Below, in pieces: positions 1-64,000 of a stretch of DNA of 64,000 nt. The stretch is taken from NCBI GenBank assembly GCA_023228325.1, contig JALOBK010000001.1:1667744-1731743 (forward strand), read 5' to 3'. How positions within the stretch are numbered: the first letter of the stretch is position 1; the number at the start of each line of letters is the position of its first letter. Both the position numbers and the translations under genes were made by a program. The notes under the pieces are model-generated. The model searched no databases, was not told the origin of the DNA, and worked only from the letters and a program-made list of their open reading frames with translations. This DNA is from a bacterium. GTDB lineage: Bacteria; Auribacterota; UBA6266.

Positions 1-1
1 A

Positions 2-1810
<1,809 letters not shown>

Positions 1811-1827
1811 TTTTGCGCGGATTTATT

Positions 1828-2451
1828 ATGATAAAAATCATTAAGATTGTAAATGGCCCGCTCGAAACTAATTGTTATCTGATATTTTGCGCGGATACCC
1901 GGCGGACGGTAATACTGGATCCGTTTGACTATATGTATGTCGAGGAAATTATCGCTAAAAACGGGTTGGAGCCGGAGATTATCGTGAATACGCACTTTCA
2001 TGCGGATCACACTGCCGGCAACGGGGCATTGAAACGGCGTTTCAATATCCCCATAGCGATTCATGAGGATGACGCCGAGCTGCTTGTTTCCGGTTATAAA
2101 ATCCTGGAAATTTACGGCATTAAAACCGAAGCGTCGCCTCCGGCCGATATTCTTTTATCCGAAGGAAAAAAAATCGTATTCGGAGGCGAAAGTATGGATG
2201 TCATACATACGCCGGGACATTCGCCGGGAAGCATATGTTTGTATTACCCGGAAAAAATACTTTTTTCAGGTGATACATTATTCGCGTCGGGAGTGGGCAG
2301 GACAGACCTTCCCGGAGGGGATACGGAAAGCCTGAGCTTGTCGGTAAAAACAAAGATATTCGCTTTACCCGGAAGTGTGACAGTCTATCCCGGGCACGGC
2401 GGCGACACTTCGATAAAAACCGAAAAAAAATACGGAACGGATATTTTGTAA
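1828..2451 (+). CDS. MBL-fold metallo-hydrolase (glyoxalase II-like)
   Basis: HFHADHTAGN (HxHxDH) motif and HTPGHSPGS. The start is more likely MIKIIKIVNGPLETNCYLI at 1828 than the track start at 1807. Confidence 0.8.
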   Translation: MIKIIKIVNGPLETNCYLIFCADTRRTVILDPFDYMYVEEIIAKNGLEPEIIVNTHFHADHTAGNGALKRRFNIPIAIHEDDAELLVSGYKILEIYGIKTEASPPADILLSEGKKIVFGGESMDVIHTPGHSPGSICLYYPEKILFSGDTLFASGVGRTDLPGGDTESLSLSVKTKIFALPGSVTVYPGHGGDTSIKTEKKYGTDIL

Positions 2452-2453
2452 CC

Positions 2454-3407
2454 GTGGCTGACAATAAAATAAAAATTCCGGTTGATACAGTAAGCGAAAA
2501 ATCACATTCCCTCGTTATACTGGTGAATGAGTTCATAAATTATCTTCTGGTTGAAAGATCTCTTGCCATAAACAGCATTGAAGCTTATAAAGGCGATCTG
2601 AAAAGATTTATTATTTTCCTTGAAAAGAAAAAGATTGCCGATTTTTCTTCATGCGAGCGCGAAATAATCGTCGATTTTCTGTTAAATGAGAAAAACAGGG
2701 GATCTTCGACATTATCTGTTTCCCGGGCGCTGGTATCAATAAAAATGCTGTTCAGGTTTTTGGTGATGGACAGGTATTTAAAGGAAGATGTTTCGGAAAT
2801 TATCGAGTCTCCGAGAATCTGGAAATCCCTTCCGTCAGTAATGAGCGAAAAGGAAGTCACTAAACTGCTGAATTCTGCCAAAGGCGAAGACCCCAATGAT
2901 TTAAGAGACAGGGCGATTCTTGAAGTGATGTATGCTACCGGCCTTCGTATAAGCGAAGTGGCTAACCTTAAAACTTGCGATATAAATTTTGAAATAGGCA
3001 TTCTGAAGTGTAAAGGGAAAGGCAATAAAGAACGCATCGATCCGATAGGGAAAAGGGCGATAAGCTCCGTTAAAAAGTATATTGAAAAATCCCGCCCTCA
3101 GATAGCATTGTCTTCCTCAAAACTTCCGCCGCCCGAACTTTTCATAACAAGGTTCGGAACAAAATTCACAAGACAGGGTCTTTGGAAGATAATCAAATCC
3201 TATGCGAAAAAAGCGGGCATAAAGAAAAACATAACACCCCATACTTTGAGGCATTCCTTTGCTTCACACCTTCTTGCCAACGGAGCGGATCTGAGGGTTG
3301 TCCAGGAGATGTTGGGCCATGCCGATATATCAACTACTCAGAACTATATTCATGTTGACAGGGAAAGGCTTAAGAATATCCATAAGAAATTTCATCCGAG
3401 AGGTTAG
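2454..3407 (+). CDS. xerD: tyrosine site-specific recombinase XerC/XerD family (chromosome dimer resolution)
   Basis: C-terminal catalytic motif LRHSFASHLLANGADLRVVQEMLGHADISTTQNYIHV and an N-terminal SAM-like core-binding domain. It has a GTG start and sits among housekeeping genes, not next to a mobile element. Confidence 0.8.
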   Translation: MADNKIKIPVDTVSEKSHSLVILVNEFINYLLVERSLAINSIEAYKGDLKRFIIFLEKKKIADFSSCEREIIVDFLLNEKNRGSSTLSVSRALVSIKMLFRFLVMDRYLKEDVSEIIESPRIWKSLPSVMSEKEVTKLLNSAKGEDPNDLRDRAILEVMYATGLRISEVANLKTCDINFEIGILKCKGKGNKERIDPIGKRAISSVKKYIEKSRPQIALSSSKLPPPELFITRFGTKFTRQGLWKIIKSYAKKAGIKKNITPHTLRHSFASHLLANGADLRVVQEMLGHADISTTQNYIHVDRERLKNIHKKFHPRG

Positions 3408-3409
3408 CA

Positions 3410-6028
3410 TTGAAATTAATCACAACCCATTTGAATGCCGATTTTGATGCGTTTGCTTCTTTGATCGCGGCTTTCAAATTATATCCTGACGCGGAAATAC
3501 TGCTGCCGTCTTCTCTTGACCCGAATGTTGAAGCATTTCTGAACGCTTGTTCTGACAGCCTGAATATTCCGCTTGAGCCTGAAGTAAATGTCGAGGATAT
3601 CAAACAGGTTATACTGGTGGATTCCGCTCCCGGAAGACGGATAGGAGATGTCTATAACTGGATAATATCGGGTAAAATACCGGTTATTGTTTATGACCAC
3701 CATAAAATAAAGAAAAAGGAGTGTAATGCAAAATACCATTATTTTCCCTTTGGCGCCACTGTTACGGGGTTATGCCTTGAAATCATGAGAAAAAAGATAA
3801 AATTAAGTGTGACAGAAGCCACAGCGATGCTTCTTGGCATTTATGAGGATACAGGACATTTCAGTTACCTTTCCACAACACCTGAGGATTTTCGGGTTGC
3901 GGCTTTTCTCGTTTCAAGCGGAGCCGATATATCCATGGTGCATTCTTTTCTGGGTTCCGAGCTTGATTCGGCCCAGACAATGCTTTTAAAGGAACTTATA
4001 AGCGGTTCCGAAGAATTTACATTGGGTAATTTCCATATCAATATCGCGTCCGCTTCAATAAATGAACATGTCGCGAATTTAGGCCTTGTTGTCCACAGGC
4101 TTCGTGATATAGAGAATATAAATGTGATATTCGCCTTAATAGAAATGGATAACAGGATACATATAGTCGCCAGGAGCAACGTATCAGTGGTAAACGTTGC
4201 CGGAATACTGGAAAAATTAGGGGGAGGAGGTCACCCCACAGCGGCTTCTGTTACTTTAAAGAAAGTTATGCTGGTGGAAGCCAAGGAAAAACTTAAAAAA
4301 GCGGTTGCGGGAGAATTATCTCTGCCTGTAAAAGCGGGGGATATCATGCAGAGATATATAAAAAAGGTAAGCCCTCAATCCAGCGTCGAAAAAGCAAAAG
4401 AATTAATGGTGAGAAACTCAATGGATGAGATACCTGTTGTCCGGAGAGGAAGATTTATCGGTTTTCTTTCAAGACATGATGCCGATAAAGTAATTTTACA
4501 TGGCTTAAAGAACAGCAGTGTTGCCGATTATATGACACCTGAAAACCGCGCCGTTGCTGAAAATGCCACCGTTACCGAGATGAAAGATTATATGTTTAAA
4601 AACAGACATTCGGTTATTCCCGTTGCCGACAACAGGTCCAGGCTTGCGGGATTAATACTGAAAAACGATTTGTTGAAAATATTGCATGAAGAAGATTCGG
4701 GTTATTGTCTGCCTGTTGAAGCCGGGATAACACCGTCTTTAAGCGATATCAGGGACAGGATTGAAAATATCCCGGCCGCCGATATTAAAAAGATACTGCG
4801 TGAAGCGGGCCGCATTGCGGATGAAATGAAGTGCAATGCCTATATTGTGGGGGGCATTGTCAGGGATATCCTTTTGAAAGTCCCGAATTATGATGTGGAC
4901 ATTGTCATTGAGGATAAAGGGATAGAATTCGCGTCCCGGCTGGCGAAAAAACTGGGAGGATACTCTGTCCCTCATAAAAAATTTCTGACATCCATAGTTG
5001 CGCTTCCTTCCGGAATGAAGATAGATGTAGCGACCGCGAGAACTGAATATTATGAAAAACCGGGCGCTTTGCCGAAAATTGAATACAGTTCCATAAAAAG
5101 CGACCTGTACAGGCGCGATTTTACCATTAATGCGATGGCGGTGAAAATCAATGAAAACGGTTTTGGCCGGCTGATAGATTTTTTCGGCGGAAGAAAAGAC
5201 CTCAGGGATAAAGTGATAAGGGTAATGCATAATTTAAGTTTTGTGGATGATCCCACAAGGATATTCAGGGCAGTGAGGTTTGAACAGAGGCTGGGGTTCG
5301 GGATAGATAAACATACACAGAACCTTATAAGAAACGCGGTTGATATGAAGATGTTTGATAAAGTCGCGTATGACAGGGTAAAAAACGAAATTATTTTGAT
5401 GCTTAATGAGCCAAAGCCTCTTAACGCGATAAAAAAAATGGCGGCGTTCAATGAATTGAGGTTTATTCATCCGTCCATAAAATTCGACAGGAGAGCCGTA
5501 AATCTTTTTAGTAAAACGGAAGAAGCGCTGGCATGGTTTTCTTTTTCTCTCAATAAAAAAGAACCTTTTGCGCGGTGGCTCATCTATTTTATGGGTTTGA
5601 TAGACACCTTAAGCGTTTCCGAGACAACAGCTGTTTGCGACAGGTTTAAACTGTCTAAAAAATCGAAGGATAAAATATTAAGGTTTAAGAAAGAAGGAGG
5701 TGCAAGAATAAGATATCTGTCGCAGAAAAAAAGCCTGCTGAACAGCGAAATATATTTCAACCTGGCGGTTTATTCGATTGAATTTCTGCTTTTTCTGCTG
5801 GCAAAATCCGATACGGACACGGCAAAGCAGAGAATCATCAATTTTATCGAAAAACTCAGGAATGTAAAGCTGAGCATTACGGGAAAGACTCTGATAAAAA
5901 TGAACATTTCCCCGTCTCCTTATTTTAAAGAGGTTTTGGGGAAAATCCTGGAAGCTAAGCTTGATGGTAAACTCAGAACAAAAGAGGAAGAACTTCAATA
6001 CGCACTGAAACTCCTTAAGGAACGCTGA
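3410..6028 (+). CDS. multidomain protein: DHH/DHHA1 phosphoesterase + tandem CBS + poly(A) polymerase/CCA-adding nucleotidyltransferase head domain
   Basis: DHH motif (VIVYDHHK), a GGGH DHHA1-like motif and CBS pairs. It also has the nucleotidyltransferase head IVGGIVRDILLK...DVDIV...RRDFTINAMA typical of the tRNA nucleotidyltransferase/poly(A) polymerase family. TTG start. Confidence 0.75.
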   Translation: MKLITTHLNADFDAFASLIAAFKLYPDAEILLPSSLDPNVEAFLNACSDSLNIPLEPEVNVEDIKQVILVDSAPGRRIGDVYNWIISGKIPVIVYDHHKIKKKECNAKYHYFPFGATVTGLCLEIMRKKIKLSVTEATAMLLGIYEDTGHFSYLSTTPEDFRVAAFLVSSGADISMVHSFLGSELDSAQTMLLKELISGSEEFTLGNFHINIASASINEHVANLGLVVHRLRDIENINVIFALIEMDNRIHIVARSNVSVVNVAGILEKLGGGGHPTAASVTLKKVMLVEAKEKLKKAVAGELSLPVKAGDIMQRYIKKVSPQSSVEKAKELMVRNSMDEIPVVRRGRFIGFLSRHDADKVILHGLKNSSVADYMTPENRAVAENATVTEMKDYMFKNRHSVIPVADNRSRLAGLILKNDLLKILHEEDSGYCLPVEAGITPSLSDIRDRIENIPAADIKKILREAGRIADEMKCNAYIVGGIVRDILLKVPNYDVDIVIEDKGIEFASRLAKKLGGYSVPHKKFLTSIVALPSGMKIDVATARTEYYEKPGALPKIEYSSIKSDLYRRDFTINAMAVKINENGFGRLIDFFGGRKDLRDKVIRVMHNLSFVDDPTRIFRAVRFEQRLGFGIDKHTQNLIRNAVDMKMFDKVAYDRVKNEIILMLNEPKPLNAIKKMAAFNELRFIHPSIKFDRRAVNLFSKTEEALAWFSFSLNKKEPFARWLIYFMGLIDTLSVSETTAVCDRFKLSKKSKDKILRFKKEGGARIRYLSQKKSLLNSEIYFNLAVYSIEFLLFLLAKSDTDTAKQRIINFIEKLRNVKLSITGKTLIKMNISPSPYFKEVLGKILEAKLDGKLRTKEEELQYALKLLKER

Positions 6029-6168
6029 GAGAAGTAAATTTGTATTTCGAATCTCGTGTTTCGTATTTAAAGTTTGTTCTGTTATAGTCATTGACAAATA
6101 TTTTTACGGTTGATATTCTGTAATCCGTTTAACTACAATATTATGTATATATAAAACAGGGAGGATGG

Positions 6169-6837
6169 ATGTTTATTGTAATCGGTTTGCCGATAATACT
6201 GATGTCGATAATATTTCACGAAGTTGCCCATGGCTGGGCGGCCTATAAATGCGGAGATCCGACGGCTAAAAATGCGGGAAGGCTGACTTTGAACCCGCTT
6301 GCCCACATAGACCTGCAGGGAACAATCATCATTCCGGGTATATTGATAGCTATGAATTTTCTTACGAAAGCCACTGTTCCGGTTATAGGATGGGCTAAAC
6401 CGGTTCCTATAAATCCGGCCTATTTCCGCGACTGGAAAAAGGGAATGGGTATTACAGGGATTGCCGGGCCTCTGACAAATATTGTTATCGCTCTTATCCT
6501 TTCTTTTATGCTGAGGATTTTGTTGATTTCCGGATTTATTTTTAAGGATATGCCCGTGCTTAGTGTTGTGATAGAACAGTTGTCCAAAGCTATCGCTTTT
6601 GCGGGGCTGATAAATATTGTTCTTGCGGTGTTTAATATGATTCCCATCCCCCCTCTCGACGGTTCGAGAGTAGTGGTGTCTTTCCTGCGGCCGGACCAGA
6701 TTCAGGGTTATCTGCGTATTGAACCTTATGGGATAATGATAGTATTCGGGCTTATTATTCTCGGAGGATTCAGGATATTGTGGCCTGTCGTTACGCTGCT
6801 GTTTTCGGTTATTTTCGGTGTTCCGATTTCATTTTAA
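6169..6837 (+). CDS. site-2 protease family (M50) membrane metalloprotease
   Basis: HEVAHGWAAYKCGD HExxH motif in the first TM segment, a polytopic membrane protein, and an LDG motif (PPLDGSRV). Confidence 0.75.
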   Translation: MFIVIGLPIILMSIIFHEVAHGWAAYKCGDPTAKNAGRLTLNPLAHIDLQGTIIIPGILIAMNFLTKATVPVIGWAKPVPINPAYFRDWKKGMGITGIAGPLTNIVIALILSFMLRILLISGFIFKDMPVLSVVIEQLSKAIAFAGLINIVLAVFNMIPIPPLDGSRVVVSFLRPDQIQGYLRIEPYGIMIVFGLIILGGFRILWPVVTLLFSVIFGVPISF

Positions 6838-6855
6838 AATGAGGAGTATTTAAAA

Positions 6856-7842
6856 ATGGTTTCGAAAAAAAGGGTTTTAAGCGGTATTCAACCCTCGGGT
6901 CGCTTCCATCTGGGTAATTATTTTGCGATGATAAAAAAGATGGTGGAATATCAGAATAACAGCGAACTGTTTTGCTTTATTGTGGATTTGCACGCTTTAA
7001 CTACGGTAAGTGACGGGAATCAACTTTCGGAATACACCAATGAAGCCGCGGTTTCGCTGCTTTCTTTGGGAATTGACCCCCGCATATCCCATCTGTGGGT
7101 GCAATCCGACATTCCTGAAGTTACGGAACTGGCATGGATATTATCCAATATAACGCCTCTCGGACTGATGGAACGCTGTCATTCTTATAAGGATAAGGTC
7201 GCAAAAGGGATAAAGCCGAACGCGGGGCTTTTTATTTATCCGATACTTATGGCGGCGGACATATTGCTTTTCCGGTCGAATCTTGTTCCCGTAGGAAAAG
7301 ACCAGAAACAGCATCTTGAGGTCGCGAGGGATATCGCTTTGAAATTCAATTCTGTTTACGGCGATATCTTTACGGTCCCCGAACCCCTGATTGACAAAAA
7401 TGTCGCCGTGGTGCCGGGAATTGACGGACAGAAGATGTCGAAATCCTATGGGAATACGATTGAAATATTTGCTTCGAAAGATGATTTGAGAAAGAAAGTT
7501 ATGGGCATAGTGACGGATTCTCAGCCTGTCGAGGCAAGCAAGGACCCCGATAAATGCAATTTGTATAATATTTATAAACTTTTTGTTTCAGGCGAGGAAA
7601 ATAAAAAACTCCGGAAAAGGTATACGGACGGCGGATTAAAGTACGGAGATGTGAAAAGAGAACTGTCGGAGATAATATGGGATTATTTTAAAGAGGCCAG
7701 GGAAAAAAGGGAAACCCTTTTACAAGATAAAGGTTATATCGATAAAATACTTAAAGAAGGCGCAAGCAGGACACGGGAAGTAGCGGTTGAAACATTGAAA
7801 AGCGTTAAGAATGCGGCAGGTTTAAGCGTAAGAATGCTTTAA
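6856..7842 (+). CDS. trpS: tryptophan--tRNA ligase
   Basis: GIQPSGRFHLGNYFA (HIGH-class motif) and KMSKS. A 328-aa length is typical for TrpS. Confidence 0.9.
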   Translation: MVSKKRVLSGIQPSGRFHLGNYFAMIKKMVEYQNNSELFCFIVDLHALTTVSDGNQLSEYTNEAAVSLLSLGIDPRISHLWVQSDIPEVTELAWILSNITPLGLMERCHSYKDKVAKGIKPNAGLFIYPILMAADILLFRSNLVPVGKDQKQHLEVARDIALKFNSVYGDIFTVPEPLIDKNVAVVPGIDGQKMSKSYGNTIEIFASKDDLRKKVMGIVTDSQPVEASKDPDKCNLYNIYKLFVSGEENKKLRKRYTDGGLKYGDVKRELSEIIWDYFKEAREKRETLLQDKGYIDKILKEGASRTREVAVETLKSVKNAAGLSVRML

Positions 7843-7862
7843 TTTCAAAAAGGTGTTTTTCT

Positions 7863-8585
7863 ATGGGAGAAGATTACAAGGTCCGGCTCGAGGTTTTTGA
7901 AGGCCCTCTTGATTTACTGCTTTACCTGATAAAGAAGGATGAGGTGGATATTTATGATATTCCGGTAGAGAAAATAACAAGACAATATCTGGAATATCTT
8001 GGATTGATGAAAATGCTTGATTTAACCATTGCCGGCGAATTTCTTGTGATGGCATCCACTCTTATGTATATAAAGTCTATGATGCTGCTTCCTCCGGAAG
8101 AAAGGGTTATAGATGAAGAAGAAGATTCCGTTGACCCCAGGGCAGATCTTGTTAAACAGCTGCTTGAGTATAAGCAGTTTAAGGAATTAGCGGATCATCT
8201 TGAGGAAAGAGAAAAGGAAAGAGTAAATATTTTTTCCAGAGCGGCTTCTGTTTCCGTCGAATCTGAAGGAGTAGAACTGTCAAATGTAAGTATATTTGAC
8301 CTTATCAGCGCGTTTTCTGATATTCTGAAGGGAGCCGGACAGGAGGATCTGCGTGAAATTTTTGAAGATAAATTTACCGTTTCAGACAAAATATCCCATA
8401 TAACCGGGGTTTTGAAAAATAATAAGAACGTTAAGTTTTCCGAGCTGTTTGAGAAGACGGCCAATAAAGGCGAGATTGTAGTTACTTTTCTGGCTGTTTT
8501 GGAGCTCATAAGATTAAAAGCCGTCAAAGCCGTTCAGAAAAAACATTTCAGTGATATTTTTATAGAAATGGTGCCAGCTGCTTAA
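7863..8585 (+). CDS. scpA: segregation and condensation protein A
   Basis: The N-terminus FEGPLDLLLYLIKKDEVDIYDIPVEKITRQYLEYL is canonical for ScpA, and it is followed by scpB. Confidence 0.9.
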   Translation: MGEDYKVRLEVFEGPLDLLLYLIKKDEVDIYDIPVEKITRQYLEYLGLMKMLDLTIAGEFLVMASTLMYIKSMMLLPPEERVIDEEEDSVDPRADLVKQLLEYKQFKELADHLEEREKERVNIFSRAASVSVESEGVELSNVSIFDLISAFSDILKGAGQEDLREIFEDKFTVSDKISHITGVLKNNKNVKFSELFEKTANKGEIVVTFLAVLELIRLKAVKAVQKKHFSDIFIEMVPAA

Positions 8586-8604
8586 AAAGCGGAGAAGGGA
8601 CGAT

Positions 8605-9159
8605 ATGGAGCAGGTAAACACAAAAGAAAATCTTAAGAATATAGTGGAGGCTGTTTTGTTCGCTTCCGCGGAACCATTGACGATTAGCGACATATTAAAA
8701 GCCTTTGAAAGCGAAGATAATCTGGGGAAAAAGGAAGTGAAAGAAGTGATAGACGCCATCAACGATGAATACAGGAATTCAGGCAAACCTTTCCTGTTTG
8801 AAGAAGTGGCAGGCGGTTTCAGGATGATTACAAGGCCTGAATACGCGGAGTATATAAAAAGGATATACCAGGCCCAGCCGTCCAGGTTGTCAAAGCCTGC
8901 CCTTGAAACGCTGGCCATTATCGCTTACAGGCAGCCGATTATCAAAGCCGATATAGAATCCATAAGAGGGGTTAATGTGGACGGCGTCATAAAAAGCCTT
9001 CTTGATAAGAATCTTATCAGGATATCGGGCAGAAAAGATGTTGTGGGACGCCCATTTGAATTTTCTACAACCGAGAAATTCCTTGAATACTTTGGCCTTA
9101 CTAATATCAAAGAGTTGCCCAGGATAGAAGAGTTGAAGCAGTTTTCTTCTTTAAAATAA
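8605..9159 (+). CDS. scpB: segregation and condensation protein B
   Basis: Winged-helix pairs with the motifs IVEAVLFASAEPLT and LETLAIIAYRQPI. Confidence 0.9.
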   Translation: MEQVNTKENLKNIVEAVLFASAEPLTISDILKAFESEDNLGKKEVKEVIDAINDEYRNSGKPFLFEEVAGGFRMITRPEYAEYIKRIYQAQPSRLSKPALETLAIIAYRQPIIKADIESIRGVNVDGVIKSLLDKNLIRISGRKDVVGRPFEFSTTEKFLEYFGLTNIKELPRIEELKQFSSLK

Positions 9160-9167
9160 CGGAGGGT

Positions 9168-10235
9168 GTGATGAAGGAATTAAAAAATCTAAGGCAGAGG
9201 ATTAATTCCGTTGATAAAAAAATAATTCAGCTGCTGAATGAGCGCGCCGGAGTTGTGCATGAAGTCGCTAAAATAAAAAAACAACATAAAGTGGAATATT
9301 ATTCGGCTTCGAGAGAAGAAGAGGTCTACAGCAATATTTCCAGGATTAACAAAGGCCTTCTTGACAAAAATTCGCTTAAAAATATCTACAGGGAGATAAT
9401 GTCCGCTTCTCTCGCGCTGGAAAAAGATATAACTGTCACTTTTTTAGGGCCTGAGGCTTCATTCACACAGATGGCTGCTTCCAAAAAGTTCGGTTCTTCC
9501 GTAAAATACCTGCCTGCGGTTTCCATTTCGGATGTTTTCAGCCTTGTTGAAAAAGGAAGCGCCGATTACGGTGTCGTGCCGATAGAGAACTCGATAGAAG
9601 GGGGAGTGACGCATACGCTGGATATGTTTATTGATTCGGACCTTAAAATATGCGCTGAAATTTATCTGGAGATAACGCATTATCTTATAGGCAATTGCGC
9701 TTTGGGTTCAATAAAGAAAATATACTCCAAGCCGGAAGTATTCGGACAATGCAGGTTATGGCTTGAAGCCAACCTTCCGGGTTTGGAATATATTCCCTCG
9801 TCCAGCACTACGGCCGCCGCCATAAGGGCCGCGAAAGAAAAACACGCCGCGGCTATTGCCAGCAGCCTTGCCGCGGAAAAATATAATATGAAAATTCTGG
9901 CAGGTTCCATTCAGGATACGGCGCATAACGAGACCAGGTTTTTGATTGTTGGAAGAAATTACAGCAAAAAAAGCAAAAAAAACAAGACTTCGGTCCTTCT
10001 TATGATAAAAGATAAAGTCGGGGCTCTTTATGAATTACTGCAGCCGTTTAAGAAGATGAAAATAAATCTTACAAAAATCGAGTCAAGGCCTTCAAGGAAA
10101 AGGGCGTGGGAATATTATTTCTTCGTTGATTTTGACGGATATGTGGAAGATGAAAAAATTAAAAAATGTGTCAGGGATATTTCCAGACACTGCAAATATG
10201 TCAAGATATTGGGATCTTATCCCAGAGTATTTTAA
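9168..10235 (+). CDS. pheA: bifunctional chorismate mutase / prephenate dehydratase (P-protein)
   Basis: An N-terminal AroQ chorismate mutase helix (LRQRINSVDKKIIQLLNERAGV), a PDT domain (TRFLIVG...ESRPS) and a C-terminal ACT domain. Confidence 0.85.
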   Translation: MMKELKNLRQRINSVDKKIIQLLNERAGVVHEVAKIKKQHKVEYYSASREEEVYSNISRINKGLLDKNSLKNIYREIMSASLALEKDITVTFLGPEASFTQMAASKKFGSSVKYLPAVSISDVFSLVEKGSADYGVVPIENSIEGGVTHTLDMFIDSDLKICAEIYLEITHYLIGNCALGSIKKIYSKPEVFGQCRLWLEANLPGLEYIPSSSTTAAAIRAAKEKHAAAIASSLAAEKYNMKILAGSIQDTAHNETRFLIVGRNYSKKSKKNKTSVLLMIKDKVGALYELLQPFKKMKINLTKIESRPSRKRAWEYYFFVDFDGYVEDEKIKKCVRDISRHCKYVKILGSYPRVF

Positions 10236-10253
10236 ATTTAAAATAAATGTTTT

Positions 10254-11360
10254 ATGATACCTCTGCCCAAAAAACATATTATTTCGCTGAATCCCTACTC
10301 ACCCGGCAAGCCGATTGAGGAGGTTAAACGTGAATTGGGTTTAAAAAAAGTAATTAAAATGGCTTCCAATGAAAACCCGCTGGGGCCCTCGCCTTTTGCT
10401 TTAAAGGCCGCTTACCGCGCTTTGAAAAAAGTCCACCTGTATCCTGAGTCCGGTTCATATTACCTGTGCCAGAAGCTTTCCGCCGCTCTTAATGTAAAAT
10501 CAGAGAACATCTGCATGGGCAACGGGTCTAACGAATTGATTCTTCTTGCCATACATTCGTATGCGTCATCTCCGGAAGACAATATAGCATATGGTTTCCC
10601 TTCTTTTATTATTTACCGGATTATAGCGCATAGTTACGGTATTAAAACGATAGAAACAGGATTGAAAAATCACAGGATAGATCTGGAAAAACTGGCGGAT
10701 TCTTTGACAGAGCATACAAAAATCGTTTTCCTGTGTAATCCCAATAATCCTATGGGAACAATGAACCGCAGGGATGAGGTTGAAGCGTTTATAGAAAAGG
10801 TGTCGTCAAAAGTTCTTATTGTAATGGATGAAGCCTATTATGAGTATGCCGATAAAAAGACTTTTCCCGACCTGGTAAAAACCTCCACGGAGAGAAAAAA
10901 TCTCATTATATTAAGGACATTTTCAAAAATGTATGGCCTGGCGGGGCTCAGAGTGGGTTACGCGGTCGGGCATAAGTCAGTAATCGAGACATTGAATAAA
11001 GCAAGGCAGCCCTTTAATGTCAATTCTGTTGCCCAATCTGCCGCTTTGGCCGCGTTAGACGACCGCGGGCATGTAGAAAGGACACTGGAGATTAATGAGG
11101 AAGGAATCGATTATATAGTTTCGAATCTGCGCGAAATGGGACTGGAATTTGTTCCGACTTCCACTAATTTCATTCTGATTAAAACAGGCGACTCAAAAAA
11201 GTTTTTTGATATGCTGCTTGAAAAGGGTATTATTGTTAGGCCGATGGGAGCTTACGGATTGAATGAATATATCAGGGTTACCGTGGGGTTGCCCGCGGAA
11301 AACAGGGAGTTCATCAAAAATTTGAAAATTGCTATGAGCCAAACCGGAGGAAATAAATGA
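10254..11360 (+). CDS. hisC: histidinol-phosphate / aromatic amino acid aminotransferase (class II PLP aminotransferase)
   Basis: PLP lysine motif RTFSKMYGLAGLRVGY. It is embedded in the aromatic amino acid operon, so it may act as the Phe/Tyr aminotransferase. Confidence 0.8.
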   Translation: MIPLPKKHIISLNPYSPGKPIEEVKRELGLKKVIKMASNENPLGPSPFALKAAYRALKKVHLYPESGSYYLCQKLSAALNVKSENICMGNGSNELILLAIHSYASSPEDNIAYGFPSFIIYRIIAHSYGIKTIETGLKNHRIDLEKLADSLTEHTKIVFLCNPNNPMGTMNRRDEVEAFIEKVSSKVLIVMDEAYYEYADKKTFPDLVKTSTERKNLIILRTFSKMYGLAGLRVGYAVGHKSVIETLNKARQPFNVNSVAQSAALAALDDRGHVERTLEINEEGIDYIVSNLREMGLEFVPTSTNFILIKTGDSKKFFDMLLEKGIIVRPMGAYGLNEYIRVTVGLPAENREFIKNLKIAMSQTGGNK

Positions 11361-12370
11361 TTATTGTTTTAAAACCCGGAATCACAAAAGAACAGAAAGA
11401 CCATATTATATCAAAAATAAAAGAGTTAAAACTTACTCCGATGGTTTCCGAGGGGGAGGAAAGGACTATTATCGGCGTAATCGGCGATGAGGATGTTATC
11501 AGAAACACTCCTCTCGAGGCTTTTTCGGGCGTTGAAAAAGTTATGCCGATTTTAAAGCCGTATAAACTGGTAAGCAAGGAATTCAAACCCGATAGGACCG
11601 TAATAAATGTTAACGGTGTTGAAATCGGGGGAAATCTGGAAGTGATAATGGCGGGGCCGTGCGCCATTGAAAATGAAAAGATGATAATCAATACGGCTGA
11701 GCATATAAAGAAAGCCGGCGCGCATATACTTAGAGGCGGAGCGTTCAAACCGAGAACGTCTCCTTACAGTTTTCAGGGACTCGGGGATAAAGGCCTGAAA
11801 TTTATGGCTAAAGCCGGAAAAATAGCCGGTTTGCCGATTGTTACGGAAGTTATGGACACACGCGATGTTCGGCTTGTGGAAGAATACAGTGATATCATAC
11901 AGATAGGCGCGCGTAATATGCAGAATTTTCACCTTTTAAAGGAGGTGGGCCTTTGCAAAAAACCCGTTCTTCTTAAAAGAGGTTTGAGTTCTACAATAAA
12001 GGAATTCCTGATGTCCGCGGAATATATTCTTGCCGGCGGGAATAAGGATGTCATGCTGTGTGAGCGCGGCATAAGGACATTTGAAGATATGACAAGGAAT
12101 ACGCTTGACTTGAGCGCCGTTCCGTTGATTAAGGAATTGAGCCATCTGCCGGTGATAGTTGACCCGAGTCACGCTACCGGAAAGAGAAGCCTTGTTCTTC
12201 CGATGAGTAAAGCCGCTATCGCGGCGGGAGCGGACGGGCTTATGATAGAAGTGCACCCCGACCCTGAAAGGGCTGTATCGGACGGGGCTCAGTCGCTTAA
12301 CTTTGCAGATTTCGGCAAATTGGTTGAAGACATAAAACCGTTTGTAAAAGCCGCAGGAAGAAAATTATAA
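11357..12370 (+). CDS. 3-deoxy-7-phosphoheptulonate (DAHP) synthase, type I-beta with N-terminal ferredoxin-like regulatory domain
   Basis: A core resembling the KDO8P/DAHP synthase I-beta family (AGPCAIENE, KPRTSPYSFQGLG, LVDPSHATGKR) plus an N-terminal domain of about 80 aa, as in Thermotoga-type DAHPS. Confidence 0.85.
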   Translation: MIIVLKPGITKEQKDHIISKIKELKLTPMVSEGEERTIIGVIGDEDVIRNTPLEAFSGVEKVMPILKPYKLVSKEFKPDRTVINVNGVEIGGNLEVIMAGPCAIENEKMIINTAEHIKKAGAHILRGGAFKPRTSPYSFQGLGDKGLKFMAKAGKIAGLPIVTEVMDTRDVRLVEEYSDIIQIGARNMQNFHLLKEVGLCKKPVLLKRGLSSTIKEFLMSAEYILAGGNKDVMLCERGIRTFEDMTRNTLDLSAVPLIKELSHLPVIVDPSHATGKRSLVLPMSKAAIAAGADGLMIEVHPDPERAVSDGAQSLNFADFGKLVEDIKPFVKAAGRKL

Positions 12371-12562
12371 TTAGGTGAATATAAAATAAACGTTGAAATT
12401 CGAAATATGAAACACGAATCTCGAAACAAAAAAATTAAAATTTCAATTTCAAAAATCTAAACATTAGTTTGAATATTGGGATTTTGGTTATTAGGATTTG
12501 TTTAGAATTTCGGATTTTTGATTTTTATATTTAAAGTGTTTATAAAGGGTGGTAATTATAAA

Positions 12563-13432
12563 ATGAAGCTCAAAAAAGTTGTTATCGTAGGCCCGGGCCT
12601 TATAGGCGGCTCAATCGGGAAAACTCTGCTGACAAATAAACTTTCCGAAAAAATCGTAGCGGTTGTAAGAAGAGAGAGCGCCGTGGATGAAGTTGTTAAA
12701 GCGGGCGCCGCCACCTCTGCCACACTGGATCTTGACCTGGCCCTAACAGGGGCGGAAGCTGTTGTTTTGTGCACTCCCGTGGGCGCGATAGCGGATAAAG
12801 CCGAATCCATAGCAAACCTTATTTCAAAAGAATGTCTTGTAACCGATGTGGGCAGCACGAAAAAAAGCATAGTCCTGAAACTCGAGAAGATTTTTGAGAA
12901 TAAAGCGCTTTTTATCGGATCTCATCCTATTGCGGGCACGGAAAAACGGGGTGTTTCTGCGGCTACTGACAGGCTTTTCCATAACGCGGTGTGTGTTCTT
13001 ACGCCGACCGATAAAACGCCTCACGCCGCTGTTGCCAGGGCTCATTCTTTTTGGAAGATGCTCGGAGCCAGGTGCATTGAAATGTCTCCTGAAAAACATG
13101 ATAAAATTTTAGCCAAAATAAGCCATCTTCCCCATCTCGCGGCATATGCGCTTGTCCGCGCTATAGCCGCAAATGCCGATATCGATATGGATGCAAAATT
13201 GGTCGGCGGCGGATTTTTAGACGCGACAAGAATAGCTTCATCACCTGCGGATTTATGGGTTGACATATTTATGGATAATAAAAAAGAAATCCTCTTTTCA
13301 GCGAAAGAATTTGTGAAAGAAATAAACAGGATTATCGATGCTTTGGAAAAAGAAGATAAGGGTACACTTCAGAAACTCTTGGAAGAGTCGAAAACAAAAC
13401 GGGATAAAATCGTCGAACATTTAAAGAAATGA
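12563..13432 (+). CDS. tyrA: prephenate dehydrogenase
   Basis: Rossmann motif VIVGPGLIGGSIG and a TyrA-type dimerisation domain. I take the start as ATG 12563, preceded by a GGTGG RBS, rather than the track start at 12518. Confidence 0.8.
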   Translation: MKLKKVVIVGPGLIGGSIGKTLLTNKLSEKIVAVVRRESAVDEVVKAGAATSATLDLDLALTGAEAVVLCTPVGAIADKAESIANLISKECLVTDVGSTKKSIVLKLEKIFENKALFIGSHPIAGTEKRGVSAATDRLFHNAVCVLTPTDKTPHAAVARAHSFWKMLGARCIEMSPEKHDKILAKISHLPHLAAYALVRAIAANADIDMDAKLVGGGFLDATRIASSPADLWVDIFMDNKKEILFSAKEFVKEINRIIDALEKEDKGTLQKLLEESKTKRDKIVEHLKK

Positions 13433-14730
13433 GCAATCTTCATATCACCCCTGTTTCTAAAGTCGCCGGTGAAGTGGACTTACCGGGTGATAAATCTATT
13501 TCCCACAGGGCTGTGATACTTGCCTCTATAGCGGAAGGGAATTCTGAGATCAGGGGTTTTCTGAGAAGTGACGATTGCCTGAATACTGTATCGGTTTTTC
13601 GTAATCTCGGGGTTGACATAGAAGATGACGGCAAGCTTATAAAAATAAAAGGCGCGGGGAAAAAAGGATTAAAAACCCCCGGCAAAGATTTATATTTCGG
13701 AAATTCCGGAACGGGAATAAGGCTTACGGCCGGAGCAGTTGCCGGATATCCTATAAATGCCGTGCTTACGGGCGATGAATCTCTTTCCGCAAGGCCGATG
13801 TCCAGGATAATTACGCCGCTTTCTATGATGGGGTGTAACGTATCCGGTGCGCCGGGAAAAAATAAAAATGATGTTACGGCGCCTCTCAAAATAAAGGGCG
13901 GAATGCTTGAAGGGATCTTCTATGATATGCCTGTTTCGAGCGCGCAGGTTAAATCCTGCATATTGATTGCCGGTTTGAACGCCGATGGCACAACCATAGT
14001 AAATTCGCTTTTGCCCTGCAGGGACCATACCGAAAAACTGCTTGAGTTTATGGGCGGCAAGATTCTTGTAACGGAGAAATCGGTGGCTGTTAATCCGGAA
14101 GCGAAACTGCATGGCGTAAGCATAATTGTGCCGGGTGATTTTTCGAGCGCGGCGTTTTTAATCGCGGCGGCTCTGGTAACAAAAAAATCCGAGCTGCTGA
14201 TAAAAAATGTCGGGTTAAACCCTACAAGAACCGGTTTTTTGAAAATCATCCAGAAAATGGGAGCGAAGGTAGAGATTAGTTATGATAATACAGGGTGTTA
14301 CAGCGAACAGGCCGGCGATATTTTTGTCAGGAGTTCTTCTCTGAGAGCGGTTGAGGTTTCGGGAAAAATAATCCCCAATAGCATCGATGAAATCCCTGTT
14401 ATTGCGCTTCTCGCGACATTTGCGGAAGGCACAACTGTAATCAGGAACGCCGGGGAATTAAGGCATAAAGAATCCGACAGGATCTCTAATATTGTAAGTA
14501 ATTTAAAATCCGCCGGAGCGGATATTCAAGAAACAGACGACGGAATGATTATAAACGGCCCTTCTGAATTCAAAGCGGGTGTTTTTGACAGCAAGGGAGA
14601 CCACCGGATAGCGATGGCTATGGCGATAGGCGCGTTAACAGCGGATAAGGACTCTTCGATTGAAGGGTCTGAGTTTATCAATACGTCATTCCCCGGTTTT
14701 GAAAAAATACTGAAGAAAATTGCCAGGTAA
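13429..14730 (+). CDS. aroA: 3-phosphoshikimate 1-carboxyvinyltransferase (EPSP synthase)
   Basis: LPGDKSISHRAVILASIAEG and NSGTGIRL motifs. It overlaps tyrA by 4 nt. Confidence 0.9.
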   Translation: MSNLHITPVSKVAGEVDLPGDKSISHRAVILASIAEGNSEIRGFLRSDDCLNTVSVFRNLGVDIEDDGKLIKIKGAGKKGLKTPGKDLYFGNSGTGIRLTAGAVAGYPINAVLTGDESLSARPMSRIITPLSMMGCNVSGAPGKNKNDVTAPLKIKGGMLEGIFYDMPVSSAQVKSCILIAGLNADGTTIVNSLLPCRDHTEKLLEFMGGKILVTEKSVAVNPEAKLHGVSIIVPGDFSSAAFLIAAALVTKKSELLIKNVGLNPTRTGFLKIIQKMGAKVEISYDNTGCYSEQAGDIFVRSSSLRAVEVSGKIIPNSIDEIPVIALLATFAEGTTVIRNAGELRHKESDRISNIVSNLKSAGADIQETDDGMIINGPSEFKAGVFDSKGDHRIAMAMAIGALTADKDSSIEGSEFINTSFPGFEKILKKIAR

Positions 14731-14873
14731 CTTCTTGTGTTTTGAATTTGTTTTATATTTTATGCTTTGAATTTTGTGTTTGTTTAGTATTTAGAATTTA
14801 GGACTTAGGATTTACTTCGTATTTCGAGTTTCGTGCTTAGAATTTTGAATTTTATCTATTGAGGGGATCATAA

Positions 14874-15557
14874 ATGCCCGACAGGAAGAACCCCATTATT
14901 GCCATAGACGGACCCGCAGGCTCGGGAAAAAGCACTATCTCAAAACTTTTAGCCGAGAAACTGAATTATTCTTATATAAATACCGGCGCAATGTACAGGG
15001 CAGTCGCGCTCAAGGTTATGTCTTCAGGCTTCCCGCTTGAAGACACTGCTTCGATAACTAAAACCGCGCGGGAAATAAAAATAGAGTTTAAAAACATCGA
15101 CGGCAAGACAAAAATCTTTATTGACGGAGCTGAATCTAACCGGCTTGTTTTCAAGCCGGGAGTGGATAAGGTAGCTTCAACAGTGTCAAAAATTCCGGAT
15201 GTCAGAAAGGCAATGGTCGCGCTGCAGCGTAAAATGGGCGAAAAAGGCGGTGTTGTGCTTGAAGGAAGGGATATCGGGACGGTGGTATTTCCGGATGCCG
15301 AATTTAAGTTTTATCTCGATGCCGGTATCGAAGAAAGGGCGAAGAGGCGATATAACCAGTTAAAAGAGAAGGGCGAGGAAAGGAATTTGGATACTCTTGC
15401 GCGGGAAATTGAAAAAAGAGACAATCAGGATTCGACCAGAAAGACCAGCCCGCTGAGAAAAGCCGAGGATGCCGTTTATGTTGATACAACCGGCATGACG
15501 ATAGGTCAGGTAATAGACAGGATATCATCGCATATAAGGGGAAAAACAGGGAAATGA
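14874..15557 (+). CDS. cmk: cytidylate kinase
   Basis: P-loop IAIDGPAGSGKST and a conserved Cmk core. It lies upstream of rpsA, the same aroA-cmk-rpsA order seen in E. coli. Confidence 0.9.
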   Translation: MPDRKNPIIAIDGPAGSGKSTISKLLAEKLNYSYINTGAMYRAVALKVMSSGFPLEDTASITKTAREIKIEFKNIDGKTKIFIDGAESNRLVFKPGVDKVASTVSKIPDVRKAMVALQRKMGEKGGVVLEGRDIGTVVFPDAEFKFYLDAGIEERAKRRYNQLKEKGEERNLDTLAREIEKRDNQDSTRKTSPLRKAEDAVYVDTTGMTIGQVIDRISSHIRGKTGK

Positions 15558-16165
15558 CGTATTTGATAAGCAGGTTTATTATAAAAGTTTTCGCTAAATT
15601 GTTCTGGTCTTTTAAAACATATAACATGGACCGGGTACCGGCAAAAGGAGCTGTTATTATCGCCGGCAACCATGCCAGTTATATGGACCCACCGCTTGTA
15701 GGCTGTTGCGTGAAAAGGAAACTGTGGTTTGTGGCGCGGAAGACTCTTTTCAGAAATAAGTTTATGGGAAGGTATCTTAAAATGATACAGGCGATGCCTA
15801 TTGATAACAAAGCGGCTGATGTCGGAGCACTGAAGATGATCTTAAAAAAATTGAAAGAGGGCGAAGGTGTTGTTATATTTCCGGAAGGGACACGGTCAAC
15901 GGATGGGGAACTGCAGGATCCGAAACTCGGCATCGGCGCCATCGTCCTTAAAACAGGTGTTCCTGTCGTCCCTGCCTACATCCGGAATTCCTATAATGCC
16001 TGGCCGCGCGACTCCAAGACGCCCAAATTCGGGGTGAAAGTCAAAGTCTATTACGGCAAGCTCCTGCAATTCAACAAGATAGCAAAACCTTCCAAAGAAG
16101 AAATCAAAGAAGCCTCCGAGCGCATTATGAGGGAGGTGGAGGCTTTGAAAGAGGGGGCTGTTTAA
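15554..16165 (+). CDS. plsC: 1-acyl-sn-glycerol-3-phosphate acyltransferase
   Basis: HxxxxD acyltransferase motif (AGNHASYMDP) and FPEGTRS. Confidence 0.85.
   Translation: MTYLISRFIIKVFAKLFWSFKTYNMDRVPAKGAVIIAGNHASYMDPPLVGCCVKRKLWFVARKTLFRNKFMGRYLKMIQAMPIDNKAADVGALKMILKKLKEGEGVVIFPEGTRSTDGELQDPKLGIGAIVLKTGVPVVPAYIRNSYNAWPRDSKTPKFGVKVKVYYGKLLQFNKIAKPSKEEIKEASERIMREVEALKEGAV
16052..16159. repeat. 108-bp perfect direct repeat, copy 1 (the 3' end of plsC); copy 2 is at 19153-19260
   Basis: An identical 108-nt string (TACGGCAAGCTCCTGCAATTCAACAAGATAGC...GAAAGAGGGGGCT) occurs at both positions. Similarity extends a further 5 nt upstream with one mismatch. Confidence 0.95.
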
Positions 16166-16205
16166 AAGCATCAGACTAATTAGATGATTTTTAAAGGAGG
16201 TTTTT

Positions 16206-16805
16206 ATGAAGTTCAGAACCACCGTGATTGTCTTAATCGTGATATTGATACTTTGTGTTTTGGGTTTAATTATCAACTATAACGGTTTTGTGAAATCGGA
16301 AAAGGAAGTTGAAGAAGCAAAAGCGCAGATAGAGGTTGCTTATCAAAGAAAAATAGACCTTATTCCTAATCTGGTCGAAGTTGTGAAGGGCTATGCAAAA
16401 CACGAGAGAGAAACGTTTGTCGCCGTTTCAGAAGCCCGAAGCAGCGCAAAAGAAGCATTGGACAGTGTCGCCGGTAAAAAAGATTTTACCAAGGAAGACC
16501 TAAAAATGCTGAATGATTCCCAGTCAAAGCTCAATGTCTCTTTAATGCCTTTGTTTGCTGTAGTCGAAAGATACCCTGATTTAAAATCACAGGCGAGTTT
16601 CCTGTCTTTGCAGGATCAGCTTGAGGGCACGGAAAACAGGATTGCGGTTGCCAGGAACAGATACAACCATGATGTTAAAATCTACAACATAAAGATATCT
16701 GCGTTTCCCGGAAACATTCTGGCTTGCCTGTTTGGTTTTAGCAAGAAAGACAGTTTTGAATCCTCTGCGGCGACGACCGGTGAAACCGTGAAGGTGGAAT
16801 TTTGA
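16206..16805 (+). CDS. lemA: LemA family protein
   Basis: An N-terminal TM helix followed by the LemA core (EVAYQRKIDLIPNLVEVVKGYAKHE...VVERYPDLK). It is typically paired with a TPM-domain protein. Confidence 0.8.
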   Translation: MKFRTTVIVLIVILILCVLGLIINYNGFVKSEKEVEEAKAQIEVAYQRKIDLIPNLVEVVKGYAKHERETFVAVSEARSSAKEALDSVAGKKDFTKEDLKMLNDSQSKLNVSLMPLFAVVERYPDLKSQASFLSLQDQLEGTENRIAVARNRYNHDVKIYNIKISAFPGNILACLFGFSKKDSFESSAATTGETVKVEF

Positions 16806-19117
16806 TAAAGGTAATAAGAAATTTATGCGCGGCGTTATGTGTTTTTATAATCCTGGGGTTTTTATCAGGCGGCTGCGGCCATAAAGATGAAAAATTTGAC
16901 CTTTCTAAAATAATAAAATCCCGCCCGAAAAAAAACTTTTCTGTTTATGATTACGCCAAAATACTCAGTTTTCCCGATGAGTATCTCATGAAACGAACTG
17001 GGAGTTTTAAAAAAGAATACAATATGGAAGTTGTGGTTGTGATAATACCTTCTTTGGACGGAAAAGATGTGGTAGAGGTATCTTCCGATCTGTTTTCAAA
17101 TTGGAACATTGGTAAAGACAACAATGGCAGAGGCATTTTGTTTCTTGTATCACAGGATGAGAATCTTGTTAAAGTTGAAGTAGGGTATGCGCTGGAAAAT
17201 ACGCTGACTGATTTTTTCTGCGGCTATATAGAACGCAATACAATGGCTCCTTTTTTCGAAAACAACCAGATAGACGAGGGATTCAGTTATTCCCTTTGGA
17301 GAATTGAAGATAGGATAGAGGGAAAATTGACTGACGGGAAAATAGAAAATCTCAAAAAAGCGGGTGATGAATATTTATCCGGCGGAGGAGGGGTGAAAGC
17401 AAAAAGTCCCATAGGAAAATTTCCTGTTTATCAGGAACTGCCGGATGTTGAAAAGGAATATTATTCCGCCCAGCCGACACCTGAACTTCTGTGGGAAAGG
17501 TACCTTGAGGCCATTAAAAATAATGTGACAGACCCTTCTTTGGGGATTTACGCTGAAAGCAAAAATGCCATGTTGAAACGTTATCAGGAATTCTCGACGG
17601 GATATAACTGGGATTGTTATCAGAAATATTCGTCTTGTCCATATGAAATAAAAGAGAAGGGCGATTATGCCGTTCTTATCAGCGACCCCAGAGTTTTCTT
17701 TATGAAGAAAAACGAAAAGGGGTGGCAGATAGATTTCGTGAACATGAGAAAATGGTCGCGGGGAACTGAAGGCTGGATTATATGCGGAAGCAAGCATCCG
17801 TACATATTTCCTTTTAAGGAGGAAAAATATGCGTCCAGACTCAAAGATGGGCGGTATTTTTACGAGTATTCCAATGTTTCGGGTGTCTCCGATAATTTTG
17901 AAGAGTATCTGACTAAATATGAACGTTTACTTGAGGAAGACCCGGATAATGTCGACTATATGATAAAATTGGCGGAAGGTTATATGGACCTTACTTTGCC
18001 ACACCTAGCGGTTCCTCTCTTTAAAAAAGCCATTCTGATTGAACCGGATAATCCTCTGCCCTATAAATATCTGGGGCTTATGTACAGAGATTTGCTGCAC
18101 TGTTACAAAGAGGCAGAGAAGTTCATTGACAAATATATAAAATTGCGTCCTTATGATCCCAAAGGGTATGAGTATGCGGGTAATTTATATATCAGGTTGG
18201 AAAGGACTAAAGAGAACTGTGAGAAAGCCGCAAAATACTGGCTTGGATATGCCGAATGTTCTGAAAACAATAAGAATTATGGCTACAACAATGCTGGATA
18301 TTTTTATTTTAAATGTCAAAATTATGATAAAGCTGAGGAATGTTTTTATAAGGCGTTGAAACTTAATCCCAGGGATAAATATCCGATAGAGTGGCTTAAG
18401 AAAATGCACTCTCCTATCCCTGCATTGCCTCAGGAAGAAAGTTCTCATACGGAAGTGGTTTTCGAGCAAAAACCTGTCAGCGGAGCCAAAGCATGGGCAT
18501 TAGCAGCTTCAGCTGTTTTGACGGAGGTGAATGGGCGTAGTCATGTTTTACTAGGCACCAGGAAAGCAACAGAAAAAAACATTGAAAAACAGCGAAAAGC
18601 TATAGATGAATGGTGGGACATAAAGACTAAAAAAGATTTGATAGGATCATTAAGATGGATTAAAGAAGGAGGTCACCGCAAAGGTTTTGAAAAAATGGGG
18701 GCATATATCTCGTCATTAAATTTTGCCCAGTATAACCAGCTTCTGGCACAAGAGGGAACTAACCCTGAGAGTAAGAATAAAATAAATATTGTTTCCAAAT
18801 ATTATAAGAAGCTTGGAGATAAGAGCCTGTTGGGGTGGGACTATTCCAGGTATATATCGCTTTGCAGATGGGGATACCTGACGGGGTTGTTATCTGAAGA
18901 AGAAACATGGCAGTTGATTATGCCTGTGGTCCGTATGCTTCAGAAAAGATTTGATTCGTGGAAAGACCTTGGGGAGAATTACCTGATTGGGAGGCAATAC
19001 TGGTCCTACAGCCAGACTCAAAAAAATGGGGATGAGTACGAAGAAGCATATCAAAAGCTGCTTAATGACCCCCGAAGCCCATGGAATACCCTGCCGTGGG
19101 ATATGAACCTGAATTAG
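16802..19117 (+). CDS. lipoprotein with N-terminal TPM (YgcG-like) domain, TPR repeats and a C-terminal DUF1266-like domain
   Basis: TTG start overlapping the lemA stop, and a lipobox LSGGC. The TPM fold spans about residues 40-200. TPR-like repeats follow (YEYAGNLYIRL, AGYFYFKCQNYDKAEECFYKALKLNPRD). The C-terminal GWDYSRYISLCRWGYLTGLLSEEETW resembles the DUF1266 (E. coli YbeR/YbeU) signature. Confidence 0.65.
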   Translation: MIKVIRNLCAALCVFIILGFLSGGCGHKDEKFDLSKIIKSRPKKNFSVYDYAKILSFPDEYLMKRTGSFKKEYNMEVVVVIIPSLDGKDVVEVSSDLFSNWNIGKDNNGRGILFLVSQDENLVKVEVGYALENTLTDFFCGYIERNTMAPFFENNQIDEGFSYSLWRIEDRIEGKLTDGKIENLKKAGDEYLSGGGGVKAKSPIGKFPVYQELPDVEKEYYSAQPTPELLWERYLEAIKNNVTDPSLGIYAESKNAMLKRYQEFSTGYNWDCYQKYSSCPYEIKEKGDYAVLISDPRVFFMKKNEKGWQIDFVNMRKWSRGTEGWIICGSKHPYIFPFKEEKYASRLKDGRYFYEYSNVSGVSDNFEEYLTKYERLLEEDPDNVDYMIKLAEGYMDLTLPHLAVPLFKKAILIEPDNPLPYKYLGLMYRDLLHCYKEAEKFIDKYIKLRPYDPKGYEYAGNLYIRLERTKENCEKAAKYWLGYAECSENNKNYGYNNAGYFYFKCQNYDKAEECFYKALKLNPRDKYPIEWLKKMHSPIPALPQEESSHTEVVFEQKPVSGAKAWALAASAVLTEVNGRSHVLLGTRKATEKNIEKQRKAIDEWWDIKTKKDLIGSLRWIKEGGHRKGFEKMGAYISSLNFAQYNQLLAQEGTNPESKNKINIVSKYYKKLGDKSLLGWDYSRYISLCRWGYLTGLLSEEETWQLIMPVVRMLQKRFDSWKDLGENYLIGRQYWSYSQTQKNGDEYEEAYQKLLNDPRSPWNTLPWDMNLN

Positions 19118-19148
19118 CGCAAGATAACAAAGATATTGTTGCATTTAT

Positions 19149-19266
19149 CTACTACGGCAAGCTCCTGCAATTCAACAAGATAGCAAAACCTTCCAAAGAA
19201 GAAATCAAAGAAGCCTCCGAGCGCATTATGAGGGAGGTGGAGGCTTTGAAAGAGGGGGCTTCCTGA
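19149..19266 (+). pseudogene. duplicated 3' fragment of plsC (encodes the last 36 aa, YYGKLLQFNKIAKPSKEEIKEASERIMREVEALKEGA)
   Basis: Copy 2 of the 108-bp direct repeat. The track ORF 19081..19266 reads through it in frame. There is no N-terminal acyltransferase domain. Confidence 0.85.
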
Positions 19267-19349
19267 AAGGCCTCTTTATTTGTTGCAAGGAATATGGATG
19301 TATGTTAGAATGATTTATCTGTTATAAATAATTCCATCCGGGGGTCTTG

Positions 19350-19670
19350 ATGGAGCCGTCTTTTGGCATTCGTTTATTGAACCTTTTTAAAGAAAGCGTA
19401 GAGCTGTCTTCAACCGAGATAGCCGCAGTCCTTGACATCAATCTTTCATCAGTTGAAAAGGGCCTGTTCGATTTTATGCAGAACGGATGGGTCCAGGCGA
19501 GAGTTTCCGGCGAGACATTATTTTATTCTCTGGTGAAAGAGCGCCTTCGGGAGATAAATTATTTTATTAATATGTACAGCCGCTCAAGGATGGAGAAAGA
19601 TATTTCCCGCCTGGAAAACATACTTAAAGCCAGATTCTCAACCGAGGAACCGGCCAACTTTTCAAGTTAG
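19350..19670 (+). CDS. small winged-helix DNA-binding protein (putative transcriptional regulator)
   Basis: LSSTEIAAVLDINLSSVEKGLFDFMQNGWV resembles a wHTH recognition-helix region. Confidence 0.4.
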   Translation: MEPSFGIRLLNLFKESVELSSTEIAAVLDINLSSVEKGLFDFMQNGWVQARVSGETLFYSLVKERLREINYFINMYSRSRMEKDISRLENILKARFSTEEPANFSS

Positions 19671-19820
19671 TTTCGCATTCGTTTATATAATTCTTTCCGA
19701 GATGTGGCGTTAGCGTTATTTCTCTTGACAATTCTTGCGGCTATTTAATATCATACACACTCACTTTTTATCTGATTCATTTTAGATAGAAAGAATATAT
19801 TAAAAGGAGGAAATAGCAAG

Positions 19821-21542
19821 GTGATAGCAAAAGAACTGAAAACCAAACAAACACTCGAAGAGCTTGATGAGTCAAGCGAAAATTCTGCTGGAAAGGAGGG
19901 CATGCTTTCCGATGACGAGCTCAGCAAGTTATATGAGCAGAGCTTCAAAGTTCTCGAAGAAGGGAAAATAGTTGACGGAACCATTATCAGCAAGGATGAA
20001 AAAGGCGTGATTGTTGATGTTGGTTATAAATCAGAAGGTTTTGTTGCCAAAGAGGAATTCCGCGATTACGACAAAGTCAAAGTCGGCGATAAAATAAATG
20101 TGATGATAGAAGAAAAAGAAAACGAGGACGGTATAATAGTACTTTCGAAACTGAAAGCCGACCGGTCGCTTAACTGGGAAAAAACAATTTCTTCCTGCGA
20201 AGAAGGAAAAGTCCTTAAAGGAAGGATATTCAGGAAGGTCAAAGGCGGGCTTATGGTTGATATCGGGATGGAAGCGTTCCTGCCGGCTTCCCAGATAGAC
20301 GTTAAACACATTTTCAATATGGATGATTATATCGGCAAAGAGTATGATTTTAAAATAATCAAGATTAATCCCCAGAGAAAGAACATAGTCGTTTCAAGGA
20401 GAGAACTGCTTGAAGAAGAACGGCAGAGAAGTAAATCGAAACTCATCCAAAACGTGGAAGAAGGACAGATCAGGAAAGGGTTTGTAAAAAATATCACTGA
20501 TTTCGGCGCGTTTATTGACCTTGGCGGAATAGACGGACTTCTTCATATTACCGATATGACGTGGGGAAGAATATCTCATCCGTCCGAACTGCTTGCTGTC
20601 GGCGACCACGTTGAAGTGATGATACTTGAATTTGACAGGGAAAAAGAAAGGATTTCCCTGGGGTTGAAACAGAAAACGGCTAACCCATGGGAAGACATTG
20701 AAGAAAAATACCCGGTCGGCTCGAAAATCAAGGGTAAAGTGGTAAGTATTATGCCTTACGGCGCTTTTGTAGAGGTGGAAAAAGGCATAGAAGGCTTAAT
20801 CCATATTTCAGAGTTGTCCTGGACGAAAAGGATTAACCATCCGTCCGAGATGCTTGCTGTCGGGGACAGTGTTGAAGCGATGGTCCTTAATCTCGACAAA
20901 TCCAACCAGAAAATTTCGCTTGGATTAAAACAAACTGAACATAATCCCTGGGAAAAAATAGAGGAAAAATATCCTGCAGGCACCAAGATACGCGGGAAAG
21001 TCAGGAATCTTACCAACTACGGGGCTTTTGTTGAGTTGGAGGATGGTATTGACGGATTAATACATATATCCGATATGTCATGGACAAGAAAGATCAACAC
21101 CCCTTCGGAAATCCTTAAGAAAGGTGATCTGGTAGAGGCTCAGATAATTTCCATAGACAAGGATAATAAAAAGATTGCGCTGGGAATGAAGCAGTTACAG
21201 CCCGATCCGTGGGACCAGGTCAAGGATTCTTTTAAAATAGGCGATGTAGTTAAGGGAAAAGTTAACAAGATAACGAAGTTCGGAGCTTTCGTGGAAATCG
21301 GCGAAGGAGTGGAAGGGCTTATCCATATTTCTCAATTGTCGGATAAACCCGTTGAGAAGGTAACTGATATATTGAAAGAGGGTCAGGAAGTTGAAGCAAT
21401 GGTCATTAAAGTGGAAAAAGAAGAGAGGAAGATAGCTTTAAGCCTTAAGGATGCATCGGGACCGGAAACAGGCAAGTCAGAGGATGAAGAAACAGCGGAA
21501 GAAAACTCCGGTGAGCATGATGAAGAACCGGAATCGAAATAA
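19821..21542 (+). CDS. rpsA: 30S ribosomal protein S1
   Basis: Six tandem S1 domains (repeated GxVxxIxxFGAFVxL and GLLHISE/DMSW motifs) and an acidic C-terminal tail. GTG start with an AAGGAGG RBS at 19805. Confidence 0.9.
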
Positions 21543-21555
21543 ATCTTAATAAAAA

Positions 21556-21583
21556 GGGACTTGGTCAAACAAGTCCCTTTTTT
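21556..21583 (+). terminator. rho-independent terminator after rpsA
   Basis: GGGACTTG-GTCAAA-CAAGTCCC hairpin followed by TTTTTT. Confidence 0.8.
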
Positions 21584-21606
21584 CGCGCCTTTTTCAGGAG
21601 ATAGTC

Positions 21607-22827
21607 GTGAATATTACGGAACAGTTAAAAATCTTATGCGGCGGGGTTGAAGAAATAATACCCGAAGCGGAATTCAAAAACAAACTTGAAAAGTCCGCTT
21701 CCACAGGTAAACCGCTGAGGATAAAATGCGGAATTGACCCCACGAAACCCGATGTGCATATCGGACACCTTGTCCCTTACAGAAAGATGAGGCAGTTTCA
21801 GGATTTAGGGCATACAGGTGTTGTGATAATAGGTGATTACACCGCTTCGATCGGGGATCCTACCGGAAAATCCGAAGAGAGACCTCATCTTACACCGGAA
21901 GAAGCTAAAAGAAACGCTGAAAAATATCTCGAACAGTTATATAAAATTCTGGATCCGGAAAAAACAAAAGTTCATTTTAACGGCGAATGGTTTTCAAAAT
22001 TTTCCTTTAAAGATGTACTGGGCCTTGCGAGTAAAGTTACATTTGCGCAGATAATGGCCCATGAAACTTTCAGGACGAGATATGAAAAGGGAGAGCCGCT
22101 CTCTATGCATGAACTTATGTATCCCCTTCTCCAGGGATATGATTCCGTTGAAATAAACGCGGATGTTGAATTAGGCGCTACTGAACAGAAATTCAATATT
22201 CTTATGGGTCGGGAATTACAGAGAGCTTTCGGAAAAGAACCTCAGGTCGCGATGCTGTTTCCTATTCTTACAGGCATAGACGGAATAAATAAAATGTCAA
22301 AATCCTTGGGTAATTACATCGGTTTGAATGACAAGCCGGATGATATTTTCGGCAAAGTCATGAGCATACCCGACAGCGCAATCATAAATTTTGTTGTTTA
22401 CGGAACATCCACAGGACAGGATTTTGCCGATAAAGCAAAAAACCATCTTAAATCCGGTAAAAATCCGAGAGATTTGAAACTTGAACTTGCGGAAATAATC
22501 GTGAAAGAACTATCTTCCGGGGATGATGCCGTTAAAGCGCGTGAAAATTTTCTTAATACTTTCAGCAGGAAAACAGGCCCGGCGGAAGAGCTTATTCAGA
22601 CAATCAGCATAAAACCGGGAAAATACTGGGCAGTGAAACTGCTCGTCGATAACGGCTGCGCTAAAAGCAACGGAGAAGCCCGGAGACTAATTGAGCAAGG
22701 CGGGTTTGCAATCGGAGATGTAAAGATAGACGATGTTGATTTGGAAGTGAATGTGCCGGAAGACACAGACGGTAAATTGCTGAAAATAGGGAAAAAGAAA
22801 TTCGCGCGCATTGTTGCCAAAAAATAA
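21607..22827 (+). CDS. tyrS: tyrosine--tRNA ligase
   Basis: HIGH motif (PDVHIGHLVP), KMSKS, and a C-terminal S4 domain (ARRLIEQGGFAIGDVKIDD). GTG start. Confidence 0.85.
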   Translation: MNITEQLKILCGGVEEIIPEAEFKNKLEKSASTGKPLRIKCGIDPTKPDVHIGHLVPYRKMRQFQDLGHTGVVIIGDYTASIGDPTGKSEERPHLTPEEAKRNAEKYLEQLYKILDPEKTKVHFNGEWFSKFSFKDVLGLASKVTFAQIMAHETFRTRYEKGEPLSMHELMYPLLQGYDSVEINADVELGATEQKFNILMGRELQRAFGKEPQVAMLFPILTGIDGINKMSKSLGNYIGLNDKPDDIFGKVMSIPDSAIINFVVYGTSTGQDFADKAKNHLKSGKNPRDLKLELAEIIVKELSSGDDAVKARENFLNTFSRKTGPAEELIQTISIKPGKYWAVKLLVDNGCAKSNGEARRLIEQGGFAIGDVKIDDVDLEVNVPEDTDGKLLKIGKKKFARIVAKK

Positions 22828-22850
22828 TTTATATTTTTTGTAGAAAAAAG

Positions 22851-22879
22851 TTGACATAGCTTTTCAGTTTTAATATTAT
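22851..22879 (+). promoter_or_regulatory. rRNA operon promoter P1 (sigma70-like)
   Basis: TTGACA (22851-56), a 17-nt spacer, then TATTAT (22874-79), with an AT-rich UP-like region upstream. Confidence 0.55.
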
Positions 22880-22954
22880 GGTCGCCGTGCTCTTTATAAT
22901 GTAAATAGAAAAATAGCGGTTTTTATCGTGTAAAATAAATATTTGTAAAAGGTA

Positions 22955-22982
22955 TTGACAAATAGAGATTTCAGAGTATATT
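22955..22982 (+). promoter_or_regulatory. rRNA operon promoter P2 (sigma70-like)
   Basis: TTGACA (22955-60), a 16-nt spacer, then TATATT. Confidence 0.5.
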
Positions 22983-23175
22983 TGTTAAAGGCAAGAGCAA
23001 GCTAATATCTTTTATTAAAATTTTGTTATTTGATAAAGTGACAGCTTTCAGGTTGTCACTTTTTTCTGCGGTTTTTCTGCTCTTTGAAATTTGAATAGTA
23101 TGATGTGAATTGTGCAAGGTGCTTCTGTTTATTTAAGAAATACCTGATACTTTTAAGTGTCAGGTTCAAGCTTTT

Positions 23176-24738
<1,563 letters not shown>

Positions 24739-24947
24739 TAAGGAGTAACCGCCTGCAATGGATTTATTCATTATAGGTAATGATTTTCGACCTGTAAAAA
24801 GGCGAAAATCTGGTAGGTCGGTAGCACTTGCACAAACATCATACTATTCAGGTTTTAAAGAGCTTGTTCTTTTAAGATTTTTTAAAATGGTTGGTTCACG
24901 AAAGGACAACGGACCTTGCAGTTGGCCAATTCGCGACCTTAATTGGA

Positions 24948-25024
24948 GGGCCTATAGCTCAGTTGGTTAGAGCGCAGCCCTGATAAGGCTGAGGTCGGTA
25001 GTTCGACTCTACCTGGGCCCACCA
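24948..25024 (+). tRNA. tRNA-Ile (anticodon GAT)
   Basis: GGGCCTATAGCTCAGTTGGTTAGAGCGCAGCCCTGATAAGGCTGAGGTCGGTAGTTCGACTCTACCTGGGCCCACCA. Cloverleaf with a CTGATAA anticodon loop and an encoded CCA. Confidence 0.95.
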
Positions 25025-25046
25025 CCAACAAAAATTTTGTTTAAAA

Positions 25047-25130
25047 ATTCGAAATACAAATATCGAAACGAAAAGTAAAGTATTGAATTTGAATATTGTT
25101 TTGGATTTCGAAATTATAATTTAGGATTTT
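25047..25130. repeat. AT-rich intergenic repeat element (TTCGAAATAC / TTTGAATATTG / TTAGGATTT blocks), copy in the tRNA-Ile/tRNA-Ala spacer
   Basis: Shares ordered blocks with 12393-12520. Partial matches occur at 6041-6068 and 14781-14850 (see findings). Confidence 0.7.
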
Positions 25131-25219
25131 ATTTTTTTTGATCTTTTTGATTTTTTATAAAGCACTGGAAGGGTATTTGCCCTTACTTTCCGGCTTCCTT
25201 AATAAAGGAAGATAATTGT

Positions 25220-25295
25220 GGGGTAGTAGCTCATCTGGTAGAGCGCCGCCCTTGCAAGGCGGAGGTAAGGGGTTCGAGTCCCCTCTACTCCACCA
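25220..25295 (+). tRNA. tRNA-Ala (anticodon TGC)
   Basis: GGGGTAGTAGCTCATCTGGTAGAGCGCCGCCCTTGCAAGGCGGAGGTAAGGGGTTCGAGTCCCCTCTACTCCACCA. The G3:U70 alanine identity pair is present, and CCA is encoded. Confidence 0.95.
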
Positions 25296-26024
25296 GTGAA
25301 CCGTCGCTCCGAAAGAAGGTTCAGGTTAAGGTTGAGGGAAATAGGTTTTAATATTAAGTTAAGATTGAGAATGAATCTCGGTTTTAACTTAATATTAAAA
25401 GCTGAAAAAACAGAGCTTTTATTTGTTCTTTGACAACTGAATATCAGTAACAATAGAGAACTGCTGCAACAATTGAGCAATATAGGATTCTTTAAGGTCA
25501 AGCTATTAAGGGTATGCAGTGGATGCCTTGGCATCGTTAGGCGATGAAGGACGTGGTAAGCTGCGAAAAGCTTCGGGGAGGCGCAAACTGCCGTTAATCC
25601 GGAGATGTCCGAATGGGGAAACCTATTTCAGGTAATACTGAAATACCTTGTGCTGAATACATAGGCACAAGGAGCGAAACTGGGAAAACTGAAACATCTA
25701 AGTAACCCAAGGAAAAGAAAACGATAGTGATTTCCTGAGTAGTGGCGAGCGAAACGGAAAAAATTTGCCTAAACCTGATAAGTGTCAAGCCGGCAGGCGT
25801 TGCTTATCGGGTGTCGCGGGATCCAATGATTTCAATCTGCCGATTGGAAGAGAAGTTACAAATCTGTTTTTTAGCGGAATAGTCTGGAAAGTCTTCCCAT
25901 AGAAGGTGAAAGGCCTGTACGCGAAAAGAAGCAGACTTCTTATTTGGATTCCCGAGTACTGTCAGACACGTGGAACCTGGCAGGAATTTGCCCCGACCAC
26001 GGGGTAAGGCTAAATACTAAACGA

Positions 26025-26071
<47 letters not shown>

Positions 26072-27421
26072 TGTTAGGGGAGTGAAATAGTACCTGAAAC
26101 TGTATACTTACAAACCGTCGGAGGCCTATGCTTCGGTTATCCGAAGAACGGCTGACGGCGTGCCTTTTGCATAATGATCCGGCGAGTTTATTCTATGCGG
26201 CAAGGTTAATCCTTTAAGGGAGAAGCCGTAGCGAAAGCGAGTGCTAAACGCGCGATTAGTCGCATGGATAAGACCCGAAGCCAAGTGATCTATCCATGGC
26301 CAGGTTGAAGCCTCGGTAACTCGAGGTGGAGGACCGAACTAGTGAGTGTTGAAAAACTCTTGGATGAGCTGTGGATAGGGGTGAAAGGCTAATCAAACTT
26401 GGAGATAGCTGGTTCTCCCCGAAATATATTGAGGTATAGCCTCGTGTAATAGTTACTGGGGGTAGAGCACTGGATGGGCTAGGGGTCTTACCGGACTTCC
26501 AAAACCAACCAACCTCCGAATACCAGTAACCGTATCACGGGAGGCAGACTGCGGGTGATAAGGTCCGTGGTCGAGAGGGAAAGAGCCCAGATCGCAGGTT
26601 AAGGTCCCTAAATTTACGCTAAGTGAGAAAGGAAGTGAAATCTCTAGAACAGCTGGGATGTTGGCTTAGAGGCAGCCATCATTTAAAAAGTGCGTAACAG
26701 CTTACCAGTCGAGAGGTTTTGCGCCGAAAATAATCGGGGCTAAGCGTAATACCGAAGCCGCGGATTTATCCCGCCCTCGGGCGGGGTAAGTGGTAGGGGA
26801 GCGTTCTATACGGATTGAAGGCATACCGGAAGGAGTGCTGGACTGTATAGAAGTGATTATGCCGGAATGAGTAGCGATAAGGTGTGTGAGAATCACACCC
26901 GCCGTAAACCCAAGGTTTCCTGGGGAAGGTTCGTCCGCCCAGGGTTAGTCAGGACCTAAGGCGAGGCCGAAAGGCGTAGTCGATGGACAACAGGTTAATA
27001 TTCCTGTACTGTCTTGGTGAGTGATGGAGTGACGCAGTAGGCTAAGTGGGCCTTGTGCTGGATATCAAGGTCTAAGCGAGTAGGGGGATTGATAGGCAAA
27101 TCCGTCAATCATTACCCTGAGAAGCGACGGGACACGGAGTCTTCGGACGAAGTGGATTCACTGACGCCACACTGACAAGAAAAACTTCTAAACTTATTGC
27201 CAGGATACCTGTACCGTAAACCGACTCAGGTGGGTGAGGAGAGAATCCTAAGGCGTGCGAGAGAACTCTCGTTAAGGAACTCGGCAAATTAACCCCGTAA
27301 CTTAGGGAAAAGGGGTGCCTTAACCCGTGATGTAATTAACTTGCAAAAGCGGGATAAGGTCGCAGTGAAATGGCCCAGGCGACTGTTTATCAAAAACACA
27401 CGACTCTGCTAAAGCGCAAGC

Positions 27422-27454
<33 letters not shown>

Positions 27455-27515
27455 AAAGGTTAAGGGAAAGAGTTATGTCCGACTTGTCGGACAGAAGCTT
27501 AGAACCGAAGCCCCA

Positions 27516-27572
<57 letters not shown>

Positions 27573-28108
27573 ATTCCGACCTGCACGAATGGTGTAACGA
27601 TCTGGGCACTGTCTCAACGAGGGACTCGGCGAAATTGTAGTGGCGGTGAAGATGCCGCTTGCCCGCGGCTAGACGGGAAGACCCCGTGAACCTTTACTGT
27701 ACCCTGATATTGGATTTTGGTATGACTTGTGTAGCATAGGTGGGAGGCTTTGAAGTCCCGGCGTCAGCCGGGATGGAGCCGTCAGTGAAATACCACTCTG
27801 GTTATGTTGAAATTCTAACTGTATGCCGTGAATCCGGCTGCAGGACATTGTCAGGCGGGCAGTTTGACTGGGGCGGTTTCCTCCCGAAGCGTAACGGAGG
27901 AGCACGAAGGTTACCTCAGCACGGTTGGCAATCGTGCGACGAGTGTAAAGGCATAAGGTAGCTTAACTGCGAGACAGACAAGTCGAGCAGATACGAAAGT
28001 AGGTCTTAGTGATCCGGCGGTAGAATGTGGAATTGCCGTCGCTCATCGGACAAAAGGTACTCCGGGGATAACAGGCTTATCGCTCCCGATAGTTCATATA
28101 GACGGAGC

Positions 28109-28167
<59 letters not shown>

Positions 28168-28224
28168 TAGTTGTTCACTAATTAAAGCGGTACGTGAGCT
28201 GGGTTCAGAACGTCGTGAGACAGT

Positions 28225-28978
28225 AAGGATCTTGCTGTCTATAAACTTGACTGTATGCTGGAAAAGCCGGCGTATTTAAAACTACCGTGATATCCTTTAT
28301 TATGGTAAAAATGTTTTAATGCGGCTAACCAGCAGGAAACATAGGGCGGGCAAAGTATGGATAACAATTACATCTCAGGGTTTGTTGATGGAGAAGGAAC
28401 GTTTCATATCTGCTTTCAACGTAGATCTGATTTGAAATATAATTGGCAGGTAGTTCCCGAATTTCATATTAACCAAAACGGGACGAGCAAAAATGTGCTC
28501 GAGAAAATAAGGAATATTCTTGATTGTGGTTATATAAAAAGAAATGACGGGAAAAGCGAAAAAGACAAAACCCTGGTGTATGTGGTTAGAAGAAAAAAGG
28601 ATCTTCTTGAAAAAGTTATTCCATTCTTTGAGAAATATCCATTGTGGACCGAAAAACGCAATGATTTTCTGAAATTTAAAGAAGTTCTAAAGATGATGGA
28701 TAAAGACCAACATCTTGTTGATAAAGGTTTCAGAAAAATTGTAGACATTGCTTTTTCAATGAACGCAGAGGGTATTTACCGCAGGATAAAAAAAGAACAG
28801 ATTTTATCCACTTATGGATCCTCAGAGACTATACGTCAGGCAACCTGAAAATTCAGGTTAAAGATATAGTCCGAACTGCATAGCGATATGCAGAGGTAAT
28901 TTGAAAAGATTACCCGCCTTTTCGGGAGTTTATGGAAGAGGTTAGTATCCCGTTAGTTCGGGAGAAAGTAACAGAATG
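28225..28978 (+). mobile_element. group I intron in 23S rRNA at the E. coli 2593-equivalent site (the I-CreI-type homing site)
   Basis: The exon junction GAACGTCGTGAGACAGT|...|TCGGTCCCTATCTACCGTGGGCG is continuous with the conserved 23S sequence. U at -1, omega-G at 28978, and the group I S element AAGATATAGTCCG at about 28860. Confidence 0.85.
28357..28848 (+). CDS. LAGLIDADG homing endonuclease (single-motif, homodimeric type, I-CreI-like)
   Basis: N-terminal ISGFVDGEGTF LAGLIDADG motif, a length of 163 aa, and location inside a group I intron at the I-CreI target site. Confidence 0.85.
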   Translation: MDNNYISGFVDGEGTFHICFQRRSDLKYNWQVVPEFHINQNGTSKNVLEKIRNILDCGYIKRNDGKSEKDKTLVYVVRRKKDLLEKVIPFFEKYPLWTEKRNDFLKFKEVLKMMDKDQHLVDKGFRKIVDIAFSMNAEGIYRRIKKEQILSTYGSSETIRQAT

Positions 28979-29111
28979 TCGGTCCCTATCTACCGTGGGC
29001 GTAGGAAGTTTGAGGGTGACCAGTCCTTAGTACGAGAGGACCGGGATTGACGTACCAATGGTGTTCCGGTTGTTCCGCCAGGAGCATAGCCGGGTAGCTA
29101 AGTACGGAATG

Positions 29112-29142
<31 letters not shown>

Positions 29143-29376
29143 CATCCCCAAGATAAGACTTCCCAATCAGGCTCCTTGTAGACTACAAGGTTGATAGGCC
29201 AGGTGTGTAAGTCCAGTAATGGATTTAGCTAACTGGTACTAATAAGCTGATCGGCTTGACCATTTACAAACTATATTGGTTGATATTGTTTGCTGCAGTC
29301 CTCATAAAAGATATTCAGTGTTTTTGTGAGGAGTGTTGCGGGTTTACCCGCAACCTCCTCATAGTCAATAATTTTT

Positions 29377-29493
29377 CCCGGTGACAAAATAGAGAGGTGG
29401 CAACACCCGATCCCATTCCGAACTCGGCCGTTAAGCACCTCATCGCCGATGGTACTGCGATCACACACGTGGGAGAGTAGGTCGTTGCCGGGG
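29377..29493 (+). rRNA. rrf: 5S ribosomal RNA
   Basis: CCGAACTCGGCCGTTAAGC, GCCGATGGTACTG and TGGGAGAGTAGGTCG blocks. The terminal helix pairs CCCGG with CCGGG. Ends are placed to within about 3 nt. Confidence 0.8.
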
Positions 29494-29503
29494 TAAATAT
29501 TCT

Positions 29504-29537
29504 AAAAGAGGGGTTAATTTAACCCCTCTTTTTTTGT
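29504..29537 (+). terminator. rho-independent terminator of the rRNA operon
   Basis: AAAAGAGGGGTTAA-T-TTAACCCCTCTTTTTTT, a near-perfect palindrome plus a T-run. Confidence 0.85.
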
Positions 29538-29573
29538 TGCAAAAAACCCGCGGATATGTGAAATTATCTAAAT

Positions 29574-30956
29574 ATGAAACGTGTTTATATAAATATATTA
29601 TTTTTTATCTGTTCTGCCTGCCTGTCTCAGTTGTCTTACTCGGCCGCAAAAAAACCGTTTGACCTGCCCGGATGGGTATTAATCTGGAATGATGAATTCG
29701 AAGAATCCGAACTGAATTTGTCAAAATGGCGTGTTTCCGATACTGCTCCGGTAAAGAATAAAGAGCTTGAGTATTATACACCCGATGATGTTTATCTTGA
29801 AAACGGGTGCCTGATATTGAGAAGCCAGAAACGGGATATGGGAGGAAGAGAATACACTTCAGGGCATGTCGATACAAAACTGAAATTTGCCACAACATAC
29901 GGCAGGATAGAAACACGCGCTAAATTGCCGGGCGGACAGGGGATATGGCCCGCGCACTGGATGCTTCCCGTAAAAGGGGGATGGCCTCCCGAGATTGATA
30001 TCATGGAGTTGCTCGGACACGCTCCCGACAGGGTTTATATGACGCTTCACTGGGGTCATTGGCCTAACAATCAGCATGCGGGAAAATCTTTCAAAGGCCC
30101 TGATTTCACAAATGGTTTCCACACTTTCGCTGTGGAATGGGAACCGGATGAAATAAGGTGGTATGTAGATGATGTGCTGAAATATACAGCCGTAAAAAAT
30201 ATTCCCCGGGAACCTTTTTATATAATTTTGAATACCGCCGTCGGAGGCGACTGGCCGGGTAATCCAAACAGCAAAACCAGATTTCCCCAGCACCATTATA
30301 TTGATTATGTAAGAGTGTATATCAAAGATATAAAGGGGACCTCTTATCTTTATATTACCGCTGAAAACGGGAAAATCGAGTGCACGCCCTATAAAGAGAG
30401 GTATAAAACAGGGGAAACAGTGAACCTGTTTGCAAAACCGGATCTTTGTTATAGGTTCAGCCGATGGGAAGGGGATGCTTCCGGGAAAAATAATCCTCTG
30501 CGGTTAAAAATGGACAGCCATAAGAAAATACAGGCTGTATTTGAACCGGACCCTGAAGGACCTAAAGTCATATCCAAAGGTAAAAAAACAAAATCTTCTT
30601 CGCTGGAATCGCCCGCGCTGGATGACAGATACGCGGTTGACGGAGATAAGGAAACAAGATGGTCATCAGCATGGTCAGACCCTCAGTGGATAAAAATAGA
30701 CCTTGGTGATATCTGTAAAATTATCGGAGTGAAACTTTATTGGGAAACCGCATATGCCAGGGCGTATGATGTGCAGGTGTCCATTGACGGAGTGGAATGG
30801 AAAACGGTTTATTCACAGAAATCTTCGGGGGGCGATATCGAAAGCATAGGAGATATAAATATAGAAGCCAGATATATCAGAGTTTTCGGTAAAAAGAGGG
30901 CAACCGATTACGGATATTCTCTCTGGGAAATAGAAGTGTTCGGAGAGAAAAAGTAG
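29574..30956 (+). CDS. secreted glycoside hydrolase family 16 (laminarinase-like beta-glucanase) with C-terminal F5/8 type C (discoidin) carbohydrate-binding domain
   Basis: Signal peptide, the GH16 catalytic motif EIDIME (ExDxxE), and a C-terminal discoidin-type region (AWSDPQWIKIDLG...YDVQVSIDGVEW). Confidence 0.8.
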   Translation: MKRVYINILFFICSACLSQLSYSAAKKPFDLPGWVLIWNDEFEESELNLSKWRVSDTAPVKNKELEYYTPDDVYLENGCLILRSQKRDMGGREYTSGHVDTKLKFATTYGRIETRAKLPGGQGIWPAHWMLPVKGGWPPEIDIMELLGHAPDRVYMTLHWGHWPNNQHAGKSFKGPDFTNGFHTFAVEWEPDEIRWYVDDVLKYTAVKNIPREPFYIILNTAVGGDWPGNPNSKTRFPQHHYIDYVRVYIKDIKGTSYLYITAENGKIECTPYKERYKTGETVNLFAKPDLCYRFSRWEGDASGKNNPLRLKMDSHKKIQAVFEPDPEGPKVISKGKKTKSSSLESPALDDRYAVDGDKETRWSSAWSDPQWIKIDLGDICKIIGVKLYWETAYARAYDVQVSIDGVEWKTVYSQKSSGGDIESIGDINIEARYIRVFGKKRATDYGYSLWEIEVFGEKK

Positions 30957-30961
30957 GTTTG

Positions 30962-31576
30962 CTACCTTGCTTTTTCCACATACTTCTCAACTGTGTTGAT
31001 GTCGTGGGTCGGACTTCCTGTTTTTTTTCCCTTTTTATCGAAAACCCATATGTTGGGGACACTTCTTATATTATACTGTTTTACCACTTCGCTTTCCCAG
31101 TTCACAATATCGATTTTCCTTAATATCACGTCATCGTATTTATTAATAATTTTTTCAAGCCGGGGCGCTATGCTTTTGCATGGCCCGCACCAGTCAGCAT
31201 AAAAGTCGAATATCACTACATAACCATCTACGAGATAATCTTCTATAGCGACTTTTTTGCCGGAAGATATTTTCTGTTCTTTTTTTGGTTTTTTTAAGGC
31301 GGTTGTTTTTGCGACAGGATTATTTTTGGATGGATTAACATGGGATTTCTTAAGCAATTTCAGGTTCTCTATGTCCGACTGTTTTTCAATGGATTCGACT
31401 TTGTCCATTGAGAATTTCATTTCGCCCCCTTCAAGCCGGATTTTTACATAATCATCTGTTTGCTTTGTTATAACGCCTTTCATTTGATATCCTGTTGTCA
31501 GTGTTATAATATCGGCAAATGATATATTTGCGCGCAGCATAACAAGCAATAGAGTAGCGGTTATAAATAGTTTCAA
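30962..31576 (-). CDS. secreted thioredoxin-fold protein (CxxC)
   Basis: Signal peptide and FYADWCGPCK, a thioredoxin active site. Confidence 0.75.
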   Translation of the reverse strand: MKLFITATLLLVMLRANISFADIITLTTGYQMKGVITKQTDDYVKIRLEGGEMKFSMDKVESIEKQSDIENLKLLKKSHVNPSKNNPVAKTTALKKPKKEQKISSGKKVAIEDYLVDGYVVIFDFYADWCGPCKSIAPRLEKIINKYDDVILRKIDIVNWESEVVKQYNIRSVPNIWVFDKKGKKTGSPTHDINTVEKYVEKAR

Positions 31577-31591
31577 AATGTTGCTCCTTTG

Positions 31592-33499
31592 TTATTTTTT
31601 AAGAAAGAAAAGTTTTATATCATATTTTCTTAGCGATTTTCCCGTGAAGTCGGTGTTGTATGTCTGGGCTAAAACACCTTTATCGGTTACATGGAGTATG
31701 TTTCCCATATTAAGAGTGGGATATCTCCAGAGCTTTTTTCCTTCGATATTGAAAAGATAGAATGTAACGTCAAAATCAAGCGCGTTGAAACCCGATACCG
31801 CATCCATGACATTAAAGTTAAATTCGCTTTTAATTGTCGCTATAAGTTTTTCATTTATCTTTGTCTCGCTGCCTTCAATATTTACGTTTTTTTCCACCAC
31901 GCCATCGGGAAGTTTTATAAATGACAGGACAGCGCTTTTTATCCGGGGAATGTCCTTTCCGTTTTCTTTCATCTGCTCCGCGATTTTTGCGGCCATCTCC
32001 GATGCCGAACTGGCTTTGATATCTTTTTTGCCGTCGAGCATATCTTCAAAATCATTGAAAATCGAGGTTAAATCCGGCGTGCCCGCCTGAACGGCTTTCA
32101 GATTGGGCTTATCCGATGGCGGCGGAGTTTCAAATGCTAATTTTTCCACCACCAGGTAATTGTTGGTGATTTGTACGGGCTTTAAACCGGCGGAGCTCTC
32201 ACTCCATATAAGGTGAAAAGTCTTTGAGTCTAAAAGTGAAAGGCTGTTTGTAGTATTAAGAAGGATATATTTATCATTTATCATGCTCAGAAAATACATT
32301 TCCCTTTCACTTTTCCACAGGGTTTTCCCTTCAAGGCTGAGGATTTCAGTTCCTGAAGCGCTTACTAAAAGGACGGTATTATTCAGAGAATAAAGCAATC
32401 CCATTGCTTCTTTTGACCACTTTTCCGAGCCGTCTTTTATTGAAAAACATTTAACGGTTTCTTCTTTGTTGAACTTATTGTCTTCAAATGAAGTTTTCAG
32501 TGTGGATGCGAATACAAAATTGTTTGCTATCGCGCATGAAACTACCTGTGAATCCACTGTGATTTTCCGGATTTCTTTTCCGGTTTCTATGTCATAAAGA
32601 GTGATAGACGTTGAGCCTGATGACGGCATAATGAAGGAATCAATAGACGCGTCGTTAACTATGCCGGAGATATCCAGGGTAGCGATATATTTGCTGTCCT
32701 GCGCGATTTTCCCTGCGCTCGCGTTTTTTACCCAGAGAGTTTTGTGTTCTTGTCTTGAATATCTGGCGAAGTAAGAATGTGAATTAATCAGTATATCGCC
32801 GTTTTTGGCTAAAGTCATGGTTGTCGGCAGAAAGTCGGACAAAAAGGAAAAGATAAAATTTTGCTGGTTTATATCAATTGATTTGCCTATGGGGTTTTCC
32901 TGGGTGATACTGCCGTTTGAAGTATCCAATTCCAGAATTACATCTTTTTCCGTCAGCAGGTATGCGATTCCGCTTTCCGCGATCGAAGCTTTTATTGCCC
33001 CTTTGTCATCAATATTAAGGGACCATGATTCGCTCGCTTTATATTTGAAGAAAATTTCATATATGGCTGCTCCTGCGACTATAAGAAGAACCAGAAGGAT
33101 GGTCTTTTTAATAAGCGAGGAAATTTTTGACACCCTTTCCTCTCTGGCGCCTATTTCCCTGGCGCTTTTTTGAGCAAGTTTTTCTGTTAAAGATGAAACT
33201 TTGGTTTTGCATTCTTCCGAGCAGAAATATCCATATTTGTTTCTCATTTCAGCGGTTATCTCTTTACCGCATGTATTGCATTTGCCTATGACTTTTTGCT
33301 CTATGCCCGGCGGCGGATTAGATGGTGTCCGCTTTATTTTAAGCTTGGAATGATTGTTTTCCGGAGCTGTCGCGGAAGTATGGGTCCCTGATGAAGAAAT
33401 TTGGACCTGCTTTCCGCAGGCCGGGCATGTTGTTTCATCTAGGACATAATCCGGCGGAATTATGATTATATGGCCGCATTCGCACTTAACTTCTCTCAT
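31592..33499 (-). CDS. membrane-anchored protein with N-terminal double zinc ribbons and a large extracytoplasmic repeat domain
   Basis: CECGH...CPACGK and CNTCGK...CSEEC zinc ribbons, a single TM helix (ILLVLLIVAGAAIYEIFF), and a C-terminal domain of about 470 aa with propeller-like repeats. Confidence 0.45.
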   Translation of the reverse strand: MREVKCECGHIIIIPPDYVLDETTCPACGKQVQISSSGTHTSATAPENNHSKLKIKRTPSNPPPGIEQKVIGKCNTCGKEITAEMRNKYGYFCSEECKTKVSSLTEKLAQKSAREIGAREERVSKISSLIKKTILLVLLIVAGAAIYEIFFKYKASESWSLNIDDKGAIKASIAESGIAYLLTEKDVILELDTSNGSITQENPIGKSIDINQQNFIFSFLSDFLPTTMTLAKNGDILINSHSYFARYSRQEHKTLWVKNASAGKIAQDSKYIATLDISGIVNDASIDSFIMPSSGSTSITLYDIETGKEIRKITVDSQVVSCAIANNFVFASTLKTSFEDNKFNKEETVKCFSIKDGSEKWSKEAMGLLYSLNNTVLLVSASGTEILSLEGKTLWKSEREMYFLSMINDKYILLNTTNSLSLLDSKTFHLIWSESSAGLKPVQITNNYLVVEKLAFETPPPSDKPNLKAVQAGTPDLTSIFNDFEDMLDGKKDIKASSASEMAAKIAEQMKENGKDIPRIKSAVLSFIKLPDGVVEKNVNIEGSETKINEKLIATIKSEFNFNVMDAVSGFNALDFDVTFYLFNIEGKKLWRYPTLNMGNILHVTDKGVLAQTYNTDFTGKSLRKYDIKLFFLKK

Positions 33500-33991
33500 T
33501 TAATTTATCTCCAGGATTTTTGCGCATTTCTCCAGTTCGCTTTCCGATATTTTCTTCAGCTGAAAGGCATCAAGATCCGACTTCTTTATCCTTAACTGTA
33601 TTGTGGGAAAGCAATATTGGGGATTATGGATTCTGTTCGGGTCGGTTATGTGCAGAACCAGCAAATCTTCATTTTTGAGGCCTCTGATAGTAGGAAAATA
33701 GGTTATCATAATACGCCATGCTTCCTTCTTTATGTCATCTATGGATATCTCATTTCTTCTGTAAATCTGGCATATGAACACGAGCCCGTAATCTTCGAGG
33801 TAGACTCCCTGAGGCATATTCGCCTGGAAAGCTTTTTGCAGTATGCCCTCAACGATTGATATATCTTTTTGCATATCTGACAAGCTGGCGCTGTTGCCAA
33901 CAGGCATAATGCGCGAACAGGCGACTTCGGAAAAAGCATTTGATGAATACAAAAAAACAAAAACAGATAACAGGAAAAATAATTTTTTCAT
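33500..33991 (-). CDS. hypothetical secreted protein
   Basis: Signal peptide. First gene of the minus-strand operon 33991 to 30962. Confidence 0.4.
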   Translation of the reverse strand: MKKLFFLLSVFVFLYSSNAFSEVACSRIMPVGNSASLSDMQKDISIVEGILQKAFQANMPQGVYLEDYGLVFICQIYRRNEISIDDIKKEAWRIMITYFPTIRGLKNEDLLVLHITDPNRIHNPQYCFPTIQLRIKKSDLDAFQLKKISESELEKCAKILEIN

Positions 33992-34125
33992 GGTGAGGCC
34001 TCCTTTTTACTCTTAGACTTTATTATACTACAAAGTGTTCAAATTATATCAGGGATAAATCCTGCGGTGTCATAAAATATTTGCTTTACAATGAAAGAAT
34101 TTTGATTTAAATTGATTTAATGAAT

Positions 34126-34250
34126 AAGGGGGAGCGTTAGCTGAGATCTTTCCTTTCAGGAAAGGAACCCCATGAACCTGGTCAGGGTAATGCCTGCGGA
34201 GGGAAATGGTTGAACAGAGACCTACCCGTATGCGGGTGGGTTTTTTTATG
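34126..34250 (+). promoter_or_regulatory. TPP (THI-box) riboswitch with terminator-type expression platform
   Basis: GCTGAGA ... ACCTGGTCAGGGTAATGCCTGCGGAGGGAA matches the THI-element consensus (CUGAGA, ACCUGAUCUGGAUAAUGCCAGCGUAGGGAA). It is followed by a hairpin plus T7 and lies upstream of thi4. Confidence 0.8.
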
Positions 34251-34365
34251 ATATGTAAAAACAAGAGTTATTGAGTTAATGGGTTACCGGGTTACTAAGT
34301 ATTGAACAATTAAATTAATATTATTAAATAACTAAATAACTGCTTTTAAGAAAAGGAGATAAAAA

Positions 34366-35148
34366 ATGAAATTGGATGAAGTTACTGTAACAAGAGCGAT
34401 TCTAGACTCTTATTTCGGCAAATTAAAAGACTATTCGGATACGGATGTTGTAATAGCGGGAGGCGGACCTGCGGGTATCTGCGCCGGATATTATCTCGCT
34501 AAAAAAGGCATTAAAGTTGCTTTATTTGAGAGGAAGCTTTCCGTTGGCGGCGGGATGTGGGGCGGCGGAATGATGTTTAACAGCATTGTCGTCCAGCAGG
34601 AGGGGAAGGAAATCTTAGATGCATTTTCAATAGGTTCCGATGAATATGAAAGCGGTTATTATACCTCCGATTCAATCGAAGCCGTGACAGCGCTGACTTA
34701 TAAAGCGGTAAAGGCGGGGCTTAAGATATTTAACTGTATGAGCGTTGAAGATGTGATGATAGATGAAAAAGAGAACATAACGGGAGTTGTCATAAACTGG
34801 TCGCCTGTTGAAATCGCAAATCTCCATGTTGACCCTCTTTGTATAAGGTCCAAATATATCATTGAAGCGACAGGGCATCCCTGTGAAGTGGCGAAAGTCA
34901 TAGTAAGAAAAGTCGGGAAAAAACTTTTCACGAAAACAGGCGATTTGATGGGCGAAGGCTCGATGAACGCGGAAGCGGGCGAGAAAGCAATCCTTGAGAA
35001 CACAAAAGAGTTTTATAAAAACGCGTATGTTGCGGGAATGTCCTGCAACGCGGTTTTCGGCGCTCCCAGGATGGGCCCTGTGTTCGGCGGGATGCTCCTT
35101 TCCGGAAAAAAAGTCGCCGAAATAATAGCGTCTAAACTGGGGAAATAA
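34366..35148 (+). CDS. thi4: thiazole synthase Thi4 family (sulfide-dependent thiazole biosynthesis)
   Basis: FAD-binding [18 protein letters not shown] and conserved Thi4 GGGMWGGGM motifs. Downstream of the TPP riboswitch. Confidence 0.85.
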
Positions 35149-35186
35149 ATGAGGATTTTACACAGGGAATCTGGTATAATAATCCT

Positions 35187-35357
35187 ATGAAAAAGATTAT
35201 AAAAAAAATGAGGTTAGAAGACAAAAAAGACGACCTTGCTTACTGGTTATCCAAGACCCCGGAAGAACGTATTGAAGCAGTAGAAATACTGAGAAAGCAG
35301 TTTAATGGAAGCGCAGCAAGATTACAAAGAACTGTTAGAGTTATTAAACAAGCATAA
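35187..35357 (+). CDS. small ORF (56 aa, below the track cutoff) overlapping the downstream nucleotidyltransferase gene
   Basis: ATG 35187 to TAA 35358 encodes MKKIIKKMRLEDKKDDLAYWLSKTPEERIEAVEILRKQFNGSAARLQRTVRVIKQA. It overlaps the next gene by about 54 nt in a different frame. Confidence 0.3.
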   Translation: MKKIIKKMRLEDKKDDLAYWLSKTPEERIEAVEILRKQFNGSAARLQRTVRVIKQA

Positions 35358-35760
35358 AGCCGATTATGTCATTGTTGGAGCTTATGCTTTGGCATTTCAC
35401 GGGTACCCGAGGTATACCGGGGATTTAGATATTCTGGTTAAAACCGATAAACCCAACGCAGAAAAGATACTTTCCGCAATCAGAGAGTTCGGTTTTGAGT
35501 CGCTGGATATTTCGCTAAACGATTTTTCTTCGCCGGGAAAAGTCGTCCAGTTGGGTGTTCCCCCTGTGCGAATAGATGTTATTACATCAATAACAGGTGT
35601 TGGCTGGGAGCGTATTTCCCCTAACAGGATTAAAGGCGAATACGGCGGTGTTCCGGTGTATTTCATCGGCAAAAGTGAATTTATCGCCAATAAAAAAGTT
35701 ATCGGCAGGCATAAAGATCTGGCTGATGTTGAAGCCATTGAGAAGGAAAACAATACCTGA
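35305..35760 (+). CDS. Pol-beta superfamily nucleotidyltransferase-fold protein
   Basis: VIVGAYALAFHGYPRYTGDLDILV fits the hG[GS]-x9-13-DhD nucleotidyltransferase signature. Confidence 0.5.
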   Translation: MEAQQDYKELLELLNKHKADYVIVGAYALAFHGYPRYTGDLDILVKTDKPNAEKILSAIREFGFESLDISLNDFSSPGKVVQLGVPPVRIDVITSITGVGWERISPNRIKGEYGGVPVYFIGKSEFIANKKVIGRHKDLADVEAIEKENNT

Positions 35761-35844
35761 TTCCTGCCGTTATTATTTAACTTTCTCGTAAAGCGTATCA
35801 AGAGGGCTTTTAGGCGCTTTAGACATATTTCTTCCGTGTCCTAA

Positions 35845-36858
35845 GTGAAACTTCGGACACAAATGAATAAAAAGGAGAAAAACATGAGTGAAACAGCCGG
35901 TAGCGCGAATGAACTGAGCATGCTTTCCAAAGATGAAATCAGCGCGCTGGAGGAAACAGTTCAATTCCACAAGACCCGGCAGGGAACAAGACTCGCATTC
36001 CATGAGTATGGAGATTTAAAGGGCCATCCGATTTTTTTCTACCACGGTACAGGTTCGCATGTGCACGGCATGCTTCTTCATAAGCCTGCTCTCAGATACG
36101 GTTTTAGGATTATCGCGCCGGATAGACCCGGTGTTGCCCAGTCGGATTTTCGTCCGGGCTGGACTATCCTTGAATACGCGCGGGATATGGCCGACCTGGC
36201 CAACAGACTTGGAATCGGCTCTTTCGGAGCCATTGGAATTTCAGGTGCCGGACCCACCCTGATGGCCAGCGCTTTTGCCATTCCCGAACGCCTGCACTGC
36301 GTGGTTGATTTAGCCTGCGCCATGCCGGTTTATGCTGACCCGGAAATGACAAAGCATCTTGGCACAGCGGACCGGTTCTATGCCAAACTCGGCACCGGGT
36401 TGCCGCTTTCTTTATTCAGATTACCGTTTTCTTTACTTGGAGTGATGCAGAGGGTAATGAAAAGCCCGAAATCGTTTGCGAAAATGTTCGACTCCAGTTT
36501 ATGTCCCGCCGACAAAGAAATTTTCAAAATGGCTGATTTTCAATACCTGCTTATGCGGGATTTCCAGGAACTTTTCCGGCACGGCTCGAAAGGCCCCGCC
36601 TATGATGCGCAGACAGTTTATAAGCAATGGGGATTCAATCTTTCAGATATAGGAATCCACATTGAGGTGTTCCAAGGGTCATCGGATAAATTTGTCCCCG
36701 CGATGTTCAGCGAATATCTGGCAAAAACCGCAAAAGATGTCAGGCTTAACATCCTCGAAGGTCAGGGGCATTTCTGTCATCTTGCCTACGGTTACCGAAT
36801 GCTGAAAAAGGTAAAAGAAATTTTCTATGGGGGAAAAGATCTTCGCGCGCAAAGTTAA
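35845..36858 (+). CDS. alpha/beta hydrolase
   Basis: Nucleophile elbow GISGAG and the HGTGSH oxyanion region. Confidence 0.6.
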   Translation: MKLRTQMNKKEKNMSETAGSANELSMLSKDEISALEETVQFHKTRQGTRLAFHEYGDLKGHPIFFYHGTGSHVHGMLLHKPALRYGFRIIAPDRPGVAQSDFRPGWTILEYARDMADLANRLGIGSFGAIGISGAGPTLMASAFAIPERLHCVVDLACAMPVYADPEMTKHLGTADRFYAKLGTGLPLSLFRLPFSLLGVMQRVMKSPKSFAKMFDSSLCPADKEIFKMADFQYLLMRDFQELFRHGSKGPAYDAQTVYKQWGFNLSDIGIHIEVFQGSSDKFVPAMFSEYLAKTAKDVRLNILEGQGHFCHLAYGYRMLKKVKEIFYGGKDLRAQS

Positions 36859-37005
36859 CCATGGAATAACACTTCCTGCAAACAGATAATTCCTTTGATT
36901 AAAAGCCCGATATTCTGGTAAATTCATTCTGTTCATAATTTGAGAAAGATAATTAAGCGCACATTTATACAGCCTTTGAATCAGGGATTACACGGAATGT
37001 GAATT

Positions 37006-37740
37006 ATGTCTAAAGGTATATATAAGATATTTATTAAATTGTCCAAGATTTTGTCACGTAAAGGCATATATGAATTTCTCGATAAAGAATACGCGGCGAT
37101 AAAAAAAGGAAACAGGGTTTTATCTGTGGGGGCGGGCGGGGATATTAACTTTCTTTTAATGAAATATGCGAAAAATAATGAGTTTGAAGTTATAACTATT
37201 GATATAAATAAAGACAGGAACCCGGATATTATCGGAGATGTTTGCGTATATGACTTTGGCGATATGGTTTTCGATATAGTTGTTATGGGCGAGGTTTTAG
37301 AACATTTGCACTCTCCTCATGCGGCAATTGAAAATATATACAGATCAATGAAAACGGACGGGCGGCTCATAATGACCGCTCCATTCATATTTCCTATACA
37401 TGAGCGTCCCTGTGACTATTTCAGGTATACACGCTACGGCCTGGAATATTTGCTCGGAAGTTTTGAAGAAGTGAATATCAATGAGCGAAACGGATGGGGT
37501 GAGGCGGTTAACGTCCTTTTTGTAAGACATGTAATGGAAAAAAATATTTCATCACGTTTAATCGCGCCTCTGTTTATCCTTCTTGCTTTCATATGTCTTC
37601 CATTTACGGTTCTTTTAGGCAAGCTTATCAGAACGGATTTTATTACAAGCGGATATCTGGTTTCTGCTAAGAAACCGTCCGGCAGAGCGCCGGCTCAAAT
37701 AAGCAAAAACGCTCAATTGCGCAATTATTCTCAAAGGTAA
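37006..37740 (+). CDS. class I SAM-dependent methyltransferase with C-terminal TM helix
   Basis: Motif I VLSVGAGGD and motif post-I VITIDIN. Confidence 0.6.
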   Translation: MSKGIYKIFIKLSKILSRKGIYEFLDKEYAAIKKGNRVLSVGAGGDINFLLMKYAKNNEFEVITIDINKDRNPDIIGDVCVYDFGDMVFDIVVMGEVLEHLHSPHAAIENIYRSMKTDGRLIMTAPFIFPIHERPCDYFRYTRYGLEYLLGSFEEVNINERNGWGEAVNVLFVRHVMEKNISSRLIAPLFILLAFICLPFTVLLGKLIRTDFITSGYLVSAKKPSGRAPAQISKNAQLRNYSQR

Positions 37741-37866
37741 AAATTTAACCCCGGTTTTTTTTATTCATAACAGTTATGAAATAAACAAAAATTGAATTAT
37801 TTTTGCGCAGGCATTATAATCTAACGGTTATCGATACTTTAATCTTAAAACAAGGAGGGAATTAAT

Positions 37867-38172
37867 ATGCCGGAATTCGGGAACCCGTTCTCGGGTTTAA
37901 AGAAAGACAGGAAAGTGACAAAGGAGGAATTAATCCGCGCAATCCGTTTTATGATAGCCGCGGAATATGAAGCGGTGCAGTTGTATATGCAGTTGGCTGA
38001 ATCCACCGATAACAAGCTTGCGCAGGATGTTTTGAAAGATATTGCCGATGAAGAAAGGGTGCACGCGGGGGAATTCTTAAGGCTTCTCAAGGAACTTGCT
38101 CCGGATGAAGAAGGGTTCTATGCAAAAGGCGCTGAAGAAGTGGAAGAAGAAATTGAGAAAATGGGGAAATAA
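37867..38172 (+). CDS. ferritin-like/rubrerythrin-like diiron domain protein
   Basis: ExxH motifs (AAEYEAVQLY and EERVHAGEF) in a four-helix-bundle-length protein. Confidence 0.5.
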   Translation: MPEFGNPFSGLKKDRKVTKEELIRAIRFMIAAEYEAVQLYMQLAESTDNKLAQDVLKDIADEERVHAGEFLRLLKELAPDEEGFYAKGAEEVEEEIEKMGK

Positions 38173-38215
38173 CCGGTTTTCCGCCGGCAGGTTACTTTCT
38201 TAGAGGAGGCTTAAC

Positions 38216-38473
38216 ATGGCGTACAAATGTCCCAGATGCGGGAAAACGGTTCAAAGAGGATATAGCGGCGGTGCTCAGGCGACCGCAGGTCTGGTCGGGG
38301 CTCTTTTCTATGCCGCTTTCGGAGCTTTTGAATGCAAAAGCTGCGGCAAAATCGCCGGGAAGGAATTTCCCTCCGCAGACAGGAAAAAAATGCTGTTCGG
38401 TTCGGTATTGCTGGTTATTGCCGGTATTGCGGTTATCATAGGGCTGATTGCTCTTTTGGCTAATATGAAATAG
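38216..38473 (+). CDS. small zinc-ribbon membrane protein
   Basis: CPRCGK...CKSCGK and a C-terminal TM helix. AGGAGG RBS. Confidence 0.45.
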   Translation: MAYKCPRCGKTVQRGYSGGAQATAGLVGALFYAAFGAFECKSCGKIAGKEFPSADRKKMLFGSVLLVIAGIAVIIGLIALLANMK

Positions 38474-38504
38474 CGTCATTAATAAATAACAACGGAGTTT
38501 TTAG

Positions 38505-39191
38505 ATGAATAAGATTTTTATATTGATTACAGTATGTTTTTGCTTTTCGGCAGTTTGTTTTGCGGCAGGGGAAGATGTTGCCGAAGTAAAAGTCGGTGGC
38601 GTATCTATAAATGTGCCTCCGCCTGCAGATGGTTTCAAAGAAGTAGGTTATGACAAAAGAGAATTTTTGGAAATTGCCGTTCCTCCCAACAACCGCCTGC
38701 TCAGCGCTTTTCTGACCGAAGAAGACCTTAAAAAATTCGGGACCGAACAACTGGAATATCTTTCGCGTTATATGATGCTGCAGGTAGCCCGCGGCGCCGA
38801 ATACATGTCCTGCGGACCGGAAGATTTCAAAATTGTTATTGAAAGTATGTCGGAAGCGATGAGCCAGGGCATGAAGGATACAATAGATGAAGCCAATGCC
38901 GAAATATCAAGACGCTTGAAAGCGCTTAATGTTGATGAGGTAAAGCTTGATAAACCTGAAATGCTCGGGCAAATATTTTCGATTACGGACGCGGCAGCTT
39001 TCGCAATGGTGATGTCCGTCAAAGAAGGGGCAAGAACGACAAAAATGATTTGCGGCCTTTGTACTATCAGGGTAAAAAGCAAACTACTTTTTGCGTATGT
39101 TTATTCCGAGTACAAAGATGAAGCTTCGGTAGACTGGGTCTGTAAAACCACCGAAAACTGGGCTAAGGCGCTGTTAAACGCCAACCAGTAG
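38505..39191 (+). CDS. hypothetical secreted protein
   Basis: Signal peptide. No recognisable domain. Confidence 0.4.
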   Translation: MNKIFILITVCFCFSAVCFAAGEDVAEVKVGGVSINVPPPADGFKEVGYDKREFLEIAVPPNNRLLSAFLTEEDLKKFGTEQLEYLSRYMMLQVARGAEYMSCGPEDFKIVIESMSEAMSQGMKDTIDEANAEISRRLKALNVDEVKLDKPEMLGQIFSITDAAAFAMVMSVKEGARTTKMICGLCTIRVKSKLLFAYVYSEYKDEASVDWVCKTTENWAKALLNANQ

Positions 39192-39211
39192 AAGAAACAT
39201 CAGGGAAATAC

Positions 39212-40486
39212 ATGGCGATACTGGTTGAGAGAGACAATATAGGTATTTTCGGCAAGATGAATTCCGGAAAAAGCAGCGTGATGAACCTTATTACGCAGCA
39301 GGAAACATCCATTGTCGATTCTACGCCCGGGACCACTTCCGATACCAAGAATTCTTTGTTTGAGATACACGGGGTAGGGCCGGTGAAACTTTTTGATACA
39401 GCCGGCGCAGATGAAAATTCGGCTCTCGGAAGCAAGAAAAGAAAAAAAGTGTTTACCGACCTGAAGGAATGCGACCTGGTATTGCTCATCATAGACCCGT
39501 CGGCGGAAGATTTCCGCACAGAACATACTCTTATAGAAGAAGCCAGAGCCCAGGACAAACAGGTTCTCGTGCTTTATAATATATTCCGTCCGGCAGATGA
39601 AAAGAGAATCGATAAAATCGAAAAAGAACTGCCTTCTCTCAAATTCTATAGAAAATTAAAGGTTATCGCCGTTGACAGGGCATACAGGCAGAAACTTCTG
39701 GATTTCATAATAAAAAATTTCGACTCCCGGAATAAAAAGGTTCCTTTGCTTCCTTTTCTCGAAAAAGATGAATATTATGTGCTTATAATACCGATGGATG
39801 AAGAAACTCCCCCCGGAAGGTATCTCAGGCCTCAGGCTATGGTCGAAGAATACATTACCCGCAACTGGGCTTATCCTGTTTCTTTCAGGATGGATTTAGG
39901 GAAAGCAAGGGATAAGAACAGGGAAATATCTGAAAAAGAATATGAACGCTTTATGTCTGTAATAAACGGTTTGGCCAAACGGCCCAAAGCCATTATTACC
40001 GATTCCCAGGCAATGGACATAATGAATGGCTGGTGCCCCGATGATATCCGCCTTACGACATTTTCAATCACTATGATTAACTATATGAGCAGAGGCCGGC
40101 TGGACAACTTTGTTAAAGGTCTTGATGTTATGGATAAACTGGAAAAAGGGGATAGTATCCTTATAGCTGAAGCTTGTAACCATTCGCGCATAGGCGAAGA
40201 TATCGGAACAGTCCAGATACCTGAGTATTTGAAAAAAGCCATTCCCGGTATTGTTATCGAACATGCTTTCGGCAGGGAGCTCCGGGAAGAGAAAACCTTG
40301 TTAAATTACAGGCTTGTTATACACTGCGGAGGATGTATGATAAGCCCTCAGCAAGTGGCGTCGAGAATAAGAGATCTTGAAAATATAGGAGTTCCGTTTA
40401 CCAATTACGGGCTTTTTCTTGCTTATATGCAGGGCAGAAAAGCTCTATCAAGAGTTATTGAACCCTGGGGCCTGAAAATTCACTGA
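39212..40486 (+). CDS. hydF: [FeFe]-hydrogenase H-cluster maturation GTPase HydF
   Basis: GTPase G1 GKMNSGKSS and G3 DTAG. The C-terminal FeS-binding signature CNHSR...HCGGC (CxH...HCxxC) is typical of HydF. Confidence 0.7.
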   Translation: MAILVERDNIGIFGKMNSGKSSVMNLITQQETSIVDSTPGTTSDTKNSLFEIHGVGPVKLFDTAGADENSALGSKKRKKVFTDLKECDLVLLIIDPSAEDFRTEHTLIEEARAQDKQVLVLYNIFRPADEKRIDKIEKELPSLKFYRKLKVIAVDRAYRQKLLDFIIKNFDSRNKKVPLLPFLEKDEYYVLIIPMDEETPPGRYLRPQAMVEEYITRNWAYPVSFRMDLGKARDKNREISEKEYERFMSVINGLAKRPKAIITDSQAMDIMNGWCPDDIRLTTFSITMINYMSRGRLDNFVKGLDVMDKLEKGDSILIAEACNHSRIGEDIGTVQIPEYLKKAIPGIVIEHAFGRELREEKTLLNYRLVIHCGGCMISPQQVASRIRDLENIGVPFTNYGLFLAYMQGRKALSRVIEPWGLKIH

Positions 40487-40681
40487 TTTCCGTCTGTGAA
40501 AATCGTTTACAATAACATTTTATGTTGACTTACTGTCCGGCATGGGTATATACTATTGCTTAAATATTAAATATATAAAGTAGTATTTGAAAGAAAAGAG
40601 GTTTTAAAACCGCAAGGCGTTAGAACGTTCGCTTTGTGGGTTTTTTGTATTCACCGAAGATTATAACGGAGAAAATAAATA

Positions 40682-41791
40682 ATGACAAACTGTTTAAAAC
40701 CACTGATATTGGGCGACCTGAAAATAGATATTCCTTTGGTTCAGGGGGGGATGGGCGTGAGGGTTTCCACTGCTCCTTTAGCCGGCGCGGTCGCGAATTG
40801 CGGAGCAGTCGGCACTATAGCCGGTGTGGGACTTGCGGATGAAGAAGATTGCATCGGCAGAGATAATTTTTTCAGGTCCTCCAGACAGGCGCTTGTCGAT
40901 GAGATACATAAAACAAGAGATTTGACCAAAGGTGTTATCGGCGTCAATCTTATGGTGGCTCTTACAAATTATGAAGATCTGGCGAGAGCTGCTGCCCGGG
41001 AAGATATAAATTTTATTGTTTCCGGGGCGGGTTTGCCGCTGAAACTGCCTGAGTTTACTCTCGGAACAGATGTAAAGCTTATACCCATAGTTTCATCCGG
41101 AAGAGTCGCGGAATTAATAATAAGAACATGGAAAAAAAGATATAACCGCGTTCCTGACGCGATAGTTATTGAAGGCCCTCTTGCCGGCGGCCACCTGGGA
41201 TATAAATTTGAAGAACTTGAATCTGATAAGGCCGATAATCTGGACCATATACTGGTTGAAGTCCTTAAAATAACCGGTGACTCGTCCTTAAAAATACCAA
41301 TTATTGTGGGAGGCGGTATTTTTGACGGTAATGATATTGCCCGGGTTCTGAATCTTGGGGCGAGCGGAGTCCAGATGGGCACAAGGTTTGTTACTACTAA
41401 TGAATGTTCTGTTTCAAATGAGTTTAAGCAGGCTTATCTCAATGCCAGTGAAAAAGATACTACAATAATTAAAAGCCCCGTAGGGTTACCCGGAAGGTCG
41501 ATAAAAACTAAATTTATTGATGATTTGCTGAAAGGCATTAAAGCGCCGTTTGAATGCAAGTTTAAGTGTCTTAAAACATGTGACCCGAAAACCGCCCCTT
41601 ATTGTATTGCCAAGGCGATGGTGAACGCGTTTAAAGGCAAGATAGACGACTCAGTCGTATTTGCCGGCAGCAGTGTTTTTAAGATAAAAAAGATTATTTC
41701 AGTTAAAGAATTAATCAATGAATTGATTTCCGAAACGTGCGCCGCTTTAGCTCCAAAAAATGCAGTGACTGCCCAAGTTTTTTCTTCCTAA
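40682..41791 (+). CDS. nitronate monooxygenase family / FabK-like NAD(P)H-dependent flavin oxidoreductase
   Basis: LVQGGMGVRVSTAPLAGAVANCGAVGTIAG, the NMO/2-nitropropane dioxygenase signature, in a TIM barrel. Confidence 0.7.
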   Translation: MTNCLKPLILGDLKIDIPLVQGGMGVRVSTAPLAGAVANCGAVGTIAGVGLADEEDCIGRDNFFRSSRQALVDEIHKTRDLTKGVIGVNLMVALTNYEDLARAAAREDINFIVSGAGLPLKLPEFTLGTDVKLIPIVSSGRVAELIIRTWKKRYNRVPDAIVIEGPLAGGHLGYKFEELESDKADNLDHILVEVLKITGDSSLKIPIIVGGGIFDGNDIARVLNLGASGVQMGTRFVTTNECSVSNEFKQAYLNASEKDTTIIKSPVGLPGRSIKTKFIDDLLKGIKAPFECKFKCLKTCDPKTAPYCIAKAMVNAFKGKIDDSVVFAGSSVFKIKKIISVKELINELISETCAALAPKNAVTAQVFSS

Positions 41792-41876
41792 AAACAGATC
41801 CTGTATTGACAGAATAGCCCAACGGGTGTATAGTAGTATATCTGAGTATACTCTATTATAAGTTAAGGAGGCTATT

Positions 41877-42968
41877 TTGATAGACAAAACTTCACATGTT
41901 CCTTTTTACCAGCAAGTTAAGAAATCTATTGAGGGAAGAGTAAAATCCGGCAGGCTTAAACCCGGAGATAGCATAGAATCTGAAAAAAGTCTTTGTAAGA
42001 TATACAATGTCAGCCAGATAACCATAAGGAAAGCAATTTCTGATCTTGTAAATATGGGTATTCTTTACAGGGTGCCCGGAAAAGGAACATTTCTTGCGTC
42101 TTTGAGTGAAAAAAGCAAGAGCCCGTTTTTGCTTAAAACGAATAATATCGGTTTTGTTATCTCCAGGGAACACCATCCGGCTTTTTCCAATCCATTTTAC
42201 TCGTTTGTATTCAGAGGTGTTGAATCGGAAGCGAGAGCGCACGGATATAACCTTTTTTATCAGCTTTTGGACCAGAACATAATTGCCGACATATCGAATT
42301 TTAAACTGGCAAGTGAAAATAAAGTGGATGGACTGCTTCTTGTGGGAGAAATACCTCATAATTTTATTATGGACATTAAAGATAAAGGAATACCTCTGGT
42401 GCTTGTCGACCATTATATAAATGATGCGGGGCTGGATTCAGTTGTGACCGAAAATGAAAAAGGCGCGTATCAGGTAGTCAAATATTTAATAGACCTGGGA
42501 CACAGAAAAATAGGTTTTTGGGGAGCTTCGCTCGACCATGGCACTTTTATGGAGAGGTTTAAAGGCTATAAGAAAGCTTTATCTGATTATGGCATCAAGT
42601 TCTCGGAAGATCTTATAGAAACAGTGTTGTTGATTGAAAATGACATTATTGTGGATAAGATGTTTAAATCGGAGAATATGCCGACTGCTGTTTTCGCATG
42701 TAATGACCTTGTCGCGATTAAAGTGATGTCCGCGTTGCAGGATCAGGGTCTGAAGGTGCCGGGTGATATAAGCATTGCCGGTTTTGATGATATCGAATTG
42801 AGTTCGCAGATCAGGCCTCCATTAACTACGGTTCGTGTCCAGAGAGAGCAGATGGGGGTTCTGGCGGTAAAAAAATTAATTAAAAACATAGAAAAAAAGA
42901 ATAATAAGAGCGAGAAAACTGTTTTGACCACAGAGCTTATGGTGAGACAGTCATGCAGAGCTATTTAA
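41877..42968 (+). CDS. GntR-family HTH regulator fused to a LacI/periplasmic-binding-protein-type sugar-binding domain (AraR-like)
   Basis: N-terminal GntR wHTH (YNVSQITIRKAISDLVNMGILYRVPGKGTFLA) and a C-terminal PBP type I fold. Confidence 0.7.
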   Translation: MIDKTSHVPFYQQVKKSIEGRVKSGRLKPGDSIESEKSLCKIYNVSQITIRKAISDLVNMGILYRVPGKGTFLASLSEKSKSPFLLKTNNIGFVISREHHPAFSNPFYSFVFRGVESEARAHGYNLFYQLLDQNIIADISNFKLASENKVDGLLLVGEIPHNFIMDIKDKGIPLVLVDHYINDAGLDSVVTENEKGAYQVVKYLIDLGHRKIGFWGASLDHGTFMERFKGYKKALSDYGIKFSEDLIETVLLIENDIIVDKMFKSENMPTAVFACNDLVAIKVMSALQDQGLKVPGDISIAGFDDIELSSQIRPPLTTVRVQREQMGVLAVKKLIKNIEKKNNKSEKTVLTTELMVRQSCRAI

Positions 42969-42982
42969 CAAAGGAGGATTTA

Positions 42983-43558
42983 ATGAAGCGGTTTTTCGGT
43001 TGGATTGCGGTTATGTTTATTGTTACAGCTTTCGCAGGCGCTTTATCGGCGGAAGAATATATCTGGGAAGGATTTGAAGGCGGTGTTATATGGGTGCCTG
43101 TGGAATGGGAGAATACCGGCGGCGCAGAGCTTTCAAAAAGTTCCGATCAGGTTAGCGAAGGTAAAAATGCTTTGAAGGTTGATATTATCGAGGAATCGGA
43201 AGACTGGAGAGAGAAAGTAGGTTTTTCGCGCGAAGATTATTTGAATCTTGAAGGGACAAAGATAATAATGGATATCTACTGCCCGTATCCTTTCGGGTAC
43301 TCCGTCTCTCTGGGGTTTGATGCAGGGCCTGAGTGGACATATTATGAAACACCGCGTATCGCTCTTTCGCAGGGCTGGAACAAAAACATTACTTTTGATA
43401 TGACTAAAGATGATTTCAAATGTAAAGCCAGCGACTGGCAATATAACCAAAAGCTTGAAGACAAAAATTCAGTAAAGAAAATACATGTATTGATTTACAG
43501 GCCCGCTAAACTTGAGCCTCAGGTTGTTTATGTCGATAACATAAGGCTGGCGAAATAG
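42983..43558 (+). CDS. hypothetical secreted protein, possibly carbohydrate-binding
   Basis: Start at ATG 42983 after an AAGGAGG RBS, with a signal peptide. It lies downstream of the sugar regulator. Confidence 0.4.
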   Translation: MKRFFGWIAVMFIVTAFAGALSAEEYIWEGFEGGVIWVPVEWENTGGAELSKSSDQVSEGKNALKVDIIEESEDWREKVGFSREDYLNLEGTKIIMDIYCPYPFGYSVSLGFDAGPEWTYYETPRIALSQGWNKNITFDMTKDDFKCKASDWQYNQKLEDKNSVKKIHVLIYRPAKLEPQVVYVDNIRLAK

Positions 43559-43598
43559 TTTGTATTGAATAAAGGTAAAAAAGGGCAGAAGATAAAAG

Positions 43599-45269
43599 TT
43601 AATAATCGAAGGCGCTTCCTCCGATGAATTCTCTTAAGATCGACGCGGGCGGAGTCTGATTCGGGGATATGGCTACAAATAAATTCAGAAAATCCAGAAG
43701 CCTGGTGGCTTCAACGTATTCCCTGCGGTCGGCGCGGACTTCAAGGAGAAATCTTTCAGCGAATATCTTCAGAACGGCATATTCATAAACCAGGGCGGAA
43801 TTGAAAATTATATCCGCGCCGTCCTGATATGGGAAAATGTATTGTTCTTCGCCTTTTCGCACCGAGTACCATCTTGATAATGTGTCTGCGGCGCTGTAAC
43901 CTCTGAACATGCAATCTCTTATTAAGCGTCGCAGCAGCCTTGTATCGGATGTAAATATCCGGTTGTGATCATCAATGCACAGTTGAGTCAACGCGCTTAA
44001 ATATATTTTTAATTTTTTCTCTTTGCCTATATCAGGCAGGATACCCGGATTAATAGCGTGCAGGCCTTCGATTATTATTACAAAATCTTTATCTTTGGGG
44101 ATACGGCAGGAAGTTCCCGCCACCTGTTTTCCCTCGCTGAAACTGAATTTATTAAGTATTGTTTTTTTGCCCGCAAGAAGGTTGGCGATATCTTTATTAA
44201 ATGATTTGATATTAAGAGCGCCTGGGGTTTCAAAGTCATATTCTCCATACTCATCAAGAGGCGATTTTTCCCTGTCCAGAAAATAATCATCAAGTGAAAT
44301 GGGGATGGAGTGTATGTTGTTTACCGCAAGCTGTACGGAAAGGCGCTTTATGCTGGTTGTTTTCCCTGAAGCGGAAGGGCCTGCCACAAGTATAACTTTT
44401 ATTTTTCTGTTATTTTTGATTTTGTCGCATATCTGTATTATCTTTTTTTCGTGAAGAGCTTCAGCCACTTTTATTGCCTCGGAGATATTTCCGTTTATAC
44501 ATATATTATTGAGGTCGCTTACCGTTCTCACTCCTATAATCTTGTTCCATTCTTTTGTTTCCATATAAGTCTTAAACAGGGAAGGGTTGGGGGGGATTTT
44601 TGGTGTCAGGTCCGGTTTTTCAGGATCGGGAAATACAAGTATAAAGCCTTTATTATATAACTGGAGATCGAATATCCGGGCAAACCCGGTATGAGGAAGC
44701 ATAGGCCCGTAGGATATATCTGAAAATCCCGCGCAGGTTACGATTCTTGTGTCAGGGCCTTTAAGGGTTTCCAGAAGTTTTACTTTCTGCGGATACCCCA
44801 GTTTTATAAAAAGCTTTATGGCTGATTGTTTGGGATAAAGCTCGTGGATAAAAGGAATTCTTTGCTTTATTATTTCGCGCATCCTGTTTTTGATTTTTTT
44901 AAGCGCGGAATCCGTCATTTTTATTTTTGGGTCTCCGAAGTCATAGTAATAACCGTTTGATATGGATTGTCCTATTTCCAGCCGGCTTTCCGGAAAAAGG
45001 GCTTTTACCGAAGCATGAAGTATGAATGAAAGGCTGCGCCTGTAAACCGAAGCGCCCACTCTGTCCTTATAACTGATAAGTTCGACAACAGAGTCTGTTT
45101 TAAGCTTGTAATCAAGGTCGAAAAGGCAGTTGTCTATTATGGCGGCGATAGGCGGGGGAGACAGCCTTATGCCTTTTTCCTCAAGAATCCTGAAAATAGG
45201 TTTTTTTGATTTTACCTGAATACTTTTTTTAAAGTTGCTGCCTGTAAAAGTAATTTTCATTGTCCGCAT
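43599..45269 (-). CDS. uridine kinase/phosphoribulokinase-family P-loop kinase with N-terminal TGS and ThrRS-like second additional domains
   Basis: P-loop VAGPSASGKTT in the C-terminal half. The N-terminal ubiquitin-like TGS region resembles the ThrRS N-terminus. Confidence 0.6.
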   Translation of the reverse strand: MRTMKITFTGSNFKKSIQVKSKKPIFRILEEKGIRLSPPPIAAIIDNCLFDLDYKLKTDSVVELISYKDRVGASVYRRSLSFILHASVKALFPESRLEIGQSISNGYYYDFGDPKIKMTDSALKKIKNRMREIIKQRIPFIHELYPKQSAIKLFIKLGYPQKVKLLETLKGPDTRIVTCAGFSDISYGPMLPHTGFARIFDLQLYNKGFILVFPDPEKPDLTPKIPPNPSLFKTYMETKEWNKIIGVRTVSDLNNICINGNISEAIKVAEALHEKKIIQICDKIKNNRKIKVILVAGPSASGKTTSIKRLSVQLAVNNIHSIPISLDDYFLDREKSPLDEYGEYDFETPGALNIKSFNKDIANLLAGKKTILNKFSFSEGKQVAGTSCRIPKDKDFVIIIEGLHAINPGILPDIGKEKKLKIYLSALTQLCIDDHNRIFTSDTRLLRRLIRDCMFRGYSAADTLSRWYSVRKGEEQYIFPYQDGADIIFNSALVYEYAVLKIFAERFLLEVRADRREYVEATRLLDFLNLFVAISPNQTPPASILREFIGGSAFDY

Positions 45270-45389
45270 TCCTGTTTTTCTATTATATCAGTTTATACTA
45301 AAACATTAAAAAGTTCCAATCAAGAAAACATGTTTGTCTTTGGGTACTCAATGTGTTATATCTATTCCATTAAAGGCGGGATATATTTT

Positions 45390-46283
45390 ATGCCAGAAAA
45401 AAGCAAATATAAGTTCACTCCGGTTTTAGGATGGTCCGTAAGCAGATACGACACGTTTAAAAAGTGTAAACGGCAGTATTATTATCAGTATTACGGCAAA
45501 TACGATAAAGAGGTAAGCCAATCGAAGATAAATTCCCTGAAATATCTTACGAGCATTCCTTTGGAAATAGGGAATGTCGTCCATGATGTGATTGCGGTCC
45601 TTCTTAACCGGCTGAAAAAAACGCAGGAGCAGCTTAATGTTGAAAAATTTATAGATTTTTCGAGCCGCGAATCTGAAAAGCAGATCAAAAAGAAAAATTT
45701 TTTTGAAACATATTACGGCATAAAAGAGAAAATTCTGATTTCCGATTTGTATCCAAAGGTCGAAACCTGTCTTGAATCTTTTTTAAACAGCAATTGGAAA
45801 AATTGGGTTTTTTCTGAAGGGATAAAAAACAGCGATAAGTGGATTGTAGAGCCGGGAGATTTTGGCGAGACCAGGGTTAACGGCCTTAAAGCTTATCTTA
45901 AAGTAGATTTTTTATTTCCGAAAGACGGGAAATTTGTTGTTCTTGACTGGAAAACCGGGAAAAAAGATGCAGACAAACATGAAAACCAGCTTATAGGGTA
46001 TGTTTATTATGCAATGATGAAGTTCGGATTTTATCCTCACGCGGATAAAGTCGACGCATATATTATTTATCTGGGAGAAGATTATGATGAATTAAAAGCG
46101 GTTATAAATGAGTATGACATCTCCCGCTTTGAGGACAAGACTAAGGAAGAAACGGAAAATATGTATAAGTATTGCTGTGACGTTGCAAATAATATTCCTG
46201 TCGGAAAAGAGGAGTTTAAGATGACGGACAACCTGAATATTTGCAGGTTTTGCAATTATAAGGAGTTATGCGGAAGAGCCTGA
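45390..46283 (+). CDS. PD-(D/E)XK nuclease family protein (Cas4/RecB-like) with C-terminal Cys cluster
   Basis: VLDWKTGKK core, a C-terminal CRFCNYKELC and an N-terminal Cys (CKRQYYY), consistent with a Cas4-like four-Cys arrangement. I take the start as ATG 45390. Confidence 0.55.
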   Translation: MPEKSKYKFTPVLGWSVSRYDTFKKCKRQYYYQYYGKYDKEVSQSKINSLKYLTSIPLEIGNVVHDVIAVLLNRLKKTQEQLNVEKFIDFSSRESEKQIKKKNFFETYYGIKEKILISDLYPKVETCLESFLNSNWKNWVFSEGIKNSDKWIVEPGDFGETRVNGLKAYLKVDFLFPKDGKFVVLDWKTGKKDADKHENQLIGYVYYAMMKFGFYPHADKVDAYIIYLGEDYDELKAVINEYDISRFEDKTKEETENMYKYCCDVANNIPVGKEEFKMTDNLNICRFCNYKELCGRA

Positions 46284-46306
46284 GAAGAGAATTTAAAATA
46301 GAAAAA

Positions 46307-46462
46307 TTGTAACCACAGATGACGCACCTGCCTACGGCAGGCAGGGATTTACACACTTGCCCGCCTCTGGCGGGGATGGAAAAAAATAAAAGAAAAAATA
46401 ACTTATATAATAAAAATTAAAATAGTTTTATCTGTGATTATCTGTGCTATCTGTGGTTGTAA
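46307..46462. repeat. inverted-repeat-bounded element (MITE-like, about 156 bp) with internal GC hairpins and three tandem ATCTGTG iterons
   Basis: The 14-nt IR arms TTGTAACCACAGAT (46307-20) and ATCTGTGGTTGTAA (46449-62) match at 13 of 14 positions. Internal hairpins are CCTGCC-TACG-GCAGG and CCCGCC-TCTG-GCGGGG. Three tandem repeats ATCTGTGATT/ATCTGTGCT/ATCTGTGGTT sit at 46430-46459. Confidence 0.5.
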
Positions 46463-46485
46463 AAAAAGTTTTTTGAGGTATTCTC

Positions 46486-47517
46486 ATGAAAACAAGAAAA
46501 CTGGGCGGTTCAAATCTTAATTTGAGCGTTATCGGCCTCGGAGCGTGGGCGATTGGAGGTTCGGGATGGGCTTACGGCTGGGGAGACCAGTCCGATAAAA
46601 ATTCAGTTGAAGCCATTAAAAGAAGCATGGATTTGGGAGTGAACTGGATAGATACGGCTCCTGTTTACGGTTTGGGGCATTCCGAAGAAATAGTGGGAAA
46701 AGCAATTAAAGGCTTAAGGGATAAGTTTTATATAGCTACAAAGTGCGGGCTCATATGGGATGCAAAAGGCAAGTTAGGGTATGATTTATCCGCCGAAAGC
46801 GTGAGAAAAGAAGCGGAAAACAGCCTTGCGAGATTAAAAATCAGCTATATAGATCTTTATCAGATTCACTGGCCTTTTCCCGACGAAAAAATTGAAGAGG
46901 CATGGGAAGAGATAATGCGGCTTAAGGATGAAGGCAAAATAAGATATGGGGGAGTGTCTAACTTTAATGTGCCGCAGATTCAGAGAATCCTGAAAATAGG
47001 GCCTGTTGTATCGCTGCAGCCGCCTTATAATATGTTAAACAGGGCAATTGAGAAGGATATAATCAATTTTTGCGCGGATAATAATATCGGAATTGTCGCA
47101 TATAGCCCGATGTCATGCGGGCTGTTGACCGGTAAATATGACAGGGCCAAAATAAGTTCTCTCCCTGAAGATGACTGGAGGAAAAAAGAAAACGGTGAGT
47201 TCAGGGAACCTAACCTGGAAGTCAATCTGTGGCTGATAGAAGAATTGAAAAAAGTTGCTGATGAACTTGATACTACCGTTGCCCGGTTATCGCTTGCCTG
47301 GGTTATTAACAGGGAGTCTGTTACAGCGGCGATTGCGGGAACGCGCAATAAAAAGCAGATAGAGGAAACCGCTCCGGCATCCGGCATAATTCTTAGCGTG
47401 GATATAATGGACAGAATCGGGAAACTTCTCAAAATCAGGGATGAAAAACTGGGAATCATACATGAACTCAGGAAAAGTTTGCCGGGAAAATATAAAGGGA
47501 ATAAGGAGAAAAAATAA
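46486..47517 (+). CDS. aldo/keto reductase
   Basis: The AKR core IDTAPVYGLGHSEE and GVSNF. 343 aa. Confidence 0.8.
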   Translation: MKTRKLGGSNLNLSVIGLGAWAIGGSGWAYGWGDQSDKNSVEAIKRSMDLGVNWIDTAPVYGLGHSEEIVGKAIKGLRDKFYIATKCGLIWDAKGKLGYDLSAESVRKEAENSLARLKISYIDLYQIHWPFPDEKIEEAWEEIMRLKDEGKIRYGGVSNFNVPQIQRILKIGPVVSLQPPYNMLNRAIEKDIINFCADNNIGIVAYSPMSCGLLTGKYDRAKISSLPEDDWRKKENGEFREPNLEVNLWLIEELKKVADELDTTVARLSLAWVINRESVTAAIAGTRNKKQIEETAPASGIILSVDIMDRIGKLLKIRDEKLGIIHELRKSLPGKYKGNKEKK

Positions 47518-47852
47518 TGACAGGTAAATTTGTTGTTTTATCGGGTATTTTACTGCTGTTTTTTTGCATGCCGGGCGCTTTTTGCGATGATGATAATGTA
47601 GTTTCGGAATCAGTAAAAAGTGTCGGCAATCTTGTTGTGGAAACCACCAAAGCCGTCGGCAATGTCCTTGAGACTACGGCCAAAACATTTGACCCGGACG
47701 AAAATCCTACCGGAGGAAACAAAGGTTATATAATCAGCGATTCCGATATCGATGAGCGCTCGAAAGAGATAACACAGGCTGTTTCCGAAGATAAATTCTC
47801 CGGACAGAAATACCGCGGCAAGCTCACGACCGGCACGTATAACGGGAAATAG
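47517..47852 (+). CDS. small secreted protein with internal repeat (VVETTKAVGNVLETTAK)
   Basis: Signal peptide. Start overlaps the AKR stop. Confidence 0.4.
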   Translation: MTGKFVVLSGILLLFFCMPGAFCDDDNVVSESVKSVGNLVVETTKAVGNVLETTAKTFDPDENPTGGNKGYIISDSDIDERSKEITQAVSEDKFSGQKYRGKLTTGTYNGK

Positions 47853-47855
47853 CTT

Positions 47856-48218
47856 TTATTTCCTTATTTTTAAATTGCTTTTGTATCCCCTGACACCCGG
47901 CACAGACATTATCGCCTGCTGGATTTTGTCTTTTTGTTCCAGGGAATCGACGTTTCCGCTGACAGTCACAATGCTGTCTTTTACCAATATTTCTAATTCT
48001 TCAACAGGGACTATGTCGGCTTTTTTTAAGGTATCCGTAACCTTATCCTGTATATCTTTGTTGGAGATAACATTTATTTTACTGCTGCCGAAATTGGTTC
48101 CCGTAGAGACTTTTTCCTGGAGAGACGCCTCTTTTTCTCTCTTTGCCCTGGATTTGTCCGCGCAATAAGCGGATGAAAAGGTAAACATTAAAACCAGCAA
48201 GAAAATAATGTATTTCAT
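47856..48218 (-). CDS. BON domain-containing secreted protein
   Basis: Signal peptide from MKYIIFLLVLMF. BON-like VTVSGNVDSLEQKDKIQQAIMSVPGVRG. Confidence 0.55.
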   Translation of the reverse strand: MKYIIFLLVLMFTFSSAYCADKSRAKREKEASLQEKVSTGTNFGSSKINVISNKDIQDKVTDTLKKADIVPVEELEILVKDSIVTVSGNVDSLEQKDKIQQAIMSVPGVRGYKSNLKIRK

Positions 48219-48318
48219 AATGCCCTCCTGTGATGGATGAGATAGTATATAGCTTTTTATGTATAATTGCAAGTTAGTTGATGACTATAAAATTACGATT
48301 TGATATCATTTATAAACT

Positions 48319-49749
48319 ATGAAACAGGTTTTTCTTCAATTTGGAGACAGCAATTTTATAAGGGCTTTTTTTGACCCTATTGTCCACGAGCTTAACAAAA
48401 AGGAGCCGACAGGTTCCGTGATAGTCATACAGCCGCACCGCTCGGGAAGGGTCAAGGAACTGCAGAACCAGAGCAACCTGTATACCCTGGTGCTCCGGGG
48501 AAATCCCAAAACGGGCCGTATCGACAGGAAAGAAATAATTAACTGCATATCCGAATCAATAAATCCCTACGTTGATTATAAGAGTTTTTCAGAGCTTTAT
48601 AAGAGAGACGATCTGCGTTTCATAATCTCGGACGATAAATCGGATAAATGCCATGCCGAACCCAACGAGCAGATTACTGCGAAACCGCCGGAAAATATTG
48701 CCGGTAAAATAGCGTTATTCCTTTTTAAGAGGTTTAAGCATTTTAAAGGGAATAGCGATAAGGGAATGATATTGCTTCCATGCGAAAATACCTGCGACAA
48801 CGGGGAATTGTTGAAAAACGCGGTCATTAAAACGGCAAAATACTGGTGTCTTGGCGAAGGGTTCCTTAAATGGCTGAATACAAGTTGTTTTTTTCTTTCT
48901 ACGGTGTGTGACAGGATAGTGACGGGTTTCCCTTTCGGGGAAGCAGAGCGTATTGAAAAGGAAATGGGGTATTCCGACCGTTTAATACTTGAGGCCGAAC
49001 CTTTTTACAGGTGGGTAATCAAAGGGCCCAAGAAGCTCGCCAGAGAAATACCCTTTATTAAGCCCTATCTGAATGTTCTTTATACGGATGACATTTCTTA
49101 TTATTATGATATAAGAGAGAAAGTTTATAAGGAAACTTTGACTTTTGTCTATCTGTTGAAGACCCTGATTAACGCGAAAAATTTTTCGGAAATATGCAAT
49201 AACAGGATTTATTCGAAATTTATTAAAAATATGGTTTTTCATGAGATTCTGCCCTCCGTAAAAGAAGTGGGGGAAAAACACATCAAAGATTCCGAAAATA
49301 TTATCGAGAGGCTGAACAACCCTTATATAGGCGATGGAAAATCATTTGTTCTGATAAACGGGAGCATAAGCCCGGCGCGCGATTTCCTGGAAACAGTAAG
49401 GCAGTATATGGCGAATACGGGAAAAGCGCCCGTCCATCTGATTTTCTCTTTTGCTTTGAGGGTATATTTCTGCAGCAAAGACAAATATGTCAAAGACCTG
49501 GCGGCAAAAGATGTTTTTGTGAGATTTTTGAATAAAATATGGAAAGTGGCGGGTAAATCCACAAAAGGCATTCAGTTAATGAGCAGAAAGATAATTGATT
49601 CCAAATTGGTATGGGAGCACGAGGATACGAAAGACATAAAGGCTATCAGAAGGTTATTACAGCTTTTTATTATTAATCTTACGAGGTTTGGCCCCGGAAA
49701 ATCCATTGAGAGGATTATATTAAGAAAAAAAGGGAAAGGAATAAAATGA
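48319..49749 (+). CDS. mannitol dehydrogenase family protein (altronate/tagaturonate oxidoreductase UxaB-like)
   Basis: The N-terminal QFGDSNFIRAFFDPIV matches the UxaB QFGEGNFLRAFVDW motif. LLPCENTCDNGELLK is similar to the family's catalytic region. Confidence 0.6.
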   Translation: MKQVFLQFGDSNFIRAFFDPIVHELNKKEPTGSVIVIQPHRSGRVKELQNQSNLYTLVLRGNPKTGRIDRKEIINCISESINPYVDYKSFSELYKRDDLRFIISDDKSDKCHAEPNEQITAKPPENIAGKIALFLFKRFKHFKGNSDKGMILLPCENTCDNGELLKNAVIKTAKYWCLGEGFLKWLNTSCFFLSTVCDRIVTGFPFGEAERIEKEMGYSDRLILEAEPFYRWVIKGPKKLAREIPFIKPYLNVLYTDDISYYYDIREKVYKETLTFVYLLKTLINAKNFSEICNNRIYSKFIKNMVFHEILPSVKEVGEKHIKDSENIIERLNNPYIGDGKSFVLINGSISPARDFLETVRQYMANTGKAPVHLIFSFALRVYFCSKDKYVKDLAAKDVFVRFLNKIWKVAGKSTKGIQLMSRKIIDSKLVWEHEDTKDIKAIRRLLQLFIINLTRFGPGKSIERIILRKKGKGIK

Positions 49750-50675
49750 CAAAGCCGCACAGCATTTTGAAGGACGGTAAATATTTATTGTTGATTTTTA
49801 TGGTTTTTGCGTGCCATAAGGATTGCCTTTCAAAGCAGGCATACACCGAAAAGGAAAAAAGGGAAATTATAATTGAATGTTATGAGACAGGCATCAGCGA
49901 ATATCAATCCGGTAATTACAGCGCGGCGAAATCTGAGTTTGATAAAATATTAAAGTTCGATCCGGATAACAAAAAAGCTCAAAGATACGCGCTTAAGTGC
50001 AAGGAGAAACTCAAACCTGAAAACGTTGATGAGCAGGATGAAACGCTAAACTCCGGCGAATCCGGCGAAGTGATTACCGAACCCGATGCCATAGAGGAGA
50101 TTGCGGAGGGAAAAGCTCCGGAGGATATATCAATTAGTGAAGGGGATGATAGCGCAGCGCCGGGGGAAACTTCCGAAGAAGTCATGCTTTCGGTTCAAAC
50201 GGCTAAACTTATGGATGAAGGGGTAAACTGTTACAGAAACGGTGAGCATGAGAAAGCGAAAGAGATTTTTGAACAAGTCCTTTCTTCAGACAGTTCGAAT
50301 AAAAAGGCGAAGAGATACATTAAAAGGTGCGATGACAGGATAGCGAAAAAAGAGAAGGTGAGGGAAAAAGAGCTTGCGCGGGAGGAAAAGGAAAAACAAA
50401 AGGGAAAAGCGCTGGAAGAGAAAATTGCGTTAGAGAAGAAAAACAAGCAGTTACCGCCTCCGGTTGCTGTAAAGGAAGAACCCGAAAAAGCGGCTGACTC
50501 AACCGCAGTTGTCTCGGATAATGAAGATGCCGGAGCTCTTTATAAAGCAGCTTTGCTTGAATACAGGAAGCAGAATTACAAAAAAGCCGTTGAAATGTTC
50601 AGGGCGGTATTGGAAAAAGATCCCGGTAATGAAAAAGCCGGAATGTATATTAAAGCCGCTGAACGCAAGTTATAA
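49746..50675 (+). CDS. TPR-repeat lipoprotein with acidic low-complexity and coiled-coil region
   Basis: Three TPR-like units, each followed by NKKAxRY, and a charged EK-rich coiled coil. Confidence 0.45.
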   Translation: MTKPHSILKDGKYLLLIFMVFACHKDCLSKQAYTEKEKREIIIECYETGISEYQSGNYSAAKSEFDKILKFDPDNKKAQRYALKCKEKLKPENVDEQDETLNSGESGEVITEPDAIEEIAEGKAPEDISISEGDDSAAPGETSEEVMLSVQTAKLMDEGVNCYRNGEHEKAKEIFEQVLSSDSSNKKAKRYIKRCDDRIAKKEKVREKELAREEKEKQKGKALEEKIALEKKNKQLPPPVAVKEEPEKAADSTAVVSDNEDAGALYKAALLEYRKQNYKKAVEMFRAVLEKDPGNEKAGMYIKAAERKL

Positions 50676-51548
50676 AAGTCTTTTCTGCACGGGAGTATCC
50701 GCGTAGCAGTAATGCCCGAGCGTCTCATAATTTTCAAGTATAACGGGAGGGCATTTGATTTTCGATTTAAGAACCATCGATTTCAGTTGCAGGATATTGG
50801 CAAGGGCTTTTCCCTCATAATGGTTGTTTCCTACCGCGTACCCGCGCGATATATCCGGATGCGATAATCCGTCAGCGAACGGACGCAACTCTGATTCTGA
50901 ATATAAATAATCGTACCTTTCATCTCTGCCGGATTTTTCGCTGAACCAGTTTTCTTTATTCCTTCCATGCAGCCGAAGGTAAAGGATCATGCTTCCGCCA
51001 TGGAACCGGGGTTTAATGTTTAATGATTTTTCGGGCTGGTCTATAGTCGCTATGCCTGCGCTGTTTTCACAGAGGAACGATTCCGCGTCCCCGCAGTCCC
51101 ATGAATTATGCCTTATTTCCATTACAACATCATAATCATGGAAAGTTTTAGTTATTTTTTCGGCTTTAAGCCTGTTTTCTTTTGTGAAGTGGAAAGAATA
51201 CGGGAATTGCGCGAGCAGGCAGGCGAATTTCCCATTGTTTTTCAGGGCGTCCAAAAATTTTTTCACTGCGGATATGCTGCCTTCAGCGGGAAAATTTATG
51301 TTATGGGTGAAATCCTTATGCAGTTTTGCGGAGAACAGAAACCCGCTTTTATCTTTTACGGAGTTACTCCAGTTGTTTGCGTTCATTACGGACGGGTAAC
51401 TGTAAAAAGAGCTGTTGATTTCAATGAAATCCACGAAATTTGAAAGATATCTTAACCTGTCGAAATTACCGGGTATCTGCGGAGGATAAACCTTTCCTTT
51501 CCAATCAGGATATGACCATCCGGCGGTTCCGAAAAACATTTTTTTCAT
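50670..51548 (-). CDS. DUF72 (YecE-like) family protein
   Basis: The N-terminal FGTAGWSYPDWKGKVYP matches the DUF72 signature GTSGWSYxxW. Confidence 0.7.
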   Translation of the reverse strand: MKKMFFGTAGWSYPDWKGKVYPPQIPGNFDRLRYLSNFVDFIEINSSFYSYPSVMNANNWSNSVKDKSGFLFSAKLHKDFTHNINFPAEGSISAVKKFLDALKNNGKFACLLAQFPYSFHFTKENRLKAEKITKTFHDYDVVMEIRHNSWDCGDAESFLCENSAGIATIDQPEKSLNIKPRFHGGSMILYLRLHGRNKENWFSEKSGRDERYDYLYSESELRPFADGLSHPDISRGYAVGNNHYEGKALANILQLKSMVLKSKIKCPPVILENYETLGHYCYADTPVQKRLL

Positions 51549-51628
51549 TTGTTTATTATCATATATTAAAAAACAGGATATAAAAAACTATTTTTTCTAA
51601 ATAGGTTATTATAAAATATCTGCTTAAA

Positions 51629-52327
51629 ATGACATGGTTTAAGAATATCTGTATTTCTTTCATAAAAATACTGATTGCAGTGGCGTTGACACCGCTTGCC
51701 TGCGGCCTTTCAGTAGCCTTATATAAGTCTGTATCCACGTATTTCGACGTTTACAGCCTGATGCCGTTCGTTTTCGGGTTTTTTTCATACCTGCTGATAT
51801 ACGCTGTTTTACAACAGCCCATAAGGACTTATGTTTTTACTCATGAATTAGTCCATGTTATATGGGTTTTTCTGTTCGGGGGAAAAGTAAAGGGCTTTAA
51901 GCTGCATAAGAACGGCGGAAGCGTAAAAGTCACAAAAAGCAATTTTGTCATAGAATTGGCCCCGTATTTTTTTCCCCTTTATTGTGTGCTTGTCATATTC
52001 CTGTATTTGTTTCTGGATATCTTCTTTGAAATGAAACCTTATTGGAAGTTGATGTCTTTTCTTGTGGGTTTCATGTGGGCTTTCCATTTTACTATCACGC
52101 TTTATGTCCTTACAAAAGAACAGACGGATTTTCAGGGCCCGGGAGTTGTCCTGTCGCTTGTTATAGTATATATATCCAATGTAGTGATATTATCTCTTAT
52201 GTTATGTTTTCTGTCCAAATCAACTTCATTTGGAAGTTTTTTCCGGGATTCGATGGAGTACAGCGTTAAAAGTTACGGCCAATTTATAAATGCATGCAGC
52301 CAATTATTTGAAAGGACAAAATTATGA
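51629..52327 (+). CDS. polytopic membrane protein with HExxH motif (putative zincin-like metalloprotease, DUF3267-like)
   Basis: THELVHVIW lies within a TM segment. Six predicted TM helices. Confidence 0.45.
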   Translation: MTWFKNICISFIKILIAVALTPLACGLSVALYKSVSTYFDVYSLMPFVFGFFSYLLIYAVLQQPIRTYVFTHELVHVIWVFLFGGKVKGFKLHKNGGSVKVTKSNFVIELAPYFFPLYCVLVIFLYLFLDIFFEMKPYWKLMSFLVGFMWAFHFTITLYVLTKEQTDFQGPGVVLSLVIVYISNVVILSLMLCFLSKSTSFGSFFRDSMEYSVKSYGQFINACSQLFERTKL

Positions 52328-52863
52328 GACGCCGGACATGGTTGATTATTATATTTTTACTGGTTTTTCTGGCTTCGGGCCGGAACGCGTATTCAGAGAA
52401 GAAAGTTATTACCCTCGATGATTTAAAAAACCGTTTCGGCAATAAAGAGGCCGAAGCTAAAAACAGCGGCAATGAGCCGATCACGGTAAGCAGTGTTTTG
52501 AAAAAAGTGGACCCGGGGGAGTCAAACCGGATATATGTAAAATTCAGGATAAGGGCAAAGGGATGGCATGAGGTCAAACTGAGAGCGGCTACGCTTGATG
52601 CCGATATGAAAGTGCTGGAGGTGCTGGATAACGGGTCTGCCGACGACAAGGTTGTTTCTGACAGCTGGATAAACGGCAACCAGCTTAAAGGCGGACATAC
52701 ATACGCTTTTGAATTCCCTTATACCAGGAATTACAAGTATGCCGTTGTTGAGGTAACATTTGGCGAAAGGGAAGAGAAGAAAGTCATCAAAAAGGCTTCA
52801 ACCTCCAAGGTTAATGTGGAGGAAATAACAATTCCGGAAGCCGGAGGAGGGACCGGAGAGTGA
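52324..52863 (+). CDS. hypothetical secreted protein
   Basis: Signal peptide. Overlaps its neighbours on both sides (translationally coupled). Confidence 0.4.
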   Translation: MRRRTWLIIIFLLVFLASGRNAYSEKKVITLDDLKNRFGNKEAEAKNSGNEPITVSSVLKKVDPGESNRIYVKFRIRAKGWHEVKLRAATLDADMKVLEVLDNGSADDKVVSDSWINGNQLKGGHTYAFEFPYTRNYKYAVVEVTFGEREEKKVIKKASTSKVNVEEITIPEAGGGTGE

Positions 52864-54395
52864 ACGCCGAAATAGAGACGATTATTGATATTCCCTGCAG
52901 GAATGCCGGCGGGTTGTTCTCCGGGACCGCGTACAGGTTCGGGAAAAGGAAGTACACTTATAAAAAACTCGACCGCTTATCGGATAAATTTGCTTCGGGC
53001 CTGGCTGCTAAAGTAGGCCTTTCGAAGGGGGATAGGGTGGCGCTGATTGCCGGTAACTGCCCGGAATATGTTGTAAGTTTTTTCGGCATTCTCAAGACGG
53101 CCTCCTGTATCGTGCCTATCAACAATTTCCTTGTCGCCGACGAAATAAAATATATCCTTTCGGATTCCAAAGCCAGAGCGGTCATTACGGGCGTTAAATA
53201 TTACGATGTTGTCAGGAAAGCCGTCATGCAGATGGAAAACAGGCCTGCGGTTATTGTCATAGGGAACTGCGTCAAAGAAGACAGGGACATAGATTACAGA
53301 TCGCTTTTCAAAAGCGGGCGCTTCAGGGAAACAAAGGTTATGCCCGATGATGCGGCCGTCATAATATATACCTCCGGCACTACAGGTTTTCCAAAAGGCG
53401 CTATCCTGAGCCATTATAACCTGGTTTCCAATGTTAAAGACTGCCTGGATGTGCTTCACGTCGGGAAAAAGGACAGGATTGTCGTTGTCCTTCCTCTTTT
53501 TCATTCATTCACCATAACCGTCTGTATGTTGACCCCTCTGTTTGCGGGGGCTTCATTTATTCTTCTCGAATCAGTCAGGCCTTTCCACAGGGTTATAAGG
53601 GCTATTATACTGGGCAGGGTGACCGGGTTTGTGGGCATACCTCAGATATTTCATCTGCTGTCGGATAAAAAAATTCCGTGGCTTGTAAGAAAGATATTAA
53701 AGATAAGGTTTTGTATTTCAGGTTCGGCCCCGCTGTCCGAGGAAGTGCTTAAGAATTTCGAAAAAAATACAGGCCTGCCTCTGATGGAAGGCTACGGCCT
53801 GTCGGAAGCTTCCCCCGTGGTTTCCGTTAATCCTTTGCGCGGAGAAAGGAAAGTAGGTTCTGTGGGCCTGCCGTTAAAAAATGTCAGCATAAAGATTGTC
53901 GACGATGATGAAAAAGAACTGCCTCCCGGCGAGATAGGGGAAATTATCGTTAAGGGGCCTAACGTGATGAAAGGTTATCTGAACCTTGAAGAAGAGACTG
54001 CAAAAGCCATAAGAGGCGGCTGGCTGTTCACGGGCGATATAGGCAAGGTGGATAAAGACGGCTATATTTATATAATAGACAGGAAAAAGGATATGATCCT
54101 TTCCCACGGCTTGAATGTTTATCCGAGAGAAGTAGAGCAGGTGTTATATCAGCACCCTTCCGTAAGAGATGCGGCCGTTGTGGGTGTGAAAGATAAGCAC
54201 AGGGGTGAGAAAGCGGTGGCCTTTGTCACTTTGAGGGACGGCTTCCGCGCCGGGCCCGGGGAACTTGTAAAATTCTGCAAGGGGAAATTAGCTCCTTACA
54301 AGATCCCTCATACGATCAGGATAGAAAAAGAGCTTCCGCGGACGCCCACGGGTAAGATATTGAAAAAAGATATCAAGGCGCTGATGGAAAAATAA
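52860..54395 (+). CDS. long-chain-fatty-acid--CoA ligase (AMP-binding enzyme)
   Basis: AMP-binding motif IIYTSGTTGFPKGA. Also GYGLSE and GWLFTGDIG...YIIDRKKDMI. GTG start. Confidence 0.85.
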   Translation: MNAEIETIIDIPCRNAGGLFSGTAYRFGKRKYTYKKLDRLSDKFASGLAAKVGLSKGDRVALIAGNCPEYVVSFFGILKTASCIVPINNFLVADEIKYILSDSKARAVITGVKYYDVVRKAVMQMENRPAVIVIGNCVKEDRDIDYRSLFKSGRFRETKVMPDDAAVIIYTSGTTGFPKGAILSHYNLVSNVKDCLDVLHVGKKDRIVVVLPLFHSFTITVCMLTPLFAGASFILLESVRPFHRVIRAIILGRVTGFVGIPQIFHLLSDKKIPWLVRKILKIRFCISGSAPLSEEVLKNFEKNTGLPLMEGYGLSEASPVVSVNPLRGERKVGSVGLPLKNVSIKIVDDDEKELPPGEIGEIIVKGPNVMKGYLNLEEETAKAIRGGWLFTGDIGKVDKDGYIYIIDRKKDMILSHGLNVYPREVEQVLYQHPSVRDAAVVGVKDKHRGEKAVAFVTLRDGFRAGPGELVKFCKGKLAPYKIPHTIRIEKELPRTPTGKILKKDIKALMEK

Positions 54396-54436
54396 TGTTT
54401 TTATTGACAAAAACTGTATAGCATTATATTCTGCAG

Positions 54437-54545
54437 AAAGTGGTGATTTAAGCTACAACTTGCGACCACATAAAATAAGCGCTAAAGCGTAGGTTTAACG
54501 GTTTTTTAGACCTGGTGCTTTACGCATCAGGTTTTTTTATGTAAA
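54437..54545 (+). promoter_or_regulatory. structured metXW leader with intrinsic terminator (candidate SAM-responsive riboswitch/attenuator)
   Basis: Promoter-like TTGACA at 54404 with TATATT at 54425. Stem GTGGT...ACCAC, AAGCU/AAAGCG elements, and a terminator ACCTGGTG-CTTTA-CGCATCAGGT plus T7 immediately before the metX start. Confidence 0.45.
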
Positions 54546-55733
54546 ATGTTGAAAGGCGTGAACGAGATGGAAGCAAACGGCGGAAAACAATCAGTGGGCC
54601 TGGTAAAGCCCGAAACAGTTACATTCGATTCGCTTGAATTGGAATGCGGCAGAAAACTGTCTCCTGTCGATGTCTGCTATGAAACATACGGCAAACTTAA
54701 TTCCCGTAAAGATAATGCTGTGCTGGTTGCGCATGCCCTTTCGGGAGACGCTCATGCCGCCGGCTTGCATTCCGCGGACGATAAAAAGCCCGGCTGGTGG
54801 GATATCTTTATCGGGCCCGGAAAAGCGATAGATACGGATAAATATTTTGTTATTTGTTCGAATATTATAGGCGGGTGCAAAGGCTCGTCAGGGCCGGGTT
54901 CAATAAATAAAAAAAATAACAAACCGTACGGCACAACTTTCCCGCCTATTACCGTAAGGGATATGGTTAATGTCCAGAAGCGCTTAATCGACCATCTGGG
55001 CATAAAGAATATTCTGGCCGTTATAGGAGGTTCCCTCGGCGGAATGCAGGTCCTTCAATGGGCTGTAGATTATCCTGCAGTGGTCAAATCCGCGATTGTC
55101 ATAGCTTCGACCGCCAAGCTCAGCGCCCAGGGCATCGCCTTTAACGCGGTGGGAAGAGAAGCTATTACTTCGGACCCCAACTGGTTTAAAGGCGATTATT
55201 ATGATAAAGGCAAAAATCCCGAGAAGGGATTGGCCATAGCGAGGATGATAGGCCATATTACCTATTTAAGCGAGGATGCGATAGAACAGAAATTCGGCCG
55301 GAAGACAAAAGCTGATAAAGACGCTGTTAACGGGGATTCTCCCGCCATGGTTGATTTTACCCAGGATGAGTATGAGATTGAAAGTTATCTCTCATACCAG
55401 GGAGATTCTTTCGTTAAACGGTTTGACGCCAATTCATATCTTTATATATCTAAAGCAATGGACGCGTTTGACCTGTATCGGGACTACGGCAGCCTTGAAA
55501 ATGCGTTTAAGGATGTTAAATCCGGGTTTCTAATAGTTTCTTATACGTCGGATTGGCTTTTTCCTACATGGCAGTCAAAAGAGATAGTTAAAGCTTTAAA
55601 AGCCAATAACATTTCTGTGACTTATTACAATATCAAATCCGAAAGCGGGCACGACTCCTTTCTTGTTGAAAAAGAGATAGGCGAACTGGAAGAAGTTGTT
55701 TCTCCGTTTCTGGATAATATCAGGGGCAGATAA
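54546..55733 (+). CDS. metX: homoserine O-acetyltransferase
   Basis: Alpha/beta hydrolase with GGSLGGMQ (nucleophile Ser) and the conserved MetX core. It may start at ATG 54567. Followed by metW. Confidence 0.85.
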   Translation: MLKGVNEMEANGGKQSVGLVKPETVTFDSLELECGRKLSPVDVCYETYGKLNSRKDNAVLVAHALSGDAHAAGLHSADDKKPGWWDIFIGPGKAIDTDKYFVICSNIIGGCKGSSGPGSINKKNNKPYGTTFPPITVRDMVNVQKRLIDHLGIKNILAVIGGSLGGMQVLQWAVDYPAVVKSAIVIASTAKLSAQGIAFNAVGREAITSDPNWFKGDYYDKGKNPEKGLAIARMIGHITYLSEDAIEQKFGRKTKADKDAVNGDSPAMVDFTQDEYEIESYLSYQGDSFVKRFDANSYLYISKAMDAFDLYRDYGSLENAFKDVKSGFLIVSYTSDWLFPTWQSKEIVKALKANNISVTYYNIKSESGHDSFLVEKEIGELEEVVSPFLDNIRGR

Positions 55734-56326
55734 TGGAAACTTTAAGAAAAGACCATCAGATAATCGCTTCGTTGATTGATAAGGGGAGCAAAGTCCTTGA
55801 CCTTGGCTGCGGGGACGGGTCTCTGCTAAAAAAACTTTCCGAGTTGAAAAACGCGAGCATCCAGGGCGTGGAAATCGACCCCGACAAGATAAAGGAATGT
55901 TCCAAGGCCGGTGTTCCCGTAATCCATACCGATATCGATGAAGGGCTTTCCGATTATCCCGATAAATCGTATGATTTTGTCATATGTTCCCAGACTCTCC
56001 AGGCTGTGCATAAGCCCAAAAAAGTCCTTGATGAAATATTGAGAGTCGGCAAAAAGGGTATAGTCATTTTCCCCAATTTCGGCCATTGGAAAATACGCAG
56101 AATGCTGTTTTTCGGCGGGATAATGCCCCGGTCGAACGAACTGCCTTACAACTGGTATGATTCTCCCAATATCCATCATCTGACTATCAAGGATTTTAAG
56201 AAATTCTGCGGGAACGAAGGTATTGCCATAGAAAGAGAATATTGTTTCAGGTCTCTGAATCAGGAAAGGTCAGGCCTTTTTCCGAACCTTCTTTGCAGGT
56301 TTGGGATGTTTGTGATATCCAGATAG
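55733..56326 (+). CDS. metW: methionine biosynthesis protein MetW
   Basis: Matches MetW (DHQIIASLIDKGSKVLDLGCGDGSLL). Start overlaps the metX stop. Confidence 0.8.
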   Translation: METLRKDHQIIASLIDKGSKVLDLGCGDGSLLKKLSELKNASIQGVEIDPDKIKECSKAGVPVIHTDIDEGLSDYPDKSYDFVICSQTLQAVHKPKKVLDEILRVGKKGIVIFPNFGHWKIRRMLFFGGIMPRSNELPYNWYDSPNIHHLTIKDFKKFCGNEGIAIEREYCFRSLNQERSGLFPNLLCRFGMFVISR

Positions 56327-56506
56327 GAAATGGCACTTTTTCGCAATCTTTTCGTCAGCCTTCAAAAATCCTTGTGCGTTCCGCCGTTGGCGGGACTCCA
56401 ATGCAGTCCTGAAAGAAATATTCGCCTTCCTTGACCTTGCAGAAAAATTACTCATTTTCGGGAGTGGTGGTAGGGTATCGGTGATAAAAGATTCGTTTAA
56501 TTCCTA

Positions 56507-57100
56507 TTATTTTATAAATGGAAAAAGTTTTATTTCTTCGTTATCAACGTTTCTAAGTCTGATTGCTAATTCTTCTCCATCTTTCATTTTTCCTAAGAAA
56601 ACTACACCATTTAAAAGTCCATTTGGGGGGATTCTTTCATCTTTAATTTCTTTATACATATAATCATCTTCCATCCGCTGATTTGCCTTTGAAGATCCAA
56701 CACCATCAACTACAGCAGGAATTAAGAAAGGCCATATGAATACGCCAGCAACACCATAGGCAGTTGCTCTGCCGGCAGTGCTGAAACCACATTCATTTGC
56801 AACTTCCTCGGCAGGAACGGTATCTTTATTTAACATTCTTTTTTTAAATTCATATGTATTGGCCGTTCTGTTATCAATGAGGATGTATACAGGTTGATAA
56901 ACTCTGTATAATTTTTTGACACCAAAAACCTGTTTTGATTCTTTTGCATCAAAAAATTTTGCAGCTACCTTTAATCCATCTTGATCTTGGGCAGTGCTAT
57001 AAGAAGCAATATCTGAAGTAGGCAATCTTCCTGCACGATAACTTGCACAGCCGCTGATAATAGAACATAATAATAAAAGCAAAAACGAATGCTTCCTCAT
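56507..57100 (-). CDS. hypothetical lipoprotein (AT-rich islet)
   Basis: Signal peptide with lipobox IISGC. Visibly lower GC than flanking genes. Confidence 0.45.
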   Translation of the reverse strand: MRKHSFLLLLLCSIISGCASYRAGRLPTSDIASYSTAQDQDGLKVAAKFFDAKESKQVFGVKKLYRVYQPVYILIDNRTANTYEFKKRMLNKDTVPAEEVANECGFSTAGRATAYGVAGVFIWPFLIPAVVDGVGSSKANQRMEDDYMYKEIKDERIPPNGLLNGVVFLGKMKDGEELAIRLRNVDNEEIKLFPFIK

Positions 57101-57486
57101 AATCCCCCCTCTTTAAAACTAAAATGAGTATTGCATAAAGATGGTAATCTTCCATTAATGGAATGTCAATGAAATTTAAAATAGTAATTTCTTGGTATGC
57201 AGATAGTTATGTAATATAAATTTGTTAAAACAAATAAAAAGATTAAAAAAATGTGATAGAAATAAGCAAAGCTTTCCAAACTGGAACCTTATCTGAGAAG
57301 AAAAACTTAAAATTTTTCTGAATCTGAAATAAAGAGGTTGGTTAATTCATTTGAGGTTTAGAGTGCCGGTGATTAGGGTTGTATTATTGGGGGGATCAAA
57401 CTATAATAAATCAACTAACTGAAAGAAAAAAGTATCCAGAGTTTTTCCTATCCATAAAAAAGGGTAAAAGATATTTTTGGGTGATA

Positions 57487-58119
57487 ATGAATCTGAAATG
57501 CAAGATATTAAAACACCTCTTTTTTGTCTTAGTTATTTTTTATCCATATCTTCCTAATCTACAAGCAGAAACACATCAATTCGTGATAATAAGTTCCGAA
57601 GCTCCTGCAACTATAAGAGAATTGCCAAACGGAAGAGATTCTTTAGGGAAAATACCCCCAGGTAAAAAAGTAGAAATCTTCGAAGAAAAAACTGTAAGAA
57701 GCGGGCCTTTACTTGTTATTTGGTATAAAGTAAAAGCTAAAGGGAAATATGGATGGATTAGTCAATATGTGACTGAAGGGAATAAAATAATTGAAGATAC
57801 TGATAAGGTTGCAAGTGAGATAAAACGAATCCCTGGCGCGGATAAAGTGAGAGAAGGGCCATTTGGTGAAGAAGCCAAAAATAATTTTAAAGACTGGCTT
57901 TTAAATACTGGCGATGTAAAGTGGGTAAGATTAAAAAATGATTATAAAATCTATGTAAGACTTGATTCTTCTAAATATACATCAATTCATAATGTCAAAA
58001 ATATTGCCGCATATATAGCAAATGCTTACAGGAAACAAACCAATTACCAAAAGCCTATAGAGGTAATAGTTTTGGGGTCTAATAACGCAAAGATTTGGGC
58101 GGAATATAGATTGCCTTGA
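57487..58119 (+). CDS. secreted protein with bacterial SH3-like domain (AT-rich islet)
   Basis: Signal peptide from ATG 57487. GKKVEIFEEK...WYKVKAKGKYGWISQYV resembles SH3b. Confidence 0.4.
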   Translation: MNLKCKILKHLFFVLVIFYPYLPNLQAETHQFVIISSEAPATIRELPNGRDSLGKIPPGKKVEIFEEKTVRSGPLLVIWYKVKAKGKYGWISQYVTEGNKIIEDTDKVASEIKRIPGADKVREGPFGEEAKNNFKDWLLNTGDVKWVRLKNDYKIYVRLDSSKYTSIHNVKNIAAYIANAYRKQTNYQKPIEVIVLGSNNAKIWAEYRLP

Positions 58120-58180
58120 AAAATAGACTTAATTTTTTGACATTTGATATTAAAACAAGCATACGAATATTTTTAGAGAA

Positions 58181-59602
58181 ATGAGAATTACAGAATTTAC
58201 CAATCCGATAGAGTTCCAACGTTTTTGTTCACTGCTATTTTCGGCAGAAGATCATAATTTTCAAAGCATAGATGATAGCGGTGGTGATTTGGGGATAGAT
58301 GGATATATTGCTGATAGTAGAATATTTATGATTTATTGTCCTGAAAAACCGCAGAAAAATAATGACTCAAAAAATAAATCAAAAATTTCAAGTGATATTA
58401 AAAAAGCAGTCAAAACCATAAAATCTAAGAACTTGTCGGTTAATACACTAGTTTTTGTTACACCGATGAATTTGAGAACAGAAGTCATTTTGTATCTTGA
58501 AAAAGAAGCGTCGAACTATGGTTTTAAAAGCGTTTCTTATGGAGAGGATAAATTAACCGAATTAGCTGCCAAACATCCACACATTGTAAAACAATTTCCA
58601 TTGATGATTTTTCCAGATATAGAAGCAAAGATAGATAAGGTAAGGGAAAAAATGGATATTCGTTTTGATTGTTTAGAGAGATTAATCAATCCAGCGTTCC
58701 ATGATAAAAAGGGAGAAAAAAGTGTTTTTGTCATTGAGCCTCGTTTAGAAAAAGCTCTAAAAAGTTATGAAGATGGCGATGTTGATAAAGCCGTAACAAT
58801 ATCACGGGAAGTATATTATGAAACTTCCAATGACAGAGTTAAATTGCAAGCCATTATAAATATTGTAACAGGCCATTATGGATTGCGGGAGAATGTATCC
58901 GAGTTAATTCCAATGTGCGATGAGGGTATTAAGATAGCTGAAAAAGTTAAAAATCAATTAGCTAGATTGTCATTAATGGCACAAAAAGCTTTGCTGCTCT
59001 CTGATGAAAGAGATTTCTTATTATTAGATCGATACTTTATAGAACAAGTAGCTTATAAAACTGGCATTTTTAATGAAGCAGAGTATGAACATATAAATAA
59101 AAAAATTGGGAAAAATCAAGAAGATATTGAAAGTATATTACGAACTGTGATTGAAGATTCTCGTGCAAAAAAAATGTATAAGGCTTTAGCTAATATGTAT
59201 TTAATTAGTGGCTTAATGAATGCTAATAGTTATATTATTCTGGCGAAAACATATCCTGAAGTTGCAGGTTTTTGTGATAATAGATGTAAGACTGCTTTTA
59301 GTGAATCAAAAAAAATTTATGCTGCTCTAGGGGATGAAGAAGGAGTTGTTAATGTTACACATAATTTATCTAATCACTTGCGTTCAACGGGTGAGATAGA
59401 ATTAAGCAAGAAATATGCTAGAGAAGTTATTGCAAAAGCTAAAAGCAAAGGATATTTTTTGTTGGAACTTAAGGCATCGGAGTTATTATATGCATTGGAA
59501 CATACTACACCCGACTATTATAATATCCCACCGTCTCAATTCTTAGACAAGCTTAAGAAAAGAAGAGAGATGATATTAAAAAGTTTGAAAAATAAAAAGT
59601 AA
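58181..59602 (+). CDS. Mrr-like restriction-endonuclease-fold N-terminal domain fused to a large alpha-helical/TPR-like C-terminal domain (candidate defence or abortive-infection protein)
   Basis: N-terminal FQRFCSLLFSAEDHNFQSIDDSGGDLGIDGYIA...MIYCPEK parallels the Mrr_cat pattern FE.LV..LL...G......GDGGIDG...QCK. The C-terminal 300 aa are helical repeats. AT-rich codon usage. Confidence 0.45.
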   Translation: MRITEFTNPIEFQRFCSLLFSAEDHNFQSIDDSGGDLGIDGYIADSRIFMIYCPEKPQKNNDSKNKSKISSDIKKAVKTIKSKNLSVNTLVFVTPMNLRTEVILYLEKEASNYGFKSVSYGEDKLTELAAKHPHIVKQFPLMIFPDIEAKIDKVREKMDIRFDCLERLINPAFHDKKGEKSVFVIEPRLEKALKSYEDGDVDKAVTISREVYYETSNDRVKLQAIINIVTGHYGLRENVSELIPMCDEGIKIAEKVKNQLARLSLMAQKALLLSDERDFLLLDRYFIEQVAYKTGIFNEAEYEHINKKIGKNQEDIESILRTVIEDSRAKKMYKALANMYLISGLMNANSYIILAKTYPEVAGFCDNRCKTAFSESKKIYAALGDEEGVVNVTHNLSNHLRSTGEIELSKKYAREVIAKAKSKGYFLLELKASELLYALEHTTPDYYNIPPSQFLDKLKKRREMILKSLKNKK

Positions 59603-59824
59603 TCCTTAATAGTTAATACGAATTTTTGCTTGTTTTTTTGATTGTCATTATGTAAAATTCACTTCCTTAAGTTCCTGTTCTTTATAGACACAAATACGTA
59701 TGTAGTAAAAATTGTAGTAAAAGTTTGGCAAAACAGGGAATTTTGGGGAAGTGTTGGGAAATTGTAGAAGCCTTTAAAATTTGCTGTTTTACCGTCAATA
59801 AAATATAGTTCACGTCGTATCAAT

Positions 59825-59900
59825 GCCCCAATAGCTCAGTCGGCAGAGCAACTGACTCTTAATCAGTGGGTCCTAGGTTCGAGTCCTAGTTGGGGCACCA
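59825..59900 (+). tRNA. tRNA-Lys (anticodon CTT)
   Basis: GCCCCAATAGCTCAGTCGGCAGAGCAACTGACTCTTAATCAGTGGGTCCTAGGTTCGAGTCCTAGTTGGGGCACCA. Anticodon loop CTCTTAA, CCA encoded. Confidence 0.9.
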
Positions 59901-60075
59901 CTGAACCACACAGGGTTCAGTGCAAGCGCGAAACCACATAAAGTTTAGTGCAAGCGTTAGAAAAGGTTTCAAGGCATGTGTTTTTTTAATCCCCGCCTAA
60001 GGCGGGTAAATGTGTAAATCTGAGTTATCCCTGCCCGCCGAGGCTTTGTGGCGGGTGTGGTCAAAAATTAAAAGT

Positions 60076-61359
60076 TTACACAGTGTTTTTCTTCTCTAAA
60101 ATAACCATTGTTTCCATATGCGGGGTCTGGGGGAAGAAATCGTACGCGAAAATATTTTTCAGCTTATACGCGGACAGTAATATTTTTAAGTCTCTCGTGA
60201 GCGTTGCCGGGTTGCACGATATATAGGCTATGGTTTTGGGCGGTTTCATCAGGATGTGCCTGCAGATATTCTTATCCAAACCCTTCCGCGGCGGATCAAT
60301 AATCAAAATGCCGGGCGATGATTTCAACACAGAGCTTATCAATTTTCCGCAGTCGCCTTTACCGATATGAAAATTTGTAATATTGTTGAGTTCAAGATTT
60401 TTCTTCAGAAAATGTATATTTTCTTTCGAGGACTCCACGGCAATAACCCCTGACACTCTTTTTGCCAGCAGGATACCGAATGTTCCGACGCCGCAGTAAA
60501 GATCGGCGACAGTTGTATTTTTGTCCAGTGTAATGGATTTTATCAGGTCTTCCATCAGGATATTTAACATTCCGATATTTGTCTGAAAAAAAGATTCGGA
60601 CCCTATAAGAAAGCGGGTTTGGCCGGCATATTCTTCGATAAAATAATTTCCCGCCAGGACAAGCCTGTGATTTTTCTTTTTGCAGATATATACGGCGCCG
60701 GCAAGGGGAGATTGGGCTGTTAATTCACTGAAGCTGTCGGAAAAATCTTTCAGTTCTTTCGGCTCAACGCCGTAAAGGGTTAAAAGCAGGCTTTTGTTAT
60801 GCGAACTTTCCTTCACTACTACTTTATTTATAAAATCCAGTCCGCTGTCTTTTATTATCTGTAACAGCCGTTTTAACAGCAGGCTTATATTGCCGGATAC
60901 CAGAAAACACTGTTCTATTTTTTCGAACTGTGTCCGGGAATCAGGCAGATTGTATGCGAGATGAGGGGCTTTATTTTCCCATATTATATTGAGGCTTATC
61001 TTGTTCCTGTAATTCCATATCCTGGGTGATGGACGGAAGATGATATCCGGCGATTCTATTTTCAGCTGGTGGGCGAAAAAATCTTCTTTTAATTGCGCGT
61101 GTTTGATTTTTATCTGCGTATCATAGTCCATATATTGGTAGGGGGAGCATATTTTGTAATGTGCGCACCGCGGTTTTATCCTCTTGGCCGAAGGGGAAAG
61201 TATACTGACGGTTTTTGCTTCAATGAAATTGCTTTTTTCTTTTATGGGTTCGACTTCCACCAGTTCCCCTCTCAGGCCTTCATCGGTAAAGATTATTTTT
61301 CCGCCGGTTTGGGAAAGGCTTTTTCCGGGATATACTATTTTTTCTATTTTAATTTGCAT
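60076..61359 (-). CDS. rlmD: 23S rRNA (uracil-5-)-methyltransferase RlmD/RumA family (TRAM + class I MTase)
   Basis: N-terminal TRAM domain, SAM motif DLYCGVGTFG, and C-terminal AYISCNPATLTRD. The track start GTG 61401 is unlikely and ATG 61359 (MQIKIEK) is preferred. Confidence 0.75.
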   Translation of the reverse strand: MQIKIEKIVYPGKSLSQTGGKIIFTDEGLRGELVEVEPIKEKSNFIEAKTVSILSPSAKRIKPRCAHYKICSPYQYMDYDTQIKIKHAQLKEDFFAHQLKIESPDIIFRPSPRIWNYRNKISLNIIWENKAPHLAYNLPDSRTQFEKIEQCFLVSGNISLLLKRLLQIIKDSGLDFINKVVVKESSHNKSLLLTLYGVEPKELKDFSDSFSELTAQSPLAGAVYICKKKNHRLVLAGNYFIEEYAGQTRFLIGSESFFQTNIGMLNILMEDLIKSITLDKNTTVADLYCGVGTFGILLAKRVSGVIAVESSKENIHFLKKNLELNNITNFHIGKGDCGKLISSVLKSSPGILIIDPPRKGLDKNICRHILMKPPKTIAYISCNPATLTRDLKILLSAYKLKNIFAYDFFPQTPHMETMVILEKKNTV

Positions 61360-61458
61360 GGCGTCAATTATATCATACCGGTAAAATACTGAAATAATCA
61401 CATGGTAATTTATATAATTAACTGTTATAAAATATATATGGTGATAGGGGATTGATTT

Positions 61459-61872
61459 ATGCCTGATTTTGGCGTCAGTTTAGAGAAGCAGAAAGCGCTT
61501 GATAAGAAAATGTCCGAGCTTGGCGTGAAAGACGAGGATGTAACGGAGAAGTTTATCCGCTCGGGCGGCGCGGGCGGGCAGAATGTCAATAAAGTATCCA
61601 CCTGCGTATATTTAAAGCACCTTCCCACGGGCATAGAAGTCAAGTGCCAGAAAGAACGTTCCCAGGCATTGAACCGCTATGTTGCGCGGAAACTTCTTCT
61701 TCAGAAGATAGAAACAGCTATTCTCGGGGAATTGTCGGAGGAACGGAGAAGAATAGAAAAAATACGCCGGCAGAAGCGCAAAAGGTCGAAACGGGCCAAA
61801 GAAAAAATGCTTGAGCGGAAACGCAAGCGCTCGGAAATAAAAAAACTCCGGCAAAAGGTCGATAATGAATGA
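61459..61872 (+). CDS. arfB: alternative ribosome-rescue factor ArfB (peptidyl-tRNA hydrolase, RF-1 domain)
   Basis: GGQ motif [14 protein letters not shown], a size of about 137 aa, and a basic C-terminal tail ([20 protein letters not shown]). Confidence 0.85.
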
Positions 61873-62254
61873 ACTTATAGGAACAGTGATTAAAGGAAGG
61901 GGGGCGGCCGCAGACAGGTTTAAAGAATGCCGTTCCGTCCTTGAAAAATACGGGCTGAGATTCCCCCCGCTGCGTTTCGGAACGGTAAATGTAAAAATCG
62001 ATAAAAAATATAAAACACCGTATTACGGGGTGATAATCCCGTATCATCTTCTCGATGATATTTCCCGCATGAATAAGGAATACTGGCAGTTTATCCCGAT
62101 AGAAAGCATTAACGGGAAAAAAGCAGAAGGCTATATCCTGAGAACCAGCATAAATATACACGGGGAAGAAGTTATCGAGCTGTTGGCCGAAGATATCGGC
62201 GATGAAGCGAGGCAGGGAAACAAAATAGTTGTTGAATTGGGTAAAACTTTATAA
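61865..62254 (+). CDS. DUF120-like protein (resembles archaeal-type CTP-dependent riboflavin kinase fold)
   Basis: [14 protein letters not shown] ... [11 protein letters not shown] resembles the GxVxSGxGxG ... GTLN motifs of DUF120 RibK. This is a weak call. Confidence 0.35.
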
Positions 62255-62271
62255 ATAAAAGGAGGGGTCAG

Positions 62272-62517
62272 ATGACAGTTGATACATTGCGCGCAGTTTT
62301 AGGGTGGTGTTCTTTAATAAACATCGCGTTTCTTCTGTGGTGGTCATTGTTCTTTATTTTTGGACATAACTGGATATATAAGATGCACAGCAGGTGGTTT
62401 AAGCTGACTCCGGAAAAGTTTGATGCAATCCATTATTCCGGAATGGCTTTCTACAAGATATGCATATTCATCTTCAATGTCGCGCCCTATTTCGCGCTTG
62501 TTATTGCGGGGAAATGA
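62272..62517 (+). CDS. small membrane protein, hypothetical
   Basis: Two TM helices and a GGAGGGG RBS. Confidence 0.4.
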   Translation: MTVDTLRAVLGWCSLINIAFLLWWSLFFIFGHNWIYKMHSRWFKLTPEKFDAIHYSGMAFYKICIFIFNVAPYFALVIAGK

Positions 62518-62696
62518 AATTACGGGGGACGCAAGACGTTCGCTTTGCTGGGACGATGGACGTGCTGGGTTTTAAATCATCCTGCGAATTTGCCTATGCG
62601 CCGAAGCCTCTAAAACCTGAACAATAGACCGCAATTGAGTTTTTTCTAGGTTCTATTATCTATTGTTCAATTGCTCTGTCCCGCCTTTGGCGGGAC

Positions 62697-62781
62697 TGGT
62701 GCGGGCGGAGGGAGTTGAACCCCCAAGGGTTTCCCCACTAGATCCTAAGTCTAGCGTGTCTGCCAGTTCCACCACGCCCGC
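62697..62781 (-). tRNA. tRNA-Leu (anticodon TAG)
   Basis: The reverse complement is GCGGGCGTGGTGGAACTGGCAGACACGCTAGACTTAGGATCTAGTGGGGAAACCCTTGGGGGTTCAACTCCCTCCGCCCGCACCA. Long variable arm (type II), CCA encoded. Confidence 0.9.
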
Positions 62782-62897
62782 TTTGAAGAATCGGAATATT
62801 ATATATTGCAGGATATAATAAAAACAAGGCTCAAAAAAATATTTTTTTCATTTGTCCCCATATTCTGGTATAAATAGATTAAAGGACGGAGAGGATT

Positions 62898-64000
62898 ATG
62901 GAACCTTTATGTAATGTTTGGAAGAATATAGGTTTTATTTCTACCAGGTTTGCGGGAACTGACGGCGTTTCCCTCGAAACCGAGAAATGGGCGGAAGTGC
63001 TGGAGAAAAAATGCTTCAACTGTTTTTATTTCGCGGGCGAACTGGACAGGCCCGAAGAGAGAAGCATGCTTGTCGAAGAAGCCCACTTTATGCATCCCGA
63101 TATTCAAAAACTGACCTCCGAATGTTTCGGAAAAATGAAAAGGAAGCCTTCCGTTACGGATAAAATCCTCAAATTGAAGGACCACTTAAAGGCCAAAATC
63201 TATAAATTTGTCAAAAAATACGATATCGATATCCTGATTCTCGAAAACGCGCTCGCGATACCCGTTAATATCCCGCTGGGATTGGCAATCACCGAATTCA
63301 TATCAGAAACCGGTATGCCGGCAATAGCCCATCACCATGATTTTTTCTGGGAAAGAAAAAGGTTTTTGGTGAACTGTGTTTGGGATTATCTCAATATGGC
63401 GTTTCCGCCGCATCTGCCTTCAATAAAGCACGTCACGATAAATTCATCGGCAGACAACCAGATAAGTTTCAGGACAGGCGTTTCAAGCGTTGTAATCCCG
63501 AACGTGATGGACTTTGCGAATCCGCCGAAAATAGAATCGGACCGCGATGAGGTGAGAAAAGCTCTCGGGGTGCAGGACGGGGAAACCCTTATCCTTCAGC
63601 CGACAAGGGTTATCCAGCGCAAAGGCATTGAGCACGCTATCGAGCTTGTCAACAAGCTGGACAGGAAGGCGAAACTTGTAATATCTCACGCGTCCGGCGA
63701 CGAAGGGCTTACATATGAAAAAAGGGTGTCTCAGTATTCAAAAATGCTGAACGTGAGGACAAAATTCGTTTCAAAAATAATATCCGACAAACGCGGTGTC
63801 ACCGAAGACGGCAGAAAAATATACAGGATAGAAGATGTTTATCCCCATGTTGACCTTGTTACATATCCTTCGACGTTTGAAGGTTTCGGGAACGCGTTTC
63901 TGGAATCTATATACTTTAAAAAACCTATCGTCGTAAACCAGTATTCGATTTACGCCATTGACATTAAACCGAAAGGGTTTAAGACCATAGAAATAGACGA
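62898..64000 (+). CDS. glycosyltransferase (GT4/GT1-like), 3'-truncated at the window edge
   Basis: The frame is open from ATG 62898 to the window end. The sequence is MEPLCNVWKNIGFISTRFAGTDGVSLETEKWAEVL...EGFGNAFLESIYFKKPIVVNQY, and the E-x7-E-like EGFGNAFLE is typical of retaining GT4 enzymes. Confidence 0.6.
   Translation, partial: MEPLCNVWKNIGFISTRFAGTDGVSLETEKWAEVLEKKCFNCFYFAGELDRPEERSMLVEEAHFMHPDIQKLTSECFGKMKRKPSVTDKILKLKDHLKAKIYKFVKKYDIDILILENALAIPVNIPLGLAITEFISETGMPAIAHHHDFFWERKRFLVNCVWDYLNMAFPPHLPSIKHVTINSSADNQISFRTGVSSVVIPNVMDFANPPKIESDRDEVRKALGVQDGETLILQPTRVIQRKGIEHAIELVNKLDRKAKLVISHASGDEGLTYEKRVSQYSKMLNVRTKFVSKIISDKRGVTEDGRKIYRIEDVYPHVDLVTYPSTFEGFGNAFLESIYFKKPIVVNQYSIYAIDIKPKGFKTIEID

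Follow-up and report, generated by a model that had tools for sequence, protein, structure and literature searches.

The two genes, lemA and a TPM-domain lipoprotein gene, that separate plsC from rpsA in the window (the whole 64-kb stretch of DNA analysed; coordinates refer to it, and all features given lie on the + strand) are, judged by comparison with related genomes, a true insertion into the 3' end of plsC. The insertion is bracketed by an exact 108-nt direct repeat. A second, unrelated insertion occupies the same site in the sister lineage L017; insertion between plsC and orf107 has thus happened more than once in this lineage, and the site is a recurrent hot spot and not a one-off. Apart from the parallel in L017, the locus is a small repeat-flanked genomic islet resulting from ordinary gene gain.

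The insertion lies in a conserved block with the order aroF-tyrA-aroA-cmk-plsC-orf-rpsA-tyrS. The upstream core gene cmk (14874..15557; Pfam PF02224, 7.5e-76) encodes cytidylate kinase and is found in the same order in L002, L004, L017 and L020. It is followed by an intact plsC (15554..16165), which encodes a member of the 1-acyl-sn-glycerol-3-phosphate acyltransferase family, as indicated by Pfam (PF01553, 1.2e-28) and by alignment with relatives. The downstream core gene rpsA (19821..21542) encodes ribosomal protein S1 with six S1 domains (PF00575, 1.8e-105). Between the insertion and rpsA lies orf107 (19347..19670), which encodes a small HTH-like protein recognised by weak HTH matches. It is the native neighbour of plsC in all relatives, being located directly 3' of plsC in L004, L015 and L020 and past the insertion in L017.

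Copy A of the repeat (16052..16159) lies inside functional plsC and is identical to copy B (19153..19260) at a spacing of 3101; the pair is the sole exact repeat, direct or inverted, of at least 25 nt within the window. The boundaries are sharp. An extension of the repeat to 122 nt at 96% is not significant (P=0.44 on the right and 0.10 on the left, anchored extension compared with random 25-mers of the window), and no residual similarity was detected farther outside. The first-pass annotation had reported the exact repeat correctly and had described it as the last 108 nt of plsC; it does lie within the 3' end of plsC, but the gene continues for another 6 nt beyond it (stop codon at 16163-16165). 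Copy A therefore continues with GTT TAA and copy B with TCC TGA. The last codon and stop of plsC come from the inserted DNA, the ancestral ones being TCC TGA, and in the alignment PlsC of the window ends in GAV before the stop, as opposed to GAS or GAR in relatives. A 61-aa ORF (19081..19266) was likewise correctly taken for a C-terminal PlsC fragment: its final 38 codons encode the former C-terminus of PlsC and keep the ancestral ending, Ser-TGA. The ORF has no Pfam match, and this displaced remnant is presumed to be non-functional.

A terminator-like hairpin with a T-run (19252..19287) overlaps both the last nucleotides of copy B and the ancestral stop codon of plsC, as revealed by a consensus scan and by folds of the window and relatives. 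It may be a terminator by its consensus match only, its z-scores being weak. The right boundary of the repeat cuts this hairpin, and the 3' arm and T-run are missing after copy A. Ahead of orf107 is a promoter-like site, TTGCAA-17-TAGAAT with TG (19283..19311), which is a consensus match only and is located in a highly conserved intergenic region.

The empty site, with the order cmk-plsC-orf106/115-rpsA, is present in L004 (PlsC 90% identical), L015 (94%) and the distant L020 (60%). This is the arrangement lacking lemA and TPM that the first-pass annotation had suggested seeking in related genomes, and its presence agrees with the reading of the segment as an insertion. The plsC end of these three relatives resembles the displaced copy B. 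The flank to the right of copy B (19261-19346) is 93% identical to L004 and 98% identical to L005 over the available 47 nt, and from these alignments it is the ancestral one. Deletion of 16160-19260 in silico recreates the plsC end and downstream sequence of the relatives, consistent with the earlier proposal that the cargo could be deleted precisely through the repeat. Copies A and B differ at 0 of 108 positions, compared with 10 differences to L015, 22 to L004 and 24 to L005, relatives whose flanking genes are 83-85% identical to those of the window. Since the copies are identical and relatives differ at 10-24/108, the comparison shows that the insertion is recent, as had been concluded from the zero divergence, and that the repeat sequence is the host's own.

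The inserted cargo of 2,993 nt (16160..19152) is absent from L004, L015 and L020 and is a single unbranched Logan unitig (L001). It consists of a 46-nt leader that contains a AAAGGAGG ribosome-binding site, lemA, the TPM gene and a 35-nt tail; as first proposed, there are only two genes between the copies, and both have Pfam support. LemA (16206..16805) belongs to a single-pass membrane protein family (PF04011, 7.3e-52). The TPM gene (16802..19117), the start of which overlaps the lemA stop (TTGA), encodes a predicted 771-aa lipoprotein with TPM, TPR and DUF1266 domains (PF04536, 1.2e-25; TPR families; PF06889, 2.3e-42). The nearest homologues of LemA are at most 62% identical and are spread over several phyla, and a search of 5.8 billion proteins with the TPM protein returned an identical one and otherwise matches of no more than 42% identity. 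No homologue of the cargo proteins exceeds 42% (TPM) or 62% (LemA) in the relatives, the same limit as elsewhere, and the cargo has no similarity to the relatives' loci. Distant TPM homologues also adjoin lemA, with LemA (PF04011) beside TPM_phosphatase (PF04536) in L007-L013. The pair in the window resembles those of unrelated genomes in that the TPM-domain gene directly follows lemA, but differs in its C-terminal DUF1266 fusion, which is rare; the combination of TPM and DUF1266 gave one other match only, at 28% identity. With PADLOC defence models, LemA gave a marginal ZorA match only (E=0.0015) and the TPM protein gave none. In composition and codon usage the cargo cannot be told apart from host genes. 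The two genes fill the cargo, and Pfam searches show that it encodes no integrase, transposase, replication, mobilisation or recombination protein.

The junctions of the insertion are real. Logan contigs from SRR18595300 match window positions 4874-16081, 16130-19182 and 19231-23202 exactly; because they end at these positions, the graph (k=31) breaks 30 nt (k-1) into the repeat. ENA contig ERZ27247358 k141_84629 (L016), which corresponds to window positions 15685-16324, runs from unique plsC through the whole of copy A into lemA and spans the left side at k=141. The right junction (TPM-repeat-orf107) is spanned by the source contig alone among the assemblies. It is extremely improbable that the 3.1-kb segment was misthreaded through the shared 108-nt sequence into a chromosome that is in truth empty at this site. 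The k=31 graph alone cannot order the four unitigs, and the contig of a UBA6266 relative ends just beyond the repeat, showing that repeats of this kind do break or mislead assemblers. However, k141_84629 links plsC, copy A and lemA by 141-mers, which are longer than the repeat, both novel junction sequences are present in unitig L001, and the source is a contig of 1,989,506 bp. A chimeric join, named at the outset as a finding that would undo the case, is not borne out.

In L017 the site holds an unrelated cargo of 3.97 kb, flanked by a 112-nt repeat of the plsC end. The boundaries of this repeat are shifted by 15-19 nt relative to those of the window repeat, and the two share a segment of 93 nt. 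The L017 cargo contains RAYT-like Y1_Tnp (IS200-like) genes with REP hairpins, a secreted protein gene and Phd/ParE, and has one weak CarboxypepD_reg match. It has nothing in common with the window cargo, and the cargo ends share no motif. Each repeat pair matches the plsC of its own host, the window block differing from the L005/L017 block at 24/108 positions. The two mismatches within the 112-nt repeat are both derived, and both lie in the displaced copy, a pattern expected of duplicated host sequence that drifted afterwards. The content of the plsC-orf107 interval thus differs among relatives: lemA-TPM in the window, a separate cargo in L017, and nothing in L015, L020 or L004, the last being the sister of L017 (94.6% nt identity).

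It is very unlikely that the insertion and its repeats were ancestral to the window and L017, with gene conversion keeping the copies identical, the cargo exchanged, and L004 and L015 having lost it through deletion between the repeats. Such a history would suit the interleaving of filled and empty sites on the tree, the 93-nt overlap of the repeats and the host-like codon usage of the cargo. Yet it requires at least two losses, full replacement of the cargo and trimming of both repeat boundaries, as opposed to two simple gains. Moreover, the cargos have nothing in common, the distant L020 is empty, and conversion must keep the 108-nt repeats identical over ~15% divergence while the repeats drive deletion.

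The locus resembles the horizontal-transfer hot spots that lie between core genes (Oliveira et al. 2017, PMC5635113) in having variable accessory genes, or none, within one core interval, and at least one occupant of the plsC site lacks recognisable mobile-element genes. Genes in those hot spots are usually assumed to turn over through homologous recombination within the core genes on either side, with no flanking duplication, whereas the occupants of the plsC site are each bracketed by a ~110-nt duplication.

The favoured explanation, which as a whole has about an even chance of being correct, is a recent single horizontal gain in which resident plsC sequence was duplicated in the same event by an illegitimate join. 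A lemA/TPM-TPR-DUF1266 cassette of 2,993 nt, promoter-less and terminator-less, would have entered the plsC 3' end and terminator. The 108-nt repeat would have arisen with the insertion, as a copy of resident plsC, and would not be an attachment site carried by a mobile element. The likely route to the join is a staggered break that was then filled in; alternatively, replication switched template and copied 108 nt a second time, trapping the foreign DNA at the point of joining. The duplication leaves both neighbours intact: copy A completes plsC, with the last residue changed from Ser to Val and a new TAA stop, and copy B with the old flank would retain the terminator of plsC as well as the region that controls orf107/rpsA. 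Read-through from cmk-plsC probably drives transcription of the cassette, since the terminator's 3' arm is missing from copy A; transcription would stop at the old terminator past copy B. Recombination between copies A and B could remove the cassette exactly and return the ancestral site. To our knowledge, no enzyme or process routinely makes ~110-nt target duplications, which counts against this explanation. Also to be set against it are the similar lengths of the two independent duplications (108 and 112 nt), an unexplained coincidence for a non-specific mechanism; the host-like cargo composition, which sits oddly with a distant donor; and the fact that ~110-bp direct repeats are typical of some integrase-mediated elements.

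Alternatively, the repeat could result from the Campbell-type single crossover put forward in the first-pass annotation, in which a ~3.1-kb circle carrying lemA-TPM and one 108-nt plsC segment recombined once, in a RecA-dependent manner, with the chromosomal plsC 3' end. This is possible but doubtful. The observed structure exactly matches the product of a single crossover: direct repeats of one resident segment flank the insertion, and the empty site has one copy. The Logan k=31 graph forms a 2-in/2-out node that a circle together with an empty site could produce, but the k141 contig displays the integrated form. RecA-dependent plasmid integration is reported to need ~70 bp of homology in Bacillus subtilis; repeats of 108 and 112 nt just exceed this need, which would explain their similar lengths. 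However, the circle must already have held the lineage's own plsC (0/108 compared with 10-24/108 to relatives). Since the repeat carries the lineage's synonymous variants, a circle could have come only from a chromosome already so arranged, or from aberrant excision after a first insertion. The model therefore explains the spread of the insertion and not its origin, and extra steps are needed. The cargo carries no replicon, mobilisation or recombination gene, and searches found no circular-junction contig, no donor and no viral-contig matches, leaving the claim unsupported. Insertion-duplication of the Campbell type is similar in its two direct copies of a resident segment, its intact target gene and its reversibility by recombination; the difference is that no circular donor, vector function or separate homology source is evident here.

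Site-specific integration is unlikely. A tyrosine or serine recombinase with attB in the plsC 3' end would make the two copies attL and attR, and the cargo either a decayed, integrase-less remnant (CIME) or DNA integrated in trans. Site-specific elements characteristically integrate into the 3' end of a conserved gene and restore that end, and the window insertion has this form. The direct repeats include the 3' end of the target gene and are attL/attR candidates, and two different cargos have occupied the site, with overlapping repeats that have the 93-nt segment in common. Nevertheless, no tyrosine or serine recombinase is encoded in either cargo; L017 has only Y1_Tnp, and enzymes of the Y1_Tnp (IS200/RAYT-like) type make no long repeats. 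Neither an integrase nor a transposase was found among the window ORFs scanned with Pfam or annotated in L002. Each repeat equals its own host's plsC, including synonymous sites, which leaves no common element-borne att arm, and the cargo ends lack a common motif. The window cargo is also clean, with two genes and no pseudogene remains, yet its repeats are undiverged. Repeats of ~110 bp are known for SLP1 and pSAM2, the sites of which in Streptomyces coelicolor have 112-bp and 114-bp repeats (PMC1934918), and a CIME (cis-mobilizable element) is an att-flanked element minus integration and transfer genes (PMC5704250). The plsC insertions resemble such elements in their location at a conserved gene 3' end, the ~110-bp repeats, the lack of an integrase inside, as in CIMEs, and the reuse of the site by different cargos. 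They differ in that the 3' end is protein-coding, the repeat is host-lineage-specific at synonymous sites, the boundaries lie 15-19 nt apart between events, the cargo is a clean gene pair, and no related intact element or integrase was found.

Two further element types were rejected. A transposon or insertion sequence does not fit, as the window cargo has no transposase and no terminal inverted repeats (1718/2000 shuffles scored at least as well) and the duplication is 108 nt (112 in L017). Target-site duplications of known bacterial elements are ~2-15 nt; they are comparable to the repeats described here in that target sequence is duplicated, at a similar length in two independent events, but the length here is 108-112 nt. 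An integron gene cassette does not fit either. No attC is present at the 3' end of the cargo, where only 35 nt lie past the TPM stop, the cargo has no inverted repeat, and the left end, GTTTAAA, mismatches the integron core site GTTRRRY.

The point of interest is that two independent insertions at the plsC site both have ~110-nt duplications, which may reflect a specific mechanism or chance. It is quite unlikely that an unrecognised recurrent insertion process acts near the terminator, in the 3' end of plsC and perhaps of further genes, making ~110-bp target duplications. Such a process could rely on a host or trans-acting enzyme cutting the strands ~ten helical turns apart, or on a stereotyped template switch at terminator hairpins; if true, it would represent a new class of long-duplication gene capture. 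The practical value of the finding is limited, as it marks a locus that varies between strains and a repeat at which short-k assemblies break. For the organism, the locus provides a clean and datable case in which an uncultured UBP3/Aureabacteria-related bacterium gained a small envelope-protein operon inside a deeply conserved housekeeping block, with the adjoining essential genes undamaged and a built-in repeat that would permit its loss.

Two genes, lemA and a TPM-TPR-DUF1266 lipoprotein gene, are bounded by an exact direct repeat of 108 nt, at 16052-16159 (copy A) and 19153-19260 (copy B), with a spacing of 3,101 nt. The first-pass annotation described this structure, and it is present in the window sequence as described. 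The pair is the sole exact repeat of at least 25 nt, direct or inverted, across the 64-kb window; when mismatches are allowed, the one other long repeat is that of the S1 domains within rpsA. The aroA-cmk intergenic region (14735-14852) carries several short imperfect T-rich direct repeats, with units such as GTTTAGTATTTAGAATTTAGGACTT. Copy A was said to be the last 108 nt of plsC (15554-16165). It does lie at the 3' end of the gene, but it reaches only the third-last codon, 6 nt short of the gene end. Copy A is followed by GTT TAA and copy B by TCC TGA. No residual similarity was detected upstream or downstream of the 108 nt; matches outside are at chance level and nothing is similar further out, so the edges of the repeat are sharp. 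For this reason an older diverged duplication carrying a conversion tract was dropped, and a 122-nt repeat of 96% identity with a common stop-codon position was not significant (P=0.44 and 0.10 for the outer matches). Neither a conserved RNA structure nor a 3'-derived small RNA was supported over the repeat, as the covariation term from RNAalifold was zero across four lineages and single-sequence fold z-scores were weak. Nor did a consensus scan or inspection by eye reveal a promoter within the repeat, which would have made a long duplication necessary.

Comparison with relatives shows that the lemA-TPM segment is an insertion, as first proposed. In MAG STD1_172 (L004, found by genome scan; PlsC 90% identical), plsC is followed directly by a homologue of orf107, the small native gene of this interval, and then by rpsA. 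The same empty arrangement lies on an unbroken k=31 contig of Logan SRR13394437 (L015; PlsC 94% identical) and, in the order aroF-tyrA-aroA-cmk-plsC-orf115-rpsA-tyrS, in a distant member of Candidatus Aureabacteria (L020; PlsC 60% identical). The sequence 3' of plsC in all three matches that 3' of copy B, and plsC ends in TCC TGA both in L004 and on the contig of MAG UBA6266 (L005). Removal of 16160-19260 in silico restores the relatives' arrangement, and recombination between copies A and B could therefore reverse the insertion, as had been suggested. A metagenome scan with a PlsC alignment added one locus only, which is distant, and exact look-ups of the window PlsC and orf106 returned no further strains.

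Both junctions are present in reads. The window PlsC (MCK9555755.1) is encoded on a 1,989,506-bp NCBI contig, and three contigs of Logan SRR18595300 (k=31) are identical to window positions 4874-16081, 16130-19182 and 19231-23202. Each ends exactly 30 nt (k-1) into the repeat, which is the signature of a genuine repeat node with two entries and two exits; both novel junction sequences must thus occur in the reads. The unitig is unbranched through both cargo ends, so a second identical cargo copy is absent from the sample. A 640-nt ENA MEGAHIT contig (ERZ27247358 k141_84629), equal to window 15685-16324, links unique plsC sequence, the whole of copy A and the start of lemA; its k-mers are longer than the repeat, and the left side of the integrated form is therefore physically linked. 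The right side, from the TPM gene through the repeat to orf107, is spanned by the source contig only, and the Logan and ENA runs possibly share data with the source genome.

The repeat is made of resident sequence. Over the 108-nt block the copies differ from each other at no position, and from L015, L004 and L005 at 10, 22 and 24 positions, respectively; flanking genes are 83-85% identical between lineages. The repeat therefore bears the window lineage's own variants; it is duplicated resident sequence, or else has been fully homogenised. Measured against the divergence from the closest lineage sampled, the duplication is young, in agreement with the earlier reading of zero divergence as a sign of a recent event or of gene conversion. 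These data also bear on the mechanism first proposed, a Campbell-type single crossover with a circle carrying the cargo and a plsC segment. Such a crossover reproduces the structure and is one of several candidates. However, in the circle the cargo must already be linked to the plsC segment of this lineage, and the only sources of such a circle are an existing insertion or aberrant excision after a first insertion. The Campbell model thus accounts for spread or re-integration, not for origin, and is not the best supported.

The 2,993 nt between the copies hold exactly two genes: lemA (16206-16805) and a gene (16802-19117) whose 771-aa product is a predicted lipoprotein combining TPM, TPR and DUF1266 domains. 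A leader of 46 nt, which includes a ribosome-binding site, lies ahead of lemA, and 35 nt remain as a tail after the second gene. A displaced C-terminal fragment of PlsC remains as an ORF at 19081-19266. LemA has its best matches, at 62% identity, in several phyla; the best matches to the TPM protein are 42% identical and lack DUF1266. Neither protein has a close relative anywhere, so the sampled relatives do not carry the module at other loci. Distant homologues of the TPM protein likewise adjoin lemA, in unrelated contexts; apart from its unusual fusion to DUF1266, the cargo is thus an ordinary lemA-TPM pair. The cargo matched no known defence system in PADLOC; it lacks the attC and core sites of an integron cassette; and IMG/VR contained neither a relative of the TPM protein nor a copy of the repeat core that would indicate a viral origin. 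No terminal inverted repeats, transposase or integrase were found in the cargo, and no mobility genes among the Pfam-scanned ORFs of the window or the ORFs annotated in L002, a locus with the same conserved gene order.

The insertion seems to have left its neighbours intact. PlsC is unchanged in length, and the sole change is in its last residue, from Ser to Val. The end of copy B and the ancestral stop codon lie within a terminator-like hairpin and its T-run (19252-19287), and a promoter-like site, TTGCAA-17-TAGAAT (19283-19311), lies ahead of orf107; both are consensus matches, and folding z-scores are weak. The right boundary of the repeat falls within the apical part of the hairpin, and copy A retains the 5' arm without the 3' arm and T-run. 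Transcripts of cmk-plsC should thus extend into lemA-TPM, a gene pair that lacks any convincing promoter or terminator, and would end at the old terminator after copy B. The region from the plsC end to orf107 (19261-19346), which holds both signals, is better conserved than the coding flanks (93% with L004 and 98% with L005, for which 47 nt are available, versus approximately 85%).

Several features lie elsewhere in the window. The 23S rRNA gene (25496-29250) is split by a group I intron (region 28255-28900; Rfam Intron_gpI match at 28636-28893, 44 bits, under the gathering score of 50) with an ORF (28357-28848) for a 163-aa LAGLIDADG homing endonuclease (PF00961, 1e-26); this intron explains an apparent 1.1-kb gap between 23S and 5S. 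A TPP riboswitch (34118-34223; RF00059, 56.5 bits) precedes a Thi4-family thiazole synthase gene (34366-35148). A 473-aa ORF without a Pfam match (58181-59602), just upstream of tRNA-Lys (59825-59900), is of strongly atypical composition, with a GC content of 31.5% and a GC3 of 23% where neighbouring genes have approximately 42-45%; horizontal transfer may account for this gene too.

A second insertion occupies the same interval in a sister lineage. The PlsC encoded on the 94-kb ENA contig ERZ27315056 k141_305879 (L017) matches that of MAG UBA6266 exactly, and over cmk and plsC the contig is 94.6% identical in nucleotide sequence to the empty L004. Its plsC-orf107 interval contains a segment unrelated to the window cargo, with two 220-aa Y1_Tnp (IS200/RAYT-like) genes, four copies of a REP-like hairpin (AAAAGGGGTCAACTCCCTTTT), a 374-aa secreted protein, a Phd/ParE toxin-antitoxin pair and an internal duplication of 230 nt. 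The plsC 3' end is again repeated (5514-5625 and 9485-9596; 112 nt, two mismatches, spacing 3,971 nt). Copy 1 keeps the relatives' base at both mismatches, so it is the displaced copy that has drifted. In common coordinates the window repeat is 5499-5606, overlapping that of L017 by 93 nt, with offsets of 15 and 19 nt at the two edges. No motif is common to the cargo ends of the two events, the REP hairpin is absent from the window, and a third degenerate repeat copy within the L017 cargo, a sign of accretion, was not significant. The contig of MAG UBA6266 (DJVC01000115.1; L005/L018) equals L017 to the repeat end and continues for 28 nt into the ancestral flank before it terminates. Initially taken for an empty site, it is not counted as one, since the same strain may have an unfilled allele or the assembler may have collapsed the repeat. 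Both sides of the tree include one filled lineage and one or more empty ones, and the distant outgroup is empty; two independent gains are thus the most parsimonious interpretation. The plsC/orf107 interval therefore qualifies as an insertion hot spot as PMC5635113 uses the term.

An integrase acting at the plsC 3' end would fit a gene-end target that is used repeatedly. The repeat length would fit as well; the SLP1 and pSAM2 sites of Streptomyces coelicolor have 112-bp and 114-bp repeats (PMC1934918), similar to the 108 nt of the window and 112 nt of L017, and CIMEs are att-flanked remnants that likewise lack an integrase (PMC5704250). However, no such enzyme is encoded in either cargo, the repeats are host-specific rather than element-specific, their boundaries differ between the two events, and in the window two undiverged repeats enclose a clean cassette of two genes.

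A recent, real insertion at a hot spot is very probable. Illegitimate joining as its mechanism is proposed only tentatively, and the preferred explanation as a whole, a recent hot-spot insertion through a one-step illegitimate join, carries about as much belief as doubt. Such a single event would have produced the duplication either by a staggered break with fill-in, or by a replication template switch that re-copied approximately 110 nt, and foreign DNA would have been caught at the join. The duplication would have survived because it preserved plsC and the terminator/promoter region of the essential downstream genes. The preferred explanation does not account for the host-like codon usage of the cargo or, as its main weakness, for the near-equal lengths of the two duplications. 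The latter might reflect a lower limit on homology, an enzyme acting as a ruler, the usual distance of a template switch, or chance; a dedicated process making duplications of approximately 110 bp is improbable. As a small genomic islet in a transfer hot spot, with the duplicated end of a gene on either side, the feature belongs to a kind that is already known.

Follow-up and report, generated by a model that had tools for sequence, protein, structure and literature searches.

A group I intron with a putative LAGLIDADG_1 homing endonuclease gene at position 2604 of the 23S rRNA gene of an Auribacterota bacterium

The intron-bearing rRNA operon

The window (the whole stretch of DNA that was analysed, 64,000 nt) carries an rRNA operon of the order 16S-tRNA-tRNA-23S-5S on its + strand, as delineated with Rfam. 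The 23S rRNA gene (25496-29263, +; LSU_rRNA_bacteria) is split by an insert of exactly 754 nt (28225-28978, +): the 5' exon (25496..28224) stops with ...GAACGTCGTGAGACAGT, its last base corresponding to E. coli U2604, and the 3' exon (28979..29263) begins with TCGGTCCCTATCTACCGTGGGCG, its first base corresponding to E. coli U2605. These junctions agree exactly with an earlier note on this DNA, according to which the gene breaks off at 28224 and resumes 754 nt later at 28979. The hallmarks listed in that note are all present in the sequence, i.e. a U at position -1 of the insert, a G as the final intron base (28978) and the S element AAGATATAGTCCG (28861-28873), and the 163-aa ORF with a single LAGLIDADG motif (ISGFVDGEG) that it described is intact at 28357-28848. 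The exon halves GAGACAGU and UCGGUCCC give GACAGUUCGGUC as the predicted ligated junction; the restored, intron-less site in the window exons reads ...GAACGTCGTGAGACAGTTCGGTCCCTATCTACC... and the intron-less target stretch is GGGTTCAGAACGTCGTGAGACAGTTCGGTCCCTATCTACCGTGGGCG.

On the basis of the exon junctions, a match to Rfam Intron_gpI and covariation in 55 homologues, we are highly confident that the insert is a group I intron at L2604 (between E. coli positions 2604 and 2605) and that its P6 loop contains the gene of a LAGLIDADG_1 homing endonuclease with one domain. The exact window proteins in NCBI are MCK9555760-762, and since the proteins flanking the rRNA operon (window 21607-30956) bear the consecutive accessions MCK9555761 (TyrRS) and MCK9555762 (GH16), the endonuclease ORF is unannotated in the GenBank record. 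For annotation this means that the intron splits the 23S gene and that an ORF within it has been missed.

The window 23S rRNA also has about 79 extra nucleotides relative to E. coli after position ~278 (25779-25857). They fold into hairpins of unremarkable stability (z = -1.7) and probably represent a lineage-specific helix extension.

Fold of the ribozyme

Helices were paired by hand and homologues were then used for pair counts; 57 homologous introns were extracted from the fetched loci, and for 55 of these the 5' part of the ribozyme was joined to its 3' part before alignment. P1 (28218..28240) is evident from the sequence and pairs the 5' exon AGACAGU (28218-28224) with the guide GCUGUCU (28234-28240), leaving a U.G pair at the 5' splice site. 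As just 5 nt lie between P1 and P3, the intron has no P2. The 5' strand of P3, CUUGAC (28246-28251), has GUCAGG (28835-28840) as its covarying partner, and is followed by a P4-P5-P5a-P5'-P4' domain and the 5' strand of P6 (together 28256..28337), in which P4 is formed by UGCUGG with CCAGCA and P5 by GCCG with CGGC, plus a P5a hairpin; this part is drawn from the single-sequence fold, and covariation backs P5, P6 and the base of P5a. P6 pairs AGGA (28334-28337) with UCCU (28819-28822) and holds the endonuclease ORF in its loop. The 3' half of the core (28819..28871), assigned by covariation and sequence, continues from P6' with P7 GACUAUA (28827-28833), P3' (28835-28840), the P8 hairpin (28842-28859) and P7' UAUAGUC (28865-28871), and because there is just 1 nt on each side of P3', neither P7.1 nor P7.2 is present. 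Covariation and folding further support P9 (28876-28893, with a GCGA loop), P9.1 (28895-28914) and more 3' hairpins before the terminal G (28876..28978). A possible P10 strand, GGAUC (28227-28231), would pair with GGUCC of the 3' exon, and is weaker than, and one register off from, the GACCG/CGGUC pairing of several relatives.

This fold is conserved among the homologues. In P3, 100% of cells are paired across the 55 introns, with at least three pair types at most positions and double-sided changes in five of the six pairs, and compensatory changes are clear in P5, P6, P7, P8 and P9. At the 5' splice site the U.G pair is found in 54 of the 55 aligned homologues, and the terminal G in all 57 extracted introns. 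A tool-made alignment of 20 diverse homologous introns (A2) has the U.G pair in 20/20, 97.8% of its cells paired and double-sided changes in 24 of 50 pairs; none of 500 shuffles reaches any of five measures, and sliding the partners by 1-3 columns reduces pairing to 28-41%. After deletion of the ORF, the window intron folds with z = -6.96 and every non-pseudoknotted helix is recovered (P1, P4-P6, P7, P8, P9). The earlier note had proposed a group I intron in the 23S gene of an uncultivated bacterial lineage and had let this depend on a P3-P7 core; such a core can be built, with the A2 pairing just given, and the proposal is borne out by the P1 and P3-P9 fold, the compensatory changes, the U.G pair and the terminal G.

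The search with the Rfam model that the note had also suggested gave a divided result. Intron_gpI (RF00028) matches positions 28636-28893 with E 1.2e-9, and its 44.0 bits fall short of the gathering score, which is 50. Because the ORF splits the model, only the 3' core aligns well, with P7/P3'/P8/P7'/P9 in the good part of the alignment; the low score reflects how the model handles introns that contain an ORF and does not count against the fold.

We find it hardly credible that the insert is something other than an intron, namely an expansion segment or intervening sequence whose endonuclease gene stands on its own, and that the mature rRNA either keeps it or loses it through RNase III cleavage with no ligation. 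Intervening sequences of this type are known from bacterial 23S genes, part of the insertions in CPR bacteria are not introns (PMC11270868), and the sub-threshold Rfam score would fit this reading. Against it, compensatory changes maintain P3, P5, P6, P7, P8 and P9, and both the U.G pair and the terminal G are conserved. Moreover, A2602 of the peptidyl-transferase loop is 2 nt away from the insertion, and from established knowledge the ribosome is unlikely to tolerate either a break or an insert of 754 nt at this place.

Insertion site

The earlier note had placed the junction at position 2593, the site at which I-CreI and I-MsoI introns sit, which numbering on E. coli does not support. The reference was the E. 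coli rrl gene (L001 493-3396, 2904 nt), and the junction was placed by exact flanking motifs; a pairwise MAFFT alignment of the whole 23S gene with E. coli misplaced the intron. The motif GAACGTCGTGAGACAGTTCGGTCCCTATC starts at G2588 and the T of AACGT is T2593, and in the window the exon preceding the intron ends at T2604 and the one following it starts at T2605. Position 2593 (the T of AACGT|CGTG) thus lies 11 nt upstream of the intron, and no insert interrupts the window gene there. In LSU numbering the intron site of I-CreI and I-MsoI is n.2593, and positions +3 to +10 of the I-CreI target correspond to n.2599-2606 (PMC3315327). This puts the window insertion within the right half-site of that target, near +8/+9, and away from its intron insertion point. 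The I-CreI target spans 22 bp (about n.2586-2607) and includes the insertion point of the window intron, and both group I introns lie in the same domain V loop.

That the two sites are occupied by separate introns is evident from locus L003, where a single 23S gene carries one intron at 2593, following ...GGGTTCAGAACGT, and a second at 2604/2605, preceding TCGGTCCCTATC. The two are separated by the 11-nt exon CGTAAGACAGT. The ORF of the first intron shares 35% identity with I-CreI (E 7e-29), and that of the second (P0008) is 59% identical to the window ORF. Introns at L2593 and L2604 occur together in one 23S gene, with the same 11-nt exon between them, in three loci (L003, 3207-4698; L051; L074). 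In such genes each intron is expected to split the ~22-bp region that the enzyme of the other would recognise. It is possible that the second intron entered by co-conversion, through a tolerant half-site or by reverse splicing.

The partial 23S gene of L003:1-4994 (E. coli ~1819 to the 3' end) has six insertions in all, at ~1917/18, 1951, 2473, 2500-04, 2593 and 2604. Four of the six carry LAGLIDADG ORFs, three of the LAGLIDADG_1 and one of the LAGLIDADG_2 type.

The intron-encoded endonuclease

The ORF in the P6 loop (28357..28848, +; motif ISGFVDGEG at 28372-28398) encodes 163 aa with a single LAGLIDADG_1 domain, matched by Pfam PF00961 at residues 6-110 with 94.1 bits (cut-off 23.1; E 1.1e-26). 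An AlphaFold2 model based on 32 homologues has a pLDDT of 87.7 and a pTM of 0.83, and the order of its elements (H3-13, E14-22, E30-41, H42-55, E59-63, E72-77, H80-93) is that of the alpha-beta-beta-alpha-beta-beta-alpha LAGLIDADG core. Foldseek aligns the model to many LAGLIDADG structures in the PDB with probability 1.00, the top ones being I-TnaI, I-LtrI, I-SmaMI, I-OnuI and I-Vdi141I.

In an alignment of 32 homologues that includes the window sequence (A1), 16 positions are invariant, among them G8, G12, E13, G14, Q40 and K100. In the ungapped part of a BLASTP alignment, E13 stands opposite D20 and Q40 opposite Q47 of I-CreI, and in the alignment with I-LtrWI it is the Glu of an AEG motif that faces E13. 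The earlier note had asked whether the acidic residue of the I-CreI motif is kept; E13 occupies the D20 position and is invariant in the 32 homologues. Judged from these alignments, E13 is the putative catalytic residue and the active site looks intact.

Two further suggestions of the earlier note, that the enzyme is I-CreI-like and that, as a diverged I-CreI, it could cleave a variant of the I-CreI target, do not hold as statements of lineage. The window enzyme does resemble I-CreI in its length, its single motif (I-CreI and I-MsoI are single-motif enzymes of ~160 aa) and in giving a BLASTP alignment, and the introns share their rRNA neighbourhood and S-element sequence. Identity to I-CreI is 24% (pairwise BLASTP E 5e-8), compared with the 35% (E 7e-29) of the L2593 ORF in L003, which is the I-CreI-like one of the two, and I-CreI is not among the 60 best PDB sequence matches listed for the window enzyme. 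The best of these are both halves of I-LtrWI, I-SmaMI, I-LtrI and I-OnuI (E 2e-36 to 1e-27); the best single-domain match is I-TnaI (5gkk, E 7e-28), followed by I-Vdi141I (3e-13) and I-CeuI (4e-11). In addition, cyanobacterial L2593 introns are reported to have P2 and P7.1/P7.2 (PMC1995217), whereas the window intron lacks P2 and has no room for P7.1/P7.2. Together with the insertion at 2604 and the two separate introns of L003, this makes it highly improbable that the element belongs to the I-CreI/I-MsoI lineage at L2593. The window enzyme probably represents another lineage, with a target that overlaps part of the I-CreI site.

The nearest solved structure is that of I-TnaI (PDB 5gkk; Foldseek E 4e-15, TM 0.80/0.88, 35% identity), like the window enzyme a single-domain protein from a bacterial 23S intron. 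It comes from the L1931 intron of Thermotoga naphthophila (PMC1995217 Table 1), a different site and hence a different target. I-CeuI (L1923), which gives the weaker PDB match already mentioned, is also a single-domain LAGLIDADG_1 enzyme of an rRNA intron at a different site. In I-OnuI, I-LtrI, I-SmaMI and I-LtrWI, each half aligns with the whole window protein and shares with it the GxxDxEG motif with the catalytic Glu. Fungal mitochondrial meganucleases of the I-OnuI type are monomers of two fused domains, and the sites that they cut in mitochondrial genes are asymmetric. The window protein, unlike these, has one domain and would have to dimerise.

Coding sequence and ribozyme overlap at the 3' end of the ORF. 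The last ten codons, GSSETIRQAT, and the stop codon (28819-28848) double as P6'-J6/7-P7-P3'-P8, with the stop codon within P8, and SSETIR hardly varies among the members of the family, presumably because of the RNA constraint on the same stretch. Translation and ribozyme folding of one RNA should therefore exclude each other. Similar overlaps are known in cyanobacterial L1917 introns (PMC1995217).

Distribution of L2604 introns

Relatives were sought in one genome per GTDB species, and the best 80 of at least 544 were kept. By BLAST combined with motif mapping, 78 of the 82 fetched loci (L002-L083) have the ORF at 2604/2605, and the proteins of this L2604 family are 41-64% identical to the window enzyme. 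The four exceptions, with 40-43% identity, were placed by BLASTN against the E. coli 23S gene, three at L1923, the I-CeuI site (loci L075, L077 and L080; ORF 1501-~1975; 40-42% identity), and one at about L1951 (locus L083). The protein family is therefore not strictly confined to one site.

Among the best 80, carriers of L2604 introns comprise about 24 Actinomycetota, about 17 Patescibacteria, 11 Gammaproteobacteria/Pseudomonadota, 10 Omnitrophota, 5 Armatimonadota and 3 Acidobacteriota, with single cases in Planctomycetales, Dormibacteria and WS2, so that roughly three quarters are non-CPR. The closest enzymes (57-64% identity) come from metagenome contigs and from MAGs of Gammaproteobacteria and Armatimonadota, a pattern in agreement with the horizontal spread that such elements usually show.

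Neither the site nor its intron family is new, as both were catalogued in 2024 (PMC11270868). Tsurumaki et al. list 2604 among six 23S positions where insertions in CPR bacteria mostly encode LAGLIDADG_1 proteins (PMC11270868), and since the six correspond to 23IS6-8 and 12-14, position 2604 is '23IS13' (PMC11270868). The CPR (Patescibacteria) 23IS13 insertions share the position of the window intron and, like it, predominantly carry single-domain LAGLIDADG_1 ORFs in group-I-like introns (PMC11270868). Patescibacterial loci such as L010, L027 and L052 have the same intron core, with enzymes 45-50% identical to that of the window. By its site, its homologous core and its homologous LAGLIDADG_1 ORF, the window intron is a member of this L2604 (23IS13) family.

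Bacterial LSU intron sites known by 2007 were L1917, L1931, L1951 and L2593 (PMC1995217), and the 2024 study states that group I introns at 2604 were unreported in other bacteria, 23IS13 having been reported for CPR only (PMC11270868). The window host belongs to Auribacterota, of the PVC group, and not to CPR; its TyrRS, the one marker protein compared, is 90% identical to a protein named Candidatus Aureabacteria. With it, the hosts seen here include Auribacterota, Gammaproteobacteria, Actinomycetota, Acidobacteriota, Armatimonadota, Omnitrophota and Planctomycetota, i.e. they reach beyond the CPR-only distribution reported so far. The window intron thus adds a candidate phylum of the PVC group to the L2604 hosts and, together with the survey, indicates that site 2604 is widely used outside CPR; its own biological interest is modest. 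The enzyme tested in the 2024 study, I-ShaI, comes from 23IS7, another site (PMC11270868). Literature searches on L2604 and on I-TnaI (5GKK) returned nothing relevant, and no enzyme from the 2604 site appears to have been biochemically characterised.

Splicing, homing and possible decay

By analogy with known introns of this kind, the pre-23S rRNA would be expected to self-splice. Attack by guanosine after the U.G pair of P1 (AGACAGU/GCUGUCU) would start the reaction, and the freed 5' exon would then attack after the terminal G, restoring ...GACAGU-UCGGUC... of the peptidyl-transferase loop. The 163-aa protein would dimerise through its LAGLIDADG helix, the homodimer would cut intron-less 23S rDNA near 2604/2605, and repair from an intron-bearing copy would insert the intron. 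Dimerisation and homing are likewise predicted from related enzymes, and a homodimer that makes site-specific double-strand cuts with 4-nt 3' overhangs would be expected from the single-domain architecture.

In the 57 intron-bearing genes no variation occurs at exon bases 2598-2608 and 2610, and hardly any at 2609, which makes this stretch a good homing target. The two-fold symmetry of the intron-less site is weak; it holds at 5 of 11 positions when centred on 2604/2605, other centres score equally well or better, and the cut is not located by it. A broader reading, to which we give no more credence than to its contrary, is that the L2604 enzymes form a family of homodimeric meganucleases with a target of ~20-22 bp whose centre lies ~8-11 bp from that of I-CreI (the targets being partly shared), that they are single-domain bacterial counterparts of the two-domain I-OnuI scaffolds, and that the element moves among phyla that are very far apart and for the most part outside CPR. 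Scaffolds of the I-OnuI type are used in genome engineering, and the L2604 family offers many natural single-domain relatives of that scaffold at one invariant rDNA site, a resource rather than a surprise.

It is also conceivable, if unlikely, that the element is decaying, with a ribozyme that still splices because the host needs its 23S rRNA, an endonuclease that is inactive or serves just as a maturase, and vertical inheritance of the intron. Loss of the endonuclease after fixation is what the homing cycle predicts, and a loss at the N-terminus of the ORF is in fact seen. Many homologues begin with an ADNQQER extension, for which the P5'/P4'/P6 RNA serves as coding sequence. The corresponding frame of the window (28321-28359) gives AANQQET, followed by an in-frame TAG (28342-28344), and the ORF starts at ATG 28357. 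However, the three closest homologues (P0002, P0007 and P0020; 60-64% identity) start at this same methionine, the ORF is full length with a confident AlphaFold2 model, and all 16 invariant positions of A1 are kept, the last by construction given that A1 includes the window sequence.

The decay reading would also be in line with the scans for an intron-less allele. Two exact-pattern scans of metagenome contigs with the window-specific spliced junction found none, with patterns that were probably too specific, because exons of sister species differ in sequence. Contigs of close relatives (~93-95% nucleotide identity; L084, L085, L101-L105), reached through TyrRS and GH16, all break inside the rRNA operon. 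As no intron-less allele of the species or a sister species was recovered, present-day mobility is unsupported. Among viral contigs, considered as possible vectors, just relatives at ≤37% identity were found. An active homing endonuclease within a splicing group I intron nonetheless remains our preferred reading of the locus.

Other features of the window and its relatives

A TPP riboswitch (34118-34223, +; Rfam 56.5 bits, just over the gathering score) lies upstream of the ORF 34366-35148, whose counterpart in relatives has Thi4/FAD-binding Pfam matches. An 872-aa protein (3410-6028, +) gives a full-length match to the NCBIfam 'A-adding tRNA nucleotidyltransferase' of 699 bits, under the cut-off of 1440, together with weaker partial matches to NrnA/DHH-type and CBS-containing families. 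The stretch 56000-60000 has a GC content of 0.33-0.35, compared with ~0.42 elsewhere, adjoins a tRNA gene (59825-59897) and may be a foreign island. In one relative of ~95% nucleotide identity, the acyltransferase-rpsA interval (L084:3755-8064) contains a ParE toxin gene along with two genes for Y1 transposases of the IS200/IS605 type, in a stretch that does not align to the window.

What the first reader, a model, noticed from the sequence alone, without database searches (positions are those of the whole stretch)
56460..59824. AT-rich islet of about 3.3 kb abutting tRNA-Lys, encoding a lipoprotein, an SH3b protein and an Mrr-like nuclease-TPR fusion
The stretch between the end of metW and tRNA-Lys(CTT) is visibly more AT-rich than the surrounding housekeeping genes. 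It has long A/T-rich intergenic gaps. All three of its genes lack housekeeping homology. tRNA genes are classic insertion points for islands. The largest gene (58181-59602) has an N-terminus that follows the Mrr catalytic-domain pattern (hydrophobic helix, then DDSGGDLGIDGY, then YCPEK). A 300-aa helical/TPR-like repeat domain follows. A nuclease fused to a repeat sensor is the architecture of abortive-infection and defence effectors, and I do not recognise this combination as a named system. No integrase or direct repeat of the tRNA 3' end was found. It may be a degraded island, or one inserted by another route.
Basis: partly seen in the sequence, partly recalled or inferred. Interest (0 to 1): 0.65.

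Follow-up and report, generated by a model that had tools for sequence, protein, structure and literature searches.

The report
Acquired islet with nuclease–TPR defence candidate
A 3.7-kb stretch of foreign, AT-rich DNA sits at a tRNA-Lys gene of an uncultured Auribacterota-like bacterium; it carries three cargo genes, one of them a compact protein that joins a restriction-type (Mrr/LmuA-like) nuclease directly to a TPR repeat domain, which is most likely an untested single-gene anti-phage sensor-effector.

Summary
Window 56460-59824 has 32.0% GC against 42.5% elsewhere and is the lowest 3.4-kb stretch of the window. GC3 of its three genes is 0.23-0.25 against 0.45±0.04.

The only two close relatives found (Auribacterota/UBP3 MAGs) have metW, 45 bp, tRNA-Lys, then the methyltransferase, with no islet. 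The non-syntenic block is 56343-60088. The tRNA and its promoter are inverted in the window. No integrase or att repeat is present.

In the 473-aa protein, residues 1-136 model as an αβββαβ PD-(D/E)xK domain. The best PDB match is the Mrr-like nuclease of Avs4. The domain has the Mrr-specific DxGxD motif but PEK in place of QxK, and it falls below the Pfam Mrr_cat threshold. It is homologous to the effector domain of one Lamassu LmuA type. Residues 182-472 form a TPR-like solenoid. No NTPase and no LmuB or LmuC are present.

The same nuclease domain heads STAND NTPases and TPR-PIN proteins. About 460-aa nuclease-TPR proteins form an unnamed family whose members lie beside RM, HEPN and TIR genes, integrases, an ICE and a phage terminase. 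The lipoprotein is recurrent cargo of integrative elements, and the SH3b protein is secreted; neither accompanies the nuclease-TPR gene elsewhere.

Verdict: a degraded or rearranged acquired islet carrying a plausible but untested defence gene. It is a new variant of a known kind, of moderate interest.

The parts
56343..60088 (.). Whole segment with no counterpart at the metW/methyltransferase locus of relatives (3746 bp, replacing about 218 bp in the relatives)
   Evidence: blastn against L012 and L013: left synteny ends at 56342 and right synteny resumes at 60089-60090.
56460..59621 (.). Low-GC core of the islet (32.1% GC)
   Evidence: The edges 56343-56459 (45% GC) and 59901-60075 (46% GC) have native-like composition.
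56507..57100 (-). Lipoprotein gene (197 aa; signal peptide plus lipobox ...LLLCSIISG|C)
   Evidence: ORF. No Pfam, PADLOC or PHROG hit. More than 120 homologues at 50-79% identity in Omnitrophota, Auribacterota and Chlamydiota MAGs. The homologues examined lie in integrase-bearing elements. GC3 is 0.232.
57313..57346 (+). Tentative remnant of the relatives' metW-to-tRNA spacer, ending where the tRNA 3' end would be; a possible inversion breakpoint
   Evidence: Local alignment to L013 2475-2509: 0 of 200 shuffles reach the score. However, the whole-window blast gives E 0.013, and an equally good chance hit lies at 52098-52120.
57487..58119 (+). Secreted SH3b-domain protein (210 aa; the longer TTG-started ORF begins at 57379)
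   Evidence: Pfam SH3_3, E 9e-6, 26.2 bits against a cut-off of 27. Independent 210-aa gene call in L093. GC3 is 0.246. No homologue next to any nuclease-TPR homologue.
58181..59602 (+). 473-aa Mrr/LmuA-like nuclease fused to a TPR-like domain
   Evidence: AF2 model with pLDDT 84.8. 26 homologues. N-domain family of 992 clusters.
58181..58630 (+). N-terminal PD-(D/E)xK domain (aa 1-150; core αβββαβαβ in aa 9-120)
   Evidence: Model with pLDDT 88.3. Foldseek top hit is 8dgf_B (Avs4): E 7e-4, TM 0.63, rmsd 3.2 Å over 146 columns; then EcoT38I, Can2, N.BspD6I and EcoO109I. PADLOC LmuA PDLC03852 at E 1e-8. Mrr_cat below threshold in 8 of 15 members.
58286..58300 (+). Motif II, D36-L-G38-I-D40 (the Mrr-type DxGxD), invariant in the family
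   Evidence: Alignments A1 and A2. Motif definition from PMC2790908.
58334..58348 (+). Motif III variant, Y52-C53-P54-E55-K56. K56 lies 16 residues after D40, as in LlaGI, but P stands in place of the Mrr glutamine
   Evidence: Y52 and C53 are invariant in A1 and A2; P54 is invariant in A2 and >=90% conserved in A1; E55 and K56 are >=90% conserved. The same YCPEK motif occurs in the L092 LmuA.
58640..58714 (+). Low-confidence linker (aa 154-178); too short to hold an NTPase domain
   Evidence: pLDDT below 50.
58724..59599 (+). TPR-like all-helical repeat domain (aa 182-473)
   Evidence: Foldseek PDB hits to LGN/Pins, KLC and Rap TPR domains, E 1e-4 to 1e-2. C-terminal similarity in 52 family members of about 445-480 aa.
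59622..59668 (+). tRNA-Lys promoter-like region, inverted relative to the relatives
   Evidence: 72% identity over 47 nt to L013 2598-2644 and L012 10728-10774 in reverse orientation; E 2.6e-5 in the restricted search; 0 of 200 shuffles reach the score.
59825..59900 (+). tRNA-Lys(CTT), identical to that of L013 but on the opposite strand relative to metW
   Evidence: ARAGORN, Rfam 73 bits, blastn.
59901..60088 (.). Spacer between the tRNA and the methyltransferase, carrying a 25-nt tandem pair and GC-rich hairpins of a type found elsewhere in the window
   Evidence: Direct repeat D1. The CCCGCC-N3-GGCGGG motif matches four sites with up to 1 mismatch (56380 is the one-mismatch variant TCCGCC-GTT-GGCGGG), against 0.1 expected. 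A 40-nt repeat is shared with 46345-46385.

Best explanation
The segment 56343-60088 is a strain-specific, horizontally acquired mini-island at the tRNA-Lys(CTT) locus of an Auribacterota-like genome. It has lost, or never had, its mobility genes. It was also rearranged: the tRNA and its promoter are inverted relative to relatives.

It carries three independent cargo genes, of which the 473-aa one is the functional centre. That protein is a single-polypeptide sensor-effector. An N-terminal Mrr/LmuA-type PD-(D/E)xK nuclease is joined by a linker of about 30 residues to a TPR-like solenoid, with no NTPase.

Inferred mechanism, by analogy with Avs4, Upx and Lamassu:
- The TPR domain binds a protein or peptide of an invading phage or mobile element.
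- Binding relieves autoinhibition, or drives oligomerisation that brings the nuclease domains together.
- The nuclease then cuts DNA indiscriminately and aborts the infection.

Shown here: foreign composition; absence from relatives; the nuclease fold and Mrr motif II; the TPR-like fold; homology of the N-domain to an LmuA effector; reuse of the same domain on STAND and TPR-PIN proteins; and defence or mobile-element neighbourhoods of homologues.

Inferred only: catalytic activity, the nature of the trigger, activation by oligomerisation, and the defence phenotype.
For: Acquisition.
- GC is 0.32 against 0.425, and GC3 has z about -5 for all three genes.
- Both close relatives (MetW 91% and 87% identical) have metW, 45 bp, then tRNA-Lys, with no islet.
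- Loci holding the closest homologues of the cargo genes have 33-38% GC.

Nuclease.
- The AF2 N-domain has pLDDT 88.
- The best PDB match is the Avs4 nuclease domain, followed by restriction enzymes. The best BFVD hit is 'restriction endonuclease' at E 8e-5.
- DxGxD is invariant (motif definition in PMC2790908).
- PADLOC LmuA PDLC03852 is hit by 10 of 15 members, best E 8e-13.
- hhalign gives 97% probability (E 3e-11) against the LmuA of a complete LmuA-LmuC-LmuB operon on viral contig L092, which shares the YCPEK and FVTP motifs.

Sensor.
- The C-terminal domain has a TPR fold.

Modular reuse.
- The N-domain profile finds 992 clusters.
- The long members examined are N-domain + TPR + PIN-TPR-GreABC, or N-domain + NACHT/nSTAND/AAA_16 + TPR.
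- 73 of 161 sequences are 430-500 aa, and 52 share the C-terminal domain.

Neighbourhoods of homologues.
- RM genes, Vsr, ParB-methylase, a phage terminase and proteins carrying Rx4H (HEPN-type) motifs seen by eye in the translations.
- HEPN/NTase plus a methylase.
- A type III-like RM plus an integrase.
- An ICE, next to a SEFIR/TIR protein.
- An integrase plus a PIN-TPR protein.
- A type I RM operon.

Precedents.
- Upx is an NTPase-free sensor plus PD-(D/E)xK nuclease (PMC13601566).
- Lamassu activates its nuclease effector through oligomerisation (PMC12663957).
Against: - No experiment exists for any member of the family.
- Pfam Mrr_cat is below its gathering score (13.5 bits against 21).
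- Motif III is PEK rather than QxK or ExK, and E55 and K56 are not strictly invariant (YCPKK, YCPED and YCPER occur). The active-site assignment is therefore uncertain, and I could not inspect the model coordinates.
- There are no hits in the phage or plasmid collections or in PHROGs at useful E-values.
- Two homologue contexts (L004, L183) show nothing recognisable.
- Only two close relatives exist, so gain against loss rests on composition and parsimony.
- The islet lacks an integrase and att repeats.
Confidence: 0.6

Rival explanations
1. The 473-aa protein is a DNA-directed restriction enzyme of the Mrr kind (type IV, modification-dependent). The nuclease itself recognises modified or foreign DNA, and the TPR-like domain serves only for oligomerisation or regulation rather than for sensing a phage protein.
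For: Mrr-type motif II and the fold. Homologues lie next to RM systems.
Against: There is no recognisable DNA-binding or reader domain such as the winged helix of Mrr (Pfam). The domain order matches effector-first conflict proteins (Avs4, LmuA). The same N-domain is attached to STAND NTPases and TPR-PIN proteins, where it acts as an effector module.
Confidence: 0.15
2. The N-domain is catalytically dead or serves as a DNA-binding module. The protein would then be a peptide- or protein-responsive regulator of a mobile element (RRNPP-like logic: TPR receptor plus DNA-binding head), not a killer nuclease.
For: Motif III departs from QxK/ExK, and E55 and K56 vary in a few members. Foldseek lists Rap/RRNPP receptors among the TPR hits, including phage phi3T Rap, at E about 0.014. 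Close homologues sit on phage-like elements.
Against: D31, D32, S33, G34, G35, D36, G38, D40 and G41 are strictly invariant across about 25%-identical sequences, and the YCPEK and FVTP motifs are retained in a bona fide LmuA effector. That pattern is typical of an active site. The Rap hits are weaker than the generic TPR hits.
Confidence: 0.1
3. The islet is ancestral at this locus and was deleted in the two relatives. Its low GC reflects gene-specific composition rather than horizontal transfer.
For: Only two relatives are available. There is no integrase or att site. The edges carry native-type hairpin repeats.
Against: GC3 lies 5 sd below that of 46 other genes, for all three genes at once. 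Homologues of two of the three genes are cargo of integrative elements, phage-like elements and an ICE in unrelated taxa. The relatives keep an intact, compact metW/tRNA/methyltransferase arrangement that is identical between them.
Confidence: 0.1
4. The lipoprotein, the SH3b protein and the nuclease-TPR protein act together as a three-gene system, for example an envelope sensor coupled to a cytoplasmic nuclease.
For: The genes are adjacent and share the same anomalous GC3. The SH3b and nuclease-TPR genes are co-oriented, 61 bp apart, with no predicted terminator between them.
Against: None of 11 loci with nuclease-TPR or N-domain homologues encodes a relative of the lipoprotein or the SH3b protein, and none of 9 lipoprotein loci encodes a nuclease-TPR relative (tblastn). 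The lipoprotein is transcribed divergently.
Confidence: 0.05

Closest known systems
Lamassu LmuA effectors of the type modelled by PADLOC PDLC03852 (for example the LmuA-LmuC-LmuB operon on IMG/VR contig L092)
   Same: Homologous N-terminal nuclease domain: hhalign 97% probability, E 3e-11. The motifs GDxGI(D/E)GY, YCPEK and FVTP are shared.
   Different: No LmuB (SMC-like ATPase) or LmuC is encoded in the islet. The LmuA C-terminal region (profile positions 128-336) is not matched; a TPR-like solenoid stands in its place.
Avs4 (antiviral STAND, PDB 8dgf) and other Avs proteins with an Mrr nuclease, such as Avs8A
   Same: The layout is an N-terminal Mrr-like PD-(D/E)xK effector followed by a C-terminal TPR sensor. 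Avs4 is the best structural match of the N-domain. Relatives of the N-domain do occur on STAND NTPases.
   Different: There is no STAND NTPase; only a disordered linker of about 30 residues separates nuclease and TPR. The protein is 473 aa against 1534 residues in the solved chain. No sequence-level match to any PDB chain.
Upx (Gao_Upx) terminase sensor
   Same: A single protein that combines a sensor with a PD-(D/E)xK nuclease and lacks a STAND NTPase (PMC13601566). It shows that NTPase-free sensor-nuclease defence proteins exist.
   Different: In Upx the nuclease is C-terminal and divergent (ExK), and the sensor is a large N-terminal domain that is predicted to bind terminase through β-augmentation (PMC13601566). 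The nuclease-dead mutation E1176A places that protein beyond 1,170 residues. No homology to the window protein was detected (PADLOC).
E. coli Mrr / LlaGI nuclease domain (Pfam Mrr_cat PF04471)
   Same: PD-(D/E)xK fold; the Mrr-specific motif II, D-x-G-x-D; a lysine 16 residues after the catalytic Asp, as in LlaGI. Mrr_cat is the only recurrent Pfam hit (8 of 15 members).
   Different: Below the gathering threshold. Motif III is P-E-K instead of Q-x-K. The motif I Phe is followed by Gln instead of Glu. There is no winged-helix DNA-binding domain, and the nuclease is N-terminal.
TPR-GreAB-C-PIN proteins (Pfam PF20698) carrying the same N-domain
   Same: The same N-terminal domain followed by TPR repeats (P0059, P0060, P0096, P0177). 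In L010 a stand-alone N-domain protein is encoded directly upstream of such a protein.
   Different: Those proteins are about 1,200-1,560 aa and add a PIN domain. Their canonical Pfam TPRs are not detectably similar to the window's C-terminal domain.
tRNA-linked genomic islands
   Same: Low GC, strain-specific, adjacent to a tRNA gene, with cargo typical of mobile elements.
   Different: No integrase and no direct repeat of the tRNA 3' end. The islet lies on the 5' (promoter) side of the tRNA as it is now oriented, and the tRNA itself is inverted.

Membership tests
PD-(D/E)xK (restriction endonuclease-like) fold | αβββαβ core | tested here: met
   AF2 N-domain model with pLDDT 88.3: H9-23, E27-29, E41-43, E47-51, H62-83, E89-93. 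Foldseek hits to Avs4, EcoT38I, Can2, N.BspD6I and EcoO109I.
PD-(D/E)xK (restriction endonuclease-like) fold | Acidic residue at the start of β2 plus (D/E)xK on β3 | tested here: inconclusive
   D40 is invariant at the start of β2. After β3 the motif is C53-P54-E55-K56, so the acid sits at K-1 rather than K-2, and a few members vary E55 or K56. Model coordinates could not be inspected.
Mrr family (Pfam Mrr_cat) | Motif II D-x-G-x-D: a second Asp four residues before the catalytic Asp, the Mrr synapomorphy (PMC2790908) | tested here: met
   D36-L-G38-I-D40, with all three conserved residues invariant in 26 sequences.
Mrr family (Pfam Mrr_cat) | Motif III Q-x-K | tested here: not met
   The window protein has P54-E55-K56. 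The lysine spacing fits LlaGI (16 residues) but the glutamine is absent.
Mrr family (Pfam Mrr_cat) | Score above the Pfam gathering threshold | tested here: not met
   13.5 bits against a cut-off of 21 for the window's N-domain. Best family member reaches E 0.005. 8 of 15 members hit below threshold.
Lamassu | LmuA effector domain | tested here: met
   PADLOC PDLC03852 at E 6.5e-8 (full protein) and 1e-8 (N-domain), covering only profile positions 16-127 of 336. hhalign to the L092 LmuA gives 97% probability.
Lamassu | Adjacent LmuB (SMC-like ATPase), usually with LmuC | tested here: not met
   The islet's other two proteins have no PADLOC hit. The flanking genes are metX, metW and a TrmA-like methyltransferase.
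Avs / AVAST (antiviral STAND) | Central STAND NTPase domain | tested here: not met
   No P-loop, NACHT or AAA Pfam hit. Only a low-confidence linker (aa 154-178) lies between the nuclease and the helical repeats.
Avs / AVAST (antiviral STAND) | N-terminal effector plus C-terminal TPR-type sensor | tested here: met
TPR repeat proteins | Tandem helix-turn-helix repeats forming a solenoid, and a match to Pfam TPR models | tested here: inconclusive
   By fold, yes: LGN/Pins and KLC at E about 1e-4, probability 1.0, TM 0.3-0.45. By sequence, no Pfam TPR model is hit; the only hit is Rapsyn_N at E 0.022.
tRNA-integrated genomic island | Tyrosine or serine recombinase gene, and direct repeats derived from the tRNA 3' end | tested here: not met
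   No integrase ORF in 56343-60088. There is a single copy of the 25-nt tRNA 3' end at up to 3 mismatches.
tRNA-integrated genomic island | Presence/absence polymorphism among related genomes and deviant composition | tested here: met
Anti-phage defence system (functional class) | Protection against phage when expressed | not testable with these tools
   The only support is guilt by association and domain logic.

The most novel reading that the evidence does not exclude
The roughly 460-aa nuclease-TPR proteins are a new single-gene anti-phage family, a 'mini-Avs'. A TPR sensor would gate an LmuA/Mrr-type nuclease directly, with no STAND NTPase and no SMC partner. If so, ATP-driven oligomerisation is dispensable for pattern recognition by TPR-nuclease immune proteins. 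It would also mean that one effector domain has been exchanged among Lamassu, Avs-like, TPR-PIN and NTPase-free sensors.
Probability: 0.4. Interest if true: 0.6.

Novelty: new variant of a known kind. Interest (0 to 1): 0.45.

Why it matters
If the prediction holds, this would be a compact (about 1.4 kb) sensor-effector immune protein built from parts known in Lamassu and Avs but lacking their ATPases. It would be a simple model for asking how a TPR sensor alone can switch on a nuclease. It would also be a new entry for defence-system catalogues, which currently detect only its N-terminal third as 'LmuA'.

The locus also documents defence or mobile-element cargo in Auribacterota, a candidate phylum known here only from metagenome assemblies. 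It shows that a tRNA-linked islet can persist without an integrase or att sites after local rearrangement.

If the prediction fails, the finding is just a small acquired islet of hypothetical genes.

Tried and rejected
- Sequence and profile searches against PDB chains found nothing for the full protein or the N-domain.
- The phage and plasmid collections (tblastn) gave no match, and PHROGs gave nothing useful.
- The metagenome scan with MetW found no further close relatives (best 52% identity). More distant MetW loci have no tRNA nearby. The ancestral tRNA orientation therefore could not be polarised beyond the two relatives.
- The search for att-type repeats found none.
- A 25-nt tRNA-like stretch lies inside the lipoprotein ORF (56758-56782, E 0.002 in the restricted search). 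I treat it as chance.
- The 57313-57346 spacer remnant is kept only as tentative, because a match of equal strength occurs elsewhere in the window.
- The promoter and terminator scan was not above the shuffled background. Rfam found only the tRNA.
- I first took the 564-aa neighbour in L003 to be a terminase like the one in L001. tblastn shows the two are unrelated, so only L001/L002 are phage-terminase contexts.
- PADLOC found nothing for the unannotated neighbours in L001, L004 and L183.
- A three-gene system was rejected for lack of co-occurrence.

Full report
**1. The observation**

The stretch 56460-59824 has 32.0% GC against 42.5% for the rest of the window. It is the lowest of all sliding windows of that size (mean 41.8%, sd 2.7%). 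The deviation sits in third codon positions. GC3 is 0.232, 0.246 and 0.230 for the three genes, against 0.452±0.040 (minimum 0.376) for 46 other ORFs of the window.

The two long intergenic gaps are real and AT-rich: 386 bp at 28% GC and 222 bp at 30% GC. ARAGORN and Rfam place tRNA-Lys(CTT) at 59825-59900 on the + strand. The flanks are metX and metW (Pfam MetW, E 2e-68) on the left and a TrmA/RlmD-like methyltransferase on the right. No integrase is present. The 25-nt 3' end of the tRNA occurs only once, even with three mismatches allowed.

**2. Presence and absence in relatives**

A scan of one genome per species with MetW found two close relatives. L012 is a Candidatus Auribacterota MAG (91% identity). 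L013 is UBP3 UBA6266 (87% identity). All other hits were at 52% identity or below. A metagenome scan added nothing closer.

In both relatives the order is metX, metW, 45 bp, tRNA-Lys(CTT) on the minus strand, about 110 bp, then the methyltransferase. blastn puts the end of left synteny at window 56342 and the resumption of right synteny at 60089. So 3,746 bp in the window replace about 218 bp in the relatives.

The tRNA is identical to that of L013 but lies on the opposite strand. A 47-nt promoter-like stretch upstream of it is also inverted: window 59622-59668 against L013 2598-2644, 72% identity, E 2.6e-5 in the restricted search, with 0 of 200 shuffles reaching the score. About 150 extra bases now separate this stretch from the tRNA.

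The first 16 nt of the relatives' metW-to-tRNA spacer follow metW in the window (56327-56342). The last 35 nt or so have a tentative match at 57313-57346. An equally strong chance match exists elsewhere in the window, so this match is only suggestive. If it is real, inverting 57347-59900 would restore the arrangement spacer, tRNA(-), promoter seen in the relatives. That would imply one insertion on each side of the tRNA, followed by an inversion. I report this as a hypothesis only.

The edges of the block (56343-56459 and 59901-60088) have native-like GC. They carry GC-rich hairpins that match CCCGCC-N3-GGCGGG (with one mismatch at 56380), a motif also found at 46360 and 62680 (four sites against 0.1 expected). 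An independent Logan assembly (L093) is 100% identical to window 52181-59871 and ends inside the tRNA. The left junction and the islet-to-tRNA junction are therefore reproduced. The tRNA-to-methyltransferase junction is not.

**3. The 473-aa protein**

Pfam finds nothing above threshold for the full protein. PADLOC matches residues 5-112 to an LmuA model, PDLC03852, at E 6.5e-8. Only 26 homologues were found by the word-indexed search, one of them the identical NCBI entry 'hypothetical protein M0R36_08280 [bacterium]' on a 1.99-Mb contig.

The alignment shows a strongly conserved N-terminal region of about 150 residues. Its invariant residues are D31, D32, S33, G34, G35, D36, G38, D40, G41, Y52, C53, K68, K75, F92 and T94. 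The C-terminal halves are variable.

AlphaFold2 gives a confident model (pLDDT 84.8). It has an αβββαβαβ domain at residues 9-120, a disordered linker at 154-178, and an all-helical repeat domain at 182-472.

- The helical domain matches TPR structures (LGN/Pins, KLC, Rap) at E 1e-4 to 1e-2.
- The N-domain modelled alone has pLDDT 88.3. Its best PDB match is Avs4 chain 8dgf_B (E 7e-4, TM 0.63, rmsd 3.2 Å over 146 columns). EcoT38I, Can2, N.BspD6I and EcoO109I follow.
- In BFVD its best match is a phage 'restriction endonuclease' at E 8e-5.

Scanned alone, 8 of 15 N-domains hit Pfam Mrr_cat below threshold. No other family recurs. D36-x-G38-x-D40 is the motif II that Smith et al. describe as the synapomorphy of the Mrr family, essential in LlaGI (PMC2790908). 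K56 lies 16 residues after D40, as in LlaGI. However, the Mrr glutamine is replaced: the motif reads P54-E55-K56, and a few members vary E55 or K56.

The domain is therefore a divergent Mrr-like PD-(D/E)xK nuclease domain. It is not a Pfam Mrr_cat member by score, and its catalytic residues are only partly assignable.

**4. The domain is a mobile effector module**

A profile of the N-domain finds 992 clusters (at 50% identity) with E <= 1e-3, and 106 with E <= 1e-30, among 1.84 billion representatives.

- Many are 445-480 aa. Among the first hits and the top 150 representatives, 73 of 161 are 430-500 aa, and 52 share detectable similarity with the window's C-terminal domain. The two-domain protein is thus a family in its own right.
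- Longer members are N-domain + TPR + PIN-TPR-GreABC (P0059, P0060, P0096, P0177), or N-domain + NACHT/nSTAND3/AAA_16 with or without MalT-like TPR (P0084, P0085, P0091, P0186).
- The one hit in IMG/VR (L092) is the LmuA of a complete LmuA-LmuC-LmuB operon, with PADLOC E-values of 1e-28, 4e-20 and 3e-88. Its N-domain aligns to the family profile with 97% probability and shares GDxGI(D/E)GY, YCPEK and FVTP.

The window protein has neither an NTPase nor LmuB/LmuC partners. It is therefore neither an Avs nor a Lamassu system, although it uses their type of effector.

**5. Neighbourhoods**

Homologues lie in the following contexts:

- Beside type II/IIG RM genes, Vsr, a ParB-methylase, a phage terminase large subunit (phrog_38, E 7e-102) and proteins in whose translations I saw Rx4H (HEPN-type) motifs by eye (L001/L002).
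- Beside a HEPN/nucleotidyltransferase pair and a methylase (L003).
- Beside a type III-like RM and an integrase (L005).
- In an ICE, next to a SEFIR/TIR protein (L007/L008).
- Beside an integrase and a PIN-TPR protein (L010).
- Just after a type I RM operon (L184).

Two contexts are uninformative (L004, L183). The loci of the closest homologues have 33-38% GC, like the islet.

**6. The other two genes**

The 197-aa protein has a lipoprotein signal (…LLLCSIISG|C) and no family assignment. It has more than 120 homologues at 50-79% identity in Omnitrophota, Auribacterota (Ca. Ancaeobacter) and Chlamydiota MAGs. The three contexts examined are integrative elements carrying integrases, ORF6N, HEPN, a type III-like RM, a primase, or HTH/AAA_25 genes. 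A superinfection-exclusion role is conceivable, but that is pure conjecture.

The SH3b gene most likely starts at 57487, giving 210 aa with a signal peptide. It hits SH3_3 just under the threshold.

Neither gene has a relative near any nuclease-TPR homologue, and the reverse also holds. The three genes are therefore independent cargo.

**7. Mechanism**

The best-supported reading is a single-chain sensor-effector. The TPR-like domain would recognise a protein or peptide of an invader, and the Mrr/LmuA-type nuclease would then be unleashed, probably by oligomerisation, to abort the infection. The precedents are:

- Avs4, which has the same domain order, with the window's N-domain matching its N-terminal part.
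- Lamassu, whose nuclease effector is activated through oligomerisation (PMC12663957).
- Upx, a sensor plus PD-(D/E)xK nuclease without a STAND NTPase that senses phage terminase (PMC13601566).

Everything beyond fold, motifs, homology and context is inference. The rivals are a DNA-directed type IV-like enzyme, a non-catalytic regulator with RRNPP-like logic, an ancestral rather than acquired islet, and a three-gene system. They are listed with their tests.

**8. Novelty and verdict**

The parts are known. The combination is an unnamed family:

- PADLOC 2.0 detects only the N-terminal third.
- NCBIfam and Pfam have no model for it.
- A full-text search for names such as nuclease-TPR or Mrr-TPR found nothing.

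I rate it a new variant of a known kind. The island itself is ordinary apart from the inverted tRNA and the lack of mobility genes. Interest is moderate (0.45). It is a well-supported candidate defence gene in a poorly known phylum, with a clear experimental path but no functional data.

Noticed in passing
window 59622-59900 (compare L012 10640-10774 and L013 2510-2644): tRNA-Lys(CTT) and its promoter-like region are inverted relative to both close relatives. About 150 extra bases (59669-59818) now separate promoter and tRNA. Inverting 57347-59900 would restore the relatives' arrangement of spacer, tRNA and promoter.
   Followed up: partly
window 46360-46374, 56380-56394, 59992-60006, 62680-62694: A family of GC-rich hairpins matching CCCGCC-N3-GGCGGG (one mismatch at 56380) lies in intergenic DNA: four sites against 0.1 expected. 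A 40-nt repeat is shared between 46345-46385 and the reverse complement of 59976-60016. Two copies sit just inside the two edges of the non-syntenic block. They may be REP-like or terminator-like elements that served as recombination substrates.
   Followed up: partly
L092 567-4003 (IMG/VR UViG_3300045988_176570, 24% GC): A viral contig carries a complete Lamassu operon, LmuA-LmuC-LmuB. Its LmuA effector domain belongs to the same YCPEK-motif nuclease family as the window protein.
   Followed up: yes
L010 2800-6431 and L011 418-4049: A stand-alone N-domain protein (298 aa) overlaps the start of a 919-aa TPR + PIN-TPR-GreABC protein, next to an integrase. This looks like a split version of the fused N-domain-TPR-PIN proteins (P0059 and others).
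   Followed up: no
L001 5543-7237; L003 4883-6577: Both loci have a 564-aa protein upstream of the nuclease-TPR homologue. Only the L001 protein is a phage terminase large subunit (phrog_38, E 7e-102); the two are unrelated by tblastn. L001 also has two neighbours (197 and 539 aa) in whose translations I noticed Rx4H (HEPN-type) motifs by eye; neither has a PADLOC hit.
   Followed up: partly
window 56758-56782: A 25-nt stretch inside the lipoprotein ORF is 84% identical to the D-arm/anticodon-stem part of tRNA-Lys, in the orientation the tRNA has in the relatives. It is probably chance (E 0.002 in a restricted search).
   Followed up: partly
L093 (Logan SRR18595300), equal to window 52181-59871: An independent contig is identical to the window but stops 47 nt into the tRNA-Lys gene. 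This hints at a repeat or at strain heterogeneity at that point in the source community.
   Followed up: no
window 23000-28300: An rRNA operon with tRNA-Ile(GAT) and tRNA-Ala(TGC) in the spacer (24948-25295). These are the high-GC peaks of the window at about 50%.
   Followed up: no
window 59904-59956: A tandem pair of 25-nt units (AACCACAYARRGTTYAGTGCAAGCG, 84% identical, 28-nt spacing) lies immediately 3' of the tRNA. The first unit forms a hairpin (CTGAACC...GGTTCAG) that resembles a sequence at L013 5294-5341.
   Followed up: no
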